A stretch of 64,000 nt of DNA from Bacillota bacterium (GTDB lineage Bacteria > Bacillota > Sulfobacillia > JAJZYS01 > JAJYTV01): positions 44,993 to 108,992 of the forward strand of contig JAJYSJ010000003.1 of the NCBI GenBank assembly GCA_021793645.1. Direction: 5' to 3'. The position numbers and the translations under genes were made by a program. Each line of letters opens with the position of its first letter. The first letter of the stretch is position 1. The notes beneath the pieces are model-generated. The model did no database searches. It had not been told where the DNA came from and saw only the letters and a list, made by a program, of their open reading frames with translations. Positions 1-64,000 of this stretch are shown here, one piece after another.

Positions 1-934
1 CGCAGCGCTCCGTCAAGTCGCGCGTCAGCTCCTCGAAGTGAGCCCGTGTCAGCCGCAGGTCGAGATGCTTGGGTCCGTTCTGGTCCGCGGTGATGAAGGG
101 CAGGTTCACGGAGGTCTCGGTCATCGAGGAAAGCTCGATCTTCGCCTTCTCGGCAGCCTCCAGCAGACGCTGCAGCGCTTGCCGGTCCTGCCGCAGGTCG
201 ATGCCCTGCTGCTTTTTGAACTCGTCGACCATCCAGTTGACGATGCGCTCATCGTAGTCGTCGCCGCCGAGGTGGGTGTCACCGCTCGTCGACTTCACTT
301 CGAAGATGCCGTCGCCGACTTCCAGCACCGATACATCGAACGTGCCGCCGCCGAGGTCGAAGACGAGGATGGTCTCGTCCTTCTTCTTCTCCAGTCCGTA
401 GGCGAGGGCTGCGGCAGTCGGCTCGTTGATGATCCGCAGCACTTCCAGCCCCGCGATGCGCCCGGCATCCTTCGTCGCCTGCCGCTGCGCGTCGTTGAAG
501 TAGGCTGGCACCGTGATGACGGCCTGTCGCACCGGCTCGCCGAGATATGTCTCGGCATCTGCCTTCAGCTTCTGCAGCACAGCTGCGGAGATCTCCTCGG
601 GCGACAGCTCCTTGCCCAGCGCTGGTAGTGCGATGCGGGCCTCGCCGTTGCCACCCGCCGTCACCTTGTACGGCATGCGCTTGCGCTCTTGTTCGACCTC
701 GTCGTAGCGGCGGCCGATGAAGCGCTTGACGGAAGCCACCGTGTTGTCCGAGTTGAGCACAGCCTGGCGCCGCGCCAGCTGTCCGACGAGCCGCTCGCCC
801 GTCTTCTGGAACCCGACGACCGAAGGTGTTGTACGTGCGCCCTCCGCGTTCACGATCACGGTCGGCTGGCCGCCTTCCATCACCGCGATCACCGAGTTCG
901 TCGTCCCTAGGTCGATGCCGACGATCTTCGCCAA
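1..934 (-). CDS. dnaK: Hsp70 chaperone DnaK, N-terminal part (runs off window edge)
   Basis: Manual translation from TTG at 934: [14 protein letters not shown]...[18 protein letters not shown]...[11 protein letters not shown]...[10 protein letters not shown]. Not in the ORF track because the stop lies outside the window. Confidence 0.97.
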
Positions 935-1022
935 GAAACCCTAACCCCTTCCCTTGGCGAACTGGGGGACCGCCTGTCCGGCGGCCCCCTGCCTTCGCGG
1001 TCGCAAAACTGTCCGCTCCCGA

Positions 1023-2117
1023 TTATAGGGAGTGCAGAGAATTGCGGTCAACGGGCGCGGGACCGAGTCGATGCAGAAGCCGTATGTACCAGGGGGCCCG
1101 CAGCGCCCCGACGGTCAGGGGAGCCACGGCAACCGCCTGGTTCCCTTCCTCCAGCGAGGCGACTCCCACGACGCCGCCTGCATGCGCCGGTGCAGGTGAG
1201 AGGCGTACCCTTAGATGCAAGGGCTGGTGGAACACCGGTGCGGTCAAGTCGTCGGCCAGTCGCGGTTCTCGCCCATCCGGCAGGCGTCCGAATGCGGCGC
1301 CGCGCGGTACCCGCAGCGTCCCGGTCACTTCGGAGAATCCGTAGTCCAGGAGTTGCCGCGCGTCGCCATAGCGGTCGCCGCCCTTCAACACCACCGCGAT
1401 CAGATGCACCTCCCCGCGCGTCGCCGATGCGACGAGGCACTTCCCGGCGGCGCTCGTCGTCCCGGTCTTGGCGCCATCCGCACCCAGGTACTCCCCGAGC
1501 AGGCTGTTCGTGTTGCGGATCGGTCTGCCCTCGCGGCCGACCGGCGTCAGCGTGAGTTCCTGCGACGCCACGATCCGCCGGATCTCGGGATTGCGCAGTG
1601 CGGTCCGCGCAATCGTCGCGAGATCGCTGGCGCTGGTGTAGTGATGGGCAGCCGTCAACCCATGCGGGTTCACGAAGTGGGTCTGCCGCGCACCGATGCG
1701 CACCGCAGTCTCGTTCATGCGGACCGCGAACTTCGGCATGGTGCCGCCCACCGATTCTGCGACGGCATGCGCCGCGTCGTTTCCGGAGCGCAGCAGCATC
1801 CCCTCCAGCAGTTCACGCAGCGTGTAGCGGTCACCGGCGCGCAGGTGGGCGCTCGACCCACTGACCGACGCGGCGGCGCGCGATACGTCGAACTCCTTGC
1901 GCAGATCGCCTTCGCGCACCGCGACGATCGCCGTGAGCAGCTTCGTCGTGCTTGCGGGAGAGCGGCGGATGTACGCGGACTTCGCATAAAGCACGCGGCC
2001 GCTCTTTGCATCGATCAAGATGCCCGCTTGTGAGGAGAGGCGCGGCGCAGCTGCCGCGGGAGCAGCGGGTCCTAGCGCAAGAAGCAGCATCAACAGCGCG
2101 CGGCGCATGCCGTCCAC
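1023..2117 (-). CDS. D-alanyl-D-alanine carboxypeptidase (peptidase S11, DacB-like)
   Basis: Signal peptide; SxxK (ASTTK), SGN and KTG motifs. Start may be ATG at 2108. Confidence 0.9.
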   Translation of the reverse strand: MDGMRRALLMLLLALGPAAPAAAAPRLSSQAGILIDAKSGRVLYAKSAYIRRSPASTTKLLTAIVAVREGDLRKEFDVSRAAASVSGSSAHLRAGDRYTLRELLEGMLLRSGNDAAHAVAESVGGTMPKFAVRMNETAVRIGARQTHFVNPHGLTAAHHYTSASDLATIARTALRNPEIRRIVASQELTLTPVGREGRPIRNTNSLLGEYLGADGAKTGTTSAAGKCLVASATRGEVHLIAVVLKGGDRYGDARQLLDYGFSEVTGTLRVPRGAAFGRLPDGREPRLADDLTAPVFHQPLHLRVRLSPAPAHAGGVVGVASLEEGNQAVAVAPLTVGALRAPWYIRLLHRLGPAPVDRNSLHSL

Positions 2118-2148
2118 CCCCGTAGACTAGCATGCGCCGCAGGCCCGG

Positions 2149-2970
2149 CTAACCTTGCACTTGGACCGCGACCGACTCAGCGGTCGTCCCCGGCAGCGGG
2201 ATTTTCTGCCCATCGACCGTCAATGTGGCAGCCGCCGGATTGCCTACCTTGATAAAGAACGACTGCTGCGCGGTCCAGGTGAACGTGCCGCCGGACTGCG
2301 TCGCTTCCATGACCGTCGTGCCGTCTGTGCTGACATAGACCCAGCATGGACCTGAGAGGGCGAGCGTGACCTTGATCGGGCCCTTCGCTGCCAGATAGTT
2401 GTCCTGCGGTCCGCCGAGCGGCTGCGGCGCTTGGGTCGATGGCTGCTGCGTCAACGCGGCAGTACCCGCTCCGGACCCGCTACCGTTTGGCGTCGTGGTC
2501 CCGCCGCCGCTCTTCGGCGGCTTCGTCTTGTGGTGCGTTTTCGGGGTTGCGCCTCCGAGTGCGGGCGCGGGCTTTTGCAAACCGAAGTAGTAGAGCAGCG
2601 CGACGAGGAAGAGCAGCGGAAGTACAACCCACGGCCACTGGCGGTTCGTTTTGCGCCGCATCACCGGCTTCAGCGTGTGACGGACCGGTGCCGCCTTGGG
2701 CATCGCATACTGCGTAGGCTCCTGCTCCGCAGCAACCGCCGGCGCGGCCGTGGGCATCTGCGTAGATAGAGCATCCGGGTCCAGATCAAGGTAGCGCGCG
2801 TAGCTGCGCAAGAATCCTCTCGCATAGACGAGGCCGGGTATTTCCTCGAAGTTCTCGGCTTCCAGCGCTTCAAGGTACTTCTCACGAATGCGAAGCTCTT
2901 TCTGGACGTCCTGCAGGCTGAGACCGCGTGCGCTTCGCGCAGCGCGCAACTGCTCACCGATCCCTGGCAC
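2149..2970 (-). CDS. rodZ: RodZ-family helix-turn-helix / DUF4115 membrane protein
   Basis: N-terminal HTH (GEQLRAARSARGLSLQDV...YLEALE...YARGFLRSYARYL), one TM helix, C-terminal DUF4115-like CWVYV...GNP region. Confidence 0.85.
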   Translation of the reverse strand: MPGIGEQLRAARSARGLSLQDVQKELRIREKYLEALEAENFEEIPGLVYARGFLRSYARYLDLDPDALSTQMPTAAPAVAAEQEPTQYAMPKAAPVRHTLKPVMRRKTNRQWPWVVLPLLFLVALLYYFGLQKPAPALGGATPKTHHKTKPPKSGGGTTTPNGSGSGAGTAALTQQPSTQAPQPLGGPQDNYLAAKGPIKVTLALSGPCWVYVSTDGTTVMEATQSGGTFTWTAQQSFFIKVGNPAAATLTVDGQKIPLPGTTAESVAVQVQG

Positions 2971-2991
2971 TGACCCACCTCCAGTCCGGCG

Positions 2992-4290
2992 CTACGGCCG
3001 TAGTCGATAGAGCATCCGTGGGAAGGGAATCGCCTCGCGGACATGCTCGAGGCGCAGGACCCAGGCAAGTGTCCGTTCGATGCCAAGCCCGAAGCCGGAA
3101 TGAGGCACCGATCCGTAGCGTCGCAGGTCAAGGTACCACTCGTAGTCCTGGACTGGCAGATCATGCTCCTGCAGGCGCTGGAGGAGCAGGTCGTAGTCGT
3201 CGATGCGCTGCCCGCCGCCGACGATCTCGCCATACCCTTCCGGAGCGAGCAAGTCTGCCGACAGTACGACCTCGGGACGATCAGGGTCCGGCTTCATGTA
3301 GAACGCCTTCGCCTGGGTTGGGTAGCGGTGAACGAAGACGGGTAGCTCGAAGCGCTTCGAGATCGCCGCTTCGTGAGGTGCGCCGAAGTCCTCCCCCCAA
3401 GGAATCCCAAGACCTTCCTCGTCCAGGATTTTGAGGGCTTCGTCGTACGAGATTCGCGGGAAGGGCGGCTGCACCTTCTGCACTTCGCTGGGATCCCGTC
3501 CCAGAAGTCGCAATTCGTCGGGGCAACGCCGCGCAATCTCCTGCAGCGCGCTCGAGAGCAAGCGCTCCACCGTCTGAAGGCAGCCGTCCAAGTCGCAAAA
3601 AGCCATCTCGGGCTCGACCATCCAGAACTCGATCAGGTGGCGGCGCGTCTTCGAGCGTTCCGCACGGAACGCGGGGGCAAAGCAGTAGACCTTGCCGAGC
3701 GCCATCGCGAGTGCCTCGTTGTATAGCTGCCCGCTCTGGGAGAGGTACGCCTTCTGCTCAAAGTAGGTCGTTTCGAACAGCGTCGTCGTCCCCTCGCACG
3801 CAGATGGCGTGAGGATCGGGGTGTCGGCGCCGATGAATCCCTCGCGGTCGAGCCATTCGCGCACTGCGTGCATGAAGACGTGGCGTACGCGCAGGATCGC
3901 CGACTGACGGTCTGCGCGCAGCCAGAGGTGCCGATTATCGAGAAGGAAGTCGACACCATGCTCCTTCGGCTGGATCGGGTAGTCGCTGCTTACCCCAACG
4001 ATCTCGATTCCCCGCAGGTCGACCTCTACGCCGCCGGGCGCCCGCGCATCCGCGCGACATGTGCCCGTGACGCGCACCGACGTTTCCTGGCCGCACTCTG
4101 CCGTACGCTCCCAGACGTCTTGCGGCAGATCTGCCTCGCGTGCCACCGCCTGTACGCGACCGCTGCCGTCCCGCAGCGCCAAAAAGCGAATGCCGCCGCT
4201 CTTTCTCAGTCCGACGACCCAGCCCTCGATCTCGACCGCCTGCCCGATGGCCTGTCCCAGTTCCGCAATCCGCAAACGAACTTCCTCCAT
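2992..4290 (-). CDS. asnS: Asparagine--tRNA ligase
   Basis: OB fold plus class II motifs: EGTTTLF, YLSQSGQLY, FRAERSKTRRHLIEFWMVEPE, GFGLGIER. Confidence 0.95.
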   Translation of the reverse strand: MEEVRLRIAELGQAIGQAVEIEGWVVGLRKSGGIRFLALRDGSGRVQAVAREADLPQDVWERTAECGQETSVRVTGTCRADARAPGGVEVDLRGIEIVGVSSDYPIQPKEHGVDFLLDNRHLWLRADRQSAILRVRHVFMHAVREWLDREGFIGADTPILTPSACEGTTTLFETTYFEQKAYLSQSGQLYNEALAMALGKVYCFAPAFRAERSKTRRHLIEFWMVEPEMAFCDLDGCLQTVERLLSSALQEIARRCPDELRLLGRDPSEVQKVQPPFPRISYDEALKILDEEGLGIPWGEDFGAPHEAAISKRFELPVFVHRYPTQAKAFYMKPDPDRPEVVLSADLLAPEGYGEIVGGGQRIDDYDLLLQRLQEHDLPVQDYEWYLDLRRYGSVPHSGFGLGIERTLAWVLRLEHVREAIPFPRMLYRLRP

Positions 4291-4295
4291 CCTGT

Positions 4296-5063
4296 CTAGC
4301 GCCCGATGAAGTGCGGCTTGCGCTTCTCCAAGAAGGCCCGCACTCCCTCCTTCCCGTCCTCGCTCGAGGCTACCTGCGCAACCATTCCCCTGAGGTAGCC
4401 GAGCGCACCCTCGAAGGGAAGATCCTCAACTTCCCAGAGCGCCTCTTTGCCGAGCGCGAGTACGAACGGACTGAGCGACGCGAGCTGCGTCGCCTTCGCC
4501 GCCACGGTGTCCCGGAGCTCTGCCTTCGGCATCACCGCGTTCACGAGGCCAAAGGAAAGCGCCTCCTTTGCGGTCGCGCGCCGCCCGGTGAGGGCAAGGT
4601 CCGTTAGAGCCCGCATGCCGATGAGGCGTGCCAGGGGGGCCATCACAACCATCGGGAAGAGCCCGATCTGCACCTCGGGAAGGCCGAACACCGCGTCCTC
4701 GCCAGCGTAGGCAAGGTCGGCCGCAGCCAGGAGGCCCATCGCTCCCGCGAGGCAATAGCCCTCAACTTCTGCGATCACCGGCTTCGGTGCCCTGCGCATC
4801 GCCCGCACGGCCTCAGCGACGCCGCCGAAATAGTCCCGCCGCGCAGCCATGTCGTCTGCCTGCGCCACTTCTGCTAGGTCGGCGCCCGCGCAAAAGTGTC
4901 CCCCTGCGCCGCGCAGCACGATCACGCGCACTTGCGCGTCCCGCCCAAGCGCATCGAACGCGGCCGCAAGCTGAGTCAAGCTCTCCGCGTCCAAGGCGTT
5001 GCGGCGCTCCGGACGGTTCAGCAGCACCTGCGCGATCTCCCCTGCCTTCACCTCAACTGGCAC
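4296..5063 (-). CDS. Enoyl-CoA hydratase (methylglutaconyl-CoA hydratase-like)
   Basis: Crotonase motifs FCAGADL and FGLPEVQIG; leucine-catabolism context. Confidence 0.88.
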   Translation of the reverse strand: MPVEVKAGEIAQVLLNRPERRNALDAESLTQLAAAFDALGRDAQVRVIVLRGAGGHFCAGADLAEVAQADDMAARRDYFGGVAEAVRAMRRAPKPVIAEVEGYCLAGAMGLLAAADLAYAGEDAVFGLPEVQIGLFPMVVMAPLARLIGMRALTDLALTGRRATAKEALSFGLVNAVMPKAELRDTVAAKATQLASLSPFVLALGKEALWEVEDLPFEGALGYLRGMVAQVASSEDGKEGVRAFLEKRKPHFIGR

Positions 5064-5958
5064 AAGAACCCTCCTCGAACGTTCGCATCACCGACCCGGG
5101 GAGCCGCCGCCCCACCAGGCGCTCCGCGAGCAGGGCCGCCTGGGAGAGCGCACCGAGATCCGTGGCTGTGTCAAACCCCTCCGCCTCGAACAGCCAGGCT
5201 AGGTCTTCCGTGGCGACGTTGCCCGTCGCGCCGGGGGCGTATGGGCAGCCGCCCATGCCGCCGATCGACCCGTCGAAGAGGCGCACGCCTTCTGCCGCGC
5301 CAGCGAGCGCGTTGGCGGGCGCCTGGCCGCGGGTGTTGTGAAAGTGCAGGCCGAGTTGGGCATCGGGCAGTGCGTCCTGCAGCGCCCGCACGAGGCGCCG
5401 GACCATGTGCGGCGCGGCGGCGCCGATCGTGTCTCCGAAGAGCAGCGTGCGGTAGCCGATCTCGTAGAGTCGGCTTGCCACCCGTACGACGTCCGCCACA
5501 GGGGTCTCGCCTGCATACGGGCAGACGAAGCTCGTCGCGACGACGCCCGAGATGGCGCGGCCTGCAGCTCTCGCACGCTCCGCCACCGCCTCTGCCTCCA
5601 AGAGGGATTCCGCGACCGAACGCCGCACGTTCGCCTGGTTGTGCTCCTCCGATGCGGAGAGGAAGAACGTCCACTCGTCGATCTTCGGCACCGCAGCGGC
5701 GCGCTCGGCGCCCCGCGCATTCGGCACGAGCGCGGACCAGATTTGTCCCTCGGGCTTCTGCGCGCTCTTGAGCAGCGCCTCGGCGTCGGCGAGCTGCGGA
5801 ATGGCCTTCGGATGCACGAAGGACGTCACCTCGAGCCGCTCGATGCCGCACCGGCTGACAGCAAAAAGCAGCTGCAGCTTCTCCTCGGTCGAGAGTGTGC
5901 GATCTTCAGCCTGTAGCCCGTCGCGCATGCCCACTTCACGCAGTGTCAGACGGTCCAC
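5053..5958 (-). CDS. Hydroxymethylglutaryl-CoA lyase
   Basis: EVGMRDGLQ, SFVHPKAIPQLAD, LHFHNTRG, GGCPYAPGATGN motifs. Confidence 0.93.
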   Translation of the reverse strand: MDRLTLREVGMRDGLQAEDRTLSTEEKLQLLFAVSRCGIERLEVTSFVHPKAIPQLADAEALLKSAQKPEGQIWSALVPNARGAERAAAVPKIDEWTFFLSASEEHNQANVRRSVAESLLEAEAVAERARAAGRAISGVVATSFVCPYAGETPVADVVRVASRLYEIGYRTLLFGDTIGAAAPHMVRRLVRALQDALPDAQLGLHFHNTRGQAPANALAGAAEGVRLFDGSIGGMGGCPYAPGATGNVATEDLAWLFEAEGFDTATDLGALSQAALLAERLVGRRLPGSVMRTFEEGSCAS

Positions 5959-5970
5959 CGCGATCCCCCC

Positions 5971-7494
5971 CTATACCGGCGGTACGCCGTGCCGCTTCGG
6001 CGGCGGCACCACCTGGCGCTCCTTCGTGGCAGCCAACCGGCGCACGAGCTCCCCGCGCAGCTCCTCCGGCAGCACGATCTGGTCCACGATCAGTTCCGCC
6101 GCAAGGCGGCGGATGTCGATGTCCTCCTGGTAGCGCCTGCGCTCCTCCGCGACGAAGGCAGGGCGCTCTTCTGGGCTGAGCTCTTGGATGTGGTTGTAGT
6201 GGACGGCGTTGACGGCAGCCTCCGGCCCCATTACCGCGATCTGGGCCGTCGGCAGAGCAATCGTCGCCTCCGGCGAGAAGGCGGGTCCCGCCATCGCGTA
6301 GAGTCCCGCGCCGTATGCCTTGCGGACCACGACGCAGTACTTCGGGACCGTCGCCTCGGAGACGGCCGTGATCAGCTTCGCTCCATGGCGGATGATGCCC
6401 TGGCGCTCCACCTTGGTGCCGATCATGAATCCGGGCACGTCGGAGAGGAACACGAGCGGTATGTTGAAGGCGTCGCACAGCCAGATGAAGCGCGCCGCCT
6501 TGTCTGCAGAATCGACGAACAGCACGCCGCCCTTCGCCTTCGGCTGGTTCGCTACGATGCCGACGACCCGCCCGTCCATGCGCCCAAGGCCAACGATCAG
6601 TTCCTGCGCGAAGAGTTCCTTCACTTCGAGGAAGCTTCCTTCGTCCAGGAGCGCCTCGATCAGGAGGTGCATGTCGAAGGGCTGGTTCTGGTTCTGCGGG
6701 ATGATCGCCTGGAGGTCCGCGGCAGGCGGAGCGAGCGGTTTTGCCGCAGCAGGCGCCGTGCGGAAGTTCTGGGGCATCAGCGCGAAGTATCGCCGCGCCC
6801 AGGCGACCGCTTCCTCCTCACTTCCCACAAGCGCGTCGCCGAGGCCGCTGACCGTCGCGTGCATGCGTGCCCCGCCCATCTCTTCAAGGCTTACCTTCTC
6901 GCCGATGACCATCTCCGCCATCCGGGGCGAGCCGAGGTACATGCTGGCGTTGCCCTCGACCATCACCGTCACGTCGGTGAACGCGGGGATATACGCTCCG
7001 CCAGCCGCGCTCGGTCCGAAAAGAATGCAGATCTGCGGCACGCGGCCCGACAGCTGCACTTGGTTATAGAAGATGCGGCCGGCACCGCGGCGGCCAGGGA
7101 ACATCTCCACCTGGTCGGTGATCCGAGCCCCCGCCGAGTCGACGAGGTAGAAGAGCGGGATCTCCAGACGCTCTGCCTGCTCCTGGATGCGCAGGATCTT
7201 TTCGACCGTGCGGCTGCCCCAGGAACCCGCCTTGACGGTCGAGTCGTTTGCCATCACGGCGCAAGGCCGTCCGTCGATGCGGCCGATCCCCGTCACCACT
7301 CCGTCGGCAGGCAGATCGCCCGCGAGGTCGTTGGCGAAGATCCCATCCTCGACAAAGCTGCCCTGGTCCAAGAGCAGGTCGAGGCGCCGCCGGACGAAGA
7401 GCTTCTTGCGCTCCTGGGCCTGGCGGTGGTACTTCTCTGCGCCGCCGGTTTCGATGGCCGCTCGGCGCGCCGCGATCTCGTCGCGACTGCTCAT
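5971..7494 (-). CDS. Acyl-CoA carboxylase carboxyltransferase subunit (methylcrotonyl-CoA carboxylase beta-like, YngE-like)
   Basis: ANDSTVKAGSWG, LVDSAGARI, GPSAAGGAY, DVPGFMIG motifs. Confidence 0.92.
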   Translation of the reverse strand: MSSRDEIAARRAAIETGGAEKYHRQAQERKKLFVRRRLDLLLDQGSFVEDGIFANDLAGDLPADGVVTGIGRIDGRPCAVMANDSTVKAGSWGSRTVEKILRIQEQAERLEIPLFYLVDSAGARITDQVEMFPGRRGAGRIFYNQVQLSGRVPQICILFGPSAAGGAYIPAFTDVTVMVEGNASMYLGSPRMAEMVIGEKVSLEEMGGARMHATVSGLGDALVGSEEEAVAWARRYFALMPQNFRTAPAAAKPLAPPAADLQAIIPQNQNQPFDMHLLIEALLDEGSFLEVKELFAQELIVGLGRMDGRVVGIVANQPKAKGGVLFVDSADKAARFIWLCDAFNIPLVFLSDVPGFMIGTKVERQGIIRHGAKLITAVSEATVPKYCVVVRKAYGAGLYAMAGPAFSPEATIALPTAQIAVMGPEAAVNAVHYNHIQELSPEERPAFVAEERRRYQEDIDIRRLAAELIVDQIVLPEELRGELVRRLAATKERQVVPPPKRHGVPPV

Positions 7495-7700
7495 TCCAGA
7501 ATCACCAGCGCGTCGCCCTCCTGCACGAACGTGCCGGGTTCATGGCAGAGCGATGCGACGCGGCCCCCGTCCGATGCCGTCACCGGCACCTCCATCTTCA
7601 TCGATTCCAGCACGGCGACCTCCTGGCCACTCTCGACCACGTCTCCCACCGCAACGGCGAACCGCAGCAACATCCCCGCCATCGGGCTCTGGATCTCCAC
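7491..7700 (-). CDS. Stand-alone biotin carboxyl carrier protein
   Basis: 69 aa with ESMKME biotinylation motif; AAGGAGG RBS upstream. Confidence 0.9.
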   Translation of the reverse strand: MEIQSPMAGMLLRFAVAVGDVVESGQEVAVLESMKMEVPVTASDGGRVASLCHEPGTFVQEGDALVILE

Positions 7701-7724
7701 GATGCGACTCCTCCTTATGGACTG

Positions 7725-8867
7725 TTAACGCAGCCCCAAGCCGCGGGCGATGACCAGCCTCTGGATCTCGGACGTGCCCTCCCCGATCTCCAGGAGCTTC
7801 GCGTCGCGCATGTAGCGCTCCACGGGATACTCGCGGATGTAGCCGGAACCGCCGTGGATCTGGATGGCCTGTGAGGATGCGCGCATCGCCGCCTCCGATG
7901 CGAAGAGCTTCGCCATCGCGGAAACCTGGCCGAACGGCTCGTGCTGATCCTTGAGCCACGCCGCCTTGTAGACCAGCGTGCGCGCCATCTCTACTTCCAT
8001 CGCCATGTCGGCGATCTTGAACTGGATCGCCTGGAAGCTGCCAATCTTCTGGCCGAACTGTTCGCGCTCCTGAGCGTAGCGCAGAGCGGCGTCAAGCGAG
8101 GCCTGCGCAACGCCGACACCGATCGCACCGATCGAGATGCGCCCGGCGTCCAGCACCTCCAGAAAGCCGCGGAACCCCTCTCCCCGGCCGCCGATCATCG
8201 CGGCATCAGGCACGAAGACGTCCTGCAGTTCGATCTCCGCCGTCTCCGACGCGCGCATTCCCATCTTGTCGTAGGCGGCACTCGGGCGGAACCCTTCCGT
8301 GCCTCGCGGCACAAGGAACGCGGTGATGCCGCGCGCGCCCTTCCCCGGATCCGTGACTGCAGTGACGACCGTCACGCCGGCGGAAACCGCGTTGGTGATG
8401 AAGCTCTTGGAACCGTTCAGGACCCACCCACCGTCCACCTTGTGCGCGCTTGTGCGCGTGCCGCCCGCGTCCGACCCCGCACCGGGCTCGGTGAGGCCGA
8501 ATGCGGCGAGGTATTCGCCGCGCGCCGCAGGCACGAGGTACTGCTCTTTCTGCTCCTCGCTGCCCAGTAGGTTCAGCGAGCCGACGCCCAACGAGACATG
8601 CGCCGCAAAGCTGAGCCCTGTGGAGGCACAGACCCGCGATACCTCCTCAACCGCAATCGCGTATTGGAGGTAGGTGCCCCCAGACCCGCCGTACCGCTCC
8701 GCGACCGGCAGACCCAAGAGGCCGAGTGCGCCCATCTTCTTGAAGATCTCGAGATCAAAGCGTCCGTCGCGGTCGCGCTCCATGGCCCCCGGAGCGATCT
8801 CCGCCTGTGCGAAGTCGCGTACGGTCTCGGCCACCATGCGGTCCTCGGGTGCGAGCGCAAAATCCAT
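7725..8867 (-). CDS. Acyl-CoA dehydrogenase (isovaleryl-CoA dehydrogenase-like)
   Basis: [20 protein letters not shown] and [10 protein letters not shown] motifs. Start moved to ATG 8867 (MDFALAPED) behind a GGAGG RBS. Confidence 0.92.
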
Positions 8868-9010
8868 TCCTTCGCCTCCCGACGCCAATTCTCCATCCAT
8901 ATCCAAGTGCGATTGTAGCGCCAAGAAGGAGCCGCTGAAAGCGGGCCCCTCCGGTAGGCCGGTCGGCACGAGACGAGAAGAGTCCTCTGAACGTGGCCGA
9001 CACGCCGAGG

Positions 9011-9043
9011 CGGGCCGTCCGGCGCGTACGCGCGGACGGCCCG
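9011..9043. other. GC-rich 11-bp stem-loop between osmC-like gene and acyl-CoA dehydrogenase
   Basis: CGGGCCGTCCG ... CGGACGGCCCG inverted repeat; no U-tract, so role uncertain. Confidence 0.3.
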
Positions 9044-9055
9044 TCAAACGAGTCG

Positions 9056-9487
9056 TCAGATCTCCTTGCGGTCTCCGTTCACGTCGCTGATCACGACGAT
9101 CTTGGCCGTCTTGTTCAGCATGTGGGTGACGCCGCAGTAGCGCTCCTGCGAGAGTTGGATCGCCCGGTCCACTTTCTCGCGCTGCACGCCTTCGCCCTCC
9201 GTGCGGTAGATGAGGCGAATCTCTGTGAACACCGATGGGTGGGTTTCTGCGGTGTCCCCCTCAAGCTCAATGCGGAAGCTCTTGAATGGTACCTGCATCT
9301 TGCGCATGATCGAGATCACGTCAAGCGCCGTGCACCCGCCCAGGCTGAGAAGTGTCAGCTCCTTCGGCCTAGGGCCGCGGTCCTCTCCTCCGACAGAGGG
9401 CGCACCGTCCATCACCAGTTCGTGGCCGCTGCCGCTCTGTCCAAGGACGGCCATTCCTTCCGTCCAGGTCACACTGCCCGTCAGCAT
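9056..9487 (-). CDS. OsmC/YhfA family protein
   Basis: C-terminal 143 aa of the long ORF: [20 protein letters not shown]...SQERYCGV; ATG 9487. Confidence 0.88.
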
Positions 9488-9546
9488 TGCGCTCTCGACA
9501 CCTCCACACCCAGTATACATCGGGGGGTTTGGGGTCGCTGACAGGC

Positions 9547-10146
9547 CTAGCGAGATTTGAACGCGGAGCTGCTGCTTTCCCCGCCATACCGGAACAGCCG
9601 CAGGATGAAGCGGAGCGGACGCTCCAGCGCCCCCTGCGCGGCGAGCACCAGCGACCCGCTCAAGGCACCCACGACAGCCCCGCCGAGGACATCCGTCGGC
9701 CAGTGCACGCCGACGAAGACCCGGGCCAGGATGATGATCACCGCAAGCAGCCAGAACACCACCCGCCATACCGGTCCGGCGGCCCACATCACCCAGGCGA
9801 CCGCGCCCGCGACCGCCGCGTGGTCCGACGGGAACGAGGCATCGGGGGCGTGCTGGAGGAGCAGGTGAACCCTGTGGGGGTATATGACGAACGGCCGCTC
9901 CCGTGGGTAGACAAGCGCGATCAAGTAGTTGGCCAGCAGGGCAACAAGGCCAGCGAGCCCAGCCAAGAGCAGACGGCGCCGCACTGCGGCGTCGCCGCGC
10001 GGTAGAGCGAACCAAAGGATCAGCATGAGCCCTGCCACCGCAAAGATGGCGTATTGCGCACCTGCCACCGCCACTGCATCGAGCCATTGGCTGCGGCCGG
10101 CAAACCCGTTCCACCAGAAGAAGAGGCTGCGGTCCAAAGCGTCCAA
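9547..10146 (-). CDS. PAP2-family phosphatase (undecaprenyl-diphosphatase BcrC-like)
   Basis: RERPF, SFPSDH and ARVFVGVHWPTD motifs; hydrophobic. Confidence 0.9.
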   Translation of the reverse strand: MDALDRSLFFWWNGFAGRSQWLDAVAVAGAQYAIFAVAGLMLILWFALPRGDAAVRRRLLLAGLAGLVALLANYLIALVYPRERPFVIYPHRVHLLLQHAPDASFPSDHAAVAGAVAWVMWAAGPVWRVVFWLLAVIIILARVFVGVHWPTDVLGGAVVGALSGSLVLAAQGALERPLRFILRLFRYGGESSSSAFKSR

Positions 10147-10218
10147 CGCAATTCTCCCCTACTCCAGGCGGTCGACATCGCCATGTTAAGATCTGGCGAA
10201 GACGCCTGCAAGCGAGAG

Positions 10219-12078
10219 TCAGGCTGAGAGAAAGGGGACGGGTCCTCCCATCTGCCGGATCAGCCCACCAGCGCACCTGGGGCAGTACCCTCCTGCGTCG
10301 ACGAGATGGCGTTCCACTGCTGCGACTTGGTCCCTGTCCTCGGGCGCCGGCTGCGGATCCTGCAGCGTTCGGCGCAGGAAACCTTGGAGTTCCGCAAACA
10401 GATGGCGCTCCAGCGCGACGCGGAGGGCCGGATGGTCTGGCGCCGGAGACTCCTCGTGCCCCTGGCGCGCGTCGCGCAGACCGATCTCCTCGCGGAAGGC
10501 GCGCTTTTGGGACTCGCCTACTCCGATCTCCTCCTCGATGTCTCGCATCATCCGCTCCCGCTCCGGCTGGCAGGACCGCCCGAAACGGAGCGCGGCAAGG
10601 TAGTCTTCGATCGCATCCAGATAGCTGCGCCAGAGAGCGTCCAACCGATCCTGGAACGACGAGATGAACAGCGGGTAAACCTCTTCCTCGACGCGACTGG
10701 CGAGTTCTTCCCACACTTCGTGCAGCAGGTTCTGGTACAAATCCACGTCCTGCGCCGCGATCGCGGGATGCTCGCGCAGACCCGTCTTCAGTGCGCGCAG
10801 CGCATCAAGTACCGAGAGGCAGCCGTCCGCGCGCACGACCGCCCGGCCGAGCTGGTTCACGACATAGCGCGGAGACACGCCGCGCATCCCCTCTGCCGGA
10901 TTCTCCACGAGCAGTTCGATGCGGTCCTGATCGCCCATGCCCGGCACGCTCCGCCCATCGTACAGCAGCATTTTCTGCAGGCGCCCGAGGTTCGGCCGCT
11001 GCGACTCTTCCATTCGGGTGGAAACGGCAAACATGGCCGCAGCCTCGAGGGCATGCGGCGCAAAGTGGCTTCCTGCAGGGGCCGCGTCGCGGATCAGGCG
11101 CTCGTAGACCCGCAACTCGTCGGCGATGCGCAGGATGTAGGGTACGCGCACGGCCACGATGCGGTCTCGCAGCGCCTCGTTGCGCGGATTCTGGATGAAC
11201 GCGCGGTACTCCGCCTCGTTCGTGTGCCCTATGACCACCTCGTCCGCATAGAGCATGGCGTAGCGGCCGGTCTTGAACCGTCCCTCCTGTGCCAGCGTGA
11301 GGAGCGTGTAAAGAAAGCGCTCGTCGCACTTTAGCAGCTCCACGAATTCCATCAGGCCACGGCTGGCTACGTTCTGTTCCCCGTCGAAGCGGAAGGCGCG
11401 CGGATCCGACTCGACGCCGTACTCGCCGATGGTGCTCAGGTCTAGTGACCCCGTCAATTCCGAGATGTCCTGGGACTTCGGGTCCGACGGGGCGAACGTG
11501 CCGATGCCCACCCGACTCTGTTCGCTGAGGAAGATGCGCTCCACCGGCATGTGAGAGGGGTCGCCCTCGAACTGGCGGCGCAGCCGCTGGGCGCACACGG
11601 GGCACACGTCGCCTTCGATCTGGACCCCGAGTTCAAGCGAAAGCTCCGCGCGCAGCGGCGGCGGCACGAGATGCAGCGGCTCCTCATGCATCGGGCAGCC
11701 CGCAATCCCGTAGAGTGCGCCCTCCTCTGTGCGCGAAAAAGCTTCAAGGCCGCGCTTCAGGGTGTCGACCAGCGTCGACTTGCCACCGCCGACCGGTCCC
11801 AAGAGGAGCAGAATGCGCTTTCGAAGTTCGAAGCGCTGGGCTGCGGCTGCGAAGTATTCCTCCAGTTCCGCGAGCGGTCCCGAAAGGCCGAAGAGGGTGT
11901 CCTGGCAAAGCGCCTGTGCACCGCCCGCTGCTCGCAGCATGCGGTAGATGCGGCGGTGGCTGAGGTCCGCCACCTCCGGCCGTTCACGCACGATGTCAAG
12001 GTAGTCGGAGAAGCTGCCGCGCCAGGACCCTCGCCGTTCATCGTCCTGCACCCTGCGGATGCGCGCGCCGATATCCAA
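10219..12078 (-). CDS. prkA: PrkA/YeaG-family AAA+ serine kinase/ATPase
   Basis: Walker A GPVGGGKST, CPMHEEPL, RVGIGTFAPSDPKSQDISELTG, DPRAFRFDGE motifs. Confidence 0.93.
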   Translation of the reverse strand: MDIGARIRRVQDDERRGSWRGSFSDYLDIVRERPEVADLSHRRIYRMLRAAGGAQALCQDTLFGLSGPLAELEEYFAAAAQRFELRKRILLLLGPVGGGKSTLVDTLKRGLEAFSRTEEGALYGIAGCPMHEEPLHLVPPPLRAELSLELGVQIEGDVCPVCAQRLRRQFEGDPSHMPVERIFLSEQSRVGIGTFAPSDPKSQDISELTGSLDLSTIGEYGVESDPRAFRFDGEQNVASRGLMEFVELLKCDERFLYTLLTLAQEGRFKTGRYAMLYADEVVIGHTNEAEYRAFIQNPRNEALRDRIVAVRVPYILRIADELRVYERLIRDAAPAGSHFAPHALEAAAMFAVSTRMEESQRPNLGRLQKMLLYDGRSVPGMGDQDRIELLVENPAEGMRGVSPRYVVNQLGRAVVRADGCLSVLDALRALKTGLREHPAIAAQDVDLYQNLLHEVWEELASRVEEEVYPLFISSFQDRLDALWRSYLDAIEDYLAALRFGRSCQPERERMMRDIEEEIGVGESQKRAFREEIGLRDARQGHEESPAPDHPALRVALERHLFAELQGFLRRTLQDPQPAPEDRDQVAAVERHLVDAGGYCPRCAGGLIRQMGGPVPFLSA

Positions 12079-12192
12079 GCGGAATCCCCCTTCCCCTCCC
12101 CGCGACGCCTGTCGGCGAAGACGCGGCGCGCGCCTTAGGCGGCGCGCGCGATGGGAATCCGCTCTCAGTCTATGCGGCGCAGCGTGCTGCGC

Positions 12193-12981
12193 TCAGTCCA
12201 GGAAGGAAAGTACCTGCGCCCAGGCGTCCGCGGCTGCCAGCGGCCGGTAGGTCGCCTCGCGGGAGTCATTGAAGAAGGCGTGCGGCGCGCCCGGAAAGAC
12301 ACGATAGGTGAACTCCTTGCCGGCTTCGGCCATGGCCTTCGCAAGTTGCGGCACCGTATCTGTGATCCGGGGGTCCTCCCCGCCGTAGAGCCCGAGCACC
12401 TCGGCGCGGATCTTTGGCACCGCCTCGAGCGGCGGGTTCTCGCCGTAGAAGATCACCGCACGCCACAGATCCTGTGCCTTTGTCGCAACCTGGCCCGTGA
12501 TGCCCCCGCCCATGCAGAAGCCAAGGCAGGCAATCCGCGCGGGATCGACGCCGGGCGTCTGCTGCAGGAACTGAAGGGCACCCAAGAGGTCCTCCGCGAA
12601 CGCCGAGCGCTGTTCCGGACGCATCACGCGCATCAGCGTACGCAGCGCCGTGCGCTCCGCGGGCGGAAATTCCTGCAATGCGTCCTCCAGCCGCGACGGA
12701 TCGCGCTGGATCTCGGGCGGCGCCTGCCGCAGGAACTGCATGCCCGCCATAATTCGCTGCGGCTGCATCGCCTCTCGCCACTCGCCGGTGTAGAGGTCCG
12801 GCGCGAGCGCGACGAAACCCTGTTCCGCAAACCGCCTGGTCACGTTGCGAATGTGGTCGTCGAGACCCCAGATCTCGTGCACGACGATGATCGCCGGATG
12901 CAGCCCGTCGCCTTCGGGCAGCGCAAGGTACCCGTCGATCTCTCGATCTCGCCCCATGCAGCGAACTTCCTTTGTCTGCAT
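12193..12981 (-). CDS. Dienelactone hydrolase family protein
   Basis: HEIWGL, GFCMGG nucleophile elbow, AHAF-like HAFFND; start ATG 12981 with GGAGG RBS. Confidence 0.9.
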   Translation of the reverse strand: MQTKEVRCMGRDREIDGYLALPEGDGLHPAIIVVHEIWGLDDHIRNVTRRFAEQGFVALAPDLYTGEWREAMQPQRIMAGMQFLRQAPPEIQRDPSRLEDALQEFPPAERTALRTLMRVMRPEQRSAFAEDLLGALQFLQQTPGVDPARIACLGFCMGGGITGQVATKAQDLWRAVIFYGENPPLEAVPKIRAEVLGLYGGEDPRITDTVPQLAKAMAEAGKEFTYRVFPGAPHAFFNDSREATYRPLAAADAWAQVLSFLD

Positions 12982-13091
12982 GTTCGTCCTCCTCCAAGCG
13001 TCTTCTGCGGTCACCGAAAGCGTTTTGAGCCTCTGCTTCACGCAGCCTGGCGAAGGGCAGCACCAAACGGTGGGCCCAGTGAGCCTGTCGG

Positions 13092-14663
13092 CTACGCCTG
13101 CTTCGCGGTCTCGCGCAGGCTGGTCTTCACGACCTTCCCTGTCCCGGTCTTGGGCAGTTCAGGCAGGATGCGAACCTCATGCGGGATCTTGAAGTTCGCG
13201 ATGCGGCCGCGCAGGTGCTCTCGCAGCTCCTCCGGCTGCAGCGCAGCCCCCGGCCGCAGCACGACGAACGCGACGGGCACTTCGCCCCAGCGCGCGTGCG
13301 GCTTCGCCACAACGGCCGCTTCCATCACCGCCGGATGCGTGTAGATGGCGTCCTCCACCTCGACAGAGCTGATGTTCTCCCCGCCGGAGATGATCACATC
13401 CTTCTTCCGATCGACGATGCGGAGGTATCCGTTCGGTTCGACGACCGCCATGTCGCCCGTGTGGAACCAGCCGTCGACGAATACGGTCGCCGTCTCCTCC
13501 GGCCGGCGCCAGTATCCCGGGCTGATCATGTCGCCGCGCGCCCAAATCTCTCCGACGGACACCCCGTCGTGCGCAACCTCCTCTCCCTCTTCACCCATGA
13601 CGCGCAGCTCCGCTCCGAGAATGGGCAGGCCCGTAAGGGCCCGTAGGCGGTACTGCTCCGCTTCCGGCGCCGTCTTGAGCGTCTCCTTGATCACTGCCAG
13701 GGACAGCACGGGGCAGGTCTCGGAGAGGCCGTACCCGACGCTGCAGTCGACGCCCAGCTCGTCGTGCGCCTCCCGGATCATCGCGGAGGGCGGCGGTGCC
13801 CCGCCGATCGTGATGCGGCGCAAAGATCCAAGGTCATACTGGCTGCGCAGCGGCGAATTGAGGATGGCTGCGAGCATCGTGGGCACGAGGTAGGCGAGCG
13901 TCACACGCTCTTGGTGCACGAGCCGGAAAAAATCTTCGGGATCGAACCGCGACGTCACCACCTGCGTTCCGGCCATCGCCACGAGAAACTGCGGCGAGCC
14001 CCAGCCGTTCACATGGAAGAGCGGAACAGTTCCCACCAGCTGCACCTCGTCCGGATAAACGGGACCCGAAGCAATCACGGACATCGCATGCTGGTGCAGG
14101 TTGCGGTGCGTCAGCATGACGCCCTTCGGGCGCCCCGTCGTGCCGCTGGTATAGAAGATCTCCGCGACCTCTTGCTCGTCGATCTCCTCCGCGAGAAAGT
14201 CGCGCGGCGTCGCCTGCGCCAGCAGTTCCTCGTAATCCAGCCAGCCGGCAGGGGCATCGTCCGCACCGAGGTAGATGACCCGCACGTCAAATTGGGCGGC
14301 CAAGCGCTCAGCCATCGGCTTCAGGAAGCGGTCCGTCACCAGCAGCTTCGCCTCGAGATCTTGCAGGATGAACAAGAGCTCCGGCTCGGTGAGGCGAACG
14401 TTGAGCGGACTCAGAATGGCAGCGCAGGCGGGCACAGCATAGTACAGTTCGAGCAGTCGGTGGCAGTTCAGTCCAAGGTAGGCGACCCGGTCGCCGCGCC
14501 CGACGCCGAGGCCCGAGAGCGCTCCCGTTAGCTGGCGCACTCGATGGGCGTACTCGCGAAAGGTGAGACGCACCGACCCGCAGACGATGGCCGTCTTGTC
14601 GGGTTCGATGCGTTCCGCGTGGCGGAGGAAGCGCAACGGGGTCTGCGGCACGGGCATCGGCAT
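13092..14663 (-). CDS. Long-chain acyl-CoA synthetase (AMP-binding)
   Basis: YTSGTTGRPKG, GYGLSET, HTGD, DRKKDVIISGGEN motifs; start ATG 14663. Confidence 0.92.
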   Translation of the reverse strand: MPMPVPQTPLRFLRHAERIEPDKTAIVCGSVRLTFREYAHRVRQLTGALSGLGVGRGDRVAYLGLNCHRLLELYYAVPACAAILSPLNVRLTEPELLFILQDLEAKLLVTDRFLKPMAERLAAQFDVRVIYLGADDAPAGWLDYEELLAQATPRDFLAEEIDEQEVAEIFYTSGTTGRPKGVMLTHRNLHQHAMSVIASGPVYPDEVQLVGTVPLFHVNGWGSPQFLVAMAGTQVVTSRFDPEDFFRLVHQERVTLAYLVPTMLAAILNSPLRSQYDLGSLRRITIGGAPPPSAMIREAHDELGVDCSVGYGLSETCPVLSLAVIKETLKTAPEAEQYRLRALTGLPILGAELRVMGEEGEEVAHDGVSVGEIWARGDMISPGYWRRPEETATVFVDGWFHTGDMAVVEPNGYLRIVDRKKDVIISGGENISSVEVEDAIYTHPAVMEAAVVAKPHARWGEVPVAFVVLRPGAALQPEELREHLRGRIANFKIPHEVRILPELPKTGTGKVVKTSLRETAKQA

Positions 14664-14744
14664 GCACCTCCCGATGGTCTGCCCAGGGCTTCGCCTGCCG
14701 ATTTGGCGAATCCTGCCACGCTGCCGCTGGAAGGAGGATCCCTC

Positions 14745-15608
14745 GTGCGCGTCTTCGTCGCCGGGGCAACTGGCGTACTGGGAAGGACGGTTCTCGCGGA
14801 GCTGTTTGCGCATGGCCATGCGGTTGTGGCACTGGCACGGTCCCAGGATAAGGCGACCCTGCTGCGCAGCGTCGGGGCGGAACCGATCCCGGGCGACCTT
14901 CTCGCGCCCGCGACGTTCCAGCACGCCCTTACGGCGATAGACGCCGTTTGCAACCTTGCAACCGTTGTCCCCAGGCCACCCGCACTACCCACCGACTGGC
15001 TCCTGAACGACGTGGTCCTGCGCCAGGGCGTCGCGGGCCTCCTCGGGGCAGCACGGCGCATGAACGTCCCCTACTACGTGCAGCAGAGCTCGAGCGACCT
15101 CTACCTGCCCCAGGGCGACGTCTGGCTGGTTGAGGATGCGAAGACAGCGCCGCAGGAGCCTCTGCGCGCCTTCCTGGATGCTGAATCGGAGGTCGCGAGT
15201 TCTGGGTTGCCCTTCGCCGTCCTGCGTGCAGGGATCTACTACGGCGCAGGAACTCCCCTCACCGAGCGCCTGGCAGCAGGGGTTTCGAAGGGACTGCTGC
15301 AACTCAGCCACAGCGGCGAGAACTGGCTTTCACCGACGCACCTCTTCGACATGGCCAAGGCGATCCGACTCTGCATCGAGCAGCAGCCGAAGGGTCGCAT
15401 CTATAACGTCTGCGACGATGCGCCCCTGCAAGAGCGTGTTCTGCTGGCGTCCATCGCTGAAGAGTCGAACGCCCGCGTCGAATGCAGCGATGATGCTCCG
15501 CCGGATTCCGGGTGGCGGGTCTCGAACGCGCGCCTGCGCACGGAACTCGGCTTCGTCCCCTATTACCCCAGCGCACTTGGCGCAATCGGCGAACTGCGCG
15601 GCGGATAA
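14745..15608 (+). CDS. NAD-dependent epimerase/dehydratase family protein
   Basis: VFVAGATGVLG Rossmann motif; GTG 14745 after AAGGAGG. Confidence 0.82.
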   Translation: MRVFVAGATGVLGRTVLAELFAHGHAVVALARSQDKATLLRSVGAEPIPGDLLAPATFQHALTAIDAVCNLATVVPRPPALPTDWLLNDVVLRQGVAGLLGAARRMNVPYYVQQSSSDLYLPQGDVWLVEDAKTAPQEPLRAFLDAESEVASSGLPFAVLRAGIYYGAGTPLTERLAAGVSKGLLQLSHSGENWLSPTHLFDMAKAIRLCIEQQPKGRIYNVCDDAPLQERVLLASIAEESNARVECSDDAPPDSGWRVSNARLRTELGFVPYYPSALGAIGELRGG

Positions 15609-15650
15609 AAGCTCCCAGCAAAACGGCAGGCAAGGAGAAGGGACCTTCGC

Positions 15651-16622
15651 CTACTCCAGACGGTAGGCAGCGAACGGCGGATCGTCTCGGTACGGCAAAC
15701 TGCGCGCATCGAGCGCGGCACGGAGCGATTCGCCCAAGACAACATCAAGTGCGGCGAGGTTGGACTCGAGCTGTTCAGGGCTCGTTGCCCCGACAATTAC
15801 GCACGCGACGGCCGGGCGCCCCATCAGCCAGGCGATCGACAGCGCAGCCGTCGTGGTGTTCGCTTCCCTTGCGAGGACCTCGACGTCGCGCGCGAAGGCG
15901 ACCCTTTCCGGGTCCAGCCGCCTCGCGAAGGATGGATCTTTCTGGGCGCGCGAGCCGCTGGGCGCCGCTCCCGTCCCATACTTGCCCGTGAGGATGCCGC
16001 CTGCCAAGGGATAGTACGGCAGCAGGCTCACCCGCTCGTGGACGCAGAGCGGCTGCAGCTCTTGTTCCACCGTGCGGTCGGCCAAGGAGTAGGATGCCTG
16101 GATCGACTCGAAGCGCACAAGTTCATGCAGTCGGCTCTCTCCGAGCGCCAGCGCAAGCTGCCAGGCCGCATAGTTGGACGTGCCCACATAGCGGATCTTG
16201 CCCTGGTGGACCAGGTCGTCAAGCGTGCGCAGCGTCTCCTCGACCGGCGTAAACGGGTCGTAGAGGTGCACCTGGAAAAGGTCGATGTAGTCGGTGCGCA
16301 GCCGCCGCAGGCTGTCCTCGACGGACCGCAGGAGATGCTGGCGGCTGCCGCCCCGGCGGTTCGGCGCGTCCTTCACCGCGAACCCCGCCTTGGTGGCGAG
16401 GACGGCGTCCGCCCGCCGACCCGCCAGCGCTTCGCCAAGGATCTCCTCGGAACGGGTGTCGCTGTAGATATCGGCCGTGTCGATCAGGTTGACCCCGAGA
16501 TCGAGCGCCCGGCGCACCACGGCAATCGAGGTGTCCTTATCCGCTCGCGACCCGAAGGCGTTCGTGCCCAGGCCGATCGCGGACACCTCAAGTCCGCTGC
16601 GGCCAAGTCTGCGGTACTGCAT
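15651..16622 (-). CDS. Aldo/keto reductase
   Basis: YRRLGRSGL, IDTADIY, SLRRLRTDYIDLFQVH motifs. Confidence 0.93.
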   Translation of the reverse strand: MQYRRLGRSGLEVSAIGLGTNAFGSRADKDTSIAVVRRALDLGVNLIDTADIYSDTRSEEILGEALAGRRADAVLATKAGFAVKDAPNRRGGSRQHLLRSVEDSLRRLRTDYIDLFQVHLYDPFTPVEETLRTLDDLVHQGKIRYVGTSNYAAWQLALALGESRLHELVRFESIQASYSLADRTVEQELQPLCVHERVSLLPYYPLAGGILTGKYGTGAAPSGSRAQKDPSFARRLDPERVAFARDVEVLAREANTTTAALSIAWLMGRPAVACVIVGATSPEQLESNLAALDVVLGESLRAALDARSLPYRDDPPFAAYRLE

Positions 16623-16634
16623 TGGCGAGCCTCC

Positions 16635-17387
16635 TCAGCGCATGCGGCGAGTGCCTGGAATCAAGGTCCACAGGTACACGATGGCCGCGCCGATCAGGAT
16701 GGTCAGCACGATTTGGACGAGCAGGGCGCCGATGTTGAAGTTCAGCATCACGAGATTCAGCACCAGGGTGAAGATGATCGTGCTGGTCAGCCACTGCATC
16801 GAGTAGCCGCCAGCTCCGCGCAGCCTTCCCCACGCGTAGAGTGCCCCCACCATGCCCCAGAGCGATGGCCCGAGGCCGATGGGGAGCATGTTCAAGGACA
16901 TCTCCGCCAGATCGCCGATCAGCCCGCTGCCGAAGAAGACGATCAGAAACAGTAGGAGCGGGACCTCTCGCTCGAGCGCACCTCCGACGAAGTAGAGGAA
17001 CAGCAGGGAAAGCACGATGCCGAGAATCCCCGGGTTCACGAACAGCAGCATGACAATCTGCAGGAAGCCGCCGGAGTAGAAAAGGCCGCCAAGACCGGCC
17101 ATGGCGGCGATGGACAGTACCAAAGTGAAGGCCATCAACACAAGCGTTGCCGGCGATGCGCGCCAGTACCCCCAAGCGGCGGACTGCGCTCGGTGCGCCT
17201 GGGCTTGGCGCTTTTGCTGCTGCCAGTAGCGTCGAGCCTCCTCCCGCTCCTTGGCCTCCCTGCGCTGGCGCAGCTGGACAACACGGGCATCCTCGTGCAC
17301 CGATGCGACAGGGAACGGGCTGCCGCAGCTGTGACAGACGCGCTCGTCATCGGGAGCGGATGCCCTGCAGGTTGGACAGGTCTTCAT
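16635..17387 (-). CDS. Zinc-ribbon plus rhomboid-like membrane protein (catalytic residues not evident)
   Basis: CPTC...CHSC N-terminus, charged linker, about 6 hydrophobic segments with rhomboid-like spacing; ATG 17387 with GGGAGG RBS. Confidence 0.55.
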   Translation of the reverse strand: MKTCPTCRASAPDDERVCHSCGSPFPVASVHEDARVVQLRQRREAKEREEARRYWQQQKRQAQAHRAQSAAWGYWRASPATLVLMAFTLVLSIAAMAGLGGLFYSGGFLQIVMLLFVNPGILGIVLSLLFLYFVGGALEREVPLLLFLIVFFGSGLIGDLAEMSLNMLPIGLGPSLWGMVGALYAWGRLRGAGGYSMQWLTSTIIFTLVLNLVMLNFNIGALLVQIVLTILIGAAIVYLWTLIPGTRRMR

Positions 17388-17476
17388 GCATTGCCTCCCA
17401 GGGGACCACACCGCAGTGGCCCTTCTGGGTATATATCCTTCGATTTCGGGGTGTAATTCCCTCCGCGTCGATGCGA

Positions 17477-18685
17477 CTAGTCCGTGCGTCGCGTTACGGT
17501 GCTTCCATCGTGGCGCAGCACGACCCGCTGGCCGGCGACCGCAGTCTCGATCTGCACCGGGGGGCCCCAGAAGGCCTGAATCTCCCCCAGGACCGCTTCG
17601 GCTTCCGGCAGGTCAAGGTCGCGGCCGTCGTGCAGGTGGCGCAGTCGCAGCGTCAGGCCAGGATCCGCCTGCTCGACTTCCACCTGCGGCCGCGATCCGC
17701 TGCTGACCGCAAGCAGGAGCGCCGTACGCACCTCCTCTACGGTCGCCGTCCGCACGGCGCCCTGTCCCGACCGCACGGAAAGACCCAGCCGGTCCACAGC
17801 CCGCTGACTCAAGTGGTTGCGCAGGAACGCAGTGTCGTCCTCGTACGCGCGTACGGCGCAGAGCGTCTGCAAGACCTCGCTCCCAGGCACATCCCCTGGG
17901 GCCCCGCCGTGCTCAGCGGCGATCTCCTCGAGCAGGGCGAGCCCTAAGGCATACGGGTTGAAGCGTCCCGGCGAGAGCGCGACGATCTGGCTATGCAGGG
18001 CGGCGAACTCCAGGTACTCCGCCGGAGGGAGGTCGAGCGCGCGCATGATCCTCAGGTGCCAGAAGGTGGCCCACCCCTCGTTGAGGATCTTCGTGCGCTG
18101 CTGGGCGCGAAAGTACACGCCCTCCTCGCGTACGATCTCGAGGCATTCGCGCTGCCACCCCTCCACCGACCCGCCACGGGCGACGGCACCCAGCACGTCC
18201 TCCGGGCCGTAGGGCGCGCAATACTGTTCGAGGAGGAGCGCGCGATCCAGCGTCTCCTCGAGCAAGCGGGCACCATAGCGCATCCGGTACTCGTGCAGCC
18301 TGCGCCTGTGCAGCGGAAGGCGCCGAGCCGCGCCTTGCGAGAGCCCCTGCATCCAGAGGTTGTGGCGGAAGAAGTCGGCGTGACCGGCTACGTGTGCCCG
18401 GACCGTAACGTCTTCGATCGGCTCGTTGCCCAAAAGCACATAAGCCTGCGGCGGCTCCGTGTTGACGATCACCTCGTAGAAGCGCTGCAACCCCAGATTC
18501 GCCTGGATGCGCATGCGGTGGTAGGCTTTGCCGCGGCTCCAGTGGCCGTAGCGACCAAGAAAGCCATAGGTCGCGAGTACCTGCATCGTCCGCGAAGGCA
18601 CGCGGAAGAACTGGATGCCCTGCGCGTCCAGGCCGAACTCCTGCGCAAGATCCTGGGCGCGCCGGCCGAGCTCATCCCTGCGCAT
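17477..18685 (-). CDS. spoVR: SpoVR family protein
   Basis: RYGHWSRGKAY, YEVIVNTEP, AHVAGHADFFRHN, QRTKILNEGWATFWH motifs; start ATG 18685 overlaps the yhbH 3' end. Confidence 0.92.
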   Translation of the reverse strand: MRRDELGRRAQDLAQEFGLDAQGIQFFRVPSRTMQVLATYGFLGRYGHWSRGKAYHRMRIQANLGLQRFYEVIVNTEPPQAYVLLGNEPIEDVTVRAHVAGHADFFRHNLWMQGLSQGAARRLPLHRRRLHEYRMRYGARLLEETLDRALLLEQYCAPYGPEDVLGAVARGGSVEGWQRECLEIVREEGVYFRAQQRTKILNEGWATFWHLRIMRALDLPPAEYLEFAALHSQIVALSPGRFNPYALGLALLEEIAAEHGGAPGDVPGSEVLQTLCAVRAYEDDTAFLRNHLSQRAVDRLGLSVRSGQGAVRTATVEEVRTALLLAVSSGSRPQVEVEQADPGLTLRLRHLHDGRDLDLPEAEAVLGEIQAFWGPPVQIETAVAGQRVVLRHDGSTVTRRTD

Positions 18686-18905
18686 CGCCGAACAGCGCGT
18701 CGAGGGCGTCCAGCACACCCTGGCGATCGGCGACGCGCAGCGCGCGAAAGTGGGGCGCCTCAACCTCCGAAAGCGCCGTACCGAGCCCCGAGGCGCGGCC
18801 GTGCGGGCGCACCTCGACGTAGGCGAAGAGTTCGCTCGTCTGAAGAATCTCCCGCACGAGGTCGCGAGAAATCCGGTTATCGCTGTCACCCCAATTGTCA
18901 CCATC
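18672..18905 (-). CDS. yhbH: YhbH/YeaH (DUF444) C-terminal segment, separated from its 5' part by the inserted element
   Basis: Encodes DGDNWGDSDNRISRDLVREIL...FAYVEV...DALFGDAQG*, the end of DUF444 proteins. Residues upstream of 18905 in the track ORF come from the element. Confidence 0.88.
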   Translation of the reverse strand, partial: DGDNWGDSDNRISRDLVREILQTSELFAYVEVRPHGRASGLGTALSEVEAPHFRALRVADRQGVLDALDALFGDAQG

Positions 18906-18929
18906 TGGTGAATGATCTTTGGGGTGATT
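18886..18929. repeat. Left attachment junction of the element
   Basis: Host arm ...TCACCCCAATTGTCACCA + TC + T + element arm GGTGAATGATCTTTGGGGTGATT. Confidence 0.85.
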
Positions 18930-18973
18930 GTTTTGGAGATACGCTAACTGGAGAATCGCTTCTCCGTGCGCCA

Positions 18974-19180
18974 TCATTCCCACGCCTCATTTGTGCTCTC
19001 AGGTTCGGTTCTGTCTGCGGGATTTTGATCGGCATAGTCAATCGGTGCGATGCCAAGTTCCTCGTCAGTACAGCGTGCTGTGACGCGGCACGCGATCTCC
19101 ATGTATTGGGCCCATGCCTTCTTGCTGACGTTTCCGTCGCCGATTATGGTCACTCGCACCTTCTTCGCCTCAACGCCCAT
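18974..19180 (-). CDS. Small hypothetical protein at the element end (candidate recombination directionality factor)
   Basis: 68 aa, last ORF before the left junction. Function inferred from position only. Confidence 0.4.
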   Translation of the reverse strand: MGVEAKKVRVTIIGDGNVSKKAWAQYMEIACRVTARCTDEELGIAPIDYADQNPADRTEPESTNEAWE

Positions 19181-19830
19181 GCCTACGCGCGAAGAAGATT
19201 AGTCGTGCCTGTCCACTGCCTCAGCGGCAAGGTCCATATTAATCACCTCAACATTTTGGATTGGATCTCTCTAGCGACCAAGTCGCCGAGTCGCTCAGTC
19301 CTCCGACTGCCTGTAGCGCACCTGCCCGTCACCGATCACACCGAACTGCCGTCCTACTCGACGAGGGCCTGTCGGACAACAAGGCTGTTCGGCGACCCAC
19401 CGCGCAACTTTACCTCGTCGGGCCAACCCGGAGGGGACCAGAAGTGCATGAGCGGTTTGCTCGTCTGCATCGTCAAGAGCGAACGCGAAGAGCGTGTCGC
19501 GGACGTAGACGAAACCCGCGTTGCCGTCAGGCACGCGCGGGTCGAACTGCACTTTCGGATGTCGTCTCAAACTGCCCCGCACCTCTGCTGTGCCTCAGTG
19601 ACCTGTCTGCGCTCAACCTGATTGCCGCCTTGAGGTTCGTGCAGGGCCGAGTGCTGCAGGTGAACGCGGGACAAGAGCACACGCTTAAAACGCGTTCACA
19701 CCTACCGACTGCACCGGAGTTCGCCGGCGCCGGTCTCGAGACGGTCGAACCCGGATAGCTGTCCCTGCAGATAGTCCAGGCTACTAGGCACAGGGGGAGG
19801 GCTCAGGCATTCCCCTGTGCCGTTGAGAGT

Positions 19831-20772
19831 TCAGCTCGCCGCCTCCTTTGGTTGCACGTTGGCCTGACGGCGCTCGATCTCGAGGATGACCTTGTCCGCC
19901 TCCTCCTTGCTCATCGCCGCTGGCCATCCGTAGGTCCTGCCGAGGATATCGTTGGCGATCTCGGTGTCCTTCGCGTAGAGGCTGAGCCCCTGGGCGATCG
20001 CCCACATGCCCTTGCGCTGCTCCGCCATGATTGCCCCGGGCTCCGCCTTGAGGGGCCCCTCCGTGATCCAGAGTTGTTTGCCGTTTGCCTTCGCTTTGTG
20101 GCATGACGTCCGGAGGAGGCCCCTCCGGGTTTCCCGGATCTCGATAGCCAGAGGTACTTGCCGCGGCTCGCGTCGTCTGGCCGGATCTGGCAACCCACTA
20201 TGCGCCCCTCGCGGTCGCGTACCGGGATAAGTAGGCCCGGAGGTCCGCTTGTCAGTCAGGTCGCACCGACCTGATAGAAACCCGGCACTCCTTCTGGCAC
20301 GATGCCGTAAGGGCTCCCGTGGCGTTGTGGGTGCGGTACTGGTTCGCTTCATCTCAGGCAGCGAGAAACCCTGTCGGAGCAGCGCGGCACGGGCGACAGC
20401 CATTCCCGCGCGATCAGCGCTGGGTAGGCTGTTCCGCGCATCGGGGCCCGCCATGCACTCTCGAGGGACAGGCGGCCTCTTAGGTATCGGAGATATTGGA
20501 ATGCCGCCGCGTCCGGTCATGGCGATCGCGTCACGCACGGAGACGTGTTCAATTCGGGCGAGAAAGTCGATGCGTCTCCCTGGGCCCCGCAGGTGAAGCA
20601 CTGCCAGGTCTGGGTTGCGGGAGACGACGAGGTTTGGACGCCCCTGATCATCGTGGAAGGGGCAGGCCCCCACAAGCACCGCGCTGCGGCGCTATAGCTC
20701 TATGCCGTGCCGATGATCTCCTCCACCGATACGAGCGCCTTGGCTTGGGCGACGTTCGTGGGTTTCCTCCTT
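19831..20772 (-). pseudogene. Degraded phage/ICE primase (CHC2 zinc finger plus Toprim-like fragments)
   Basis: GACPFHDD and LWITEGPLKA fragments with frameshifts; start mutated to ACG behind a GGAGG RBS. Confidence 0.6.
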
Positions 20773-20916
20773 AGCCGCCAGACGGCGTGGGATATAGTCG
20801 TGACATCGCCCTTGTCCACCTGGAGCCACGGCGTATAGCATATGAAGGTGAACTGCTCAGGAGGGGCGGACACGCGGATTCGGGTGAAACACACGGCTCA
20901 AATGGAGGTTTGTTTC

Positions 20917-21663
20917 GTGCCGGAGAGTGAACACGCTGACGATCGCTCCCGAAGTGCAGTCATCGGCATCGTCGGAGACTACAGCCCCAGCTATTCGACC
21001 CATCGGATGACGATCGATGCGTTGGGACATGTCCCTTCACCGCTTCCATTCGAGTGGGTGCCGACTGCTACGCTCAAGGAAGATGTCTCCGAGCGGCTCT
21101 CTCGCTACGCGGGACTGTTGATCGCTCCCGGCAGCCCGTATGTCAGCATGGACGGTGCCCTCCGTGCGATCCGGTTCGCTCGTGAGCGCAGGGTGCCGCT
21201 GACTGGAACATGAGGCGGCTTCCAACACGTACTGGTCGAGTAGGCCCGTAACGTTCTTGGTATCAAGGACGCCGATCATGAGGAGTCCAACCCGGCAGCC
21301 CCACAGCTCGCTATAATTGCACTTGCCTGCTCACTTGCCGGACAGGAACATCCGATCAAGCTGGTGCCTGGCTCCAGAGTCCATGCTCTGTACTCCAGCG
21401 AGACGGTCGTCGAACCCTTCTTCTGCAACTACGGCCTCAACCCGGATTATCGGCCCGCTCTGGAAGCGCACGGTCTCGTGTTCAGCGGTGTCGGCGAAGA
21501 GGGAGAAGTCCGGGCTCTTGAGCTTCTCAACCATCCGTTTTTTATCGCCACTCTTTACGTTCCACAAGCCCGTTCCCGGCCCGTGGCACCCCACCCTCTC
21601 ATCAGTGGGTTTGTAGAGGCTGCTCGCCAGTACAACAAAAGATCGATATACCTAGCGGGCTGA
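20917..21663 (+). pseudogene. CTP-synthase-C-terminal-like glutamine amidotransferase with TGA at the catalytic Cys position and a premature TAG
   Basis: One frame: GIVGDY...LIAPGSPY...PLTGT[TGA 21211]GGFQHVLVE[TAG 21241]ARNVLG...FFCNYGLN...HPFFIATLYVPQ; GTG 20917 after GGAGG. Confidence 0.8.
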
Positions 21664-21764
21664 GGTCACAGGATTCCAGGTTGAGAGCATGCTTCTCACC
21701 CGCCACCCTACGGCTGCCAGATTCCCTTTGCCGCCATTCAACTTGTTCCTGGTCAGCGTAGCGC

Positions 21765-21890
21765 GATCATCGTGGAAGGGGCAGGGGCCGACAAGCACCA
21801 CACCGCGCGCTGCACCTCGATCCGTGTTCCGACGATCTCCTCCACCGATACAAGCGCTTTGGCCTGGGCGATGTTCATGGGTTTCCTCCT
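21765..21890 (-). pseudogene. Second primase N-terminal relic, a diverged direct repeat of 20646-20771
   Basis: MNIAQAKALVSVEEIVG... then frameshifted VLVGPCPFHDD; collinear with copy 1. Confidence 0.65.
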
Positions 21891-22233
21891 CTTTCTACGG
21901 AGGCCGGAGTGTCGGCGGCGATGGAGTGGGAGGGAGGCATCGCAATCGCCGCCGCACCCCGTCAGCGTCGACTGGCGTAGGTTCTTGTGCAGCAGCCATC
22001 ACCAGAACTCCTCTTGAAAGATGGCAACGCGCTGCACCCCGGAGAAGGCGTCAAGGGATGGGCCGTGGGCCATGAGAGCACAGCGAGCGCACCCTTGACG
22101 CGGGCGCCGAGGGCGCGGCACCTGTCGCACTGCAGAAAAGGCCCCGGCAAAGCAGAGCGCTTCACCTGGGCGAGTGATGGATTTGTCGGCTTGCCTAATC
22201 GCCATGCGGGACGGGACTGTTCTCTACATCCGT

Positions 22234-22920
22234 CTATTCGTGCGCTGCCCGGACTGCCGTCACCAGGCTGTACCAAGCCATCATCCAAACAAGGGGAATT
22301 CGCAAGGCCCACCCACCGACACTGCCGCTTGAGGGCAGAATTCGGTTCAGTACTACCCCGCTGAGAGTGATCACAAGCCCTGGGATTAGCCAAGCCCAGA
22401 ATCCCGCTCGGAACCGAGCGTTAACAGTCCGAAAAGTCCCCTGAAACCCACTCCTCGCTGTCTCGGCAACTGCCATCCCTGACCACACCGATACGATCAA
22501 CATGGCAACTCCCGCTGCGACACCAGCAAAAGCAGCACCGCCAACGAGTTCAGTGATCGTCAATACAATCCACCCTACAAGCAGGAACGCAAAGAGCTGA
22601 ATCCAAACCATGCCCATCGCGGCGAGCAAGTGCCGTGGCACTGTAGCAACACGCCCATTGTCAAGCGGCAAGGCAACGGCGATCGCAGCCATCGCAATAG
22701 ACAAAGGGTATAGCACAACCTGGCCAACGTCAGACACCACTTGCATCGTGGACCCATTCGCAGACGTTACCGCCAAAGATCCGGCGTAATCAAACCATGC
22801 AATAAGCGGCAAAACAACAACAATGTCCGCGCCAATCAAAACCCAAAAAGTATAAGAACGCATCAGCTTAATTATTGAGTTTTTGTAGGCCGCCAAATTC
22901 CCACCTCTATTTGAAAACAT
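22234..22920 (-). CDS. Hypothetical multi-pass membrane protein
   Basis: 228 aa, about 6 hydrophobic segments; visibly more AT-rich than the flanks. Confidence 0.55.
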   Translation of the reverse strand: MFSNRGGNLAAYKNSIIKLMRSYTFWVLIGADIVVVLPLIAWFDYAGSLAVTSANGSTMQVVSDVGQVVLYPLSIAMAAIAVALPLDNGRVATVPRHLLAAMGMVWIQLFAFLLVGWIVLTITELVGGAAFAGVAAGVAMLIVSVWSGMAVAETARSGFQGTFRTVNARFRAGFWAWLIPGLVITLSGVVLNRILPSSGSVGGWALRIPLVWMMAWYSLVTAVRAAHE

Positions 22921-23353
22921 CGATAAGTTTCGGAGGCGTACGATCTGCTAATCGAATCTGAAATGCGACTGCCAGCATAAACTTACTTTCTAGTTCGACA
23001 TAGACCTGCCAGAGCCCTCCAGGACGGGCGCCTGCAGCCCCTATCGTCCAAGGCGCCAGAACGGAAGCGATGACACCCATCTCCCGGTCTGGAACCAAGT
23101 AGTCACGCAAAACGACGGGATTAAGGTTAGAGTCAAGTTGGTGGCAGAGCATGGCCGACATCTGCATCTTCTGCGGCGAGCACGAGGGGCTTACGGAGTT
23201 CAAGGGGAAGATCGTGTGCCGTTCCTGCGTCGAAACCGTCAGATCGACGTCGAAGAGCTGGTTGACGCCATCTCGATGAGCGGACGCGGATGTGGACACT
23301 TCCAAGTGCATGGCCAGCATCTTCACCGTAAGTGTGCCGTGGGACGTTGCCAT
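22907..23353 (-). CDS. Hypothetical protein
   Basis: 148-aa ORF overlapping the start of the membrane-protein gene; no motif recognised. Confidence 0.35.
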   Translation of the reverse strand: MATSHGTLTVKMLAMHLEVSTSASAHRDGVNQLFDVDLTVSTQERHTIFPLNSVSPSCSPQKMQMSAMLCHQLDSNLNPVVLRDYLVPDREMGVIASVLAPWTIGAAGARPGGLWQVYVELESKFMLAVAFQIRLADRTPPKLIDVFK

Positions 23354-23593
23354 GTGTTGCGATCCGACCGCCCGGGCCCTAGGCTCTAGCCCTCACCGTG
23401 GAGGCGTAAACCGGACCGCCAAATTACCCATCTCGGAAGTACTAGAGCCAGAATTTCCATATTTCGTCGTACGCTGACGATGGTTCAGGCCACGCCCTGA
23501 GTAAACGGTGAGGGCCCGTCAGAACGGGCTTTCTTGGCACCTGCCTGCACTCCCCCTTTGGGCACACTGTTGTCCAGAGGGGGGTGCCCTACG

Positions 23594-25852
23594 GTGAAGC
23601 AAGACGTGTTTGTGGGGATCGACGTCGGATCCACCACGGTGAAAGTCGCGGGAGTGGACAGCGCCGGCGAACCGGTGGGAGAGCCCGTTTACTTGCGGCA
23701 CGATACCTATGAGACCCCTCTCTCGACGTTGAAGCAGGCCCTGTCGCAGTTCCTGGCGGCCGGTGACTGGCACATTGCCGGGGTGGGTACCACGGGCAGC
23801 GGGCTGGAGCTCACCCGCAGCCTGCTCGGCGCCGACCTCAGCCGCACCGAGATCATCGCCCACGCTACAGGGGTAACCCAGCTCCTGCATTTGGGCCTAG
23901 TGCGTGATGCGGCAGGCCGGGTGCTGGACCAGGTGGGCACACTGCTGGAGATCGGCGGGCAGGACTCCAAGGTGATTATTTTCGGCCCGGACGGTCTCCC
24001 CAGCTTCTTTCACATGAACAGCATCTGTTCCGCTGGCACCGGCGAGTTCCTGAAGCAGTTGGCGGACGAGGCCGGCATCGACGTGTCCGAGTTCGGTGCG
24101 CTCGCATTGCGGGCGACGGCGCCCGTCCGCATCGACTCCACATGCACGGTTTTCTCCCGCCGTGACTTCCGGCATCTTACGCAGAAGGGCGTGCCGTTGG
24201 AGGATCGCCTGATGAGCGTTTGTCACGCGCTGGTCCGCAACTTCCTGCGCACCGTTGTGCCGGAAGGGGCGGTGCGCCCCCCTGTGTTCTTCCAGGGCGG
24301 GGTGGCCTACAACCAGGGCGTGCGGCTGGCGTTCGAGCACCAGCTTGGCCTGCCCGTTGTGGTGCCGCCGATGCACGGCGTGGTGGGGGCGCTCGGCATG
24401 GCCTGGCTAGCCCGCCAGCAGATGTCCGGGCAGGCCGCCGAGCTCCCCATGGCCACCGCGTTTCGGGATGACTTCTCCACCCTCCAGTTCGAAAGCCGGG
24501 TTCGTTATTGCCATGGGTGCCGCAACGCCTGTGAGTTGGCCCAGCCCCTGGTGGTGCGGGAAGGTAGGACCAATGTCCTGGAAGTCGTGGGCGGGCGGTG
24601 TGAGGGGTGTCAAAACCCGGCGAATGTTCAGGCGGAGCCTCAGTCCATCGCCGCCTTTGCCGTGCCCGTGTTGCGAGAGCCTCTGCCGCTCCACCTGCAC
24701 CCGCACGTGACTGGGCTCAGCGGCCCATCCCACCGCTCTGCTTCCCACCGGTCTTCGGCCGGGCAATACTTCGCTGGGTTGGACGGCGGCTCTCGCGGCA
24801 CCAAATATGCCCTGATTCAGATCTGCGGCACCGATTTGGAGATCGTGGCCGTTGGCTCCCTGAGTACCGGCGGCGACGCCATTCAAGCCTGCCTGCAGGC
24901 CTTGGAACAGTTGCACCAGGTCCTGCCTCCGCAGGCCGTTCTCGCCGGGGTCGGCACCACCGGCAGCGCCGGGGAACTGTTCCGGGATATCATCACCACC
25001 CGGGACAAGGAAACCTCGGACTACCGCTCCACCGAGATCCTCGCTCACTATGCCTGGGCCAGCCACCGGGTACCCCAGGTGGGCACCGTAATCGACATCG
25101 GGGGCAATGACGCCAAGATCATCACAGTCAAGCCGGGTGGTCTGGACTTCGCCATGAACGATAAGTGCGCCGCCGGTACCGGCGCCTTCCTGGAAGCCGT
25201 GGCTAGCCGTTTTCACATCCCCGTGGAGGAGTACGCCCGGGTAGCCCTATCGGCTAGTACCCCGGCACGCGTTGCCGGGCGCTGTGCGGTCTTTGGTGAG
25301 TCTGATGTGGTCCACAAGGCCAGGATGGGCTTTGCCACCCCGGACCTGCTCCTGGGGGTGGCCTACTCCATCTGCCGTACCTACCTGACCGATGTGGGGC
25401 GCGGCCGGCCCTTGCGGGTGCCCATTGTGGCCCAGGGCGGGGCCTTCCTGAACCAGTCGGTCGAGGAGGCCTTTCGACGCACGCTAGGCCTCGGGGCGGT
25501 GGAATTCCTAGTGGCGGAGGATGCGCGTCAGGTCGTGGGGGCCGGTGCCCTCGGGGCCGCACTGCTGGCCAAAGGCATGTACGAGCAGGGGTACGACACC
25601 GCCTTCAAGGGCTTTGACAGGATCGCGGCCGGCACCTACCGGACGGTTTCCACTCAGTGCCGGCACACCCGCTGTCACCGCACCTGCGATGGCGTTGTCG
25701 TCCTGTTGGAAAACGATCTGCCCATAGCAGGGTACCGTTCCATCGACTGCCCGCTGGACCTATTCGACGGTATGACGAAAGGCGAGGCAGAAAAGTCGCA
25801 CATGGCTACCCTATTGGAATCGAACGAACACAGGAGGGTCATCGGATCATGA
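23594..25852 (+). CDS. Acyl-CoA dehydratase activase (BadF/BadG/BcrA/BcrD ATPase, two ASKHA modules)
   Basis: GIDVGSTTVK, EIGGQDSK, CSAGTG, CTVF; second module GLDGGSRGTK, DIGGNDAK, MNDKCAAGTG, RCAVF; CHGCRNAC Cys cluster. GTG 23594. Confidence 0.88.
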   Translation: MKQDVFVGIDVGSTTVKVAGVDSAGEPVGEPVYLRHDTYETPLSTLKQALSQFLAAGDWHIAGVGTTGSGLELTRSLLGADLSRTEIIAHATGVTQLLHLGLVRDAAGRVLDQVGTLLEIGGQDSKVIIFGPDGLPSFFHMNSICSAGTGEFLKQLADEAGIDVSEFGALALRATAPVRIDSTCTVFSRRDFRHLTQKGVPLEDRLMSVCHALVRNFLRTVVPEGAVRPPVFFQGGVAYNQGVRLAFEHQLGLPVVVPPMHGVVGALGMAWLARQQMSGQAAELPMATAFRDDFSTLQFESRVRYCHGCRNACELAQPLVVREGRTNVLEVVGGRCEGCQNPANVQAEPQSIAAFAVPVLREPLPLHLHPHVTGLSGPSHRSASHRSSAGQYFAGLDGGSRGTKYALIQICGTDLEIVAVGSLSTGGDAIQACLQALEQLHQVLPPQAVLAGVGTTGSAGELFRDIITTRDKETSDYRSTEILAHYAWASHRVPQVGTVIDIGGNDAKIITVKPGGLDFAMNDKCAAGTGAFLEAVASRFHIPVEEYARVALSASTPARVAGRCAVFGESDVVHKARMGFATPDLLLGVAYSICRTYLTDVGRGRPLRVPIVAQGGAFLNQSVEEAFRRTLGLGAVEFLVAEDARQVVGAGALGAALLAKGMYEQGYDTAFKGFDRIAAGTYRTVSTQCRHTRCHRTCDGVVVLLENDLPIAGYRSIDCPLDLFDGMTKGEAEKSHMATLLESNEHRRVIGS

Positions 25853-28476
25853 GCCGTGGGGAGTCTGATCTGACCACAAGGGATGTGCAGGGCAAACAAC
25901 CACCCATGCCGCCGGGCCGTGACCGGCGACCCAAGGTGGGGGTCGTGAGGGCCTTTACCGGCCACTACGAATCAGTACGAGTCCTGCATCGGTTCCTGCA
26001 CCATGCGGGCCTGGAGGTGATCACCAGCCAGGTCAGCACAGCACCCATCATCGAAGCCGGAACTGCGCTGGCCAGTGCCGACTTCTGCTTGCCGCTGCGC
26101 GTCTACGTAGGACACGTCTACACACTGAGCCGTGAGCACCCGGATCTGGACGCCATCCTGGCGCCGAACGTCTGGACAGACAAGGGGGGAGCAGCCACCT
26201 GCTCTAAGTATCGTGACATCGGCGGCGTCGCCATTCGATCACTTGGAGGCATGATCCCGTACCTGCAAGGCCTCCGTGCCCAGGATGGGCATTCCCTTCC
26301 CCGCTTTATCCGTCCAAATATCCAATCCGTCACCTACCGATCCCTGTGCAATGTGGCCTTTGATGTATATGCCGAAATCATCGGGCTGGCACCGTGGTCC
26401 CGCATCGGCGTGTTCCTATCGGAAGACTTGCGCCGTCGATGGACTCCACATCTGGCGCATGTGGAGACGGCTTTCGCCCGCGCTTGGCGCGAGGTGATGG
26501 AACGCCCAGTGGATCGCCTCAGCGCCCTGCTCGCGGATGACGCCCGTCCCCGGGTAGCTGTGGTCGGCCGTCGCTATCTGCTCGATGATCCGGCCCTGAC
26601 CGCAGACCTGAAGCCTTGGTTCCGACGTCGCGGCGCCACGGTCCTGACCGCTTCCGATGTGCCCTGGGAACAACTGGCTGGTCTGTACCGTCAAGCGGAG
26701 GGTTTCTACGACAGTCATCGGGAAGGCCAAGCCTTTATTGACTGGGCCGCGGACAAGGTGGACGGGTTCATAACCTTGGGGTCCTTCGGCTGCCATCCCG
26801 ATGCCTTCCAGGTAGACTATCTGGCGGAGTACGCCCGCGCCAAGGGCAAACCCGCCTGGACCTTCCGATTCGATGAGACGGTAGGCACCACCGGTTTCCA
26901 AACCCGCTTCGAGACACTCTACGGGTTCCTGGAAGGCCAGCGGGACCGGCGCCTGGGTCAGCGACTGTCCAAGGAGGAACATGTGCCACCCCACAATCCA
27001 GTGAAGATACTTCCGGACCGCATGGCGAACGGCAGTGGGCAGCCCCCCTTGCGCCCCCTGTTTGTCTGGCCCTACATGGGCGAGGAGCTTAACCTGTTAC
27101 TCGAAGAGGTCTTTGTCTACCTGGGACTGCAGGATTACGCCTGCCCGCCCAAACCGATCGACGGCACGACCCTGGAATTGGGGGGGCGCCGCTACGCGGA
27201 GACGTGTTCACCGTTTGCCTGTGCGACCGGCAGCCTGATGCAGGGTGTTCAGGCCGCAGTCCGCGAGCTGCGCGACGAGGCCCGAAGGCATGGCCAACCG
27301 CCAGAACCGCGGCGTATCCTCGCACTGATGATCCAGGGCGAAGGCCCCTGTACCTTCGGCTGGTATGCCATCGCCCAGAACCGCCATCTGCCTTCTGATC
27401 TGGCTGCCGATCTGACGGACGGGCATACCCTTGAACTACTGACCATGGGCCTAACCGATCCCGCAGACTTCTTCCGTCAATTGGGCCAGCTCGGCGACAC
27501 CCGGCGCCTAGACCCCGTGGTGCGCTACGTAGAGGCACGGGTGACCGGGGACTGGTCACGACTCCCACGAGCAGCACGGCTGAACCTCCAGTTCAGGTTT
27601 CATCTCGCCCTCCGTTCCCTGCTCGCCCCGGTGTGGGCCAAGCTGGCCGCGGCGGAGGATGTGCGGGCCCGCTCCCTGTTGGTGCGGGCCCACGAACTGG
27701 CACCTGGCAGCACGGCTGCCGCCTACCGGGAGTGCCTGGGACTGCTGCGCGGCGCCCACACCGGGGCGGCGATTCGGCGCACCAGGGATCGCTGTATGGC
27801 CAAGTTGCAAGCCGTCCCCCAGGACCGCACCCCAAAACCGCGCGTGGTTGCCGTCGGTGAGATCTATGTAGCCCTTACCTCATTCGCCAACCGCGGCGTG
27901 ATTGAGAAGCTGTTGGGACGGGATGGGATTGAGGTGGTGGAAGCGACCACCCTCAGCGAGTTCATCCATCGCTCCGTCTGGGAAACGCGGCGGCGCAGTC
28001 TGGCGAACCATCCCTGGATTCGGCCGTTGCGGGACCGATTGGAGGCGCGCAATATCCACTGGCTGAGGCAACGGCCCTACGACCTTCGGGCTCGTCCCTT
28101 CCTGGAGTGGGAGGTCGGCGGCGATGCCATGCCCGGGGTTGGTGCTGCCCGCGCCCTGTTGGAACAGGACTGCGACGGCATCATTCACGTTTATCCGTTC
28201 AAGTGCATGCCCGAGGGTATCGCCAAGGACGCCTACAAGGAACTGAGCGACCTGTATGGCGTTCGCTACCTGGGCCTCTCCTTCGACAAGGAACTGGATA
28301 TCGAACGGGTCAAGACCGAGGTGGCCACCTTCGCCGCCCTGCTGCGGAACCAGGTCTCCAACCGGCAGGGCTGGCTGAACCGCCTCCGGCTGACCCGCCG
28401 GCGCCGGGCCCTGGGGCGCAAGGTGGACCGGCTGTATCAAAGACGAAGGGCGAACACCAGTCGCCCTGAAGCATGA
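25849..28476 (+). CDS. CoA-activase-associated DUF2229 / 2-hydroxyacyl-CoA dehydratase-like fusion protein
   Basis: ADFCLPLRVYVGHV, TCSK, SFGCHPD, FDETVG, ETCSPF, GPCTFG, PFKCMPE, FDKE motifs; ATGA overlap with the activase stop. Confidence 0.78.
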   Translation: MSRGESDLTTRDVQGKQPPMPPGRDRRPKVGVVRAFTGHYESVRVLHRFLHHAGLEVITSQVSTAPIIEAGTALASADFCLPLRVYVGHVYTLSREHPDLDAILAPNVWTDKGGAATCSKYRDIGGVAIRSLGGMIPYLQGLRAQDGHSLPRFIRPNIQSVTYRSLCNVAFDVYAEIIGLAPWSRIGVFLSEDLRRRWTPHLAHVETAFARAWREVMERPVDRLSALLADDARPRVAVVGRRYLLDDPALTADLKPWFRRRGATVLTASDVPWEQLAGLYRQAEGFYDSHREGQAFIDWAADKVDGFITLGSFGCHPDAFQVDYLAEYARAKGKPAWTFRFDETVGTTGFQTRFETLYGFLEGQRDRRLGQRLSKEEHVPPHNPVKILPDRMANGSGQPPLRPLFVWPYMGEELNLLLEEVFVYLGLQDYACPPKPIDGTTLELGGRRYAETCSPFACATGSLMQGVQAAVRELRDEARRHGQPPEPRRILALMIQGEGPCTFGWYAIAQNRHLPSDLAADLTDGHTLELLTMGLTDPADFFRQLGQLGDTRRLDPVVRYVEARVTGDWSRLPRAARLNLQFRFHLALRSLLAPVWAKLAAAEDVRARSLLVRAHELAPGSTAAAYRECLGLLRGAHTGAAIRRTRDRCMAKLQAVPQDRTPKPRVVAVGEIYVALTSFANRGVIEKLLGRDGIEVVEATTLSEFIHRSVWETRRRSLANHPWIRPLRDRLEARNIHWLRQRPYDLRARPFLEWEVGGDAMPGVGAARALLEQDCDGIIHVYPFKCMPEGIAKDAYKELSDLYGVRYLGLSFDKELDIERVKTEVATFAALLRNQVSNRQGWLNRLRLTRRRRALGRKVDRLYQRRRANTSRPEA

Positions 28477-28487
28477 GAGGAGGTCCC

Positions 28488-28739
28488 TCACCTATCGCTC
28501 AGCGGTAGAACTGCTTCAGCGCGTCCACTTCGAGGTTTACGGTCGCGGGCTTCACGCTTGCCGCACGCCGGCGGTGCCATTCTGCAGGGTCGATCGGGGT
28601 CACGGGGTCCCATCCATCTCCTGCGAGATCCACCGCCTGCACGGGTGACCGCCTGCATGCAGACGGTCACCGTTCGCAGACTGCGGCCTGCGGCGTGCAA
28701 GTGATCGCGGAAGAGCGACAGAGCCTCGTCGTTCGTCAC
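28488..28739 (-). pseudogene. Tyrosine-integrase N-terminal (SAM-like) relic, copy A
   Basis: FRDHLHAAGRSLRTV... then frameshifted VKPATVNLEVDALKQFYR*; no catalytic domain follows. Confidence 0.6.
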
Positions 28740-28824
28740 AGTGTCACCTTCTCACCAATAGCGACAGGAGGCGGACACGCTGCCTCCTCGCGTGGTGGAT
28801 TTGCTTGATGACAGTTTAGTGCCT

Positions 28825-28853
28825 CACCCGATTTCGGTCGCCCACATATGTTA
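28825..28853 (+). promoter_or_regulatory. Candidate sigma-K-type promoter of the peptidoglycan-binding gene
   Basis: CACC-N16-CATATGTTA fits the B. subtilis sigma-K consensus mACm-N16-CATAnnnTA. Confidence 0.5.
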
Positions 28854-28882
28854 TGTCGACGACCGGATAGGAGGGGAACCGT

Positions 28883-29704
28883 TTGGCACTTTTCGAAACG
28901 ACCTTTCCTCCTTACGTCCCCTTCGGCAGCCGACTACTCAGGCTGCAGACGCCGAACCTGCGTGGCACTGACGTTGCGGTGCTTCAGGGGATCTACAACC
29001 TGATGCTGCAGGTGATGAACCCCCCGCAGGGACCGATGGGCAGCCCGATCACACTAGACGGCATCTTCGGACCACAGACTCGCCAGGCAGTGCTCAACAT
29101 CCAAAGCTACTTCGGCCTCTCGGTCGATGGCATCGCTGGGCCACAAACCTACTTTGTCTTTGGGCAAGGCGTAGGACCCAACACCACCTACGGCGGGCCA
29201 GTGTACGGTAGCCGACAGCTTATGCAGGGAACATCCGGGGGTGACGTCAAGATCCTGCAGAATCGCCTGAACTGCTTCCGATATGCTGGCTTGATTGGCC
29301 AGCCGGCAACCGGCTTCTTCGACGCTGCCACCGCCCAGGCTGTCCTGGCCTTCAAGCAAGACGCCGCCTCGAATGGCGACACCGGCTTCCCGAACAACGC
29401 CATCGCAGGCTTCGGGTTCTACGATGCATCGTGGATCTACACCTTCGCCGGAGGCCGCGGGATCTTCACTGGCCGCAACGGGTTCGACGTCGTCTTCATT
29501 CAGGTGATGATGGCGGAGTTCGGTCGCCTCTACAAAGGCCCAATCGACGGTTACTATGGCGCGGCTACTACAGCGGCAGTAAGGGCGTTCCAAGCCAGCT
29601 CGGGGATTATCGTTGACGGTGTCGTCGGCCCGCAGACGTTCTATCAGATCGGATTGCGCAACGACATCTTCGCGCCGATCCCCATGCCGATTTTTACCTT
29701 TTGA
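28883..29704 (+). CDS. Peptidoglycan-binding domain protein (three PG_binding_1-like repeats, no signal peptide)
   Basis: G(T/F)DV..LQ...DG.(F/Y)G..T..AV..(I/F)Q-type repeats; TTG start after AGGAGGGG. Confidence 0.85.
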   Translation: MALFETTFPPYVPFGSRLLRLQTPNLRGTDVAVLQGIYNLMLQVMNPPQGPMGSPITLDGIFGPQTRQAVLNIQSYFGLSVDGIAGPQTYFVFGQGVGPNTTYGGPVYGSRQLMQGTSGGDVKILQNRLNCFRYAGLIGQPATGFFDAATAQAVLAFKQDAASNGDTGFPNNAIAGFGFYDASWIYTFAGGRGIFTGRNGFDVVFIQVMMAEFGRLYKGPIDGYYGAATTAAVRAFQASSGIIVDGVVGPQTFYQIGLRNDIFAPIPMPIFTF

Positions 29705-29750
29705 CTCCCACGCTCCGTCTCACAGTTGGGTTTTCCCCCGCCTAGTCTTT

Positions 29751-29775
29751 GGCCGCACTTCAGGTGCGGCCTTTC
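29751..29775 (+). terminator. Putative intrinsic terminator after the PG-binding gene
   Basis: GGCCGCAC-TTCAG-GTGCGGCC followed by TTTCC. Confidence 0.5.
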
Positions 29776-29866
29776 CACATTCATCTGCAGGATCGATCTT
29801 GCCGCAGCGACGTAACTGCGGCTTAACCGAGAGAATGTCGAGGCCACGATGTAGCGCCGAGGCTTA

Positions 29867-30686
29867 GTGGGATACTACGCGGATCAGGAGTGGTGTCTTT
29901 CTCTTCGTGACCTTCGCAACCCACTCAGTGAACCCACCAAGGGCTTGACGCGCACTGTGGCTTTGGACCCAAGCGTGCTGTCCTCCTTCGTCAAGGGGCG
30001 CCAAAAAGCAATGAGCACCCCGGTCAGTGAAGATTCTGCGCCAGGATCTCATGGAACAGAAAAAGATGTGGGGCAACTCCGCAACTCGACCCGGCATGGT
30101 ACGGCTGTTGGTACACGGACGAGATGTGGCTATGAGTGACCCGCAAACGCGTTCCAGTATTTTGAACCAGAACCTGAGCGAGCAACGCCTTATGTGGGCG
30201 GATTCCGCCACCAGCCGCAAGATGACCATATTCGCCGTGGACGGGCGTAAGGCCGCGATCAAGAATCCCGTGACAGCCAAACCGATACTGCAGCAGAATT
30301 TGAACGAACAGCGGGTTGCATTGGCTTCCCCGGACGTCGCGACTGGAATGTCGGACGTCTCAATAAGGTTGACGCAGCATGCGCTGACCAACCCCGAGCA
30401 GGCCAAGACCTTGCGCCATACCACGATGTCCGTTATGGAGGGAATCTCCAAGGACCCGAAGGAACGGCGGCGCATACTGGCACTTATGTCGCTTAATATG
30501 GAGGATCCCAGCATGAAGGCAAAGCTACTCTCCATGATGAAGTCGATGATGGCGAGCAGTTCCTCGGGCGCGTCGGGAGGGTCGGGCGGCAGTGCCGCCT
30601 CCAAACCCAGGCGCTCACCACTCGTCCAGCTCCGGTTCCACTTCAGGCCAGACAGGCCGGTAGAGCCTGAAGCGGGTGGGATTTAG
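29867..30686 (+). pseudogene. Helical 42-aa repeat protein, GerD-like, probably frameshifted near 30025
   Basis: Repeats IL(R/N/Q)Q(D/N)L.EQ...G(R)..A...P; the repeat register continues upstream in another frame (VKGRQKAMSTP); Met-rich end EDPSMKAKLLSMMKSMM. GerD resemblance is from memory only. Confidence 0.4.
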
Positions 30687-31405
30687 TCGGCGACCTCCGA
30701 TCCATCCAGGGGTGGGTCGATCCCCTCCACAAGTTGCAAAAGTTTCGGCAAGGTGGCCTCGGCTACCATTTCGCCTTCTGCGACACAACGCTGGATCTGC
30801 CGGAGGTCCAGCAGGCTGCATCCACCAACTGCAGGCTGGATGAGAAGGTCCGCCTGTACCCGTACGTCCGCCTCGAGCTTGTCCATCATCACGCTAAAGC
30901 TTCGACGGATTGTCCCGACCAGGCTCCGTGTACTCTTCGTCGGCTCTGCCACGAAACGAGATGCCGACGCGCGCACGAGATCGGTCGCGGTGATGAGGAC
31001 GCGTAGAGGCAGGTCCTCGAGCGAGCCTCAACGGGTGACGACACGCAAGAAACGGAGGAAGCGCCGCGGAATGCCGACTGACGCGCCAGCCGATGATCTC
31101 CTGCCAGCGAATAGAACGGCTTGGCGTTCGATATCTCCAAGGTCGTCGCCGAGCACACAGAGAGCCGCGACCAGCGCACCTACGCTCGATCCCGCGACGA
31201 TGTCGAACTCGACGCCATGACGCCTGAGGACCTAGAGTACCCCAAGGTGCGCAGCGCACCGCACGCCGCCACCACTCAGCGCGAGCCCGAACACGCTTCG
31301 CATCACCTGACCGGTTTGCTATGCCATCCAGCCTAAATCATGCTCTTCCTTCACTGAGGTCGTACTTGCCCTTCAGGCAGATGCCGGGAGCGTGCGGTCG
31401 GACCC

Positions 31406-31620
31406 GCTAACACCAGCCCCTTCCCCATGTCCGGCGGTAGAACGGCCGCAGGGCGTCCACCTCGAGGTTCATGGTCGCAGGCTTTGCGTTCGTCGCACGC
31501 AGCCGCCGCCACTCGGCGAGGTCGATCGGGGTGACGGAGGTCCAGCCGTCGTTGGTCCATGGCCTTAAGGGCACGGGTGATCGCACAGGTTAAATCGCCT
31601 CGCACTCCAGAGGTGGAGGG
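31406..31620 (-). pseudogene. Tyrosine-integrase N-terminal relic, copy B
   Basis: Encodes WTSVTPIDLAEWRRLRATNAKPATMNLEVDALRPFYR; 31434-31547 is collinear with 28502-28615. Confidence 0.6.
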
Positions 31621-31688
31621 CCCGGTCTTGTGCAGTCTGCAGGAGGCGGAGGGGCCGTTCTCGTACAATCAGGTGGAGGTGGCAACGA

Positions 31689-33032
31689 CTGCGCGCAGGC
31701 CTTTATATACGGGTATCGACTGAAGAGCAGGCGCGGGAGGGGTTCTCCGTCGCCGCGCAGCGCGAACGCTTGGAGGCTTATGCGCTCTCGCAGGGATGGC
31801 AGGTCGCCAACGTCTACGCGGACGAGGGTATGTCGGGCAAGAATCTCGAGCGCGAGGCCGTACAGCGTCTAATCGGCGATGTCCACGCCGCCCTCCTAGA
31901 TGTGGTGCTCGTGTGGCGTTTGGACCGCCTCTCACGGCGCCAGCGCGACGTCCTGCACCTGATCGAGGATGTCTTCACTCCGCGTGGCGTGGGCTTTCGC
32001 AGCGCGACAGAGAGCTTTGATACGACAAGCCCCGCCGGCATGGCCATGGTTGGCATGTTGGCCGTGTTCGCGCAGCTTGAACGGGCCACGATCATTGAGC
32101 GTAGCACGATGGGCTATCGCCAGCGCCTCTCGCAAGGCAAATGGGCCGGGGCGGCGCCTTACGGCTATCGCTACGGCCAGGGTGGCGTCCTGGAGCCAGA
32201 CGCCGACACAGTAGGATGGGTGCGCCTCATCTATCGGCAGGCGATCGACGGGGCATCACTGGATCGCATCGTGGCATGGCTCACCGCGGAAGGAGCACCG
32301 CCTCCCTTTGGCCGACGCTACTGGCATCCGAGCACGGTGAACATCATCCTTCATAATCGTGCTTACCTCGGTGAGCGCCGCACTCGAGATGGCTGGATGA
32401 AGTCCGGGCATACGGCACTCCTGGATGAGCAGACGTGGCTCGACGCTCAGGACGCCATCGAGGGCAGGCGCAAGGGGCCCGGTCGGCCACGGCGCGGTGA
32501 AGTGTCACCCTACCTCTTGACCGGCGTTCTCTTTTGCGGCGAGTGCGGAAGCAGGATGGTTGGCCACAAGAGCTCGAATGGTTTGCGGTACTACATCTGT
32601 GATCGGATCAAGCGCAGGGGACATCGCTGCGGTCCTGGCTATGTGCGTGTCGAGCGACTTGACGAGGCGGTAGCGGCGGCGTTCATTCGGGCGGTACACT
32701 CCCAGGACACGCCCGCGCCGCGCCGGCGCCGCGACGAGTTCGCGGCCATCGACGCCAAGATCGCTCGCTTAGTCGCCGCCATCGAAGACGGCACGTTGCC
32801 ACACGATGTCGTGCGCGACCGCCTCGATCAGCTTCAGCGGCAGAGGGCGCAGGCTCTGCGTGAGCGGGCACCCTCTGCTACCACGGCGGAGCAGCGACGC
32901 ACAATGGCTGCTGGTCTGCCGAGGGTCTGGGCGGCGGCGACGCATGAGGAGCGACGGGAGATCCTTCAGGCGCTAATCGAGCGCATCGACGTTGACGCCA
33001 GCGGAAATCCGCTTTTGAGGCTGCATGGGTGA
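31689..33032 (+). CDS. Large serine recombinase (SpoIVCA/CisA-like), 447 aa if it starts at CTG 31689
   Basis: Frame is open upstream of the track ORF: LRAGLYIRVSTEEQAREGFS (catalytic Ser 31716-31718); D-RLSR, APYGY recombinase domain, zinc ribbon LFCGECG...YYIC...HRC. GGAGGT RBS 8 nt before the CTG. Confidence 0.93.
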   Translation: MRAGLYIRVSTEEQAREGFSVAAQRERLEAYALSQGWQVANVYADEGMSGKNLEREAVQRLIGDVHAALLDVVLVWRLDRLSRRQRDVLHLIEDVFTPRGVGFRSATESFDTTSPAGMAMVGMLAVFAQLERATIIERSTMGYRQRLSQGKWAGAAPYGYRYGQGGVLEPDADTVGWVRLIYRQAIDGASLDRIVAWLTAEGAPPPFGRRYWHPSTVNIILHNRAYLGERRTRDGWMKSGHTALLDEQTWLDAQDAIEGRRKGPGRPRRGEVSPYLLTGVLFCGECGSRMVGHKSSNGLRYYICDRIKRRGHRCGPGYVRVERLDEAVAAAFIRAVHSQDTPAPRRRRDEFAAIDAKIARLVAAIEDGTLPHDVVRDRLDQLQRQRAQALRERAPSATTAEQRRTMAAGLPRVWAAATHEERREILQALIERIDVDASGNPLLRLHG

Positions 33033-33075
33033 ATCACCCCAAAGAGCATTTACCCTCCGTAAAGTGCAATACCAG
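33032..33075. repeat. Right attachment junction of the element
   Basis: Element arm AATCACCCCAAAGAGCATTTACC + C + TC + host arm CGTAAAGTGCAATACCAG. Confidence 0.85.
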
Positions 33076-33894
33076 CACCTGCCTTCCCATCGTCTTCGCC
33101 GCGCGCGCAAGTTCGAGCGCAACCCGGTAGGCCGAAGACACCTTTGTGCCACCGGACTCGACGCGGCGGAAAAACTCCTCCTCCTCCACGCGCCGCGCCT
33201 CGGTGTGGTGAACGACATAGGCGATTTCGATCGGCCCGTACGTGCCGCGCACAAAGTCGACAAGCCAATGGAAGAAGCTGCGGCAGAGCAGCTTCTTTTC
33301 GTCGCCCATACTGCCAGAGACGTCGCGCAGGGCGACGATCAGGCAATCTGGAGCCGGGTTCTGGTCCGGAGCGCTCGTGTGAAAGCGCAGGTCCTCCTCG
33401 CGCAGCCGCACGGGAGAACTGCTCAGCCGCGCACGGCGAATCGCTGCCAGCATGCTCTGACGGCGGTGCAGGTTCGGCCACGGCCCAATGCGGCGCAGCC
33501 GTTCGACATCGGCTGGCCTGCTGCCGAAAAGCGGCGCCCCCGCCAGCTCCGGGAGCCGCCAACGGCGGTGCAGTTCCTCGGAAACTCGCTCGTGCAGCCA
33601 CTCGAGTTCCTCTTCGCCCGGCTGGTCGCCAGCACGTCCTTCCGCGTGGTCGCCGGTGGCCGCTCCATCCGGACGATGCACTACCTCGACCTGAACCTCG
33701 TCCTGCGCAAAGCGCAGCCTGCGCTCGCGCAGCACGGGATAGGAGAGGCGGAGGCCGCGTTCGCCTCCGCCGATCAGCGCTTCCTCTACGACGAGTTCCT
33801 TGAGGTGGTTGGCTAGCGCCTCACGCAGCAACTCCTGATGACGAGCTCTGTCCCGCTCCGCGCTGCGCTCAATGTCGAGGCCCCATGGATCCAC
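33056..33894 (-). CDS. yhbH: YhbH/YeaH (DUF444) N-terminal segment (279 codons), interrupted
   Basis: DRARHQELLREAL...LVVEEALI, EDLRF, RDVSGSMGDEKK, IAYVVHHTEARRVEEEEFFRRVESGGTKVSSAY, VLHFT. As integrated it ends EGKCSLG* inside the att arm. Confidence 0.9.
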
Positions 33895-33931
33895 GCCGTA
33901 GCGCCTCCCCGCAATGGAAGAGTCTGCTGCC

Positions 33932-33959
33932 AGCCTATGCTCGGCGAGGCGCCAAGGTC
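33932..33959 (-). promoter_or_regulatory. Candidate mother-cell (sigma-K/E-type) promoter of yhbH-spoVR
   Basis: Minus strand gACC-N16-CATAGGCT, about 25 nt upstream of the GGAGG RBS. Confidence 0.35.
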
Positions 33960-34800
33960 ACCCGTTGGCATCCGGCAGGCGCACCGCATCGTCGAGGCGC
34001 GTGCGCCCGAAGTACCCTCCCGCCATCAGGAGATCCCCGGGTGACGCGCGACGCCGCTCCGATAGGGTGGCGGGGTCCACGAGGTGGACGTACTGGAGGC
34101 GAAATCCGGGGATACGCGTGAGCGCCGCCGACGTGCGGCCCAAAAGGCGCGTCGCCTCCACCTCGCCGTGCCGGGAGAAGAGTTCTTGAGCTTCCTGCAG
34201 CGCACCATAGATGAGGGAAGCACTGCGGCGCTCCTCGGGCCGCAGGCGTTCATTCAAGGAGCGTAGCGCAAGGCCATCCGCTTCGCGTTTGGTCGGGGTC
34301 GTCTCGACCACAGTCCCGATTGCCAGATCGGTCAGCGCAATGCGCAACGCGGCAGCCTTGTACCAGTCCTGCTCGCCGTAGTAGACTGCCTGCGCTCGCG
34401 CGAGTCCAATCAAGCGCACCACGGCCGTCAGTTGTGCGCGCAGCACCTCGGGGCCTGTGACGCCATGCAGGGCATTCTCCAGCTGCGGCATGCGCACTTC
34501 GGTGCAGAAACCCGGTGGATAGACGTCCTGATCCCGGGCCAGCCAAAGGACGTCAACGCCCACCTGTTCCGCGAACTCAACGTCGTGGCGGCTGTCGCGG
34601 GGATAGAGGGCGTAGTCCTCGCCTGGCCCAAACTGCCGTTGATTCAGGAAGACGCACAAGACTGCGAGGCGGCCTTGATCCTGCACGGAATGCACGAGCG
34701 CGCCGTGCCCCTCGTGGAGGTATCCTCGCGTGATGATCAAGCCTACCTGCCTCGGCTGATCCGAGATGGCCGCATGCAGTTCCTCGAGCGTTGTCGCCAC
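33958..34800 (-). CDS. Pantoate--beta-alanine ligase (PanC) homologue with divergent motifs
   Basis: HEGH, NQRQFGPGEDYALYPRD, READGLA recognisable; several active-site motifs altered. Confidence 0.75.
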   Translation of the reverse strand: MATTLEELHAAISDQPRQVGLIITRGYLHEGHGALVHSVQDQGRLAVLCVFLNQRQFGPGEDYALYPRDSRHDVEFAEQVGVDVLWLARDQDVYPPGFCTEVRMPQLENALHGVTGPEVLRAQLTAVVRLIGLARAQAVYYGEQDWYKAAALRIALTDLAIGTVVETTPTKREADGLALRSLNERLRPEERRSASLIYGALQEAQELFSRHGEVEATRLLGRTSAALTRIPGFRLQYVHLVDPATLSERRRASPGDLLMAGGYFGRTRLDDAVRLPDANG

Positions 34801-34846
34801 ACGCGTAAACGCTCACCTCTGTCGAAGAAGGTTTCTCCTTGTCTCA

Positions 34847-36436
34847 TTACAACGTTGCAGGCAGGCTTTCCTGCGTTCCAGTGGGCCGCACCCGGGTAGC
34901 GATCTCGTCGAGGCGCCGATCGATCTCGGAACGTTCGCGGGTGAGGAACAATTCGAGAAGCTGCGCCTCGAGGGGGCGCTCCCGCTCTAGGTGCCGGATG
35001 ATCACGTCAAGGTCGCCGATCACGCGCCGAAACATGTCGATCTTTTCGTGCAGGAGGCGAAGCACGTGCTCCTCCACAGTGTCGCGCGCACAAAGATTGA
35101 GGATGCGCACTTCGCGGGTCTGGCCCAGCCGATGCGCGCGACCGATGCGCTGCTCGACCCGCATCGGGTTCCAGGGAAGGTCGTAGTTGACGACGACGGA
35201 TGCCGTCTGCAGGTTGAGACCCTGACCGCCTGTTTCTGTCGCGACGAGGACGCCGCCCTGCTTCGCGAAGCGCTGCAGCTCCATCTGCCTGTGCTGCCGA
35301 TTCTGACCGCCGTAAAGGTAATGCACCTCCAGCCCGGCACGGGACAACTTGCGCCCAAGGTACGCTTGGGTGGCGCGGTATTCCGTAAAGACGAGCGCAG
35401 GCTCCTTGAGGCCGCACAGTAGCGAGGTTGCCGCTTCCGCCTTCTGGTTGCTGTCAATCGCCTCGGCCCGCCGCAAGAGGCTCGGTGCAGCGTCGCCGAA
35501 CCATGAGGTTCCCATGCGCCGCAGTGTCTCGGCGAGGGCGAAGCTCGAGGAGCAGAGCTCCCGCTGGATCAGGATGAGCGGCAAGATGGTGTCCTGGCTT
35601 GCGCGGCGCGACCTGTAGGCCGCGATCAATGCGTCGGTCGCTGCCTCGTAGAGCGCGCGCTCCTGTGGGCTCAGCTCCACGAGCAGCAGTTCCACCTTGC
35701 GGGGCGGCAGGACGATGCGGGCCTCATGCCGCGTGCGCCGCACCATCACCGAAGAGAGCTCCTGACGCAGTTCATCCACGTTGCGCGGGCGCCGCGGGGC
35801 AAGGAGAAAGCGCCGGTAGAACTGCATGTAGCTCCCGAAGATGCCCGGTTTGACGATCGAAACGAGATTGTACAGCTCTGCAAGCTCGTTTTGGATGGGT
35901 GTTGCCGTGATCAGGATTACATACTTGCGCGGCAGGCCCGCAACGAAACTGAAGTTCTGGCTGCGTCGTGATTTCAGGTGGTGGGCCTCGTCCACAATGA
36001 CGAGATCCCAGTTCACCCCTTGGTAGAGCCGGCGCTGCGGGTCGCGCTTCGCCCAGTCAAGCGACGCGAGGACGATACCTTGCCGTGGCGGCAGATGCGG
36101 TTGAGTCAGCGCGCGGCGAGCAAACTTCTGCCACAGCTCCTGCTGCCACTGAATCAGCAGCGCGGCCGGGCAGAGAATCAGGGCGCGCGCCACCTGCCCG
36201 CGCGCCATGAGTTCCTCGAGTACGAGTCCGGCTTCGATCGTCTTGCCGAGACCGACCTCGTCGGCCAAAAGCGCGGAGCCGTCCAGGCGTCCGACAATCT
36301 CCTGGGCGGCCTCGATCTGGTGCGGATAGCGTACGACGTGGCTTCGCCGCCAGATCGGCTCGAGTCGGGACCAAGCCATCAGCTCTGTCGTAGGCGCCTC
36401 AGTATCCGCGTTCACTGCCCGTGCCGCTCGAGTCAC
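34847..36436 (-). CDS. SNF2-family helicase/ATPase (YqhH-like)
   Basis: LLADEVGLGKTIEAG, VIVDEAH, TATPIQN, GGQGLNLQ, YDLPWNPMRVEQRIGRAHRLGQ. Confidence 0.9.
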   Translation of the reverse strand: MTRAARAVNADTEAPTTELMAWSRLEPIWRRSHVVRYPHQIEAAQEIVGRLDGSALLADEVGLGKTIEAGLVLEELMARGQVARALILCPAALLIQWQQELWQKFARRALTQPHLPPRQGIVLASLDWAKRDPQRRLYQGVNWDLVIVDEAHHLKSRRSQNFSFVAGLPRKYVILITATPIQNELAELYNLVSIVKPGIFGSYMQFYRRFLLAPRRPRNVDELRQELSSVMVRRTRHEARIVLPPRKVELLLVELSPQERALYEAATDALIAAYRSRRASQDTILPLILIQRELCSSSFALAETLRRMGTSWFGDAAPSLLRRAEAIDSNQKAEAATSLLCGLKEPALVFTEYRATQAYLGRKLSRAGLEVHYLYGGQNRQHRQMELQRFAKQGGVLVATETGGQGLNLQTASVVVNYDLPWNPMRVEQRIGRAHRLGQTREVRILNLCARDTVEEHVLRLLHEKIDMFRRVIGDLDVIIRHLERERPLEAQLLELFLTRERSEIDRRLDEIATRVRPTGTQESLPATL

Positions 36437-36848
36437 TGGTCACCGCCGCGCGCTCGCCGCGGGGTCGAAACCATGTACCGATCTGGTCGAGCAGTTGGGG
36501 AGCCTCGTCGAGCACGCGGTCAAGCACTGCGTTCTGGTCGATCGGCAAAAGCCGCACTTCGCTCTGGTGCAAGACAAGGAAGCCGACCGGTTGGACCGAA
36601 ACCCCTGCTCCGGAACCTCCTCCGAACGGCAGCGACTCTTCGTGCACGCCATCGGAATCGCGCTTTTGCATTGCTGCGCCGTACTCGCCGCCGCCAGCCG
36701 CAAATCCGAAGCTGACGCGCGAAACCGGGATGATCACGCCACCGCTCTGTGTTTCCACCGCCTCGCCGATCACGGTGTTGACGTCGATCATATCCTTGAT
36801 GCTTTCCATCGCGGTCTTCATGAGTCCCTGAATCGGGTGCTCAGACAT
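36399..36848 (-). CDS. ytfJ: GerW/YtfJ family sporulation protein
   Basis: MSEHPIQGLMKTAMESIKDMIDVNTVIGE...IPVSRVSFGFAAGG...FGGGSGAGVSVQPVGFL. Confidence 0.93.
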   Translation of the reverse strand: MSEHPIQGLMKTAMESIKDMIDVNTVIGEAVETQSGGVIIPVSRVSFGFAAGGGEYGAAMQKRDSDGVHEESLPFGGGSGAGVSVQPVGFLVLHQSEVRLLPIDQNAVLDRVLDEAPQLLDQIGTWFRPRGERAAVTSDSSGTGSERGY

Positions 36849-37462
36849 CCCCAAACCGCCTCCTCGACTTAGGGATGCTCACGTTGTTCTATGCCTACAC
36901 CTGAGGGCATCTGGTGAGCTTGGCAGCTGATGGTGGCGCCGTTCATAACGTGCTCAAATTGGGCTTCTGGCCAGCTGGTAGTGGCACGCAAGTTCTGGTG
37001 CACGCCCGGAGTCTCTAGCTCGTCTCAGTGCCTCCTGCGCCGCTCCATCTTAGCAACTGCCATCTCAAGATGTATCTAATGCAAAAAGTACGCCGACGTG
37101 CGAAGCCGCCGCTCCACAGGGATCTCCCATCTGCCGATCTGCGACGCATAGCCGTATGCCTGACCTCAAGCGAGTCGTGCAAATCAAGTAGCCGCCGATC
37201 TGCTAGCGGGTCAATCCCAGGAGCTGGTCTATGAGCATCCTGTCTCGCCTCCGTCTGTTGGAGTTCCCTATCCGTTTCTGGCATCCACCGCAGGGATGTG
37301 ACGAGCGCATCGCTGATCCAAGACCGCGCTGCGAGGACGGCGTAAGCAAGGAAAAGCCCGGCCCGGCCGACCCTGGGGAAGCCCTTAGGGCGCAGGGTTC
37401 GGAACGGGCCGGCGCTACGTGGCTTTGGGCGGCAGGAAGCGGCGTGGTAGTGATTGGTATGG

Positions 37463-37689
37463 CTAGTCGTCGAGGAGCAAGAGGAATTCTTCGACGGACA
37501 GTTCGGCAGCCCGGACAAGTTTTCGAAGTAGCCCACGATCGAGTGTTCGGTGATCCGGAACTGACAAGTTGACCGGCACGCCAGTCTTGATAAGGATGAT
37601 GTGGCTGCTTTCGCGCCGTGCGATCAGCCACCCGCCTTTTGGAGTGCTCGGACCGCCTCACGACCCGAGATAACGGGAAGAGGTGGCAT
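37463..37689 (-). pseudogene. hicA: HicA-family toxin with a 1-nt frameshift
   Basis: 227 nt; adding one G in the run at 37631-37633 gives MPPLPVISGREAVRALQKAGWLIARRESSHIILIK...LSVPDHRTLDRGLLRKLVRAAELSVEEFLLLLDD*. Confidence 0.8.
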
Positions 37690-37892
37690 CAGAGTGCCAC
37701 CTCGACCAACTTTCCGCCAGAAGGTTGCCCGCGCTTATCGGTTTCAACCCTAAGCCAGGACCGTATCGCATCCTTGATGTTCGTCAGAGCTTCCTCTTCA
37801 GTTCGCCCTTGCGACAGGCAGCCGGGTAGAGCGGGGCATTCTGCGATGACCCATCCGTCCTCACCGGCCTCCAGGATAACGGGGATCTCCAT
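37689..37892 (-). CDS. hicB: HicB-family antitoxin (short UPF0150 type)
   Basis: EDGWVIAECPALPGCLSQGRTEEEALTNIKDAI; ATG 37892; TGATG overlap with hicA. Confidence 0.88.
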   Translation of the reverse strand: MEIPVILEAGEDGWVIAECPALPGCLSQGRTEEEALTNIKDAIRSWLRVETDKRGQPSGGKLVEVAL

Positions 37893-37968
37893 CGCCCTCA
37901 CCTCGGTTTGGTTATACCTTGGCAACGCTCGAACGCGCGGCCCCTTACCGGTGTCTACAAGGTAGGAG

Positions 37969-38448
37969 GTGAGCAGCACGACGGTCGACCAGTTCGTAGA
38001 GCGCTACGGGCCGGACGTCTACCGCGCAGCACGCCTCTACACAGGTGATGCCGCACTAGCCGAGGACGTGGCGCAGGAGGTCTTGATCGCGGCCGTACAG
38101 ACGTTGCACCAGATGCGGGAACCATCCCGATGGCTGGCGAGAGTCACCCATAACAAGGCTCTGAACGCATTGCGCGCTCAGGGACGCCGGCGCGAGGTGC
38201 CGCTGAATGTGGAGCACGACGCACCAGTCGACGACCCGGCTGACCGCTACGAAGAGAGTGATGTTGTCCAAGCCGTGCAGCAACTGCCGCTGCCCTTGCG
38301 CGAGGCTGTTGTCCTACGCTACTTCGAAGGCTGGACGCCACAGCAGATCGGACTCCTGCTCCGTCTTCCGACCGGGACGGTGCGAAGCCGCCTGCACCGT
38401 GCTCGAAACACTCTGCGGTCGATACTTACGGGAGGTGACAAGGAGTGA
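37969..38448 (+). CDS. ECF RNA polymerase sigma factor
   Basis: AEDVAQE region 2, WLARV; region 4 REAVVLRYFEG...GTVRSRLHRAR. Confidence 0.9.
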   Translation: MSSTTVDQFVERYGPDVYRAARLYTGDAALAEDVAQEVLIAAVQTLHQMREPSRWLARVTHNKALNALRAQGRRREVPLNVEHDAPVDDPADRYEESDVVQAVQQLPLPLREAVVLRYFEGWTPQQIGLLLRLPTGTVRSRLHRARNTLRSILTGGDKE

Positions 38449-39038
38449 GAATGCCACTTGACGACATCCTTCACAACTTGCGTGGCGCAACAGCTCGTAC
38501 GATTTCGCCGCCAGACCTCAACAAGATGCGCGCGGCGGCACTTGCCACGAAGAGGCGGCGAAGCCCCCGGCTCCCCTGGGCAGCCGGAGCGGCAGTGCTC
38601 GCCCTGGCGTTTGGGTTCGGCGGTGCGTTCCTGGCGCAGCACGGACTTCCCGCCGGGGAAAGGCAGGCTATGCTGAAGGTGCCGCAAGGGTTTTGGGCTC
38701 TCACACCGATTCAACAGAGGCCAACCACGTTTAGCATCTTCCCGCGTGCTCCCGGCTCGAAGGCTTGTGCGATCGATCAGGGCGGTCCCGCCACCCCGTC
38801 ATACAGGCCACTGCAAGGGGTCTGCACAACCGAGGTCCTTACCTTACAGCGGTATCTGGAGCGTTTCCCTGAAGCTCCCCACCCCGCCCACATCTGGCGT
38901 GCGGTGGTGCTCAACGAGCACTGGAAGGGGCCTGCCTCGCAAGGCCAGCATGCGGCGGCCTGGCTCTTCCTGCTCGACGAGCACGGCCAACTCCTGCACG
39001 TCGAGGTCATCGGCTTGCCGCCGCAAAACTGGCCTTGA
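38445..39038 (+). CDS. Single-pass membrane protein, putative anti-sigma partner
   Basis: Overlaps the ECF stop; one TM helix after a basic cytoplasmic N-terminus. Confidence 0.55.
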   Translation: MRMPLDDILHNLRGATARTISPPDLNKMRAAALATKRRRSPRLPWAAGAAVLALAFGFGGAFLAQHGLPAGERQAMLKVPQGFWALTPIQQRPTTFSIFPRAPGSKACAIDQGGPATPSYRPLQGVCTTEVLTLQRYLERFPEAPHPAHIWRAVVLNEHWKGPASQGQHAAAWLFLLDEHGQLLHVEVIGLPPQNWP

Positions 39039-39426
39039 CGCCTCATCGGCAAAATTCGGTAGCTACGGAGGGGGCGTGCGCCTTGCCTCTGCCTAAGCAG
39101 GCAGTGAATGACTGTGCACCCGCGCTGCGTTCCGCCAGCCCGAAGGATGCTCGCAATGCCGTGGTTGCGGGGACCGCTGATCAACAGTGCGGAGGAGCGA
39201 TGTGCGTACGGGCCGCGACCGTTCGTAGCGGCCGGCTCAAGGTGCTACATATTCTGGCGACGAAAATCACTTCCTAGCGCCATCTCCAGCAGATGGCCTT
39301 GGGACCAATGGCTGGCCTGTCCTACGGTACGATTCAGGTTGGGCCCGGCTGCGCTAGGCTCGCAATGTCGGGTAACCGCCGCGATTGCCATGGATGCGGA
39401 TGCTCCAGTAGACCAGGAGGCGCCAA

Positions 39427-40668
39427 GTGGGCATTCTCTCTCGCTACGCAGGATTTCGGTCACTTTGGATCGGGCAGTTGCTCTCGCAGTTCGGCAACGC
39501 CGTTTTCCTGATCATGGGTCTATGGGAGATCCAGCTGCGCTCACCGTTTCTTCTCTCGATCGCCGGCCTTGCAATGGTGATCCCGTCGCTGCTGGCGGCA
39601 GCAGGCGGGGTCCTCGTCGACCGCTACGATGCAGGCCGGATGATGCTGTACACGGACCTTTTGCGCGGATGCGCGGTCGCAGCCGGCATGGTCGCACTGC
39701 TCGTACCAGGGAGCCTTGTGGCCGTCGTTATCGTGCTCCTCGGAGTGAACAGCCTGGGGGCCGCGCTGTTCAGTCCGGGGGAAGCCATCATGATCCCGCG
39801 CCTTGTAACGGATGCGGACCTCACGGCCGCCAACGGCATATACAACCTCACGGCCCAGGCGTCCGGCGCAATCGGCTCGGCGATCGGTGGCGCCGCAATC
39901 GCCGGAATCGGAGCTATGTGGGTATTCGGTTTCGACATGGGGTCCTTCTGGATCTCTGCGCTCGCCATTGCGCTGATGCTTCGGACCCTGGCACCACAGC
40001 CGCACCTGCACGAGCAGACTTCAGGCGGGGAGCCGCACTCTAGCTTCTTTACAAGCATGCGCGACGGCATGGCTGCGGTGCGCAAACTCCCTGCCGTGAT
40101 CGAACTGCTGCCGATCGTGATCCTCACGAACTTCGCCTTCATGGCTGCCTTCACGATGTTGCCCTACTGGATCAACCACATACTGCACGCGAACGCTCTC
40201 TGGTACGGCCTGATCGATGCAGGTTGGGCAGTCGGTCTCGTGACCGGGAGCGTAACAGCCGGCTACCTGAGTCGTCTTTCCACGCGCACCGCCAGTACGC
40301 TGATGTTCGGTCTGGAAGCGCTACTGTTCGGCGCCTTCGCATTCTCGGGATCTGCGCTGCTGTCGGGCATCCTGCTCCTGCTGGGCGGCATCACGAACGG
40401 GATCGGCAACGCCGTGATGTTCACGCTGTTGCAGCGCCTCATCCCCGAGGCCGTGCGCGGACGGGCGTTCGGCCTCATCTTCACGCTGTTCGGCCTCGCG
40501 AACCCGCTGGGGGCACTGGCTGCGGGCGTCTTCCTGCACATCCTGCCGCCCTACTTGCCGTGGATCTTCGCCGCCCTCAGCACACTGGCGTTGGCGATCG
40601 GGATGTGGCGCGTCGTCCCCAACGATCTACCTGTGGCGCAGGAAACTCCCCACCCGTTGTCGGACTAG
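39427..40668 (+). CDS. MFS transporter (DHA3/MFS_3-like)
   Basis: FRSLWIGQLLSQFG, GVLVDRYD motif A, RGRAFG; about 12 TM segments. Confidence 0.9.
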   Translation: MGILSRYAGFRSLWIGQLLSQFGNAVFLIMGLWEIQLRSPFLLSIAGLAMVIPSLLAAAGGVLVDRYDAGRMMLYTDLLRGCAVAAGMVALLVPGSLVAVVIVLLGVNSLGAALFSPGEAIMIPRLVTDADLTAANGIYNLTAQASGAIGSAIGGAAIAGIGAMWVFGFDMGSFWISALAIALMLRTLAPQPHLHEQTSGGEPHSSFFTSMRDGMAAVRKLPAVIELLPIVILTNFAFMAAFTMLPYWINHILHANALWYGLIDAGWAVGLVTGSVTAGYLSRLSTRTASTLMFGLEALLFGAFAFSGSALLSGILLLLGGITNGIGNAVMFTLLQRLIPEAVRGRAFGLIFTLFGLANPLGALAAGVFLHILPPYLPWIFAALSTLALAIGMWRVVPNDLPVAQETPHPLSD

Positions 40669-40836
40669 GCAGTGAGAACCCTCCCATCCAGGTGGTCTGG
40701 GCGAATCACTCCGATCGGCTTACCATGGGATCGTGCGGCGGGCTCAGTTCGGTGCGCGCAGCCGCACGCCGCATGCCCTGAGTACATCAACGTGCGTGCG
40801 GATCTTCATACGCAACACTTTCGGAGGTGGATACGG

Positions 40837-41367
40837 ATGCCCAGGATCTTCCCCTTGCCGATCGACGGAGCACCCCAAGCGGCCAGGCCCGCGTTCGAGC
40901 GGTTCTTGCAAGAACGAGGCAATGTGCCGAACATGTTCCGCACGCTGGCCCGGCGGCCGGAAATGATGGAAACCCTATCGCAGCACCTGCACGCCGTGAC
41001 CTACACGGGCACCGTGCCGGTGCGCATCAAGGAGTCGCTCGCCGTCTACGTTTCGCTGCGCAACAGCTGTCGCTACTGACTGAACTCGCATTCCGCCTTG
41101 TTAAGGCGGACCGGTGTGACAGAGGAGTATCTCGATTCCCTGTTGGACTTCCGCGGTTCGGACCGATTCGATGCGCCCACCAAGGCAGCGCTGGCGCTCG
41201 CTGAACACATGACGGATCATCCCGACCGCGAGGTCGCAGATTCCCTCTTCTCGCTGCTGCGCAGCCAGTTCGACGAAGCCGAAATCCTCGAGCTTGCCGC
41301 AATGATCGGGCTCTTCCACTACACCAACCGTTTCAACAACGCCTTCGGCATCGAACCCACGATCTAG
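40837..41367 (+). CDS. AhpD/carboxymuconolactone-decarboxylase-like selenoprotein (C78-x-x-U81), 176 aa with readthrough
   Basis: Two track ORFs share a frame across TGA 41077 in SLRNSCRY[U]LNSH; hairpin 12 nt downstream; GGAGGTG RBS before ATG 40837. Confidence 0.85.
41092..41110 (+). promoter_or_regulatory. Candidate bacterial SECIS element
   Basis: TCCGCCTT-GTT-AAGGCGGA perfect 8-bp stem, with a loop G 21 nt after the UGA. Confidence 0.65.
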
Positions 41368-41424
41368 TCGATCCAACCACGGGACAGTGTCCTGTGACAG
41401 GAGCGGCCAGCGCGAAGGAGAAGG

Positions 41425-42519
41425 CTACTTGATGCCCGGAGGGATGACCCCGGCTGGCAAGAAGTCCGTGCCGTCTGGGTCGTTCAGATATCCTGGCGCG
41501 GTTCCCGCAACTCCCGTATGTCCATATTGCCAGACGATCTGGTTCGTCTTCGGGTCGATCACGATCACCCGGTTGTGGTCGTCATCGTTGACGACAACCA
41601 TGCCGTTCTTCAACTGGTAGGCCAGAGACGGGTTGTCCAAAGAACGCGGACCGCTTGGGAAGAAATAGTCCCAGAGAACCTTGCCGGTGGGCGTGATCTT
41701 CAGGATCTCCCCGGGGTTCGAGTAGTCGGCGACGATGATGTTCCCGTCCGGCGTAAAGTTTGCATCCGAAGGGTAGTTGATGTTCGCGTGCGGGAACGGG
41801 ACATGGATCGACCAGATAAGGGAACCGCTCTTCGACAATAGGTCGAGGTAGGATCCATCGATTTCCGTGACGAGCATGCCGCCGTTCGGACCGGGGAAAT
41901 CTCCGTTCGGTGCGGCGTACGTGGTCGGTGGGTTGTGCACCGACACGCCGTTCAGACCGTACTGCTTGATGATCTGGTGCGTCTTGCGATCGATGAACAG
42001 GATGCGCTGGTTGTGAATGTCCGCGACCGTGATGACACCGTTGCCGTTCTTGCCGGGGTACAGGAACGCGTCATCCGGCGTGTAGAGGTACCCGGGTGCA
42101 CTACTGCCAGGCCCGAAGTGCCCGTACGTCCAGACGATCTTGCGCTGCGCCATGTTCAGGATGGCGACCGTGTTGGAGCCTTCCTCGTTCGTGATGATCT
42201 CTCGATAGCCGCTCGTAAAGAACGCGTCATCCGGTCCGACGAAGGGGAAGTTCGTCTTTTCGCCAGGGTTCGGAAACTGCCAGACGATCTGCTTTTGCGG
42301 GTTGACGATCAGCAGGCGGTTGTTCGCGCGGTCGGCGATCAGGATGTCGCCAGGGAGATAGGGATTGCGTGTGTGGCTCTTCCAAGCGTACGGATCGGTA
42401 GTGGGCGGCTTTTTGGCGGTCGGCGCCTTGGCCACGCTGCCGCATCCGGCAACCGAGGCGGCAAGCAACAGGACTGCGCCGAACGCAGACGCGGATCTCG
42501 TTGACAATCCGAACTTCAC
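41425..42519 (-). CDS. Beta-propeller (NHL/PQQ-like) lipoprotein
   Basis: Lipobox VAGC; repeated PDDAF/PSDA/PSLA blades with ...IVWQY. Start likely GTG 42519. Confidence 0.75.
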   Translation of the reverse strand: MKFGLSTRSASAFGAVLLLAASVAGCGSVAKAPTAKKPPTTDPYAWKSHTRNPYLPGDILIADRANNRLLIVNPQKQIVWQFPNPGEKTNFPFVGPDDAFFTSGYREIITNEEGSNTVAILNMAQRKIVWTYGHFGPGSSAPGYLYTPDDAFLYPGKNGNGVITVADIHNQRILFIDRKTHQIIKQYGLNGVSVHNPPTTYAAPNGDFPGPNGGMLVTEIDGSYLDLLSKSGSLIWSIHVPFPHANINYPSDANFTPDGNIIVADYSNPGEILKITPTGKVLWDYFFPSGPRSLDNPSLAYQLKNGMVVVNDDDHNRVIVIDPKTNQIVWQYGHTGVAGTAPGYLNDPDGTDFLPAGVIPPGIK

Positions 42520-42628
42520 CCTTCCAGGGCAAGCATGCACACAGTATGGCGTTTATCGTCTGAAGACTCCATAAGTGAAACGCTGGCCTGCCTGCTCGCT
42601 GATGCCAGTGCGCTCCGAGCAGGCGCGG

Positions 42629-43369
42629 CTAGCCCAGCCCGAAATGCTCGCGCAGGCGGCGTGCATTCGCCCGGCTGACGGGTACTTCTTCGCGGCTGCC
42701 CTTCAGTCGCAGCGTGTAGGTGCCGTTGAAGAACGGCACGATCTCCGCAATAGCGTTCAGATTGACGATGTACCCGCGGTGGCAGCGGAAGAACTCCTGA
42801 TCGGGGAGCGTGTCCTGCAGGTCGGCCAAGGTGGCCCGCACCTGCAGGCGCCTTCCTTGGGTGACCAGAAACACCTGGTCCCCCTCCGCGACCAGATAGC
42901 TGACCTCCGCCAGCGGAACTGGGACGGCGCGGTCACCTTGGACTCCCGCGAGAAAGCGCGGCGCGGCCGGAGCTGGTGTGCCAACCAGGTCCTGCTGCGC
43001 TCCACCCCGCAAATGGCGCAGCCGCTCAAGCGTCTCCGCGAGGCGCTCCTTGGAGACCGGCTTCAGCAGATAGTCCACCGCGCCCAGTGAGAAGGCCGGC
43101 AGGGCGTGTGCGTCGTGCGCCGTGACGAAGACGACGTAGGGAGGCCGCAGTCTCCCCTGGTGGAGCTTCTGTGCAAGTTCAAGACCGCTCGCCGACGGCA
43201 TTTGGATGTCGAGGAACAGCACGTCGTACTCGACGGCACGGATCAGTTCCTGGGCCTCGCGCACGTTCGCCGCCTCCCCGATCACCTCGACATCCGGGTG
43301 GCGCTCCAATTGGTAGCGCAGCTCGGCACGGGCAGGCGGCTCGTCATCGACGATCAGGGCGCGCAGCAT
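42629..43369 (-). CDS. LytTR-family response regulator
   Basis: VDDEPPAR, FLDIQMP, YLLKP; LytTR FFRCHRGYIVN...PVSR. Confidence 0.93.
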   Translation of the reverse strand: MLRALIVDDEPPARAELRYQLERHPDVEVIGEAANVREAQELIRAVEYDVLFLDIQMPSASGLELAQKLHQGRLRPPYVVFVTAHDAHALPAFSLGAVDYLLKPVSKERLAETLERLRHLRGGAQQDLVGTPAPAAPRFLAGVQGDRAVPVPLAEVSYLVAEGDQVFLVTQGRRLQVRATLADLQDTLPDQEFFRCHRGYIVNLNAIAEIVPFFNGTYTLRLKGSREEVPVSRANARRLREHFGLG

Positions 43370-44478
43370 CAGTCTTCCTCCGGCAGTTCAAAGGGCAGGC
43401 GCACCAGCACCACAGTCCCCCGCCCCGGGCGGCTGCGCAGGCGAATCTGCCCGCGGCTGCCATAGAGCGCATGCAGCCGCTCATGGACGTTCGCGATGCC
43501 AAGTCCCATCCCCGTGCCTTCGTGCGGCAAGAAGAGGCGGCGCAGACGCGCGCGAGTGATGCCGACCCCGTCGTCGACTACCGCCATCTGCAATTCGACG
43601 CCGCGGCGGCGCAAGGAGACGAGAAGCTGCCCATGGCCGTCCTTGGGCGCAAGGCCGTGGACGATCGCGTTCTCCACGAGAGGCTGCAGAGCGAGGACGG
43701 GGATCAGGGCGGTCTCTACCCCCTGCTCCATCTGCAAGCGCACGGCAATCCGGTCACCGAAGCGAGCCTGCTCAAGGCGCAGGTACTGATGCACGAAGGC
43801 GAGTTCCTCGACGGCGCGGATCTTCTCACCGCGGTAGCTGATCGTATGGCGCAGAAATGCCGCGAGTTCCGTTAGCAGTTCGCGTGCGAGGTCCGGATCG
43901 AACCGGCTGGTGGCGATCACCGTATTCAGCGTGTTGAACAGGAAGTGCGGCCGAATCTGCGCCTGAAGCGCTTCCAGCCTAGCCTGCGCCAGCAGTTCCT
44001 TCTGGCGTTCCACTTCGGACAGTTCGGCCTGCAGCGAAAGGAGTTCCGAGATGCCGATCGCGAGGCGCGTCGCATAGCCGGGCATCGGGCCCGGGTGCTC
44101 GGCGTAGAGCTTGACCGTTCCGACGACCTCTCCTTGCACCTTGAGCGGTGCAATCACTGCTGCCTGCACGGCGCAGGGGCAGCCGGCGATGGGACAGTGC
44201 AGGTCCTGCTTGCGCTCGATGAGCGCGACTTCGCCTGTGCGCAGCACCTGCCGCGTTGCCTTCGTCTGGACCGGCTGGCCCGGCCGCATGTAAGGGCAGC
44301 CCGCACCCTCGTAGGCGAGGATGCGAGCGCTGTCGGTGATCGCCACCGCCTGCACGTGCGCGACGCCAAGCACGATGCGTGCGATGCGCTCCGCCGTCTC
44401 GCGCGTCAGCCCGGCCCAGTAGCCGCGTGCGGCGCGGATCGCCAGTGCGATGTCGAGCGGGCTCACGGGCTCGCCCAT
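43369..44478 (-). CDS. LytS/YehU-type histidine kinase lacking the membrane sensor (GAF plus kinase)
   Basis: LQAQIRPHFLFNTLN, LQPLVENAIVHG, DDGVG, GIANVHERL; no TM segment. Confidence 0.88.
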   Translation of the reverse strand: MGEPVSPLDIALAIRAARGYWAGLTRETAERIARIVLGVAHVQAVAITDSARILAYEGAGCPYMRPGQPVQTKATRQVLRTGEVALIERKQDLHCPIAGCPCAVQAAVIAPLKVQGEVVGTVKLYAEHPGPMPGYATRLAIGISELLSLQAELSEVERQKELLAQARLEALQAQIRPHFLFNTLNTVIATSRFDPDLARELLTELAAFLRHTISYRGEKIRAVEELAFVHQYLRLEQARFGDRIAVRLQMEQGVETALIPVLALQPLVENAIVHGLAPKDGHGQLLVSLRRRGVELQMAVVDDGVGITRARLRRLFLPHEGTGMGLGIANVHERLHALYGSRGQIRLRSRPGRGTVVLVRLPFELPEED

Positions 44479-44506
44479 GGCTCGGCCCCTTCCGCTACGT
44501 TTTCGT

Positions 44507-45694
44507 CTATTCTAGGGCGCCCCGCGCCCGGGGGAAAGACTCTTGGGATCCATCCGGCAGGAGCGCCTTCCGGTAGAGCGCCTCGATCTCCTCGGCGCCC
44601 GCCAGGCGCGGGTTGTGCTGTGGACTGCCGCTTCGTAGGGCGTCGCGCGCCATCTGCGGTGCAAGGCGCCCAAGCCGCGCATCATCGATGCCGAAGGAGG
44701 CAGGATCCGGCAGGCTGCAAGCGGTGCAGATCCGTGCCACTAGCTCTGTTGCCGCCGTGCTCTCCTCCCCGAGCGCCTGAGCGATGCGGGCATAGCGCTC
44801 CGGCGCGGCCGGCAGGTTGAACTCCACGACCGTTGCAAGCAGTAGCCCATTTGCCACGCCGTGCGGCACGCCGAAGCAGGCTCCCAGCGGTCGCGCCATG
44901 CCATGCACCAGAGCGACAGACGCATTGGAAAAGGCCATGCCTGCCTGGAGTGCCCCCAGCATCAGTTCACCCAAGTCCTCCGCTTGCGCCTCGCCCTTGG
45001 CGGCACGCGCGAGATGCGGCGCGAGATGTCTGATCGCCGCGAGCGCCAGGTCGTCCGTCAGGGGCTGCGCCGCGTCAGAGACGAACGCCTCGATCGCGTG
45101 CGTCAGGGCATCCACGCCGGCCCCCGCCGCGGCGGCCGGGGGCGCGGAGAGAAGGAGCTCGGGATCCAGGATGGCAGTCCGTGGAACCAGCAGCGGGCTG
45201 CCGATCAGCATCTTCACCTGCGACCCGTCGTCGCCCGGGCGGGTCACCACGGTGAAGCGCGTCACCTCGGAGCCGGTGCCGGCTGTCGTCGGAATGGCGA
45301 GGACGGGCAGTGCCGCGCGCACCTTGTCCTGCCCCTCGCAGTCTGTGATCGGAGACCGGGTCGCGAGCTGCACCGCGATGGCCTTCGCCGCATCGAGCGC
45401 GCTTCCCCCACCGATGCCGACGACGAGGTCCGCACCCAGCGTGCGCCCGACGAGCGTTCCCTCGTCGACATGAGAGACATGAGGCTCCGCCGAGATACCA
45501 CTGTAGGCTTCGGCCTGCAGTCCGGCCAAGCGAAGGAGGTCCACTGCCGCACCGGCGCGACCGAGAGCAGCCGTCTTGGGGCCGCTGACGACGAGGGCGC
45601 GGCGTCCGAGCCGCACTGCCTCTGCGCCTAGTTCGCGGATCCCGCCCTCGCCGAAGCGCAGGCGAGGAGGCAGAAGGAATGTGCGGGGAAGCAT
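44507..45694 (-). CDS. Iron-containing alcohol dehydrogenase
   Basis: GGGSALDAAK, PTTAGTGSEVT, DALTHAIE, HG...PHG Fe ligands. Confidence 0.92.
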   Translation of the reverse strand: MLPRTFLLPPRLRFGEGGIRELGAEAVRLGRRALVVSGPKTAALGRAGAAVDLLRLAGLQAEAYSGISAEPHVSHVDEGTLVGRTLGADLVVGIGGGSALDAAKAIAVQLATRSPITDCEGQDKVRAALPVLAIPTTAGTGSEVTRFTVVTRPGDDGSQVKMLIGSPLLVPRTAILDPELLLSAPPAAAAGAGVDALTHAIEAFVSDAAQPLTDDLALAAIRHLAPHLARAAKGEAQAEDLGELMLGALQAGMAFSNASVALVHGMARPLGACFGVPHGVANGLLLATVVEFNLPAAPERYARIAQALGEESTAATELVARICTACSLPDPASFGIDDARLGRLAPQMARDALRSGSPQHNPRLAGAEEIEALYRKALLPDGSQESFPRARGALE

Positions 45695-46563
45695 CAGCGC
45701 ATCTCCATTCCGCCAGAGATGTTGAGCGCCTGCCCCGTCATCCCGCGCGAAGCGTCGCTGACCAGGAAGAGTGCGAGGTCGGCAAACTCCTCCGCCTCCG
45801 GAATGCGGCGCAGCGCCGCCATGCGCACCATCTTGTCGCGGATCGCTTCAAAGGGGATGCCGCGGCGGTGCGCGCGTTCACGCCAGACGCGCTCGATGCG
45901 CTCACCCGCGATCGGTCCCGGGCAGATCGCGTTCACCCGGACGCCGTAGCGGCCCACCTCGTGCGCCAGGCTCTGCGTCAGACCGATGAGCGCCCACTTG
46001 GCTGCCGCATACGGCGTTCGGTAGGGATAGGCGCGCTTGCCGAAAATCGAAGACACGTTGAGGATATTTCCCCGGCCGCGCTGCATCATGCCAGGCAGCA
46101 CTGCCTTGGCGCAGAGAAATGCGCTGGTGAGGTCCACTGACAGGGTGCGCTCCCAGTCCTCCACGCTAATCTCGTGCAGGGGCGCGGTGGGGCCGGAGAC
46201 GCCAGCGTTGTTGACCAGGATGTCGACCTGGCCGAACTCCCGCAGGGCGCGATCGAAGAGTCGCTCCACCTGCTCTGGACTGCCTACGTCGGTCGGAACG
46301 GCGAGCGTCTCGACGCCGTGTTCTTTCAGGGACGAGGCTGCGTTCGCCAAGGACTCCTCGCTGCGCGCGGCCAGCACGAGGTGCGCTCCCTCTCGGGCGA
46401 ATGCAGCCGCCGCGGCGAGACCGAGACCCCCGTTCCCACCTGTGATCACCGCAACCCGATCCTGTAGCCGCAATCGCGGTGCGCTCGCTACGCCCTCGCC
46501 CAGTTCCACTTCCTCCCGCGGCAGGGGCACAGCCTCCAGGACTTCCCACTCGCCCATCGCCAC
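45694..46563 (-). CDS. SDR oxidoreductase resembling the N-terminal domain of malonyl-CoA reductase
   Basis: TGGNGGLG, NNAG, NVSSIF...YPYRTPYAAAK, RVNAICPGPI.GERI, GMEM end. Confidence 0.85.
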   Translation of the reverse strand: MAMGEWEVLEAVPLPREEVELGEGVASAPRLRLQDRVAVITGGNGGLGLAAAAAFAREGAHLVLAARSEESLANAASSLKEHGVETLAVPTDVGSPEQVERLFDRALREFGQVDILVNNAGVSGPTAPLHEISVEDWERTLSVDLTSAFLCAKAVLPGMMQRGRGNILNVSSIFGKRAYPYRTPYAAAKWALIGLTQSLAHEVGRYGVRVNAICPGPIAGERIERVWRERAHRRGIPFEAIRDKMVRMAALRRIPEAEEFADLALFLVSDASRGMTGQALNISGGMEMR

Positions 46564-46826
46564 GCCTATTCCCTCCCGCCGGTCCTCGGTCTTGTCATCC
46601 GTAGCCTAGGAGACCAAAACGCCGCCGCCAACGGGCGGACGGCGAACGGGCGGTAGCGGGCGGTGGACGGCATCACCGCGGCAGTGGATGGAACGCAGCG
46701 CACTTTTCGACCGGCCGTCACCCGAGATGACGCTTCACCGGCGTCTGCCCCCCGCTTGCCGGCTTGGCGTTCCCTCCGATGGCATGCCGTGATATGTTGC
46801 GGGCAAGTGTAAGGAGGTGGGCATCC

Positions 46827-49800
46827 TTGCCCCCAGGCGAAGTGCGGCAGCAGACGAACGGCCAGGATCTTGGTCCGCGAACCAATCCGTATGCAGACCC
46901 TGCAGCCTTTGCCGCAGCCCGCCGTAGAGCCGCCGAGGACCCCGGCGCGTTCCACGGGGACATCGCGATCGGTGAAATGCATTTCTTCGACCCTGGGATC
47001 GGGGCGTGGATCCGCCGTCAGGAGAACGGCCGGTTCGAGGCGATCTATCCAGACGGTCACGTCGCCGACTCAGGACTCGGACCAGACTACCGGCCCTGGC
47101 GCGTCGCCTTCGACGACGCGCTTGCACCCTACTTCCGCTGGTTTCTCGGTGCTCAGACGAATGCTTGCTTCAACGAAGTGGACCGCCACGTCGCGCTTGG
47201 ACGCGGCGACGAGATTGCCTTTCACTTCGAGGGCGACCGCTGGGATCCGACTGCGCTGGGCGGCCGCGGCGCGCCGCAGGTTGCGCTTCGGGTCACGCGC
47301 AAGCGCCTTCTCCTGGAGGTGGCGAAGGCGGCTCTCGTGCTGCAGCGCCTTGGTCTAAAGCGCGGAGACCGCATCGTCCTCAACCTGCCGAACATCCTGC
47401 CGCAGATCTACTACACCGAGGCGGCAAAGCGCCTCGGAATCATCTACACGCCTGTATTTGGCGGCCTCAGCGCCAAGACGGTGTCGGACCGGCTAGAGGA
47501 CCTTGGCGCTTGCGCAATGGTCACCGCTGACGGCGGCTACCGCAATGCGCAGATCGTGCCGTATAAGGAAGCGTACGCAGACCCCGCGCTGGACGGCTTC
47601 AGAGCAGTGCGCACGCTGCGGCTGGGGGCGCAGGAAGTGCTGTCGAGTCTGCCGCAGGATGTGCAGGCGCGGCTTTTGGCTGTGCTCGAGCAGGGATTCG
47701 CCGGAGAGATCACCATGGCGCCAAAGGACGCGATGCGGGTCTTCGGCCGGGCCCTCGACGAGGCAGGCGCGCAACTGCCCAGCGATCAACGGGCAGCACT
47801 GCGCATGAGGGCCGCGACGACCTTCGCCTCGCCGGTCAGACGAGTCGACTTTGTCCTCGTTGTGCGGCACACGCGACAGGAGATCCCGTGGCGCCCCGAG
47901 CGCGATGTCTGGGCGCACGAACTCGAGGCGCAGGCCGCCTCTGCTCTTTTGTCCAGCGCACGTTCCGCAGGCTTTGCCGCCGCGGACGAGGAGCAGCTGC
48001 TCGCGCTGGCAGACCAGGACTTCTTGCGCGCGATCTGGGCATCCAGTCTCCCGGAGCCCGTCGAAGCGAACTTTCCGCTCTTCGCGATCTACACGTCGGG
48101 CAGCACCGGCAAGCCGAAGGGGGTCGTTCACGTCCACGGCTACCTCGGAGGACTTGCGCACACCATGCGTGCAGCCTTCGGTGCGCATCCTGGTGACGAC
48201 GTCCTCTACGTGATCGCCGACCCTGGCTGGATCACCGGCCAGTCCTACATGATCGCCGCAGCCCTCGCAGCGCGCATCCCCAGCGTCGTCGCGGAAGGGG
48301 CGCCTGTCTTCCCGACGGCGGGACGCTTCGCGAGCATCATCGAGCGCTACGGCGTGACGATCTTCAAGGCGGGCGCGACGTTCCTCAAGGGCATCCTCGC
48401 CGACCCCGCGGCTCAGGATGAGGTGCGCCGCTACGATACAGCGTCGCTCCGCGTCGCTACCTTCTGCGCCGAGCCCGTCAACCCAGTCGTGCAGCGCTTC
48501 GCGATGGATCTCCTCTGCGAGGCGTACGAGAACTCCTACTGGGCCACGGAGCACGGCGGCATCGTCTGGACCCACCCTTACCGGAACCCCGATGCCCCTG
48601 TGCGACCGGACGCACATACGTACCCGCTGCCTTGGGTGCAGGGCGATGTCTGGGTCGAGACCGGCGCGCAGCCGGACGGGCGCCGCCAGCACCGCAGGGC
48701 GCAGGATGGCGAAAAGGGCGAGATCGTGCTCAAAGCGCCGTATCCGTACCTTGCGCGTACGGTCTGGGGCGACCCGGACCGCGTGCTTGCCCCAGAATGG
48801 CGCGGCGACGCAGAGCGCTGGGCCAAAACGTACTGGACGCGGTGGGCAGACACGCTCGCTTACACGCAAGGCGACTTCGCCTGCCGCTATGCGGATGGAT
48901 CGTTCACCCTGCACGGCCGCTCTGACGACGTGATCAACGTGGCGGGCCACCGCATCGGGACAGAGGAGATCGAGGGAGCCATCTTGCGCGATCGCCAGCG
49001 CAATCCGGCCTCCCCCGTGCGCAACGCAGTCGTGATCGGAGCGCCGCATCAGGAGAAGGGCCTGGTGCCGGTCGCGTTTGTGCAGACTGCACTCGGCCGC
49101 CCGCTGACGGATCAGGACCGCATGCGCCTCGATCAGTTGGTGCGCAGCGAGAAGGGCGCCGTGGCCGTACCGGGCGACTACATCGCGGTGCAGGAGTTCC
49201 CGGAGACGCGCAGCGGCAAGTATATGCGGCGGCTGCTCGCAGACCTTCTGCGGGGCGAGGCGTCGGGGGATACCACGTCGCTGCGCAATCCGGAGTCGCT
49301 GACCGCGATCCGCCCCCTCGTCGATCGCTGGCGGGAGCGCGAAGCGCTGCGCGCGAGCCAACAGGTGATCGAACGCTTCCGCTACGTGCGTGCGCAGTAC
49401 CTCACCGCGGCGCCAGGCCGTGAAGTGGCGCTGGTGACAGTCGAAAGCCCGCCCGTCAACGCGCTGAACGAGCGCACGCTCGACGAACTGCTCACGCTGG
49501 TCGACCGACTGGCGCAGCGTGAAAGCGTCGCAGCCGTCGTCTTTACCGGCGCGCGTGGCTTCGTCGCTGGTGCTGACGTGCGTCAACTACTGGAGGAGAT
49601 GCAGGAGGCGGGCGACGTGCTGCCCCTCTCCCACAAGGCGCAGCGACTCTTCTCCGCGATCGAGGGCATGGGCAAACCCGCCGTCGCCGCTGTGCGCGGC
49701 GTCGCCCTGGGTGGTGGCAACGAGTTCCAGATGTCAACGCATTACACGGTAGCGGAGCCGGACGCGCAGTTCGGCCAGCCGGAAATCAACCTGCGCCTCT

Positions 49801-52214
49801 TGCCCGGGTACGGAGGGACCCAGCGCCTTGTACGCCTGCTGCACGCGGCAAGCGGCGTGCACGGCGTCATCGAGGCGTTGCGTCTGATCCTCGGCGGCCG
49901 CACCCTGGATGCCCAAGCGGCACTGCGCATCGGGCTCGTGCACGAGGTGGCGCATGAGACCGATGCGCTGTCGCGCGCGCTCGCCCTGGCGCGCGGCCAT
50001 GCGCGCGGCGAGGATGACACTCTTGCCAAGGCGCTTTCGCGGCGCCGGGCCCTCGTCGCGACATACGATCAGCCGCTCGTACTCCCCACGGACCTCCTGG
50101 AAGACCAAGAACTCCTGCGCATCCTTGCACAACTTGCGGCCACGGGACGCGGGGAGGCGGCGAATCGGACACTCGATGCGGTCCGCACCGGTCTCATGCA
50201 GGGGACCGGCGCAGGCCTGCGCGCCGAGGCGGATCACTTCGCCCAAGCCGTTGTCGACCCCCAAGGCGGACGCCAAGGCATACGCGACTTCCTTGACCGC
50301 GTCAGCCCCAACCTGCCGACCCGTGCACCAGGCGTCGGGCCCAAGGATGCCCCCGCGGAACTCGAGGCGCGGGGTGATCTTTTGCCTCCCGGCAGCCCAT
50401 TCTACCCAGGCTTCACTCCTCTGCCCCTCTGGCAGTACGCCTACGGCGTCCGCCGCGATCCCGAGACGGGGGCGCCGCGCCATGGGGACCCCCTGCAGGC
50501 GGAGGAGCGCATGATCGTGCCAGTGGAGGTAATCGCGTCGGATGAGGCGCTCGTCTACATGCTGGCGAGCGACGTCAACTTCAACGACATCTGGGCGGCG
50601 ACAGGCATTCCCGTCTCCCCCTTCGACAGCCACGACGAGGATGTCCACATCAGCGGCAGCGGCGGCGTTGGACTGGTAGTCGCGCTTGGCGAGGCGCTGC
50701 GCCGCGAAGGTCGGCTGGAGATCGGGCAGGTCTGCGTCGTCTATCCGGGGCAGTCCGACCCCTTCTCGCCAGACGCCGGTCTGGACCCGATGGCAGCGAA
50801 CTTCCGCATCCAGGGCTACGAGACGCCGGACGGCAGCCACCGCCAGTTCCTCAAAGTGCAGGGAGCGCAGCTCCTGCCAAAGCCGGAGGGTGCGAGCCTC
50901 GAAGCGAGTGCAGGCTACCTGCTCGCACTCGGAACCGTCTACCGAGCCCTCTACACCACCCTGCGCGTTGCACCCGGAGGGCTCTTGTTCTCCGAAGGAG
51001 CTGCGACAGGCACGGGGCTCGAGGCCGTGAAGGCTGCCTCCCGCGACGGGGTGGCGGTCGCAGGCATGGTCTCCAGCGACGCACGTGAACGCGCAGCCCG
51101 CGAGGCAGGCGCAAGTGTCGTGGTGCGCCGCGACGCACCGGAACTGCAGGGCATCTTCACGCCGGTGCCAGAGAACGCTGCACTATGGCATGCGTGGGAA
51201 GTGCAAGGCGAACCGTTCGTGGCGGCCCTTCGCGCCCAGGGGAAGGGGCGGCTGCCAGACTACGTGCTCTCCCACGCCGGAGAAACCTCGTTCCCGCGCA
51301 GTTTCCAGGCGCTCGCCCCAGGCGGCCGCCTCGCTTTCTTCGGTGCCTCCTCCGGCTACCACTTCACCTTCATGGGCAGGCCGGGCTTCCTTACCGCCGA
51401 CGCCGCAGCGAGACGCGCAGAACTGCGCTCGGGCGACGCGGTGATGGTCTACTACGGCGTTGGCAGCGACGACGTCGAAGACCCTGTCGGCCTTGAACTC
51501 GTCGAGGCGGCACGTGTATGCGGCGCTCGCATCGCCCTTTGGACCCGCACGGACGCCCAGGCCGAGTTCGTGCAAAGCCTTGGATACGGCGACGCCCTTG
51601 CGGGCGCCGTCAGCCTTGAGGAGATCATGCGCCGCCGGGGCGACGGGTTCATCTGGCCCAGCACCATGCCGCCGCTGCCGGATCCCAGGCAAGAGACCGC
51701 CGCGTTCAAGGAAGCCGTACGCCGGTTTCAGGAATTCACCTTCAAGCCCGTGGGAGAGGCGATCGGCAAGCTGCTGCGGGGGCCGCGCAACCCCCGCGGT
51801 CAGCCGGACGTCATCTTCGAACGCGCCAGCCACGACGCTCTTGCAGTCAGCGTGATGCTGGTCCGGCCCCTGACGGGGCGAGTCGTCTACTGTGAGGAGA
51901 CGGCAGGCCGCCGCTACAGCTTCTTCGCTCCTCAGGTCTGGATGCGCCAGCGCCGCATTCTCCTGCCGAATGCGGAGATCCTCGGCACGCACCTGTGCAA
52001 CTCCTACGAGGCGCAAGAGGTTACGAGGGATGTGGCCGCAGGCCGTTTCCAACTGACCGAACCCGTCCTTGTACCGTTCGATGGGCTGCCGCAAGCGCAT
52101 CAGGAGATGTGGGAGAACCGACACGCAGGCGGCAGCTACGTCGTCGATCATGCACTTCCGCGCAGCGGCCTGAAGAGCGTAGATGAACTGTATGCCGCCT
52201 GGGCGCAGCGCTGA
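46827..52214 (+). CDS. pcs: Trifunctional propionyl-CoA synthase (acyl-CoA synthetase + enoyl-CoA hydratase + enoyl-CoA reductase), about 1,795 aa
   Basis: ACS motifs YTSGSTGKPKG, FCAEP, YWATEHGG, ETRSGK; crotonase PPVNAL, FVAGAD, GGGNE, GQPEINL..LPGYGGTQR; MDR/CCR-like DVNFNDIWA, GYETPDGS, GAATGTG, MWENRH. TTG 46827 after AAGGAGGTG. Confidence 0.9.
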   Translation: MPPGEVRQQTNGQDLGPRTNPYADPAAFAAARRRAAEDPGAFHGDIAIGEMHFFDPGIGAWIRRQENGRFEAIYPDGHVADSGLGPDYRPWRVAFDDALAPYFRWFLGAQTNACFNEVDRHVALGRGDEIAFHFEGDRWDPTALGGRGAPQVALRVTRKRLLLEVAKAALVLQRLGLKRGDRIVLNLPNILPQIYYTEAAKRLGIIYTPVFGGLSAKTVSDRLEDLGACAMVTADGGYRNAQIVPYKEAYADPALDGFRAVRTLRLGAQEVLSSLPQDVQARLLAVLEQGFAGEITMAPKDAMRVFGRALDEAGAQLPSDQRAALRMRAATTFASPVRRVDFVLVVRHTRQEIPWRPERDVWAHELEAQAASALLSSARSAGFAAADEEQLLALADQDFLRAIWASSLPEPVEANFPLFAIYTSGSTGKPKGVVHVHGYLGGLAHTMRAAFGAHPGDDVLYVIADPGWITGQSYMIAAALAARIPSVVAEGAPVFPTAGRFASIIERYGVTIFKAGATFLKGILADPAAQDEVRRYDTASLRVATFCAEPVNPVVQRFAMDLLCEAYENSYWATEHGGIVWTHPYRNPDAPVRPDAHTYPLPWVQGDVWVETGAQPDGRRQHRRAQDGEKGEIVLKAPYPYLARTVWGDPDRVLAPEWRGDAERWAKTYWTRWADTLAYTQGDFACRYADGSFTLHGRSDDVINVAGHRIGTEEIEGAILRDRQRNPASPVRNAVVIGAPHQEKGLVPVAFVQTALGRPLTDQDRMRLDQLVRSEKGAVAVPGDYIAVQEFPETRSGKYMRRLLADLLRGEASGDTTSLRNPESLTAIRPLVDRWREREALRASQQVIERFRYVRAQYLTAAPGREVALVTVESPPVNALNERTLDELLTLVDRLAQRESVAAVVFTGARGFVAGADVRQLLEEMQEAGDVLPLSHKAQRLFSAIEGMGKPAVAAVRGVALGGGNEFQMSTHYTVAEPDAQFGQPEINLRLLPGYGGTQRLVRLLHAASGVHGVIEALRLILGGRTLDAQAALRIGLVHEVAHETDALSRALALARGHARGEDDTLAKALSRRRALVATYDQPLVLPTDLLEDQELLRILAQLAATGRGEAANRTLDAVRTGLMQGTGAGLRAEADHFAQAVVDPQGGRQGIRDFLDRVSPNLPTRAPGVGPKDAPAELEARGDLLPPGSPFYPGFTPLPLWQYAYGVRRDPETGAPRHGDPLQAEERMIVPVEVIASDEALVYMLASDVNFNDIWAATGIPVSPFDSHDEDVHISGSGGVGLVVALGEALRREGRLEIGQVCVVYPGQSDPFSPDAGLDPMAANFRIQGYETPDGSHRQFLKVQGAQLLPKPEGASLEASAGYLLALGTVYRALYTTLRVAPGGLLFSEGAATGTGLEAVKAASRDGVAVAGMVSSDARERAAREAGASVVVRRDAPELQGIFTPVPENAALWHAWEVQGEPFVAALRAQGKGRLPDYVLSHAGETSFPRSFQALAPGGRLAFFGASSGYHFTFMGRPGFLTADAAARRAELRSGDAVMVYYGVGSDDVEDPVGLELVEAARVCGARIALWTRTDAQAEFVQSLGYGDALAGAVSLEEIMRRRGDGFIWPSTMPPLPDPRQETAAFKEAVRRFQEFTFKPVGEAIGKLLRGPRNPRGQPDVIFERASHDALAVSVMLVRPLTGRVVYCEETAGRRYSFFAPQVWMRQRRILLPNAEILGTHLCNSYEAQEVTRDVAAGRFQLTEPVLVPFDGLPQAHQEMWENRHAGGSYVVDHALPRSGLKSVDELYAAWAQR

Positions 52215-52253
52215 GCCCTGGCAGGAGGCGCCCGTCCGTGCTACCCTGCTGGC

Positions 52254-52607
52254 ATGCAATACACCGCAATCGTGACCGACGACCTCTTCCTGGGTACGAA
52301 GGCGCAGGACATCCTGCGCCGTGCCGGAATAGCGGCCCGGCGCACGGCTCCGGGAGCGCTTGACGCGGCGGACCCGGCACCGGCCGTGGTGGTGCTGGAC
52401 CTCGGACTGCCCCTGGAGAAGCGCGTCCAGGTCGTGCACTGGGCACAGGACAAAGCGCCTGTCGTAGCCTTTGGCCCGCACGTCGACGCGGAGTCGCTCT
52501 TTTGGGCGCGACAGGCCGGCTGTGCGGCAGTGTTGACCAAGGGCCAATTGGAAGCGCGCCTTGCCCGCGCCGTCGCTGGCGCACTGCCCGCCGATGCACC
52601 ACCTTGA
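52254..52607 (+). CDS. Single-domain receiver-like protein
   Basis: IVTDDLF...VVVLDL...AFGPHVD...AGC.AVLTK. Confidence 0.6.
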   Translation: MQYTAIVTDDLFLGTKAQDILRRAGIAARRTAPGALDAADPAPAVVVLDLGLPLEKRVQVVHWAQDKAPVVAFGPHVDAESLFWARQAGCAAVLTKGQLEARLARAVAGALPADAPP

Positions 52608-53188
52608 CACTGCCGTTTGACGCCCGCGCAGCCGCGCGGGCGCTTGCGTCCTCTCGTAGGATCGCCGTGATCGGAGCACCGGGTGCTGGCAAGTCCACCG
52701 CAGCGCGGGCGCTCGCAGAGTACCTTCCGCTCCCGCTCCACCACCTGGATCGCCTGTACTGGCGACCGGGTTGGCAGCCGACGCCGCCGGACGAATGGCA
52801 GGCGGTGCAGCGCGCACTCGTGCAAGCACCGCGCTGGATCATCGACGGCAACTATGGCGACACCCTCGGCATCCGCCTTGCGAGAGCCGAGGCCGTGCTC
52901 TTCCTCGACCTCCCCGCACCGGTCTGCATCCGGCGCGTGCTCTGGCGCAGCCTGAGGCTGCACGGTCAGGTGCGGCAAGATCTGGGCGAAGGCTGCCCGG
53001 AACATTTCGACCCTGAATTCCTGCGCTTTGTCGCGAGATTTCGCCGCCACGTTCGCCCACAGCTACTCGCCCTGCACGCCGCTGCGCCGGCCGGCCAGGC
53101 GTGGATCGCTCCAAGCAGCTCTCGGGAAACGCATCTCCTCATGGCCGAGGTCCGCAGAATCTCGCGCTCGGCGGCCTCCGCGACCTAA
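52604..53188 (+). CDS. P-loop kinase, topology-modulation protein (FlaR)/adenylate-kinase-like
   Basis: IGAPGAGKST, HLDRLYWRPGW, WIIDGNYGDT; TTG 52604 overlaps the upstream stop. Confidence 0.82.
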   Translation: MTLPFDARAAARALASSRRIAVIGAPGAGKSTAARALAEYLPLPLHHLDRLYWRPGWQPTPPDEWQAVQRALVQAPRWIIDGNYGDTLGIRLARAEAVLFLDLPAPVCIRRVLWRSLRLHGQVRQDLGEGCPEHFDPEFLRFVARFRRHVRPQLLALHAAAPAGQAWIAPSSSRETHLLMAEVRRISRSAASAT

Positions 53189-53311
53189 CGCATGCTCTGG
53201 GCGGCAGGACATGCGAGTTGGCGTTCCGCCACCTGGCTCCCTCGACGGGTTGACTAGGCAGGGTGCGGCGCCGCGCATCTCCAATCCGGTTGCAAAAAGA
53301 GGGGACGGACG

Positions 53312-54364
53312 ATGCAGGATGCAACGGCACTTAGTCTTGTCGAACTCCTCCTGGCAGCGGGGGCTGGAATTTGCATTGAGATGGTTATCCACTGGGCCCT
53401 GCGACGCTTCTTACACCGGCGTAGCGCTGTCCATGCCTTGCTCAGGCGGACCGGCCGCGCTGCGCAGGCTGCCTTCGCGCTCAGCGTTGCGCTGATCATC
53501 AGCCCAGCGCTGCATTTCAGCCAGGGCGTCTCGGCAGTGTTGCATGAACTCGCAACACTATCGGCCCTGACAGTTGTCGCGTGGGTGCTCATCGTGCTCG
53601 TCTACGTCGCCGAGGAGATCGTGCAGACTCGGTTCGACGTCACGGTGCCTGACAATCTCGCTGCACGCAAGATTCTCACGCGGACCGGAGTAATCCGGCG
53701 CGTGATCGTTGCCATGATCCTCGTGCTGACCGGTTCGTCCGCGCTAATGACCTTTCCGGCAGTGCGCGCCCTGGGGGCAAGCCTGCTCGCGTCCGCCGGC
53801 CTTGTTGGGCTGATCGCCGGTCTTGCCGCTCAGCCTGTGCTGTCGAACCTGATAGCGGGTCTGCAGATCGCACTTACACAACCGATCCGCATCGATGACG
53901 TCGTGGTCATCAATGGCGACTGGGGGTGGATCGAGGAGATCGACACGACATTCGTTGTGGTGCGCATCTGGGATCTGCGCCGGCTGATCGTACCGCTAAC
54001 CTACTTCCTGCAAAACCCGATCGAGAACTGGACATACCACAGCGCCAGCATCATCGGATATGTGTACGTCTACGCCGACTATCGCGTCAGCGTCGATGCC
54101 GTTCGTGAGGAACTGCAGCGCATTCTTGCCGCAAGCCCGGACTGGGACACGAAATCCTGGAACCTGCAGGTCACCGGACTCGACGAGCAGGCCATGCAGA
54201 TGCGCGCTCTGTTCAGTGCGGCCGACTCCGGCCACCGCTGGAACCTCATGGTGGAGGTGCAGGAGAAGCTGATCGCATTCTTGCAGACGCAATATCCTGA
54301 ACACCTGCCGCGTACACGCGTTGAAATACGGCCGGAACCGCCTGTCAGACGCCCGGGCTCGTAA
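53312..54364 (+). CDS. MscS-family mechanosensitive channel
   Basis: LASAGLVGLIAGLAAQPVLSN, PIRIDDVV, GWIEEI, D.RRLIVP. Confidence 0.9.
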   Translation: MQDATALSLVELLLAAGAGICIEMVIHWALRRFLHRRSAVHALLRRTGRAAQAAFALSVALIISPALHFSQGVSAVLHELATLSALTVVAWVLIVLVYVAEEIVQTRFDVTVPDNLAARKILTRTGVIRRVIVAMILVLTGSSALMTFPAVRALGASLLASAGLVGLIAGLAAQPVLSNLIAGLQIALTQPIRIDDVVVINGDWGWIEEIDTTFVVVRIWDLRRLIVPLTYFLQNPIENWTYHSASIIGYVYVYADYRVSVDAVREELQRILAASPDWDTKSWNLQVTGLDEQAMQMRALFSAADSGHRWNLMVEVQEKLIAFLQTQYPEHLPRTRVEIRPEPPVRRPGS

Positions 54365-54878
54365 TCCCGTGGGGGTGCGGAGATCCCGTCGCACAAGCGG
54401 TAGGGCTATGGCGTGAACTGCTTCTCCGTATGACAGAAAGGGTCGCAAATCGAAAGACTCCGCGTACCGCCTGGCCCAAGTCCGCAGCCGCTTAACTCCA
54501 GCGAGACCTGTCGCCACCGGTTCGTCCAATCCCGTATCCTACGCTGCGGTCTGCGTGGCAGAATAGAGGCGTCAGAGCGCGCGCCCAAGGCCGCCTGACG
54601 TTTACTCGCGCAGTCCAAGGCGTTCGCGGACTCGATGTTCGTTCATGTCCCTTGGCGTCCGAAGGCTTGACGGCGGAGCGGAAGCCTCGCCTCCGTGCAG
54701 TAGCAGGAATACTGGCCACCCATCCGAAAGCAGTTTCCTTAGGAGTTCCCTGCGAAATACGTCGGCGGGTCTTGCGCAAACGCGAGACGCGCATGCATGG
54801 GCATACAGGCGTTGATGCAAGCGAGCCCGTCTCAGAGCAATTGGAACCAAGACCTATTGAAGGGGCCCGAACGGCATT

Positions 54879-56849
54879 ATGCGCAAGCCCGTTATCCCTG
54901 AACCAGTTTTGATCATTCTCCTTGCGGTAGTGGTTGGAGTTGTCGGCGGCGTAGGCGCGGTCCTCTTCCGCCTGATGATCCAATACGCCCAGGTCGGTTT
55001 CCGGTGGCTGGCGGGCGCCTCCTTCCACATGCCGCACGTCACGGTCGCGATCATGCCGGTGCTTGGTCTTTTGGCGGTCGGGGTGATCTCAACCTACTTC
55101 GCCCGCGAGGTCAAAGGGCACGGCGTGCCACAGATCCTTGAGGCGCTCGCGCTGCGCGGAGGCCGCATCCGCCCGCGGGTCGGATTCTTCGGCATCCTGG
55201 CGCCGGCGCTCACGATCGGATCCGGCGGCTCGGTCGGCCGCGAGGGCCCGATCGCTCTCATCGGAGCTGCCTTCGGCTCGTCGCTCGGACAATCGCTGAA
55301 ATTGCCGGATCGCTACACGATGCTGCTCGTCGGCTGCGGCACTGCGGCCGGTATCGGTGCGACGTTCAACGCGCCGATCGCCGGCGCCCTGTTCGCCATG
55401 GAGGTCGTGCTGGGCAGCTACGCGATGGGCACGCTCGTCCCGTGCTTCGTGGCATCGGTCACCGGCGTGAGCGTCTTCAACCTCATCCTCGGCGACCACT
55501 TGGCGCTCACCGTACCGTCCGCGGCGTTCCACACGCCAGTTTCGCTTGTCCTGATGGGAGCCCTCGGCATCCTGGCCGGCCTGTTCGGCATCGCCTACAC
55601 GCGCGGCCTCACGTACTTTGAGGACCTCTTCGACAACTGGCACGCCAGCTTCTGGCAACGCGCCCTGGTCGGCGGCCTGTTCGTCGGGCTGCTGGGCCTC
55701 GTCGTGCCGCAGGTGCTGGGCGTCGGCTACGGCACGATGAACGCCGTGGCGACCGGCAAGATTTTCGGCATCATGGTGCTTTTGCTGCTTGTTGCGAAGT
55801 ACTTCGCAACACTGGTGACGATCGGCGCTGGAGGCTCAGGTGGCGTCTTCGCTCCGAGCCTGTTTCTCGGACTGATGCTTGGCACAGCGTTCGGCACGGT
55901 TGTACACGGACTCGCGCCTGGTACGTTTGCTCCGGCCAGCGTTTTCGGGGTCGCCGGCATGGGCGCGGTGTTCGCCGCGACGGCGCAGGCGCCGCTGACT
56001 GCCGCGGTGATCGTCCTCGAAATGACGGGCGACTACCGCCTTGCCATGGGCACCGTGCTGGCCTGCGCGCTCTCCTACTTCCTTTACGGCTCCATGCAGC
56101 GCGACACGATGTACACCGTACGCCTCAGCCGACGCGGCATCCGCATTCTGCGCGGCTCCGAAGTGCGGCCGCTGCAGTCGATGCTGGTGAAGACGGCGAT
56201 GAGGTCCCTGGAGACGCGCGTCGTCACGACCGATACCCTGCAGAGTGCCCAGCTCAGAATGGTGGAACTGCATGCAGACGCCCTCGTCGTGGAAGACGAG
56301 TACGGCGCCTACGCCGGCGTCCTTGAAGCCCCGACCGTTCTCGCGGCAACGGGCAAGGAGGGCCTGGACGCATTGGTGGGGTCGGTCTCGCTCAATCGCG
56401 TTCCGCCAGTATCGCAGGCAACCAACCTGGACGAGGCGATGCAGCGGTTCGCGCTGTATGACACCGACCTGCTCCCGGTCGCCGATCACCAGAAACTGCT
56501 AGGCCTGCTGACCCGCCGTGACGTTCTGCAGGCATACCAGACGCACACCACACTCAGCCTTGAAACGGATCGCAAGGTGGCACTGCTGCAGCAGGAGACC
56601 GGTAGTTCCGGAGCGTTCCAGTCGTTCGGGATCTCCCCTGGGAGTCCGATCATCGGCATCGCCATTCGCGACCTGCGCCTGCCGCAGAACACCCTGATCG
56701 TGGCCGTCGAGCGCGGTGCGACCGTCGTTGTCCCGCACGGCGACACGACAATCCAGGAGGACGACCGGGTGGTCGTCTACGCGAATCCACCAGCAGGCAT
56801 CGACGAAGTGCGCAAACTGCTCAGTTCCTCGCAGCGCGTCAAGGCTTAG
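54879..56849 (+). CDS. CLC chloride channel/antiporter with tandem CBS and C-terminal TrkA-C domains
   Basis: GHGVP, GREGP, FNAPIAGALFAMEV, GGVFAP; CBS pair; LIVAVERG..PHGDTTIQEDD. Confidence 0.92.
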   Translation: MRKPVIPEPVLIILLAVVVGVVGGVGAVLFRLMIQYAQVGFRWLAGASFHMPHVTVAIMPVLGLLAVGVISTYFAREVKGHGVPQILEALALRGGRIRPRVGFFGILAPALTIGSGGSVGREGPIALIGAAFGSSLGQSLKLPDRYTMLLVGCGTAAGIGATFNAPIAGALFAMEVVLGSYAMGTLVPCFVASVTGVSVFNLILGDHLALTVPSAAFHTPVSLVLMGALGILAGLFGIAYTRGLTYFEDLFDNWHASFWQRALVGGLFVGLLGLVVPQVLGVGYGTMNAVATGKIFGIMVLLLLVAKYFATLVTIGAGGSGGVFAPSLFLGLMLGTAFGTVVHGLAPGTFAPASVFGVAGMGAVFAATAQAPLTAAVIVLEMTGDYRLAMGTVLACALSYFLYGSMQRDTMYTVRLSRRGIRILRGSEVRPLQSMLVKTAMRSLETRVVTTDTLQSAQLRMVELHADALVVEDEYGAYAGVLEAPTVLAATGKEGLDALVGSVSLNRVPPVSQATNLDEAMQRFALYDTDLLPVADHQKLLGLLTRRDVLQAYQTHTTLSLETDRKVALLQQETGSSGAFQSFGISPGSPIIGIAIRDLRLPQNTLIVAVERGATVVVPHGDTTIQEDDRVVVYANPPAGIDEVRKLLSSSQRVKA

Positions 56850-56858
56850 TCGTTAAGG

Positions 56859-57410
56859 TCAACCCGCGATGGGCGCCTTGAGCCTGCGCAGAGCGTGCAG
56901 TGCGCCAGCCGCCAAGGAGAGCAGCGTCACCTGCACCTCCGCTTCGCCGTAGGCGTTCACCTCGGCCGGCCCCAAAAGCTGAGGCTGCAAAGACAGTTCC
57001 TGCGGTCGAAGGCCCCGTGCCGCGAGGAATGTCCCCAGCACCGACCATGCGGCGCCATAGAGGAGCGCCGTGGTTGCGGGGTCGCCGGTGCTGCCGCGGG
57101 CTACGATACGCAGTGCGCCAACCGGAGCGGAGCGCAGGGGGCTCAAGAAGGCGGAGAACGCCTCGATAGACCGAAGCGAATTCGGGCCAGACCCGCTCTC
57201 CTGCGCATTGCCGTCGGGCTTTGCCGGCGGGGACTGCCGCTGCAGCGGCAGTTCGGGAAGGCTGCTCCAGCGCGACAAGGTCCAGGCATACAGGCGGACT
57301 TGTGCCACGCTTACACCGGGATAGGCCAACCGCAAGGACAGCCGCAGCGGCAGAAAAAGCATTGCGAGAAGAAACACGAGGGCGCCCAGCAAGCCGAATC
57401 CGAGTGTCAA
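56859..57410 (-). CDS. DUF2953 (YtfI-like) protein
   Basis: N-terminal TM, TGDPATTALLYGAAW motif; follows scpB. Confidence 0.7.
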   Translation of the reverse strand: MTLGFGLLGALVFLLAMLFLPLRLSLRLAYPGVSVAQVRLYAWTLSRWSSLPELPLQRQSPPAKPDGNAQESGSGPNSLRSIEAFSAFLSPLRSAPVGALRIVARGSTGDPATTALLYGAAWSVLGTFLAARGLRPQELSLQPQLLGPAEVNAYGEAEVQVTLLSLAAGALHALRRLKAPIAG

Positions 57411-57427
57411 CGCACCATCCTCCGAAC

Positions 57428-57943
57428 CTAGAATGCCTCCTCCTCCGGCTCCGCTTGCGCCAGTTCGGGCAAGTCGGCAAGCGACCCAAGGTTGAAGCGA
57501 CGCAAAAACTCGCCGGTGGTGCCGTAAAGCGGTGCGCGTCCAATGCCCTGCGAGCGGCCCACGACCTCGATCAGGCCGAGTTCCAGCAGCGTCTGAACCG
57601 TGCGTTCGGAGCGCACCCCGCGCACTTCGTCGATCTCGGCGCGCGTGACGGGCTGGCGGTAGGCGACCAGTGCGAGGGCCTCCAGCGCCGCTGCAGAAAT
57701 CTCTCCAGGCGCCGCAGGCAGGCGGTCCGAAAGGTATGCGCCGAGATCCGGAGCCGTCGTCAGGCTCACCTCGCCATCGTGCCAGGAAAGCACGATGGCG
57801 TGCCCTTCGAGCCGCTGCTCCAGTTCGCCAAGCAGCACGCGCACCTCAAGCGCCGTCGTACCCAAATGACGGGCGATGGCGTCCTCACTGTGCGACCCCC
57901 CGCTGGCAAAGAGAAATCCCTCGAGTTCGCGCCAGCTAGCCAC
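57428..57943 (-). CDS. scpB: SMC-Scp complex subunit ScpB
   Basis: LEGFLFASG, AALEALALVAYRQPVTRAEIDEVRGV, LYGTTGEFLRRFNL; GTG 57943. Confidence 0.92.
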   Translation of the reverse strand: MASWRELEGFLFASGGSHSEDAIARHLGTTALEVRVLLGELEQRLEGHAIVLSWHDGEVSLTTAPDLGAYLSDRLPAAPGEISAAALEALALVAYRQPVTRAEIDEVRGVRSERTVQTLLELGLIEVVGRSQGIGRAPLYGTTGEFLRRFNLGSLADLPELAQAEPEEEAF

Positions 57944-58613
57944 GATGCTCTTCCTCCTGGGCCACCAGATAGAGGGGTCCGTATAGGCGCTCCTGATCGA
58001 TGCCCGCTTCACCGAGGCGCGTCAGCTCCAGCGCCCCAAGCACCTCGAGGATGCCTTCGCGCCGCGTGCGCTCCGGCGCCGCGATGCGCAGCCTGCGCTC
58101 TTCGCGCAGCGCACGGCGCAAGGTCTGCAGGACGCGCCGGAACGCGAGCCGCGGTCTCGTTTTCAGCCGTGCCCTGCGCCCCAACCGGCGGGCGCGCCGC
58201 TGGACGCGCTCCATCGCTTCGACGAGGATGATCGGTGGGTATGACGCCAGCGGCGCACGCGCAGGGTGGCGAAAGACTGCCTGCCGTACTCGCCGGCGCA
58301 GGAACGGCACCCCGATCTGAACCTCAGGTGCATCCTGCGCCCGGGGCACCGTGGCGGCCTCCTCGTCATCATCGTCGAGGTTCCACTCGCCTCTCTGCCA
58401 CGCGGCCTTCAGGCGAATGAGACGTGCCGAGAGGACCGCGAAGTCTCCGACGTCGGCCAGCGGCAGATCCTCGGCGCCGCGAATCTCCTCCTGGAACGCC
58501 CGAGCGATGCGACTGAGGGAGATGTCTGGCAACGGCAGATCGCGCTCGAGGCACAGGCTGACCAGCAGCTCCAGCGGCCCCTGGTAACGCTCCTGCTGCA
58601 CCCGAAACTCCAT
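57936..58613 (-). CDS. scpA: Segregation and condensation protein ScpA
   Basis: YQGPLELLVSL, DFAVLSARLIRLKA, LGALELTR...QERLYGPL; ATG 58613. Confidence 0.85.
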   Translation of the reverse strand: MEFRVQQERYQGPLELLVSLCLERDLPLPDISLSRIARAFQEEIRGAEDLPLADVGDFAVLSARLIRLKAAWQRGEWNLDDDDEEAATVPRAQDAPEVQIGVPFLRRRVRQAVFRHPARAPLASYPPIILVEAMERVQRRARRLGRRARLKTRPRLAFRRVLQTLRRALREERRLRIAAPERTRREGILEVLGALELTRLGEAGIDQERLYGPLYLVAQEEEHRG

Positions 58614-58990
58614 CTGATCTCCTCCCGTTGATGCGGACAACAGTATACCGCAGCGTGGGGCGAGATGGGGCGGGAGAGCGTGCTGGCCGCCGCGCCGAAC
58701 AGCGGGGTGCAGCATCCAGGACATCGCTCTCGACTGCCAGTTCTCCTCGCAGGAGGCCACGTTCACCAAGGCGTTTTTTCGGCGTCGATGGCTGACGCCT
58801 CCCGACGCATCTGGTCCCAAGATCCGTCGGCAACCGGTCGGGAGTACAAGGGAGGCGCCCCCGATTTGAGGTATACCCCGCAGTCGACGAAGGGCCGATG
58901 AAGATCGTGATCTTCATCCCGGTTCGCTAGCGGTTCAGCAGCAGGACCCCGCCGGCGCGAAGTTGCGGCCGGTGGGGTCCTCCGCACTCG

Positions 58991-59341
58991 TCAGGCCCTT
59001 GCCCGAACGAAAAAGGCTGCGAGAACGCCGAAGATCAGGGCGGCCTTGATGCCGGCGCCGGTCGCCTTGAAAGCCCCGCTGAAGACCGAAACCCACCCCT
59101 CTTTCGGGATCTCCTTGATGATGCCCGCCACCATGCTGTAGCCGAAGCCTGGCAGAGGAATGGTCGCACCGGCGCCGGCGAACTTCGCGAACGGCTCGTA
59201 GATGCCGATCCCGCCCAGAATGACCCCCATCACCACTCCACCGACGAGGATGTGGGCCGGCGTGAGGCGCGTCAGGTCCATGACGATCTGCGCGATCATG
59301 CAGAGCGCGCCGCCGATCAGGAACGCCATGAGGAATGTCAT
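58991..59341 (-). CDS. spoVAE: Stage V sporulation protein AE
   Basis: FLMAFLIGGALCMIAQ, FAGAGATIPLPGFG; ATG 59341. Confidence 0.92.
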   Translation of the reverse strand: MTFLMAFLIGGALCMIAQIVMDLTRLTPAHILVGGVVMGVILGGIGIYEPFAKFAGAGATIPLPGFGYSMVAGIIKEIPKEGWVSVFSGAFKATGAGIKAALIFGVLAAFFVRARA

Positions 59342-60399
59342 CGGACCGCCTCCACTTCGACCGCGTGGGCGATCGTGGGGATCGATTCGCCCTGCTGGTA
59401 GGTGCGCGGGCTGTGCAGGCTGCCGGTGGCCACAAGCAGCATGCGGTGCATCTCGCCGCGGCGCAGGCGCGGCAGGGCCATCGCACCGAGCACAAGTGCG
59501 GAACATGCGGCGCCGGACCCTCCCGCGTCGACCTTCTGATCGTCCCGATACAGCAGGATGCCGGCGTCCTGCAAGCGTTCGCGCGGATGAACGCGTTCCT
59601 CTGCGAGCAGTTCCTCGAGCAGTGGATGTCCGACGCGTCCGAGGTCGCCCGTCAGAATCAGTTCGAAGTCCTCAACACTGCGGCCACTGCCCTGCAGGTG
59701 ACGCAGGATCGTGTCGGCGGCCGCCGGCGCCATGGCCGCGCCCATGTTGTTGGGATCCTTGAGCCCATAGTCCTGTACGCGCCCGACCGTCGCCGAGACG
59801 ATGCGCAGAGTGGCGCCGTCTCCTTTGGCCGGCGCCGAGGGAGACTCCCTTTCCGCGGGATCCTCCACGAGGAACGCCGCAGCGCCGGTAGCCGTCCACT
59901 GCGCGGTGGGCAGGCGCTGTACTCCGAGTTCGATCGGGTAGCGATACTGCCGCTCTGCCGACAGGTGGTGGCTCGCTGTCGCCGCAATGGCGCGCCTCAC
60001 CGACCCCGACGCGACCGCCATAGCGGACAGCAGGAGAGCCTCGCTGCTTGTCGAGCAAGCGCCGTACACGCCTACCAGCGGGATGCCGATGTCACGGGCA
60101 GCGAAGTTGGCCGTGACGATCTGGTCAAGAAGATCGCCCGCGAACAGCAGGTCGACGTCGCTGGCGTGTCGTCCCGCGACCGACAGAAGCAGGTCGACCG
60201 CACCAGTGAAGAGTTTGCGCTCGGCGCGTTCATAACTCTTCTCGCCCATCGTCTCATCGCGGACAATGCGATCGAAATGGCGCCCGAGCGGTCCCTCCGT
60301 CTCCTTTTTGCCTGCCACCGTGGCCCACGAGGTCAACACGGGAGGCTGCTTGAATGCGAGGTGACCGCGCCCCGCAAGCGCGATCTGTGTTGCACTCAC
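59338..60399 (-). CDS. spoVAD: Stage V sporulation protein AD (DPA-binding)
   Basis: GKKETEGPLG, AGDLLDQ, GACST, ERQYRYP, TGDLG, GGSGAACS; GTG 60399. Confidence 0.93.
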   Translation of the reverse strand: MSATQIALAGRGHLAFKQPPVLTSWATVAGKKETEGPLGRHFDRIVRDETMGEKSYERAERKLFTGAVDLLLSVAGRHASDVDLLFAGDLLDQIVTANFAARDIGIPLVGVYGACSTSSEALLLSAMAVASGSVRRAIAATASHHLSAERQYRYPIELGVQRLPTAQWTATGAAAFLVEDPAERESPSAPAKGDGATLRIVSATVGRVQDYGLKDPNNMGAAMAPAAADTILRHLQGSGRSVEDFELILTGDLGRVGHPLLEELLAEERVHPRERLQDAGILLYRDDQKVDAGGSGAACSALVLGAMALPRLRRGEMHRMLLVATGSLHSPRTYQQGESIPTIAHAVEVEAVR

Positions 60400-60839
60400 G
60401 ACAGAACCCCCCGCAGTGCAAAGCGCACGATCCCGACGATGAAGGCCGCGAACAGGCCATAGGCAATCACAGGGCCTGCTACCTGAAAGATGCGCGCGCC
60501 TGTGCCCATCACCGCACCCTCGTTCCTGAACTCGATGGCCGGCGCGACAACCGCGTTGGAAAAGCCCGTGATCGGGAGTGACGCTCCCATGCCCCCCAGC
60601 ACCGTAAGCCTGTCGTAAAGCCCGGTCGCCGTGAAAAGCGCGCCAAGGAAGACCATGATCACCGCAGTCGGGGCCTTGACCGTCTCTTCGGAGTAGCCGA
60701 CGCCTTGCAGGGCGGTCTGCACGCCCTGTCCCACGAGGCAAATCGCACCACCGATCAGGAACGCCCAAAAGGCATTGCGCGCGACGGGACGCGGCGGCTC
60801 CACCTGGCGCGCCCTCTTCTGGTACTCCTTCTTTTCCAT
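60396..60839 (-). CDS. spoVAC: Stage V sporulation protein AC
   Basis: AFLIGGAICLVGQ, GASLPITGFSN, EFRNEG, AGPVIAYG. Confidence 0.93.
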   Translation of the reverse strand: MEKKEYQKRARQVEPPRPVARNAFWAFLIGGAICLVGQGVQTALQGVGYSEETVKAPTAVIMVFLGALFTATGLYDRLTVLGGMGASLPITGFSNAVVAPAIEFRNEGAVMGTGARIFQVAGPVIAYGLFAAFIVGIVRFALRGVLS

Positions 60840-60867
60840 GAGGGCACACTCCCTGAAAGAATGAGAT

Positions 60868-60895
60868 GCACGGGCGGGGTCGCCCCCGCCCGTGC
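60868..60895. other. 12-bp GC stem-loop between dodecin and spoVAC (terminator or RNA stabiliser)
   Basis: GCACGGGCGGGG-TCGC-CCCCGCCCGTGC. Confidence 0.45.
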
Positions 60896-60902
60896 CTGGG
60901 CC

Positions 60903-61103
60903 TTAGTCCACGAATGCTACCTTTACGTTGGCCTTGTACTCGACGAGCTTACCAGACTCGACCTGCGCTGTCCAGTTCGCAACCTCGACACCGGAGATGT
61001 TCTTCACGGTCTTGGACGCCTCGCGGACTGCCGAGGCCACCGCGTCCTGCCAGTCGGTGTGCGATTCCCCGACGAGCTCGAGCACTTTCACGATCGGCAC
61101 CAT
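60903..61103 (-). CDS. Dodecin family flavin-binding protein
   Basis: KVLELVGES...WQDAVASAVREASKTVKNI...EYKANVKVAF. Confidence 0.88.
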   Translation of the reverse strand: MVPIVKVLELVGESHTDWQDAVASAVREASKTVKNISGVEVANWTAQVESGKLVEYKANVKVAFVD

Positions 61104-61158
61104 GCATCCCTCCCTCGTTCACCGAGTTAGAGTGCCACGGCGACGCCGTGCGATACCT

Positions 61159-61902
61159 TCAGCGGCCGAGGAGCTGGCGAACCCTTTGCAACGCCCTCCG
61201 CTCGATGCGCGAGATCCGTACCTGGTGCGTGCCGAGCCGCGTCGCCACTTCCTGCTGGGTCTGGTCAGCGAAAAACCGCAGGAAGAGGACGGCCCTTTCC
61301 TCCTCCGTCAACGTCTTCAGCGCCTCGCGAAGATCGACCCTGTCGATTGCCTGTACGTCGTACGCGGCTCCGTCCTCCAGCCGATCGATGCGCAGGAGGT
61401 CGTCGCGGTCGCCATGCCCGATCACCTCGTCGAGCGAGTGGACCGCCTGTGTCGCCTCCAGCGCCTCCAGCACTTCGACGACGTCCATCCCTGCCTCGTC
61501 GGCGATCTCCTTCGGGGAGGGTTCCCGGCCGCTCCGCGCCTGCAAGGACTCCGCGACGTGTCGAAGCTGCGCAGCGCGCTCGCGGATGCGGCGGCTCACC
61601 TTAATCTGTCCGTAGTCGCGTAGGTAACGCCGAATCTCACCGATGATCAGTGGCACGGCATAGGTGGAGAAGCGCACACCGTACGCCTCGTCGAACCGCT
61701 CGCAGGCACGCCACAGGCCGATCGAGCCGATCTGGAAAAGGTCCTCCGGCTCGACGCCGCGACCGCTGAAACGCGTTACGATCGACCATACAAGGCGAGC
61801 GTTCTGGGCAATCAGCTGCTCGCGCGCCGCCGCCTCTCCCTCCCGCACGCGGCGCAGGAGCTCCATCTGCTGCTTGTGCAGGCGGTCCGCTGAGGGCGCC
61901 AT
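61159..61902 (-). CDS. sigF: Sporulation sigma factor F
   Basis: NARLVWSIVTRF, DLFQIGSIGL, FSTYAVPLIIGEIRRYLRD, QVRISRIE; downstream of spoIIAB. Confidence 0.93.
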   Translation of the reverse strand: MAPSADRLHKQQMELLRRVREGEAAAREQLIAQNARLVWSIVTRFSGRGVEPEDLFQIGSIGLWRACERFDEAYGVRFSTYAVPLIIGEIRRYLRDYGQIKVSRRIRERAAQLRHVAESLQARSGREPSPKEIADEAGMDVVEVLEALEATQAVHSLDEVIGHGDRDDLLRIDRLEDGAAYDVQAIDRVDLREALKTLTEEERAVLFLRFFADQTQQEVATRLGTHQVRISRIERRALQRVRQLLGR

Positions 61903-62330
61903 CAGCTTGCCTCCGCTGGGGCCTCCCGGCGCTTGCGCATCTTGACCCGGGTGCCCCGCCCAGGCGCGGACTCGACGGCAAACTCGTCGGAGAACGATTC
62001 CATGAACACAAACCCGAGGCCCATGCGCTCGGGATCGGTGCTGAAGGATGCCTGCCTGGCCTGGGCGATGTCCTCGATGCCGACGCCCTGGTCGCGCACC
62101 TCGATCACGATCCCGTCCTCCAGTTCCTCGCAGCGGAGCGTGAGTGCACCCTCCTCCTTGGGGTAGGCATGCACCACGACGTTCGAGGCGGCCTCGGACA
62201 CGGCAACCTTGATCTCCTCGATCTCAGCGACGCTGAAGCCCGCATTGGCGGCGAACGTCGCCGCTGCAACCCGGCACAGCCCAACATTCTCCGCCCGGCT
62301 CGGGCAGTGCAACTCGAAGTGGTTCGCCAT
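61902..62330 (-). CDS. spoIIAB: Anti-sigma F factor
   Basis: ENVGLCRV, EIKVAVSEAASNVVVHAY, DQGVGIEDI, ERMGLGFVFMESF. Confidence 0.95.
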   Translation of the reverse strand: MANHFELHCPSRAENVGLCRVAAATFAANAGFSVAEIEEIKVAVSEAASNVVVHAYPKEEGALTLRCEELEDGIVIEVRDQGVGIEDIAQARQASFSTDPERMGLGFVFMESFSDEFAVESAPGRGTRVKMRKRREAPAEAS

Positions 62331-62656
62331 CAGCGCGGCACCTCGCTCTCGGAGCGCAGCACAGGCACGACCTGCGGAACACCGCTCATCTCCAGTACGG
62401 TGCGCACCGCGTGTTGCGCCCCAACCAAAAACATCTCGCCGCCGAGTTCGCTCAACCGGCGATATCGCCCGAGGAGCACACCCAGTCCCGAGGAGTCGAT
62501 GAACGGAACCTTGCGCAGGTCGACGACGAGGCGGCGATGACCTCCGTCGATCAACCCGTCCAACTCCTGGCGGACGCCTTGCGCGGCCGTCAGGTCGAAC
62601 TCTCCTGCGAGCGCCGCCGTTGCGGTACGTCCCTGCAGCTTGACCGTAATCTGCAA
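62330..62656 (-). CDS. spoIIAA: Anti-anti-sigma F factor
   Basis: STAS domain LAGEFD...FIDSSGLGVLLGRYRR; TTG 62656. Confidence 0.93.
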   Translation of the reverse strand: MQITVKLQGRTATAALAGEFDLTAAQGVRQELDGLIDGGHRRLVVDLRKVPFIDSSGLGVLLGRYRRLSELGGEMFLVGAQHAVRTVLEMSGVPQVVPVLRSESEVPR

Positions 62657-62846
62657 CTCATTCCCTGCCCCTTCCAACTTCCCCCGCCGCTTTCGCCCAT
62701 TTGCGGTGCCTCTCCTCCTGACACCGCTCGACGGCCCGGGGCGGACGGAGCCGAAGCGAGGCGAACAAGCGCGCACGGCGTCAGTCCTTGGCGACGAAAA
62801 GGCGCCCCGCCGGAAGATCCGGAGGGGCGCCATGCAGTAGGGCGCC

Positions 62847-64000
62847 TTAGAAGCGGACGACAGACCGGAGTAGCCCGGTGAAGAGGCCGACCCAGGTTGC
62901 GCGGTGGACGCACTCATTCGCCACGAGCGGAACGGCAGCGATCTGCTTGCCTCCAGCTACGATCTGCGCCTCCCCCACCGCCTGCCCGCGGCGCACCGGA
63001 GCTCGCAGTTCAGTCGGAAGCTTGGGCTGCAGCTTGACCTTCAGCTTCTCACCGCGCGGGTGCACCGCCCGAACGTCCCTCGCCACCACGACTGGAACGC
63101 TCACCTGCGTGCCGCGCAGCACCTTCACGGTACCCAGGGACTGGCCGGATTTCGCGAGCAGGACGGCTTCGTAGTTCGAGAATCCGCTCTGAAGGAGTGC
63201 GGACGTATCGGCGAAGCGCTGCTTGGACGTCGCGTCGCCCATCACGACGGCGATCAGGCGCAGCCCCTGACGCTCCGCCGTCGCTGTGAGGCAGTAGCCC
63301 GCGCGGCTCGTGAAGCCCGTCTTGAGCCCGTCGATGCCCGGTACCTTGCCGAGCAGCCGGTTGTGGTTGATCAGCCAGAGATGACCGCCCTTGCCGTCGC
63401 GGATCGTGCGGTCCTCCCGCTGGGACGTCAGGGCGAGGAGGCCAGGATCGTTGACGACGGCGCGGCCCAGCTTCGCCATGTCGGCGGCTGTGGTGTAGTG
63501 GCCTTCCTGGTCCAGCCCGTGGCTGTTCGCGTAGTGCGTGCGAGTCATTCCAAGACGTTTGGCTTCCGCGTTCATCTGTGCGACAAACGCACCTTCCGAG
63601 CCGGCGAGGTGCTCGGCGATCGCCATGCAAGCGTCGTTCGCGGAGCCGATGGCGATCGCGCGCAGCAGCTGTCCGAAAGCGATGGTCTCTCCAGGTTCGA
63701 GCCAGATCTGCGAGCCGCCCAGGCGGTAGGCATTCTCGCTCACGGAGACGGGATCCGTCATGCGGGCACGGTGGACGGCTACGGCATTGAGTGCCAAGTG
63801 GAGCGTCATCAGCTTGGTCATCGATGCCGGCGGCCGCTCCTCTTGGGCGTTCTTTGAGAAGATCGTCTGACCGGTCGACGCCTCCACGAGGACAGCCGAA
63901 GGCGCGCTGACATCGATCTGCGCCGGGGCCGAGGGGCCAAGTGCAGCGGGCGACGACGCCGCAGCGGGAGCGAAGCTGCTGGCGAGCAACAAGGCGAGGC
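62847..64000 (-). CDS. dacF: D-alanyl-D-alanine carboxypeptidase DacF (start beyond window edge)
   Basis: PASMTK, IGSANDA, DGLKTGFT; directly upstream of spoIIAA. Confidence 0.92.
   Translation of the reverse strand, partial: LALLLASSFAPAAASSPAALGPSAPAQIDVSAPSAVLVEASTGQTIFSKNAQEERPPASMTKLMTLHLALNAVAVHRARMTDPVSVSENAYRLGGSQIWLEPGETIAFGQLLRAIAIGSANDACMAIAEHLAGSEGAFVAQMNAEAKRLGMTRTHYANSHGLDQEGHYTTAADMAKLGRAVVNDPGLLALTSQREDRTIRDGKGGHLWLINHNRLLGKVPGIDGLKTGFTSRAGYCLTATAERQGLRLIAVVMGDATSKQRFADTSALLQSGFSNYEAVLLAKSGQSLGTVKVLRGTQVSVPVVVARDVRAVHPRGEKLKVKLQPKLPTELRAPVRRGQAVGEAQIVAGGKQIAAVPLVANECVHRATWVGLFTGLLRSVVRF

What the first reader, a model, noticed from the sequence alone, without database searches (positions are those of the whole stretch)
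46827..52214. Full-length trifunctional propionyl-CoA synthase in a spore-forming Bacillota genome
Seen: one ~1,800-aa ORF with synthetase, crotonase and reductase domains in the Pcs order. Known: Pcs converts 3-hydroxypropionate to propionyl-CoA in the Chloroflexus 3-HP bicycle and occurs in some proteobacteria; I do not know of it as a typical Bacillota gene. Inference: horizontally acquired 3-HP or acrylate assimilation, or part of a partial 3-HP carbon-fixing route.
Basis: partly seen in the sequence, partly recalled or inferred. Interest (0 to 1): 0.75.

Follow-up and report, generated by a model that had tools for sequence, protein, structure and literature searches.

The report
Propionyl-CoA synthase in uncultured spore-former
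The window really does encode an intact three-in-one enzyme (propionyl-CoA synthase) that turns 3-hydroxypropionate into propionyl-CoA, sitting natively in the chromosome of an uncultured, spore-forming Bacillota lineage; this extends a known enzyme to a new host group, with no sign of a carbon-fixation pathway.

Summary
Observation confirmed. ORF 46827-52214 (+) encodes 1,795 aa with acyl-CoA ligase, enoyl-CoA hydratase and Ccr-like reductase domains. It aligns end to end with the solved Erythrobacter Pcs (6EQO, 2018 bits), and every catalytic motif checked is intact.

The contig is a genuine endospore-former chromosome, with PrkA, SpoVR and YtfJ on one side and SpoVAD, SigF and DacF on the other. 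All close relatives are unnamed MAGs.

Pcs was found at the same site in three related genomes (77-81% identity). A more distant sister lacks the whole block Pcs/SDR/Fe-ADH/MscS/ClC there, so the block was gained or lost within the lineage. No donor is visible: the protein is 44-55% identical to all other Pcs compared, and its composition matches the host.

Unlike the Bdellovibrionota MAG and a metagenome contig, which have mcr directly upstream of pcs, no malonyl-CoA reductase is present in the window. The carbon-fixation reading therefore has no support. Stand-alone assimilation or detoxification of 3-HP or acrylate is most likely.

Full-length Pcs also occurs on haloarchaeal megaplasmids and, as partial proteins, in MAGs named to many groups, so Bacillota is a modest extension: a new member of a known kind.

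Side finding: a ~14.1-kb serine-recombinase element splits the sporulation gene yhbH.

The parts
46827..52214 (+). pcs: trifunctional propionyl-CoA synthase, 1,795 aa, TTG start
   Evidence: domain order, end-to-end match to 6EQO, all motifs intact.
46827..49316 (+). Pcs ligase domain (aa ~1-830), 3-HP-CoA synthetase. Motifs: YTSGSTGKPKG 422-432, YWATEHGG 571-578, GRSDD 697-701, A10 Lys798. Includes the Pcs-specific insert at ~250-410.
49398..50186 (+). Pcs dehydratase (crotonase) domain (aa ~858-1120). Oxyanion-hole motif FVAGADV 912-918; catalytic Glu966 and Glu986 (Glu986 aligns with E1027 of 6EQO).
50412..52214 (+). Pcs reductase domain (aa ~1196-1795), Ccr-like MDR. Motifs: VNFNDIW 1250-1256, GAATGTG 1391-1397, His1722.
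46564..46826 (.). Divergent intergenic region between the SDR gene and pcs. Holds the conserved RBS and start, plus repeated (A/G)ACGG(G/A)CGG motifs.
   Evidence: 83% mean column identity with L001 over the aligned 46540-46850 stretch. No sigma-70-like promoter was found by the simple scan.
45694..46563 (-). Classical SDR oxidoreductase (289 aa), divergent from pcs. Candidate 3-hydroxy-acid / malonate-semialdehyde oxidoreductase (inferred).
   Evidence: FabG / 3-hydroxybutyrate-DH-like. Conserved next to pcs in L001 (79% identity). Absent from the syntenic site in L016/L017.
44507..45694 (-). Iron-containing alcohol dehydrogenase (395 aa). Candidate 3-HP / malonate-semialdehyde or 1,3-propanediol oxidoreductase (inferred).
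   Evidence: Best PDB relatives are methanol DH, 1,3-propanediol oxidoreductase and FucO. Conserved in L001 (70% identity). The family includes the Nitrosopumilus malonic semialdehyde reductase (PMC5797428).
42629..44478 (-). GAF/His_kinase sensor (43369-44478) and LytTR response regulator (42629-43369). These are ancestral neighbours, not specific to Pcs.
   Evidence: The same pair (70% and 62% identity) sits at the syntenic site in L016/L017, which lack Pcs.
52502..56849 (+). Rest of the variable block downstream of pcs: small P-loop protein (52502-53188), MscS channel (53312-54364), ClC channel (54879-56849).
   Evidence: Conserved with pcs in L002 and L018/L019. Replaced by a peptidase S9 gene in L016/L017.

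Best explanation
The gene encodes a functional propionyl-CoA synthase. In one polypeptide it activates 3-hydroxypropionate with ATP and CoA (ligase), dehydrates 3-HP-CoA to acrylyl-CoA (crotonase), and reduces that with NADPH to propionyl-CoA (Ccr-like reductase). By analogy with the Erythrobacter enzyme, the toxic acrylyl-CoA stays inside an enclosed chamber. In this uncultured, probably thermophilic, spore-forming Bacillota lineage it acts as a stand-alone module, independent of Mcr, for assimilating or detoxifying 3-HP or acrylate. It may be fed by the two co-inherited dehydrogenases next door. The block lies in a variable chromosomal site between conserved sporulation/ScpB genes and a two-component system, and was most likely gained by an old horizontal transfer. 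Shown here: the architecture, collinearity, motifs, native chromosomal context and patchy distribution. Inferred: the substrate, the physiological role, the involvement of the SDR and Fe-ADH, and the direction of the gain/loss event.
For: The end-to-end 2018-bit match to the solved Pcs 6EQO comes, with 54% identity in the C-terminal 812 residues. All ligase, crotonase and reductase motifs are conserved in the window and in four other Pcs compared. Sporulation genes lie on both sides of pcs on one contig, and GC and GC3 are uniform. Pcs is kept at the same site, at 77-81% identity, in L001, L002 and L018/L019, with neighbours at 64-91%. The block is absent at the same site in L016/L017. No Mcr is in the window, whereas L003 and L008 carry mcr directly upstream of pcs. 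An mcr-less Pcs also occurs on a megaplasmid of a cultured haloarchaeon.
Against: There are no biochemical data. The rest of the genome is unseen (the contig is 235 kb, and only 64 kb is visible), so an mcr or bicycle genes elsewhere cannot be excluded. The SDR and Fe-ADH have only generic family assignments, and their linkage to pcs is seen only among close relatives. Loss in the sister lineage explains the distribution as well as gain does. No propionyl-CoA-consuming pathway was identified in the window.
Confidence: 0.72

Rival explanations
1. Pcs works with the adjacent Fe-ADH and/or SDR as an Mcr-independent reductive route. Malonate semialdehyde (from beta-alanine, uracil or a separate malonyl-CoA reductase) would be reduced to 3-HP and then converted to propionyl-CoA. 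Alternatively, 1,3-propanediol or 3-hydroxypropanal would be funnelled into 3-HP. This refines the best explanation rather than excluding it.
For: The SDR and Fe-ADH are divergently adjacent to pcs and are conserved with it in L001. They are missing together with pcs in L016/L017. The Fe-ADH family contains the characterised Nitrosopumilus malonic semialdehyde reductase (PMC5797428). The closest solved relatives include 1,3-propanediol oxidoreductase.
Against: All family hits are below the equivalog cut-offs and are generic. The apparent Mcr similarity of the SDR is an artefact of two domains scoring ~95 bits each. No Fe-ADH lies near pcs in L003, L004 or L005, nor in the annotated haloarchaeal locus. 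No aldehyde dehydrogenase or transaminase lies nearby.
Confidence: 0.25
2. The gene is part of a full or partial autotrophic 3-hydroxypropionate bicycle in this Bacillota organism.
For: Pcs is a signature enzyme of the bicycle. The rest of the genome is unseen.
Against: No Mcr-sized ORF exists in the 64 kb. None of mcl/mch/mct/meh appeared among the scanned ORFs. Relatives that pair the two genes place mcr immediately upstream of pcs, and this lineage does not. The literature regards isolated Pcs/Mcr outside Chloroflexota as organic-substrate assimilation (PMC9802188).
Confidence: 0.06
3. The enzyme has a shifted substrate range, for example acrylate or other short 3-hydroxy or enoic acids. 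It would serve mainly to detoxify acrylate or acrylyl-CoA rather than to assimilate carbon.
For: The architecture suits the sequestering of reactive enoyl-CoA. The sequence is only 44-55% identical to the other Pcs compared.
Against: The catalytic and binding motifs compared are identical or nearly so across the Pcs set. Nothing in the sequence points to a changed pocket.
Confidence: 0.12
4. Contamination or a chimeric contig: the pcs gene does not belong to the Bacillota genome.
For: The source is probably a MAG.
Against: Sporulation genes flank pcs on both sides within one window. The composition is uniform. The same junctions (pcs-MscS-ClC-DUF2953-ScpB-SpoVA, and SDR-FeADH-HK-LytTR) recur in independent assemblies.
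Confidence: 0.02

Closest known systems
Propionyl-CoA synthase of Erythrobacter sp. NAP1 (PDB 6EQO)
   Same: Same three domains in the same order and a similar length (1,795 vs 1,850 aa). One collinear alignment at 2018 bits. Catalytic Glu (E1027 = E986 here), the A10 Lys, the NADPH motif, and the D1302 and H1769 equivalents are all conserved.
   Different: About 54% identity over the C-terminal 812 aligned residues. The host is a Gram-positive spore-former. No mcr was found nearby. Met replaces Thr at the position of T1753, as it does in most other Pcs compared.
Chloroflexus aurantiacus Pcs of the 3-hydroxypropionate bicycle
   Same: Same enzyme family. A Chloroflexus partial Pcs is 49-51% identical over the N-terminal 420 aa.
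   Different: There is no evidence of the bicycle here. The Bacillota sequences are not nested in the Chloroflexota clade in the rough tree.
mcr-pcs operons (Bdellovibrionota MAG L003, metagenome contig L008, Parachlamydiales MAG L004)
   Same: Full-length Pcs at 50-54% identity.
   Different: Those loci have a ~1,200-aa multi-SDR protein directly upstream of pcs. In L003 it matches bifunctional malonyl-CoA reductase at 926 bits to 8HI4. In L008 a 1,163-aa tandem-SDR protein was seen by Pfam only. L004 has a 955-aa ORF with weak SDR hits and a frameshifted pcs, and was not verified. The window has only a single-domain SDR and an Fe-ADH on the opposite strand.
Stand-alone Pcs on haloarchaeal megaplasmids (Natronococcus, Natribaculum, Natrinema)
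   Same: Full length, 51-53% identity over 99% of the query. No adjacent mcr in the one locus inspected. Annotated only as 'AMP-binding protein'.
   Different: Archaeal host, plasmid-borne, different neighbours (malic enzyme, 2-oxoacid dehydrogenase E1).

Membership tests
Propionyl-CoA synthase (Pcs) | Single polypeptide of ~1,800 aa with acyl-CoA ligase, enoyl-CoA hydratase and enoyl-CoA reductase domains, in that order | tested here: met
   Pfam and NCBIfam domain positions.
Propionyl-CoA synthase (Pcs) | End-to-end collinearity with a structurally and biochemically characterised Pcs, including the ligase insert and the inter-domain linkers | tested here: met
   6EQO_A: E=0, 2018 bits, query 24-1793 vs chain 25-1840 in one stretch. 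The C-terminal half re-aligned at 920 bits.
Propionyl-CoA synthase (Pcs) | Intact ANL-ligase core motifs, including the A10 catalytic lysine | tested here: met
   YTSGSTGKPKG, YWATEHGG, GRSDD, HRIGTEEIE and PETRSGK(798)YMRR are all present.
Propionyl-CoA synthase (Pcs) | Crotonase oxyanion hole and two catalytic glutamates | tested here: met
   FVAGADV, GGGNE(966)F and GQPE(986)INL. E986 aligns with E1027 of 6EQO.
Propionyl-CoA synthase (Pcs) | Ccr-like MDR reductase with a nucleotide-binding glycine motif and conserved active-site Asp and His | tested here: met
   GAATGTG 1391-1397. D1254 and H1722 align with D1302 and H1769 of 6EQO. The functional roles of these residues are recalled from papers that are not held.
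Propionyl-CoA synthase (Pcs) | Catalyses 3-HP + ATP + CoA + NADPH -> propionyl-CoA | not testable with these tools
   Needs an enzyme assay.
3-hydroxypropionate bicycle | Bifunctional malonyl-CoA reductase (Mcr), often directly upstream of pcs | tested here: not met
   No ORF above 1,000 aa other than pcs in the 64 kb. The SDR's similarity to Mcr is generic. L003 and L008 do have the upstream gene. The rest of the genome is not visible.
3-hydroxypropionate bicycle | Glyoxylate-assimilation genes (mcl, mch, mct, meh) | tested here: inconclusive
   None among the window ORFs scanned. Only 64 kb of the genome is available.

The most novel reading that the evidence does not exclude
This uncultured thermophilic spore-former lineage acquired a self-contained Pcs + Fe-ADH + SDR cassette. 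The cassette would form a previously undescribed, Mcr-independent route from malonate semialdehyde (or 1,3-propanediol / 3-hydroxypropanal) to propionyl-CoA. It would also supply a naturally thermostable Pcs useful for synthetic CO2-fixation and 3-HP pathways.
Probability: 0.2. Interest if true: 0.55.

Novelty: new member of a known kind. Interest (0 to 1): 0.33.

Why it matters
It adds endospore-forming Bacillota to the hosts of Pcs. Together with the haloarchaeal megaplasmid copies, it shows that stand-alone Pcs without an adjacent mcr is a recurrent, horizontally spread module for handling 3-HP or acrylate, not a marker of the 3-HP bicycle. That is a caution for surveys that use pcs as a carbon-fixation marker. 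Pcs and its ligase domain are used in engineered pathways (PMC11599936, PMC7289016). A variant from a probably thermophilic host (a crude IVYWREL estimate of ~58 C) could be a useful part. The biology itself is an incremental extension.

Tried and rejected
- **Full-length homologue search.** The search for homologous proteins timed out with the full-length Pcs and with its C-terminal 696 aa. The N-terminal 420-aa query worked but listed only proteins of 735 aa or less, mostly partial. Full-length relatives therefore had to come from the locus scans.
- **Exact-sequence look-ups.** Look-ups of the Pcs protein with an L or M start found nothing on record.
- **Mcr lead rejected.** The SDR's top PDB hit was Chloroflexus Mcr (8HJW). 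That score is the sum of two SDR domains at ~95 bits each, and a plain FabG scores higher per domain.
- **T1753 position.** The Met at the T1753-equivalent position looked like a possible carboxylase-type change. It is shared by the other four Pcs sequences aligned at that position, so it is not special.
- **Representative-library search.** It collapses Pcs into about four full-length 50%-identity clusters and gave no taxonomy.
- **Metagenome scan.** It found no close relative (best 51%).
- **RNA and signal scans.** Rfam and tRNA scans of the window found nothing. The sigma-70 promoter scan found nothing upstream of pcs, and the terminator-like hits were uninformative.
- **Papers not held.** The primary Pcs structure and engineering papers are not in the library. 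Roles of individual residues are therefore from memory; only their conservation was tested.
- **Literature searches.** No report of Pcs in Firmicutes, Bacillota or Limnochordia was found.
Full report
**1. The observation**

The mechanical ORF runs 46764-52214 on the + strand. The RBS-to-TTG stretch is conserved in the closest full-length relative, L001. The product is 1,795 aa.

Pfam places ACAS_N, AMP-binding and AMP-binding_C over roughly residues 88-798, ECH_1 at 866-1069, and ADH_zinc_N/ADH_zinc_N_2 at 1395-1768. NCBIfam's best models are acetate/propionate-CoA ligase, enoyl-CoA hydratase and crotonyl-CoA carboxylase/reductase, in that order.

Against the PDB, the only full-length match is 6EQO_A, the Erythrobacter sp. 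NAP1 propionyl-CoA synthase. The match has E=0 and 2018 bits, in one collinear stretch: query 24-1793 against chain 25-1840. Re-aligning the C-terminal 815 aa gave 920 bits, with 54% identity over the 812 aligned residues.

**2. Integrity of the enzyme**

I aligned the window protein with the homologues in L001, L002 (both Bacillota MAGs), L003 (Bdellovibrionota MAG) and L005 (Chlorobiales MAG). All the core motifs are conserved:
- Ligase: YTSGSTGKPKG, YWATEHGG, GRSDD, HRIGTEEIE, and PETRSGK798YMRR.
- Crotonase: oxyanion-hole motif FVAGADV and both catalytic glutamates (GGGNE966F, GQPE986INL).
- Reductase: glycine motif GAATGTG, VNFND1254IW, and GTH1722LCN.

By the alignment, E986, D1254 and H1722 correspond to E1027, D1302 and H1769 of 6EQO. 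That these are functionally important residues is my recollection of Bernhardsgrutter et al. 2018/2019. Those papers are not held, so only their conservation is a tested result. The Pcs-specific insert in the ligase domain (about 250-410) also aligns with 6EQO. Nothing suggests a pseudogene or a lost activity.

**3. The host and the contig**

The window is 58-70% G+C with no anomaly at pcs. GC3 of pcs is 0.79, against 0.73-0.82 for its neighbours.

Sporulation and cell-cycle genes lie on both sides of pcs:
- Left: DnaK, RodZ, PrkA (10219-12078), SpoVR (about 17477-18670), YtfJ (36399-36878).
- Right: ScpB (57428-58012), SpoVAD (59338-60360), SigF (61159-61902), and a DacF-like carboxypeptidase (62847-63992).

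The host is therefore an endospore-former chromosome, and contamination is very unlikely.

The window's AsnRS and SpoVAD have only unnamed MAG relatives. For AsnRS there are a few clusters at 87-89% and 78-83%, then a drop to 64% or less, where a Limnochordales MAG and a 'Firmicutes bacterium' MAG appear among equally distant hits from other phyla. SpoVAD shows the same pattern (81-88%, then 65-70%, then 60% or less). The source contig is 235 kb. A crude IVYWREL estimate from 28 window proteins gives about 58 C (the formula is recalled from Zeldovich 2007), which hints at a thermophile.

**4. Distribution and history of the locus**

The scan of GTDB species representatives found two close relatives: L001 (77% identity, full length) and L002 (81%, partial). 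Both are titled 'Bacillota bacterium'.

L001 keeps the arrangement LytTR-HK-FeADH-SDR || Pcs, with neighbours at 70-88% amino-acid identity. L002 keeps Pcs-MscS-ClC.

I then walked from SpoVAD homologues into neighbouring DNA:
- L018/L019 (SpoVAD 88%) have ScpB-DUF2953-ClC-MscS-small ORF-Pcs. The Pcs product is 1,799 aa and 80% identical over the 1,009 residues visible.
- The more distant L016/L017 (SpoVAD 70%) have ScpB-DUF2953, then a peptidase S9 gene, then the orthologous HK (70%) and LytTR regulator (62%). They have no Pcs, SDR, Fe-ADH, MscS or ClC at that site.
- L014 (SpoVAD 82%) has a divergent ClC, MscS and an unrelated truncated gene at the contig end.

So pcs, the SDR and the Fe-ADH travel together inside a variable slot. 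The two-component system is an ancestral neighbour rather than a dedicated regulator. The pattern fits a gain in a genus- or family-level subclade, but loss in the sister is not excluded.

A rough NJ tree of the N-terminal 420 aa puts the Bacillota sequences on their own long branch. They are 44-52% identical to Chloroflexus, Dehalococcoidia, Sphingomonas, Halieaceae, Gemmatimonadota, Myxococcota and Natronomonas sequences. No donor can be named, and the gene's composition matches the host.

**5. What Pcs is paired with elsewhere**

In L003, a 1,214-aa ORF directly upstream of pcs is a bifunctional malonyl-CoA reductase (926 bits to Roseiflexus MCR 8HI4). L008 has a 1,163-aa tandem-SDR protein in the same position. 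L004 has a 955-aa ORF upstream with weak SDR hits and a frameshifted pcs, but that ORF was not checked.

The window has no ORF above 1,000 aa other than pcs. The adjacent 289-aa SDR first appeared to hit Chloroflexus Mcr best. That score is the sum of two domains of about 95 bits each, whereas a simple FabG scores 185 bits. It is therefore a generic classical SDR.

The 395-aa Fe-ADH is nearest to methanol dehydrogenase, 1,3-propanediol oxidoreductase and lactaldehyde reductase. This family also contains the Nitrosopumilus malonic semialdehyde reductase (PMC5797428), so a 3-HP/malonate-semialdehyde role is plausible but untested.

Full-length Pcs (51-53% identity, 99% coverage) also lies on megaplasmids of cultured haloarchaea. 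In the one locus inspected (Natronococcus) it has no adjacent mcr and is annotated only as 'AMP-binding protein'.

**6. Mechanism and role**

The most likely function is the canonical one. 3-HP is activated to 3-HP-CoA, dehydrated to acrylyl-CoA and reduced to propionyl-CoA within one enzyme. This serves heterotrophic use or detoxification of 3-HP or acrylate.

The carbon-fixation reading has no positive evidence. Published surveys likewise interpret isolated Pcs/Mcr outside Chloroflexota as substrate assimilation (PMC9802188).

No propionyl-CoA-consuming pathway was recognised in the window. The carboxyltransferase at 5971-7494 sits in a cluster that looks like leucine catabolism, with an acyl-CoA dehydrogenase, HMG-CoA lyase and an enoyl-CoA hydratase.

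**7. Novelty**

The held literature reports Pcs in Chloroflexota, Actinobacteriota, Alpha- and Gammaproteobacteria and Gemmatimonadota. My searches found no report for Firmicutes, Bacillota or Limnochordia.

However, database hits already span many groups, including Myxococcota, Bdellovibrionota, Parachlamydiales, Dehalococcoidia and haloarchaea. Adding Bacillota is therefore a modest extension: a new member of a known kind.

**8. Side finding: a split sporulation gene**

The sporulation gene yhbH (DUF444) is split.
- Its 5' part (33894 to 33034, minus strand) ends in '...LHFTEGKCSLG*', exactly where a large serine recombinase gene (31770-33032) ends.
- Its 3' part ('...SPDGDNWGDSD...') lies at about 18915 to 18672, just upstream of spoVR.
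- Joining the two parts in silico restores a contiguous match to DUF444 profile positions 208-415 (169 bits, against 127 bits for the 5' piece alone).
- A 23-nt inverted repeat (91% complementary) sits at both junctions, 14,102 nt apart (I8). This is the pattern expected of attP half-sites.
- The recombinase matches phage integrase phrog_95 and, below cut-off, XisF.

This looks like a skin-type intervening element in a target gene not named in the one review-type paper I read. That paper lists sigK, spsM, spoVFB and spoVR (PMC4191935), and a search listing adds gerE.

Noticed in passing
window 18672-33894 (junctions at ~18905 and ~33056): The sporulation gene yhbH (DUF444) is split by a ~14.1-kb element. 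The element carries a large serine recombinase (31770-33032) at one edge and 23-nt inverted repeats at both junctions (18907-18929 and 33032-33054). Joining the two pieces in silico restores a contiguous DUF444 match. It looks like a skin-like developmental intervening element. yhbH is not among the targets named in the one paper I read (sigK, spsM, spoVFB, spoVR) or in the gerE paper's title and abstract.
   Followed up: yes
window 23534-29704: Cargo of the element: a double BcrAD/BadFG-type acyl-CoA dehydratase activase (772 aa), a 939-aa DUF2229 protein, a protein with peptidoglycan-binding repeats that resembles an endolysin, and several ORFs with no Pfam or PHROG match. There is a low-GC stretch (0.585-0.63) at 18-24 kb.
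   Followed up: partly
window 46620-46700: Repeated (A/G)ACGG(G/A)CGG motifs in the divergent SDR/pcs intergenic region, partly conserved in L001. This may be a regulator-binding site, perhaps for the neighbouring LytTR regulator.
   Followed up: no
L023 (Natronococcus sp. CG52 plasmid NZ_CP099392.1) 8950-14385; also hits H1 and H3-H5: Full-length Pcs homologues (51-53% identity) lie on megaplasmids of cultured haloarchaea. Where annotation is shown, they are labelled only 'AMP-binding protein'. The one locus inspected has no adjacent mcr.
   Followed up: partly
L003 6331-15490; L008 6491-15343; L004 1886-11614: mcr-pcs gene pairs occur in a Bdellovibrionota MAG and a metagenome contig. A possibly similar pair lies in a Parachlamydiales MAG, where pcs is broken into three ORFs by frameshifts and the upstream 955-aa ORF was not verified.
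   Followed up: partly
representative hits P0251 (6,910 aa), P0253 (2,388 aa), P0282, P0288, P0298: Very large multidomain proteins contain a region matching the Pcs reductase domain at 28-41% identity. They may be PKS-like megasynthases with a Pcs/Ccr-type enoyl reductase.
   Followed up: no
window 4296-9047: A cluster of enoyl-CoA hydratase, HMG-CoA lyase, carboxyltransferase and acyl-CoA dehydrogenase that looks like leucine catabolism. The dehydrogenase's best NCBIfam model is the clostridial acryloyl-CoA reductase AcrC, but well below cut-off (407 vs 640 bits).
   Followed up: no
window, 28 confirmed proteins: The IVYWREL fraction is 0.42, which gives a crude optimal growth temperature of about 58 C. 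This suggests a thermophilic host.
   Followed up: partly
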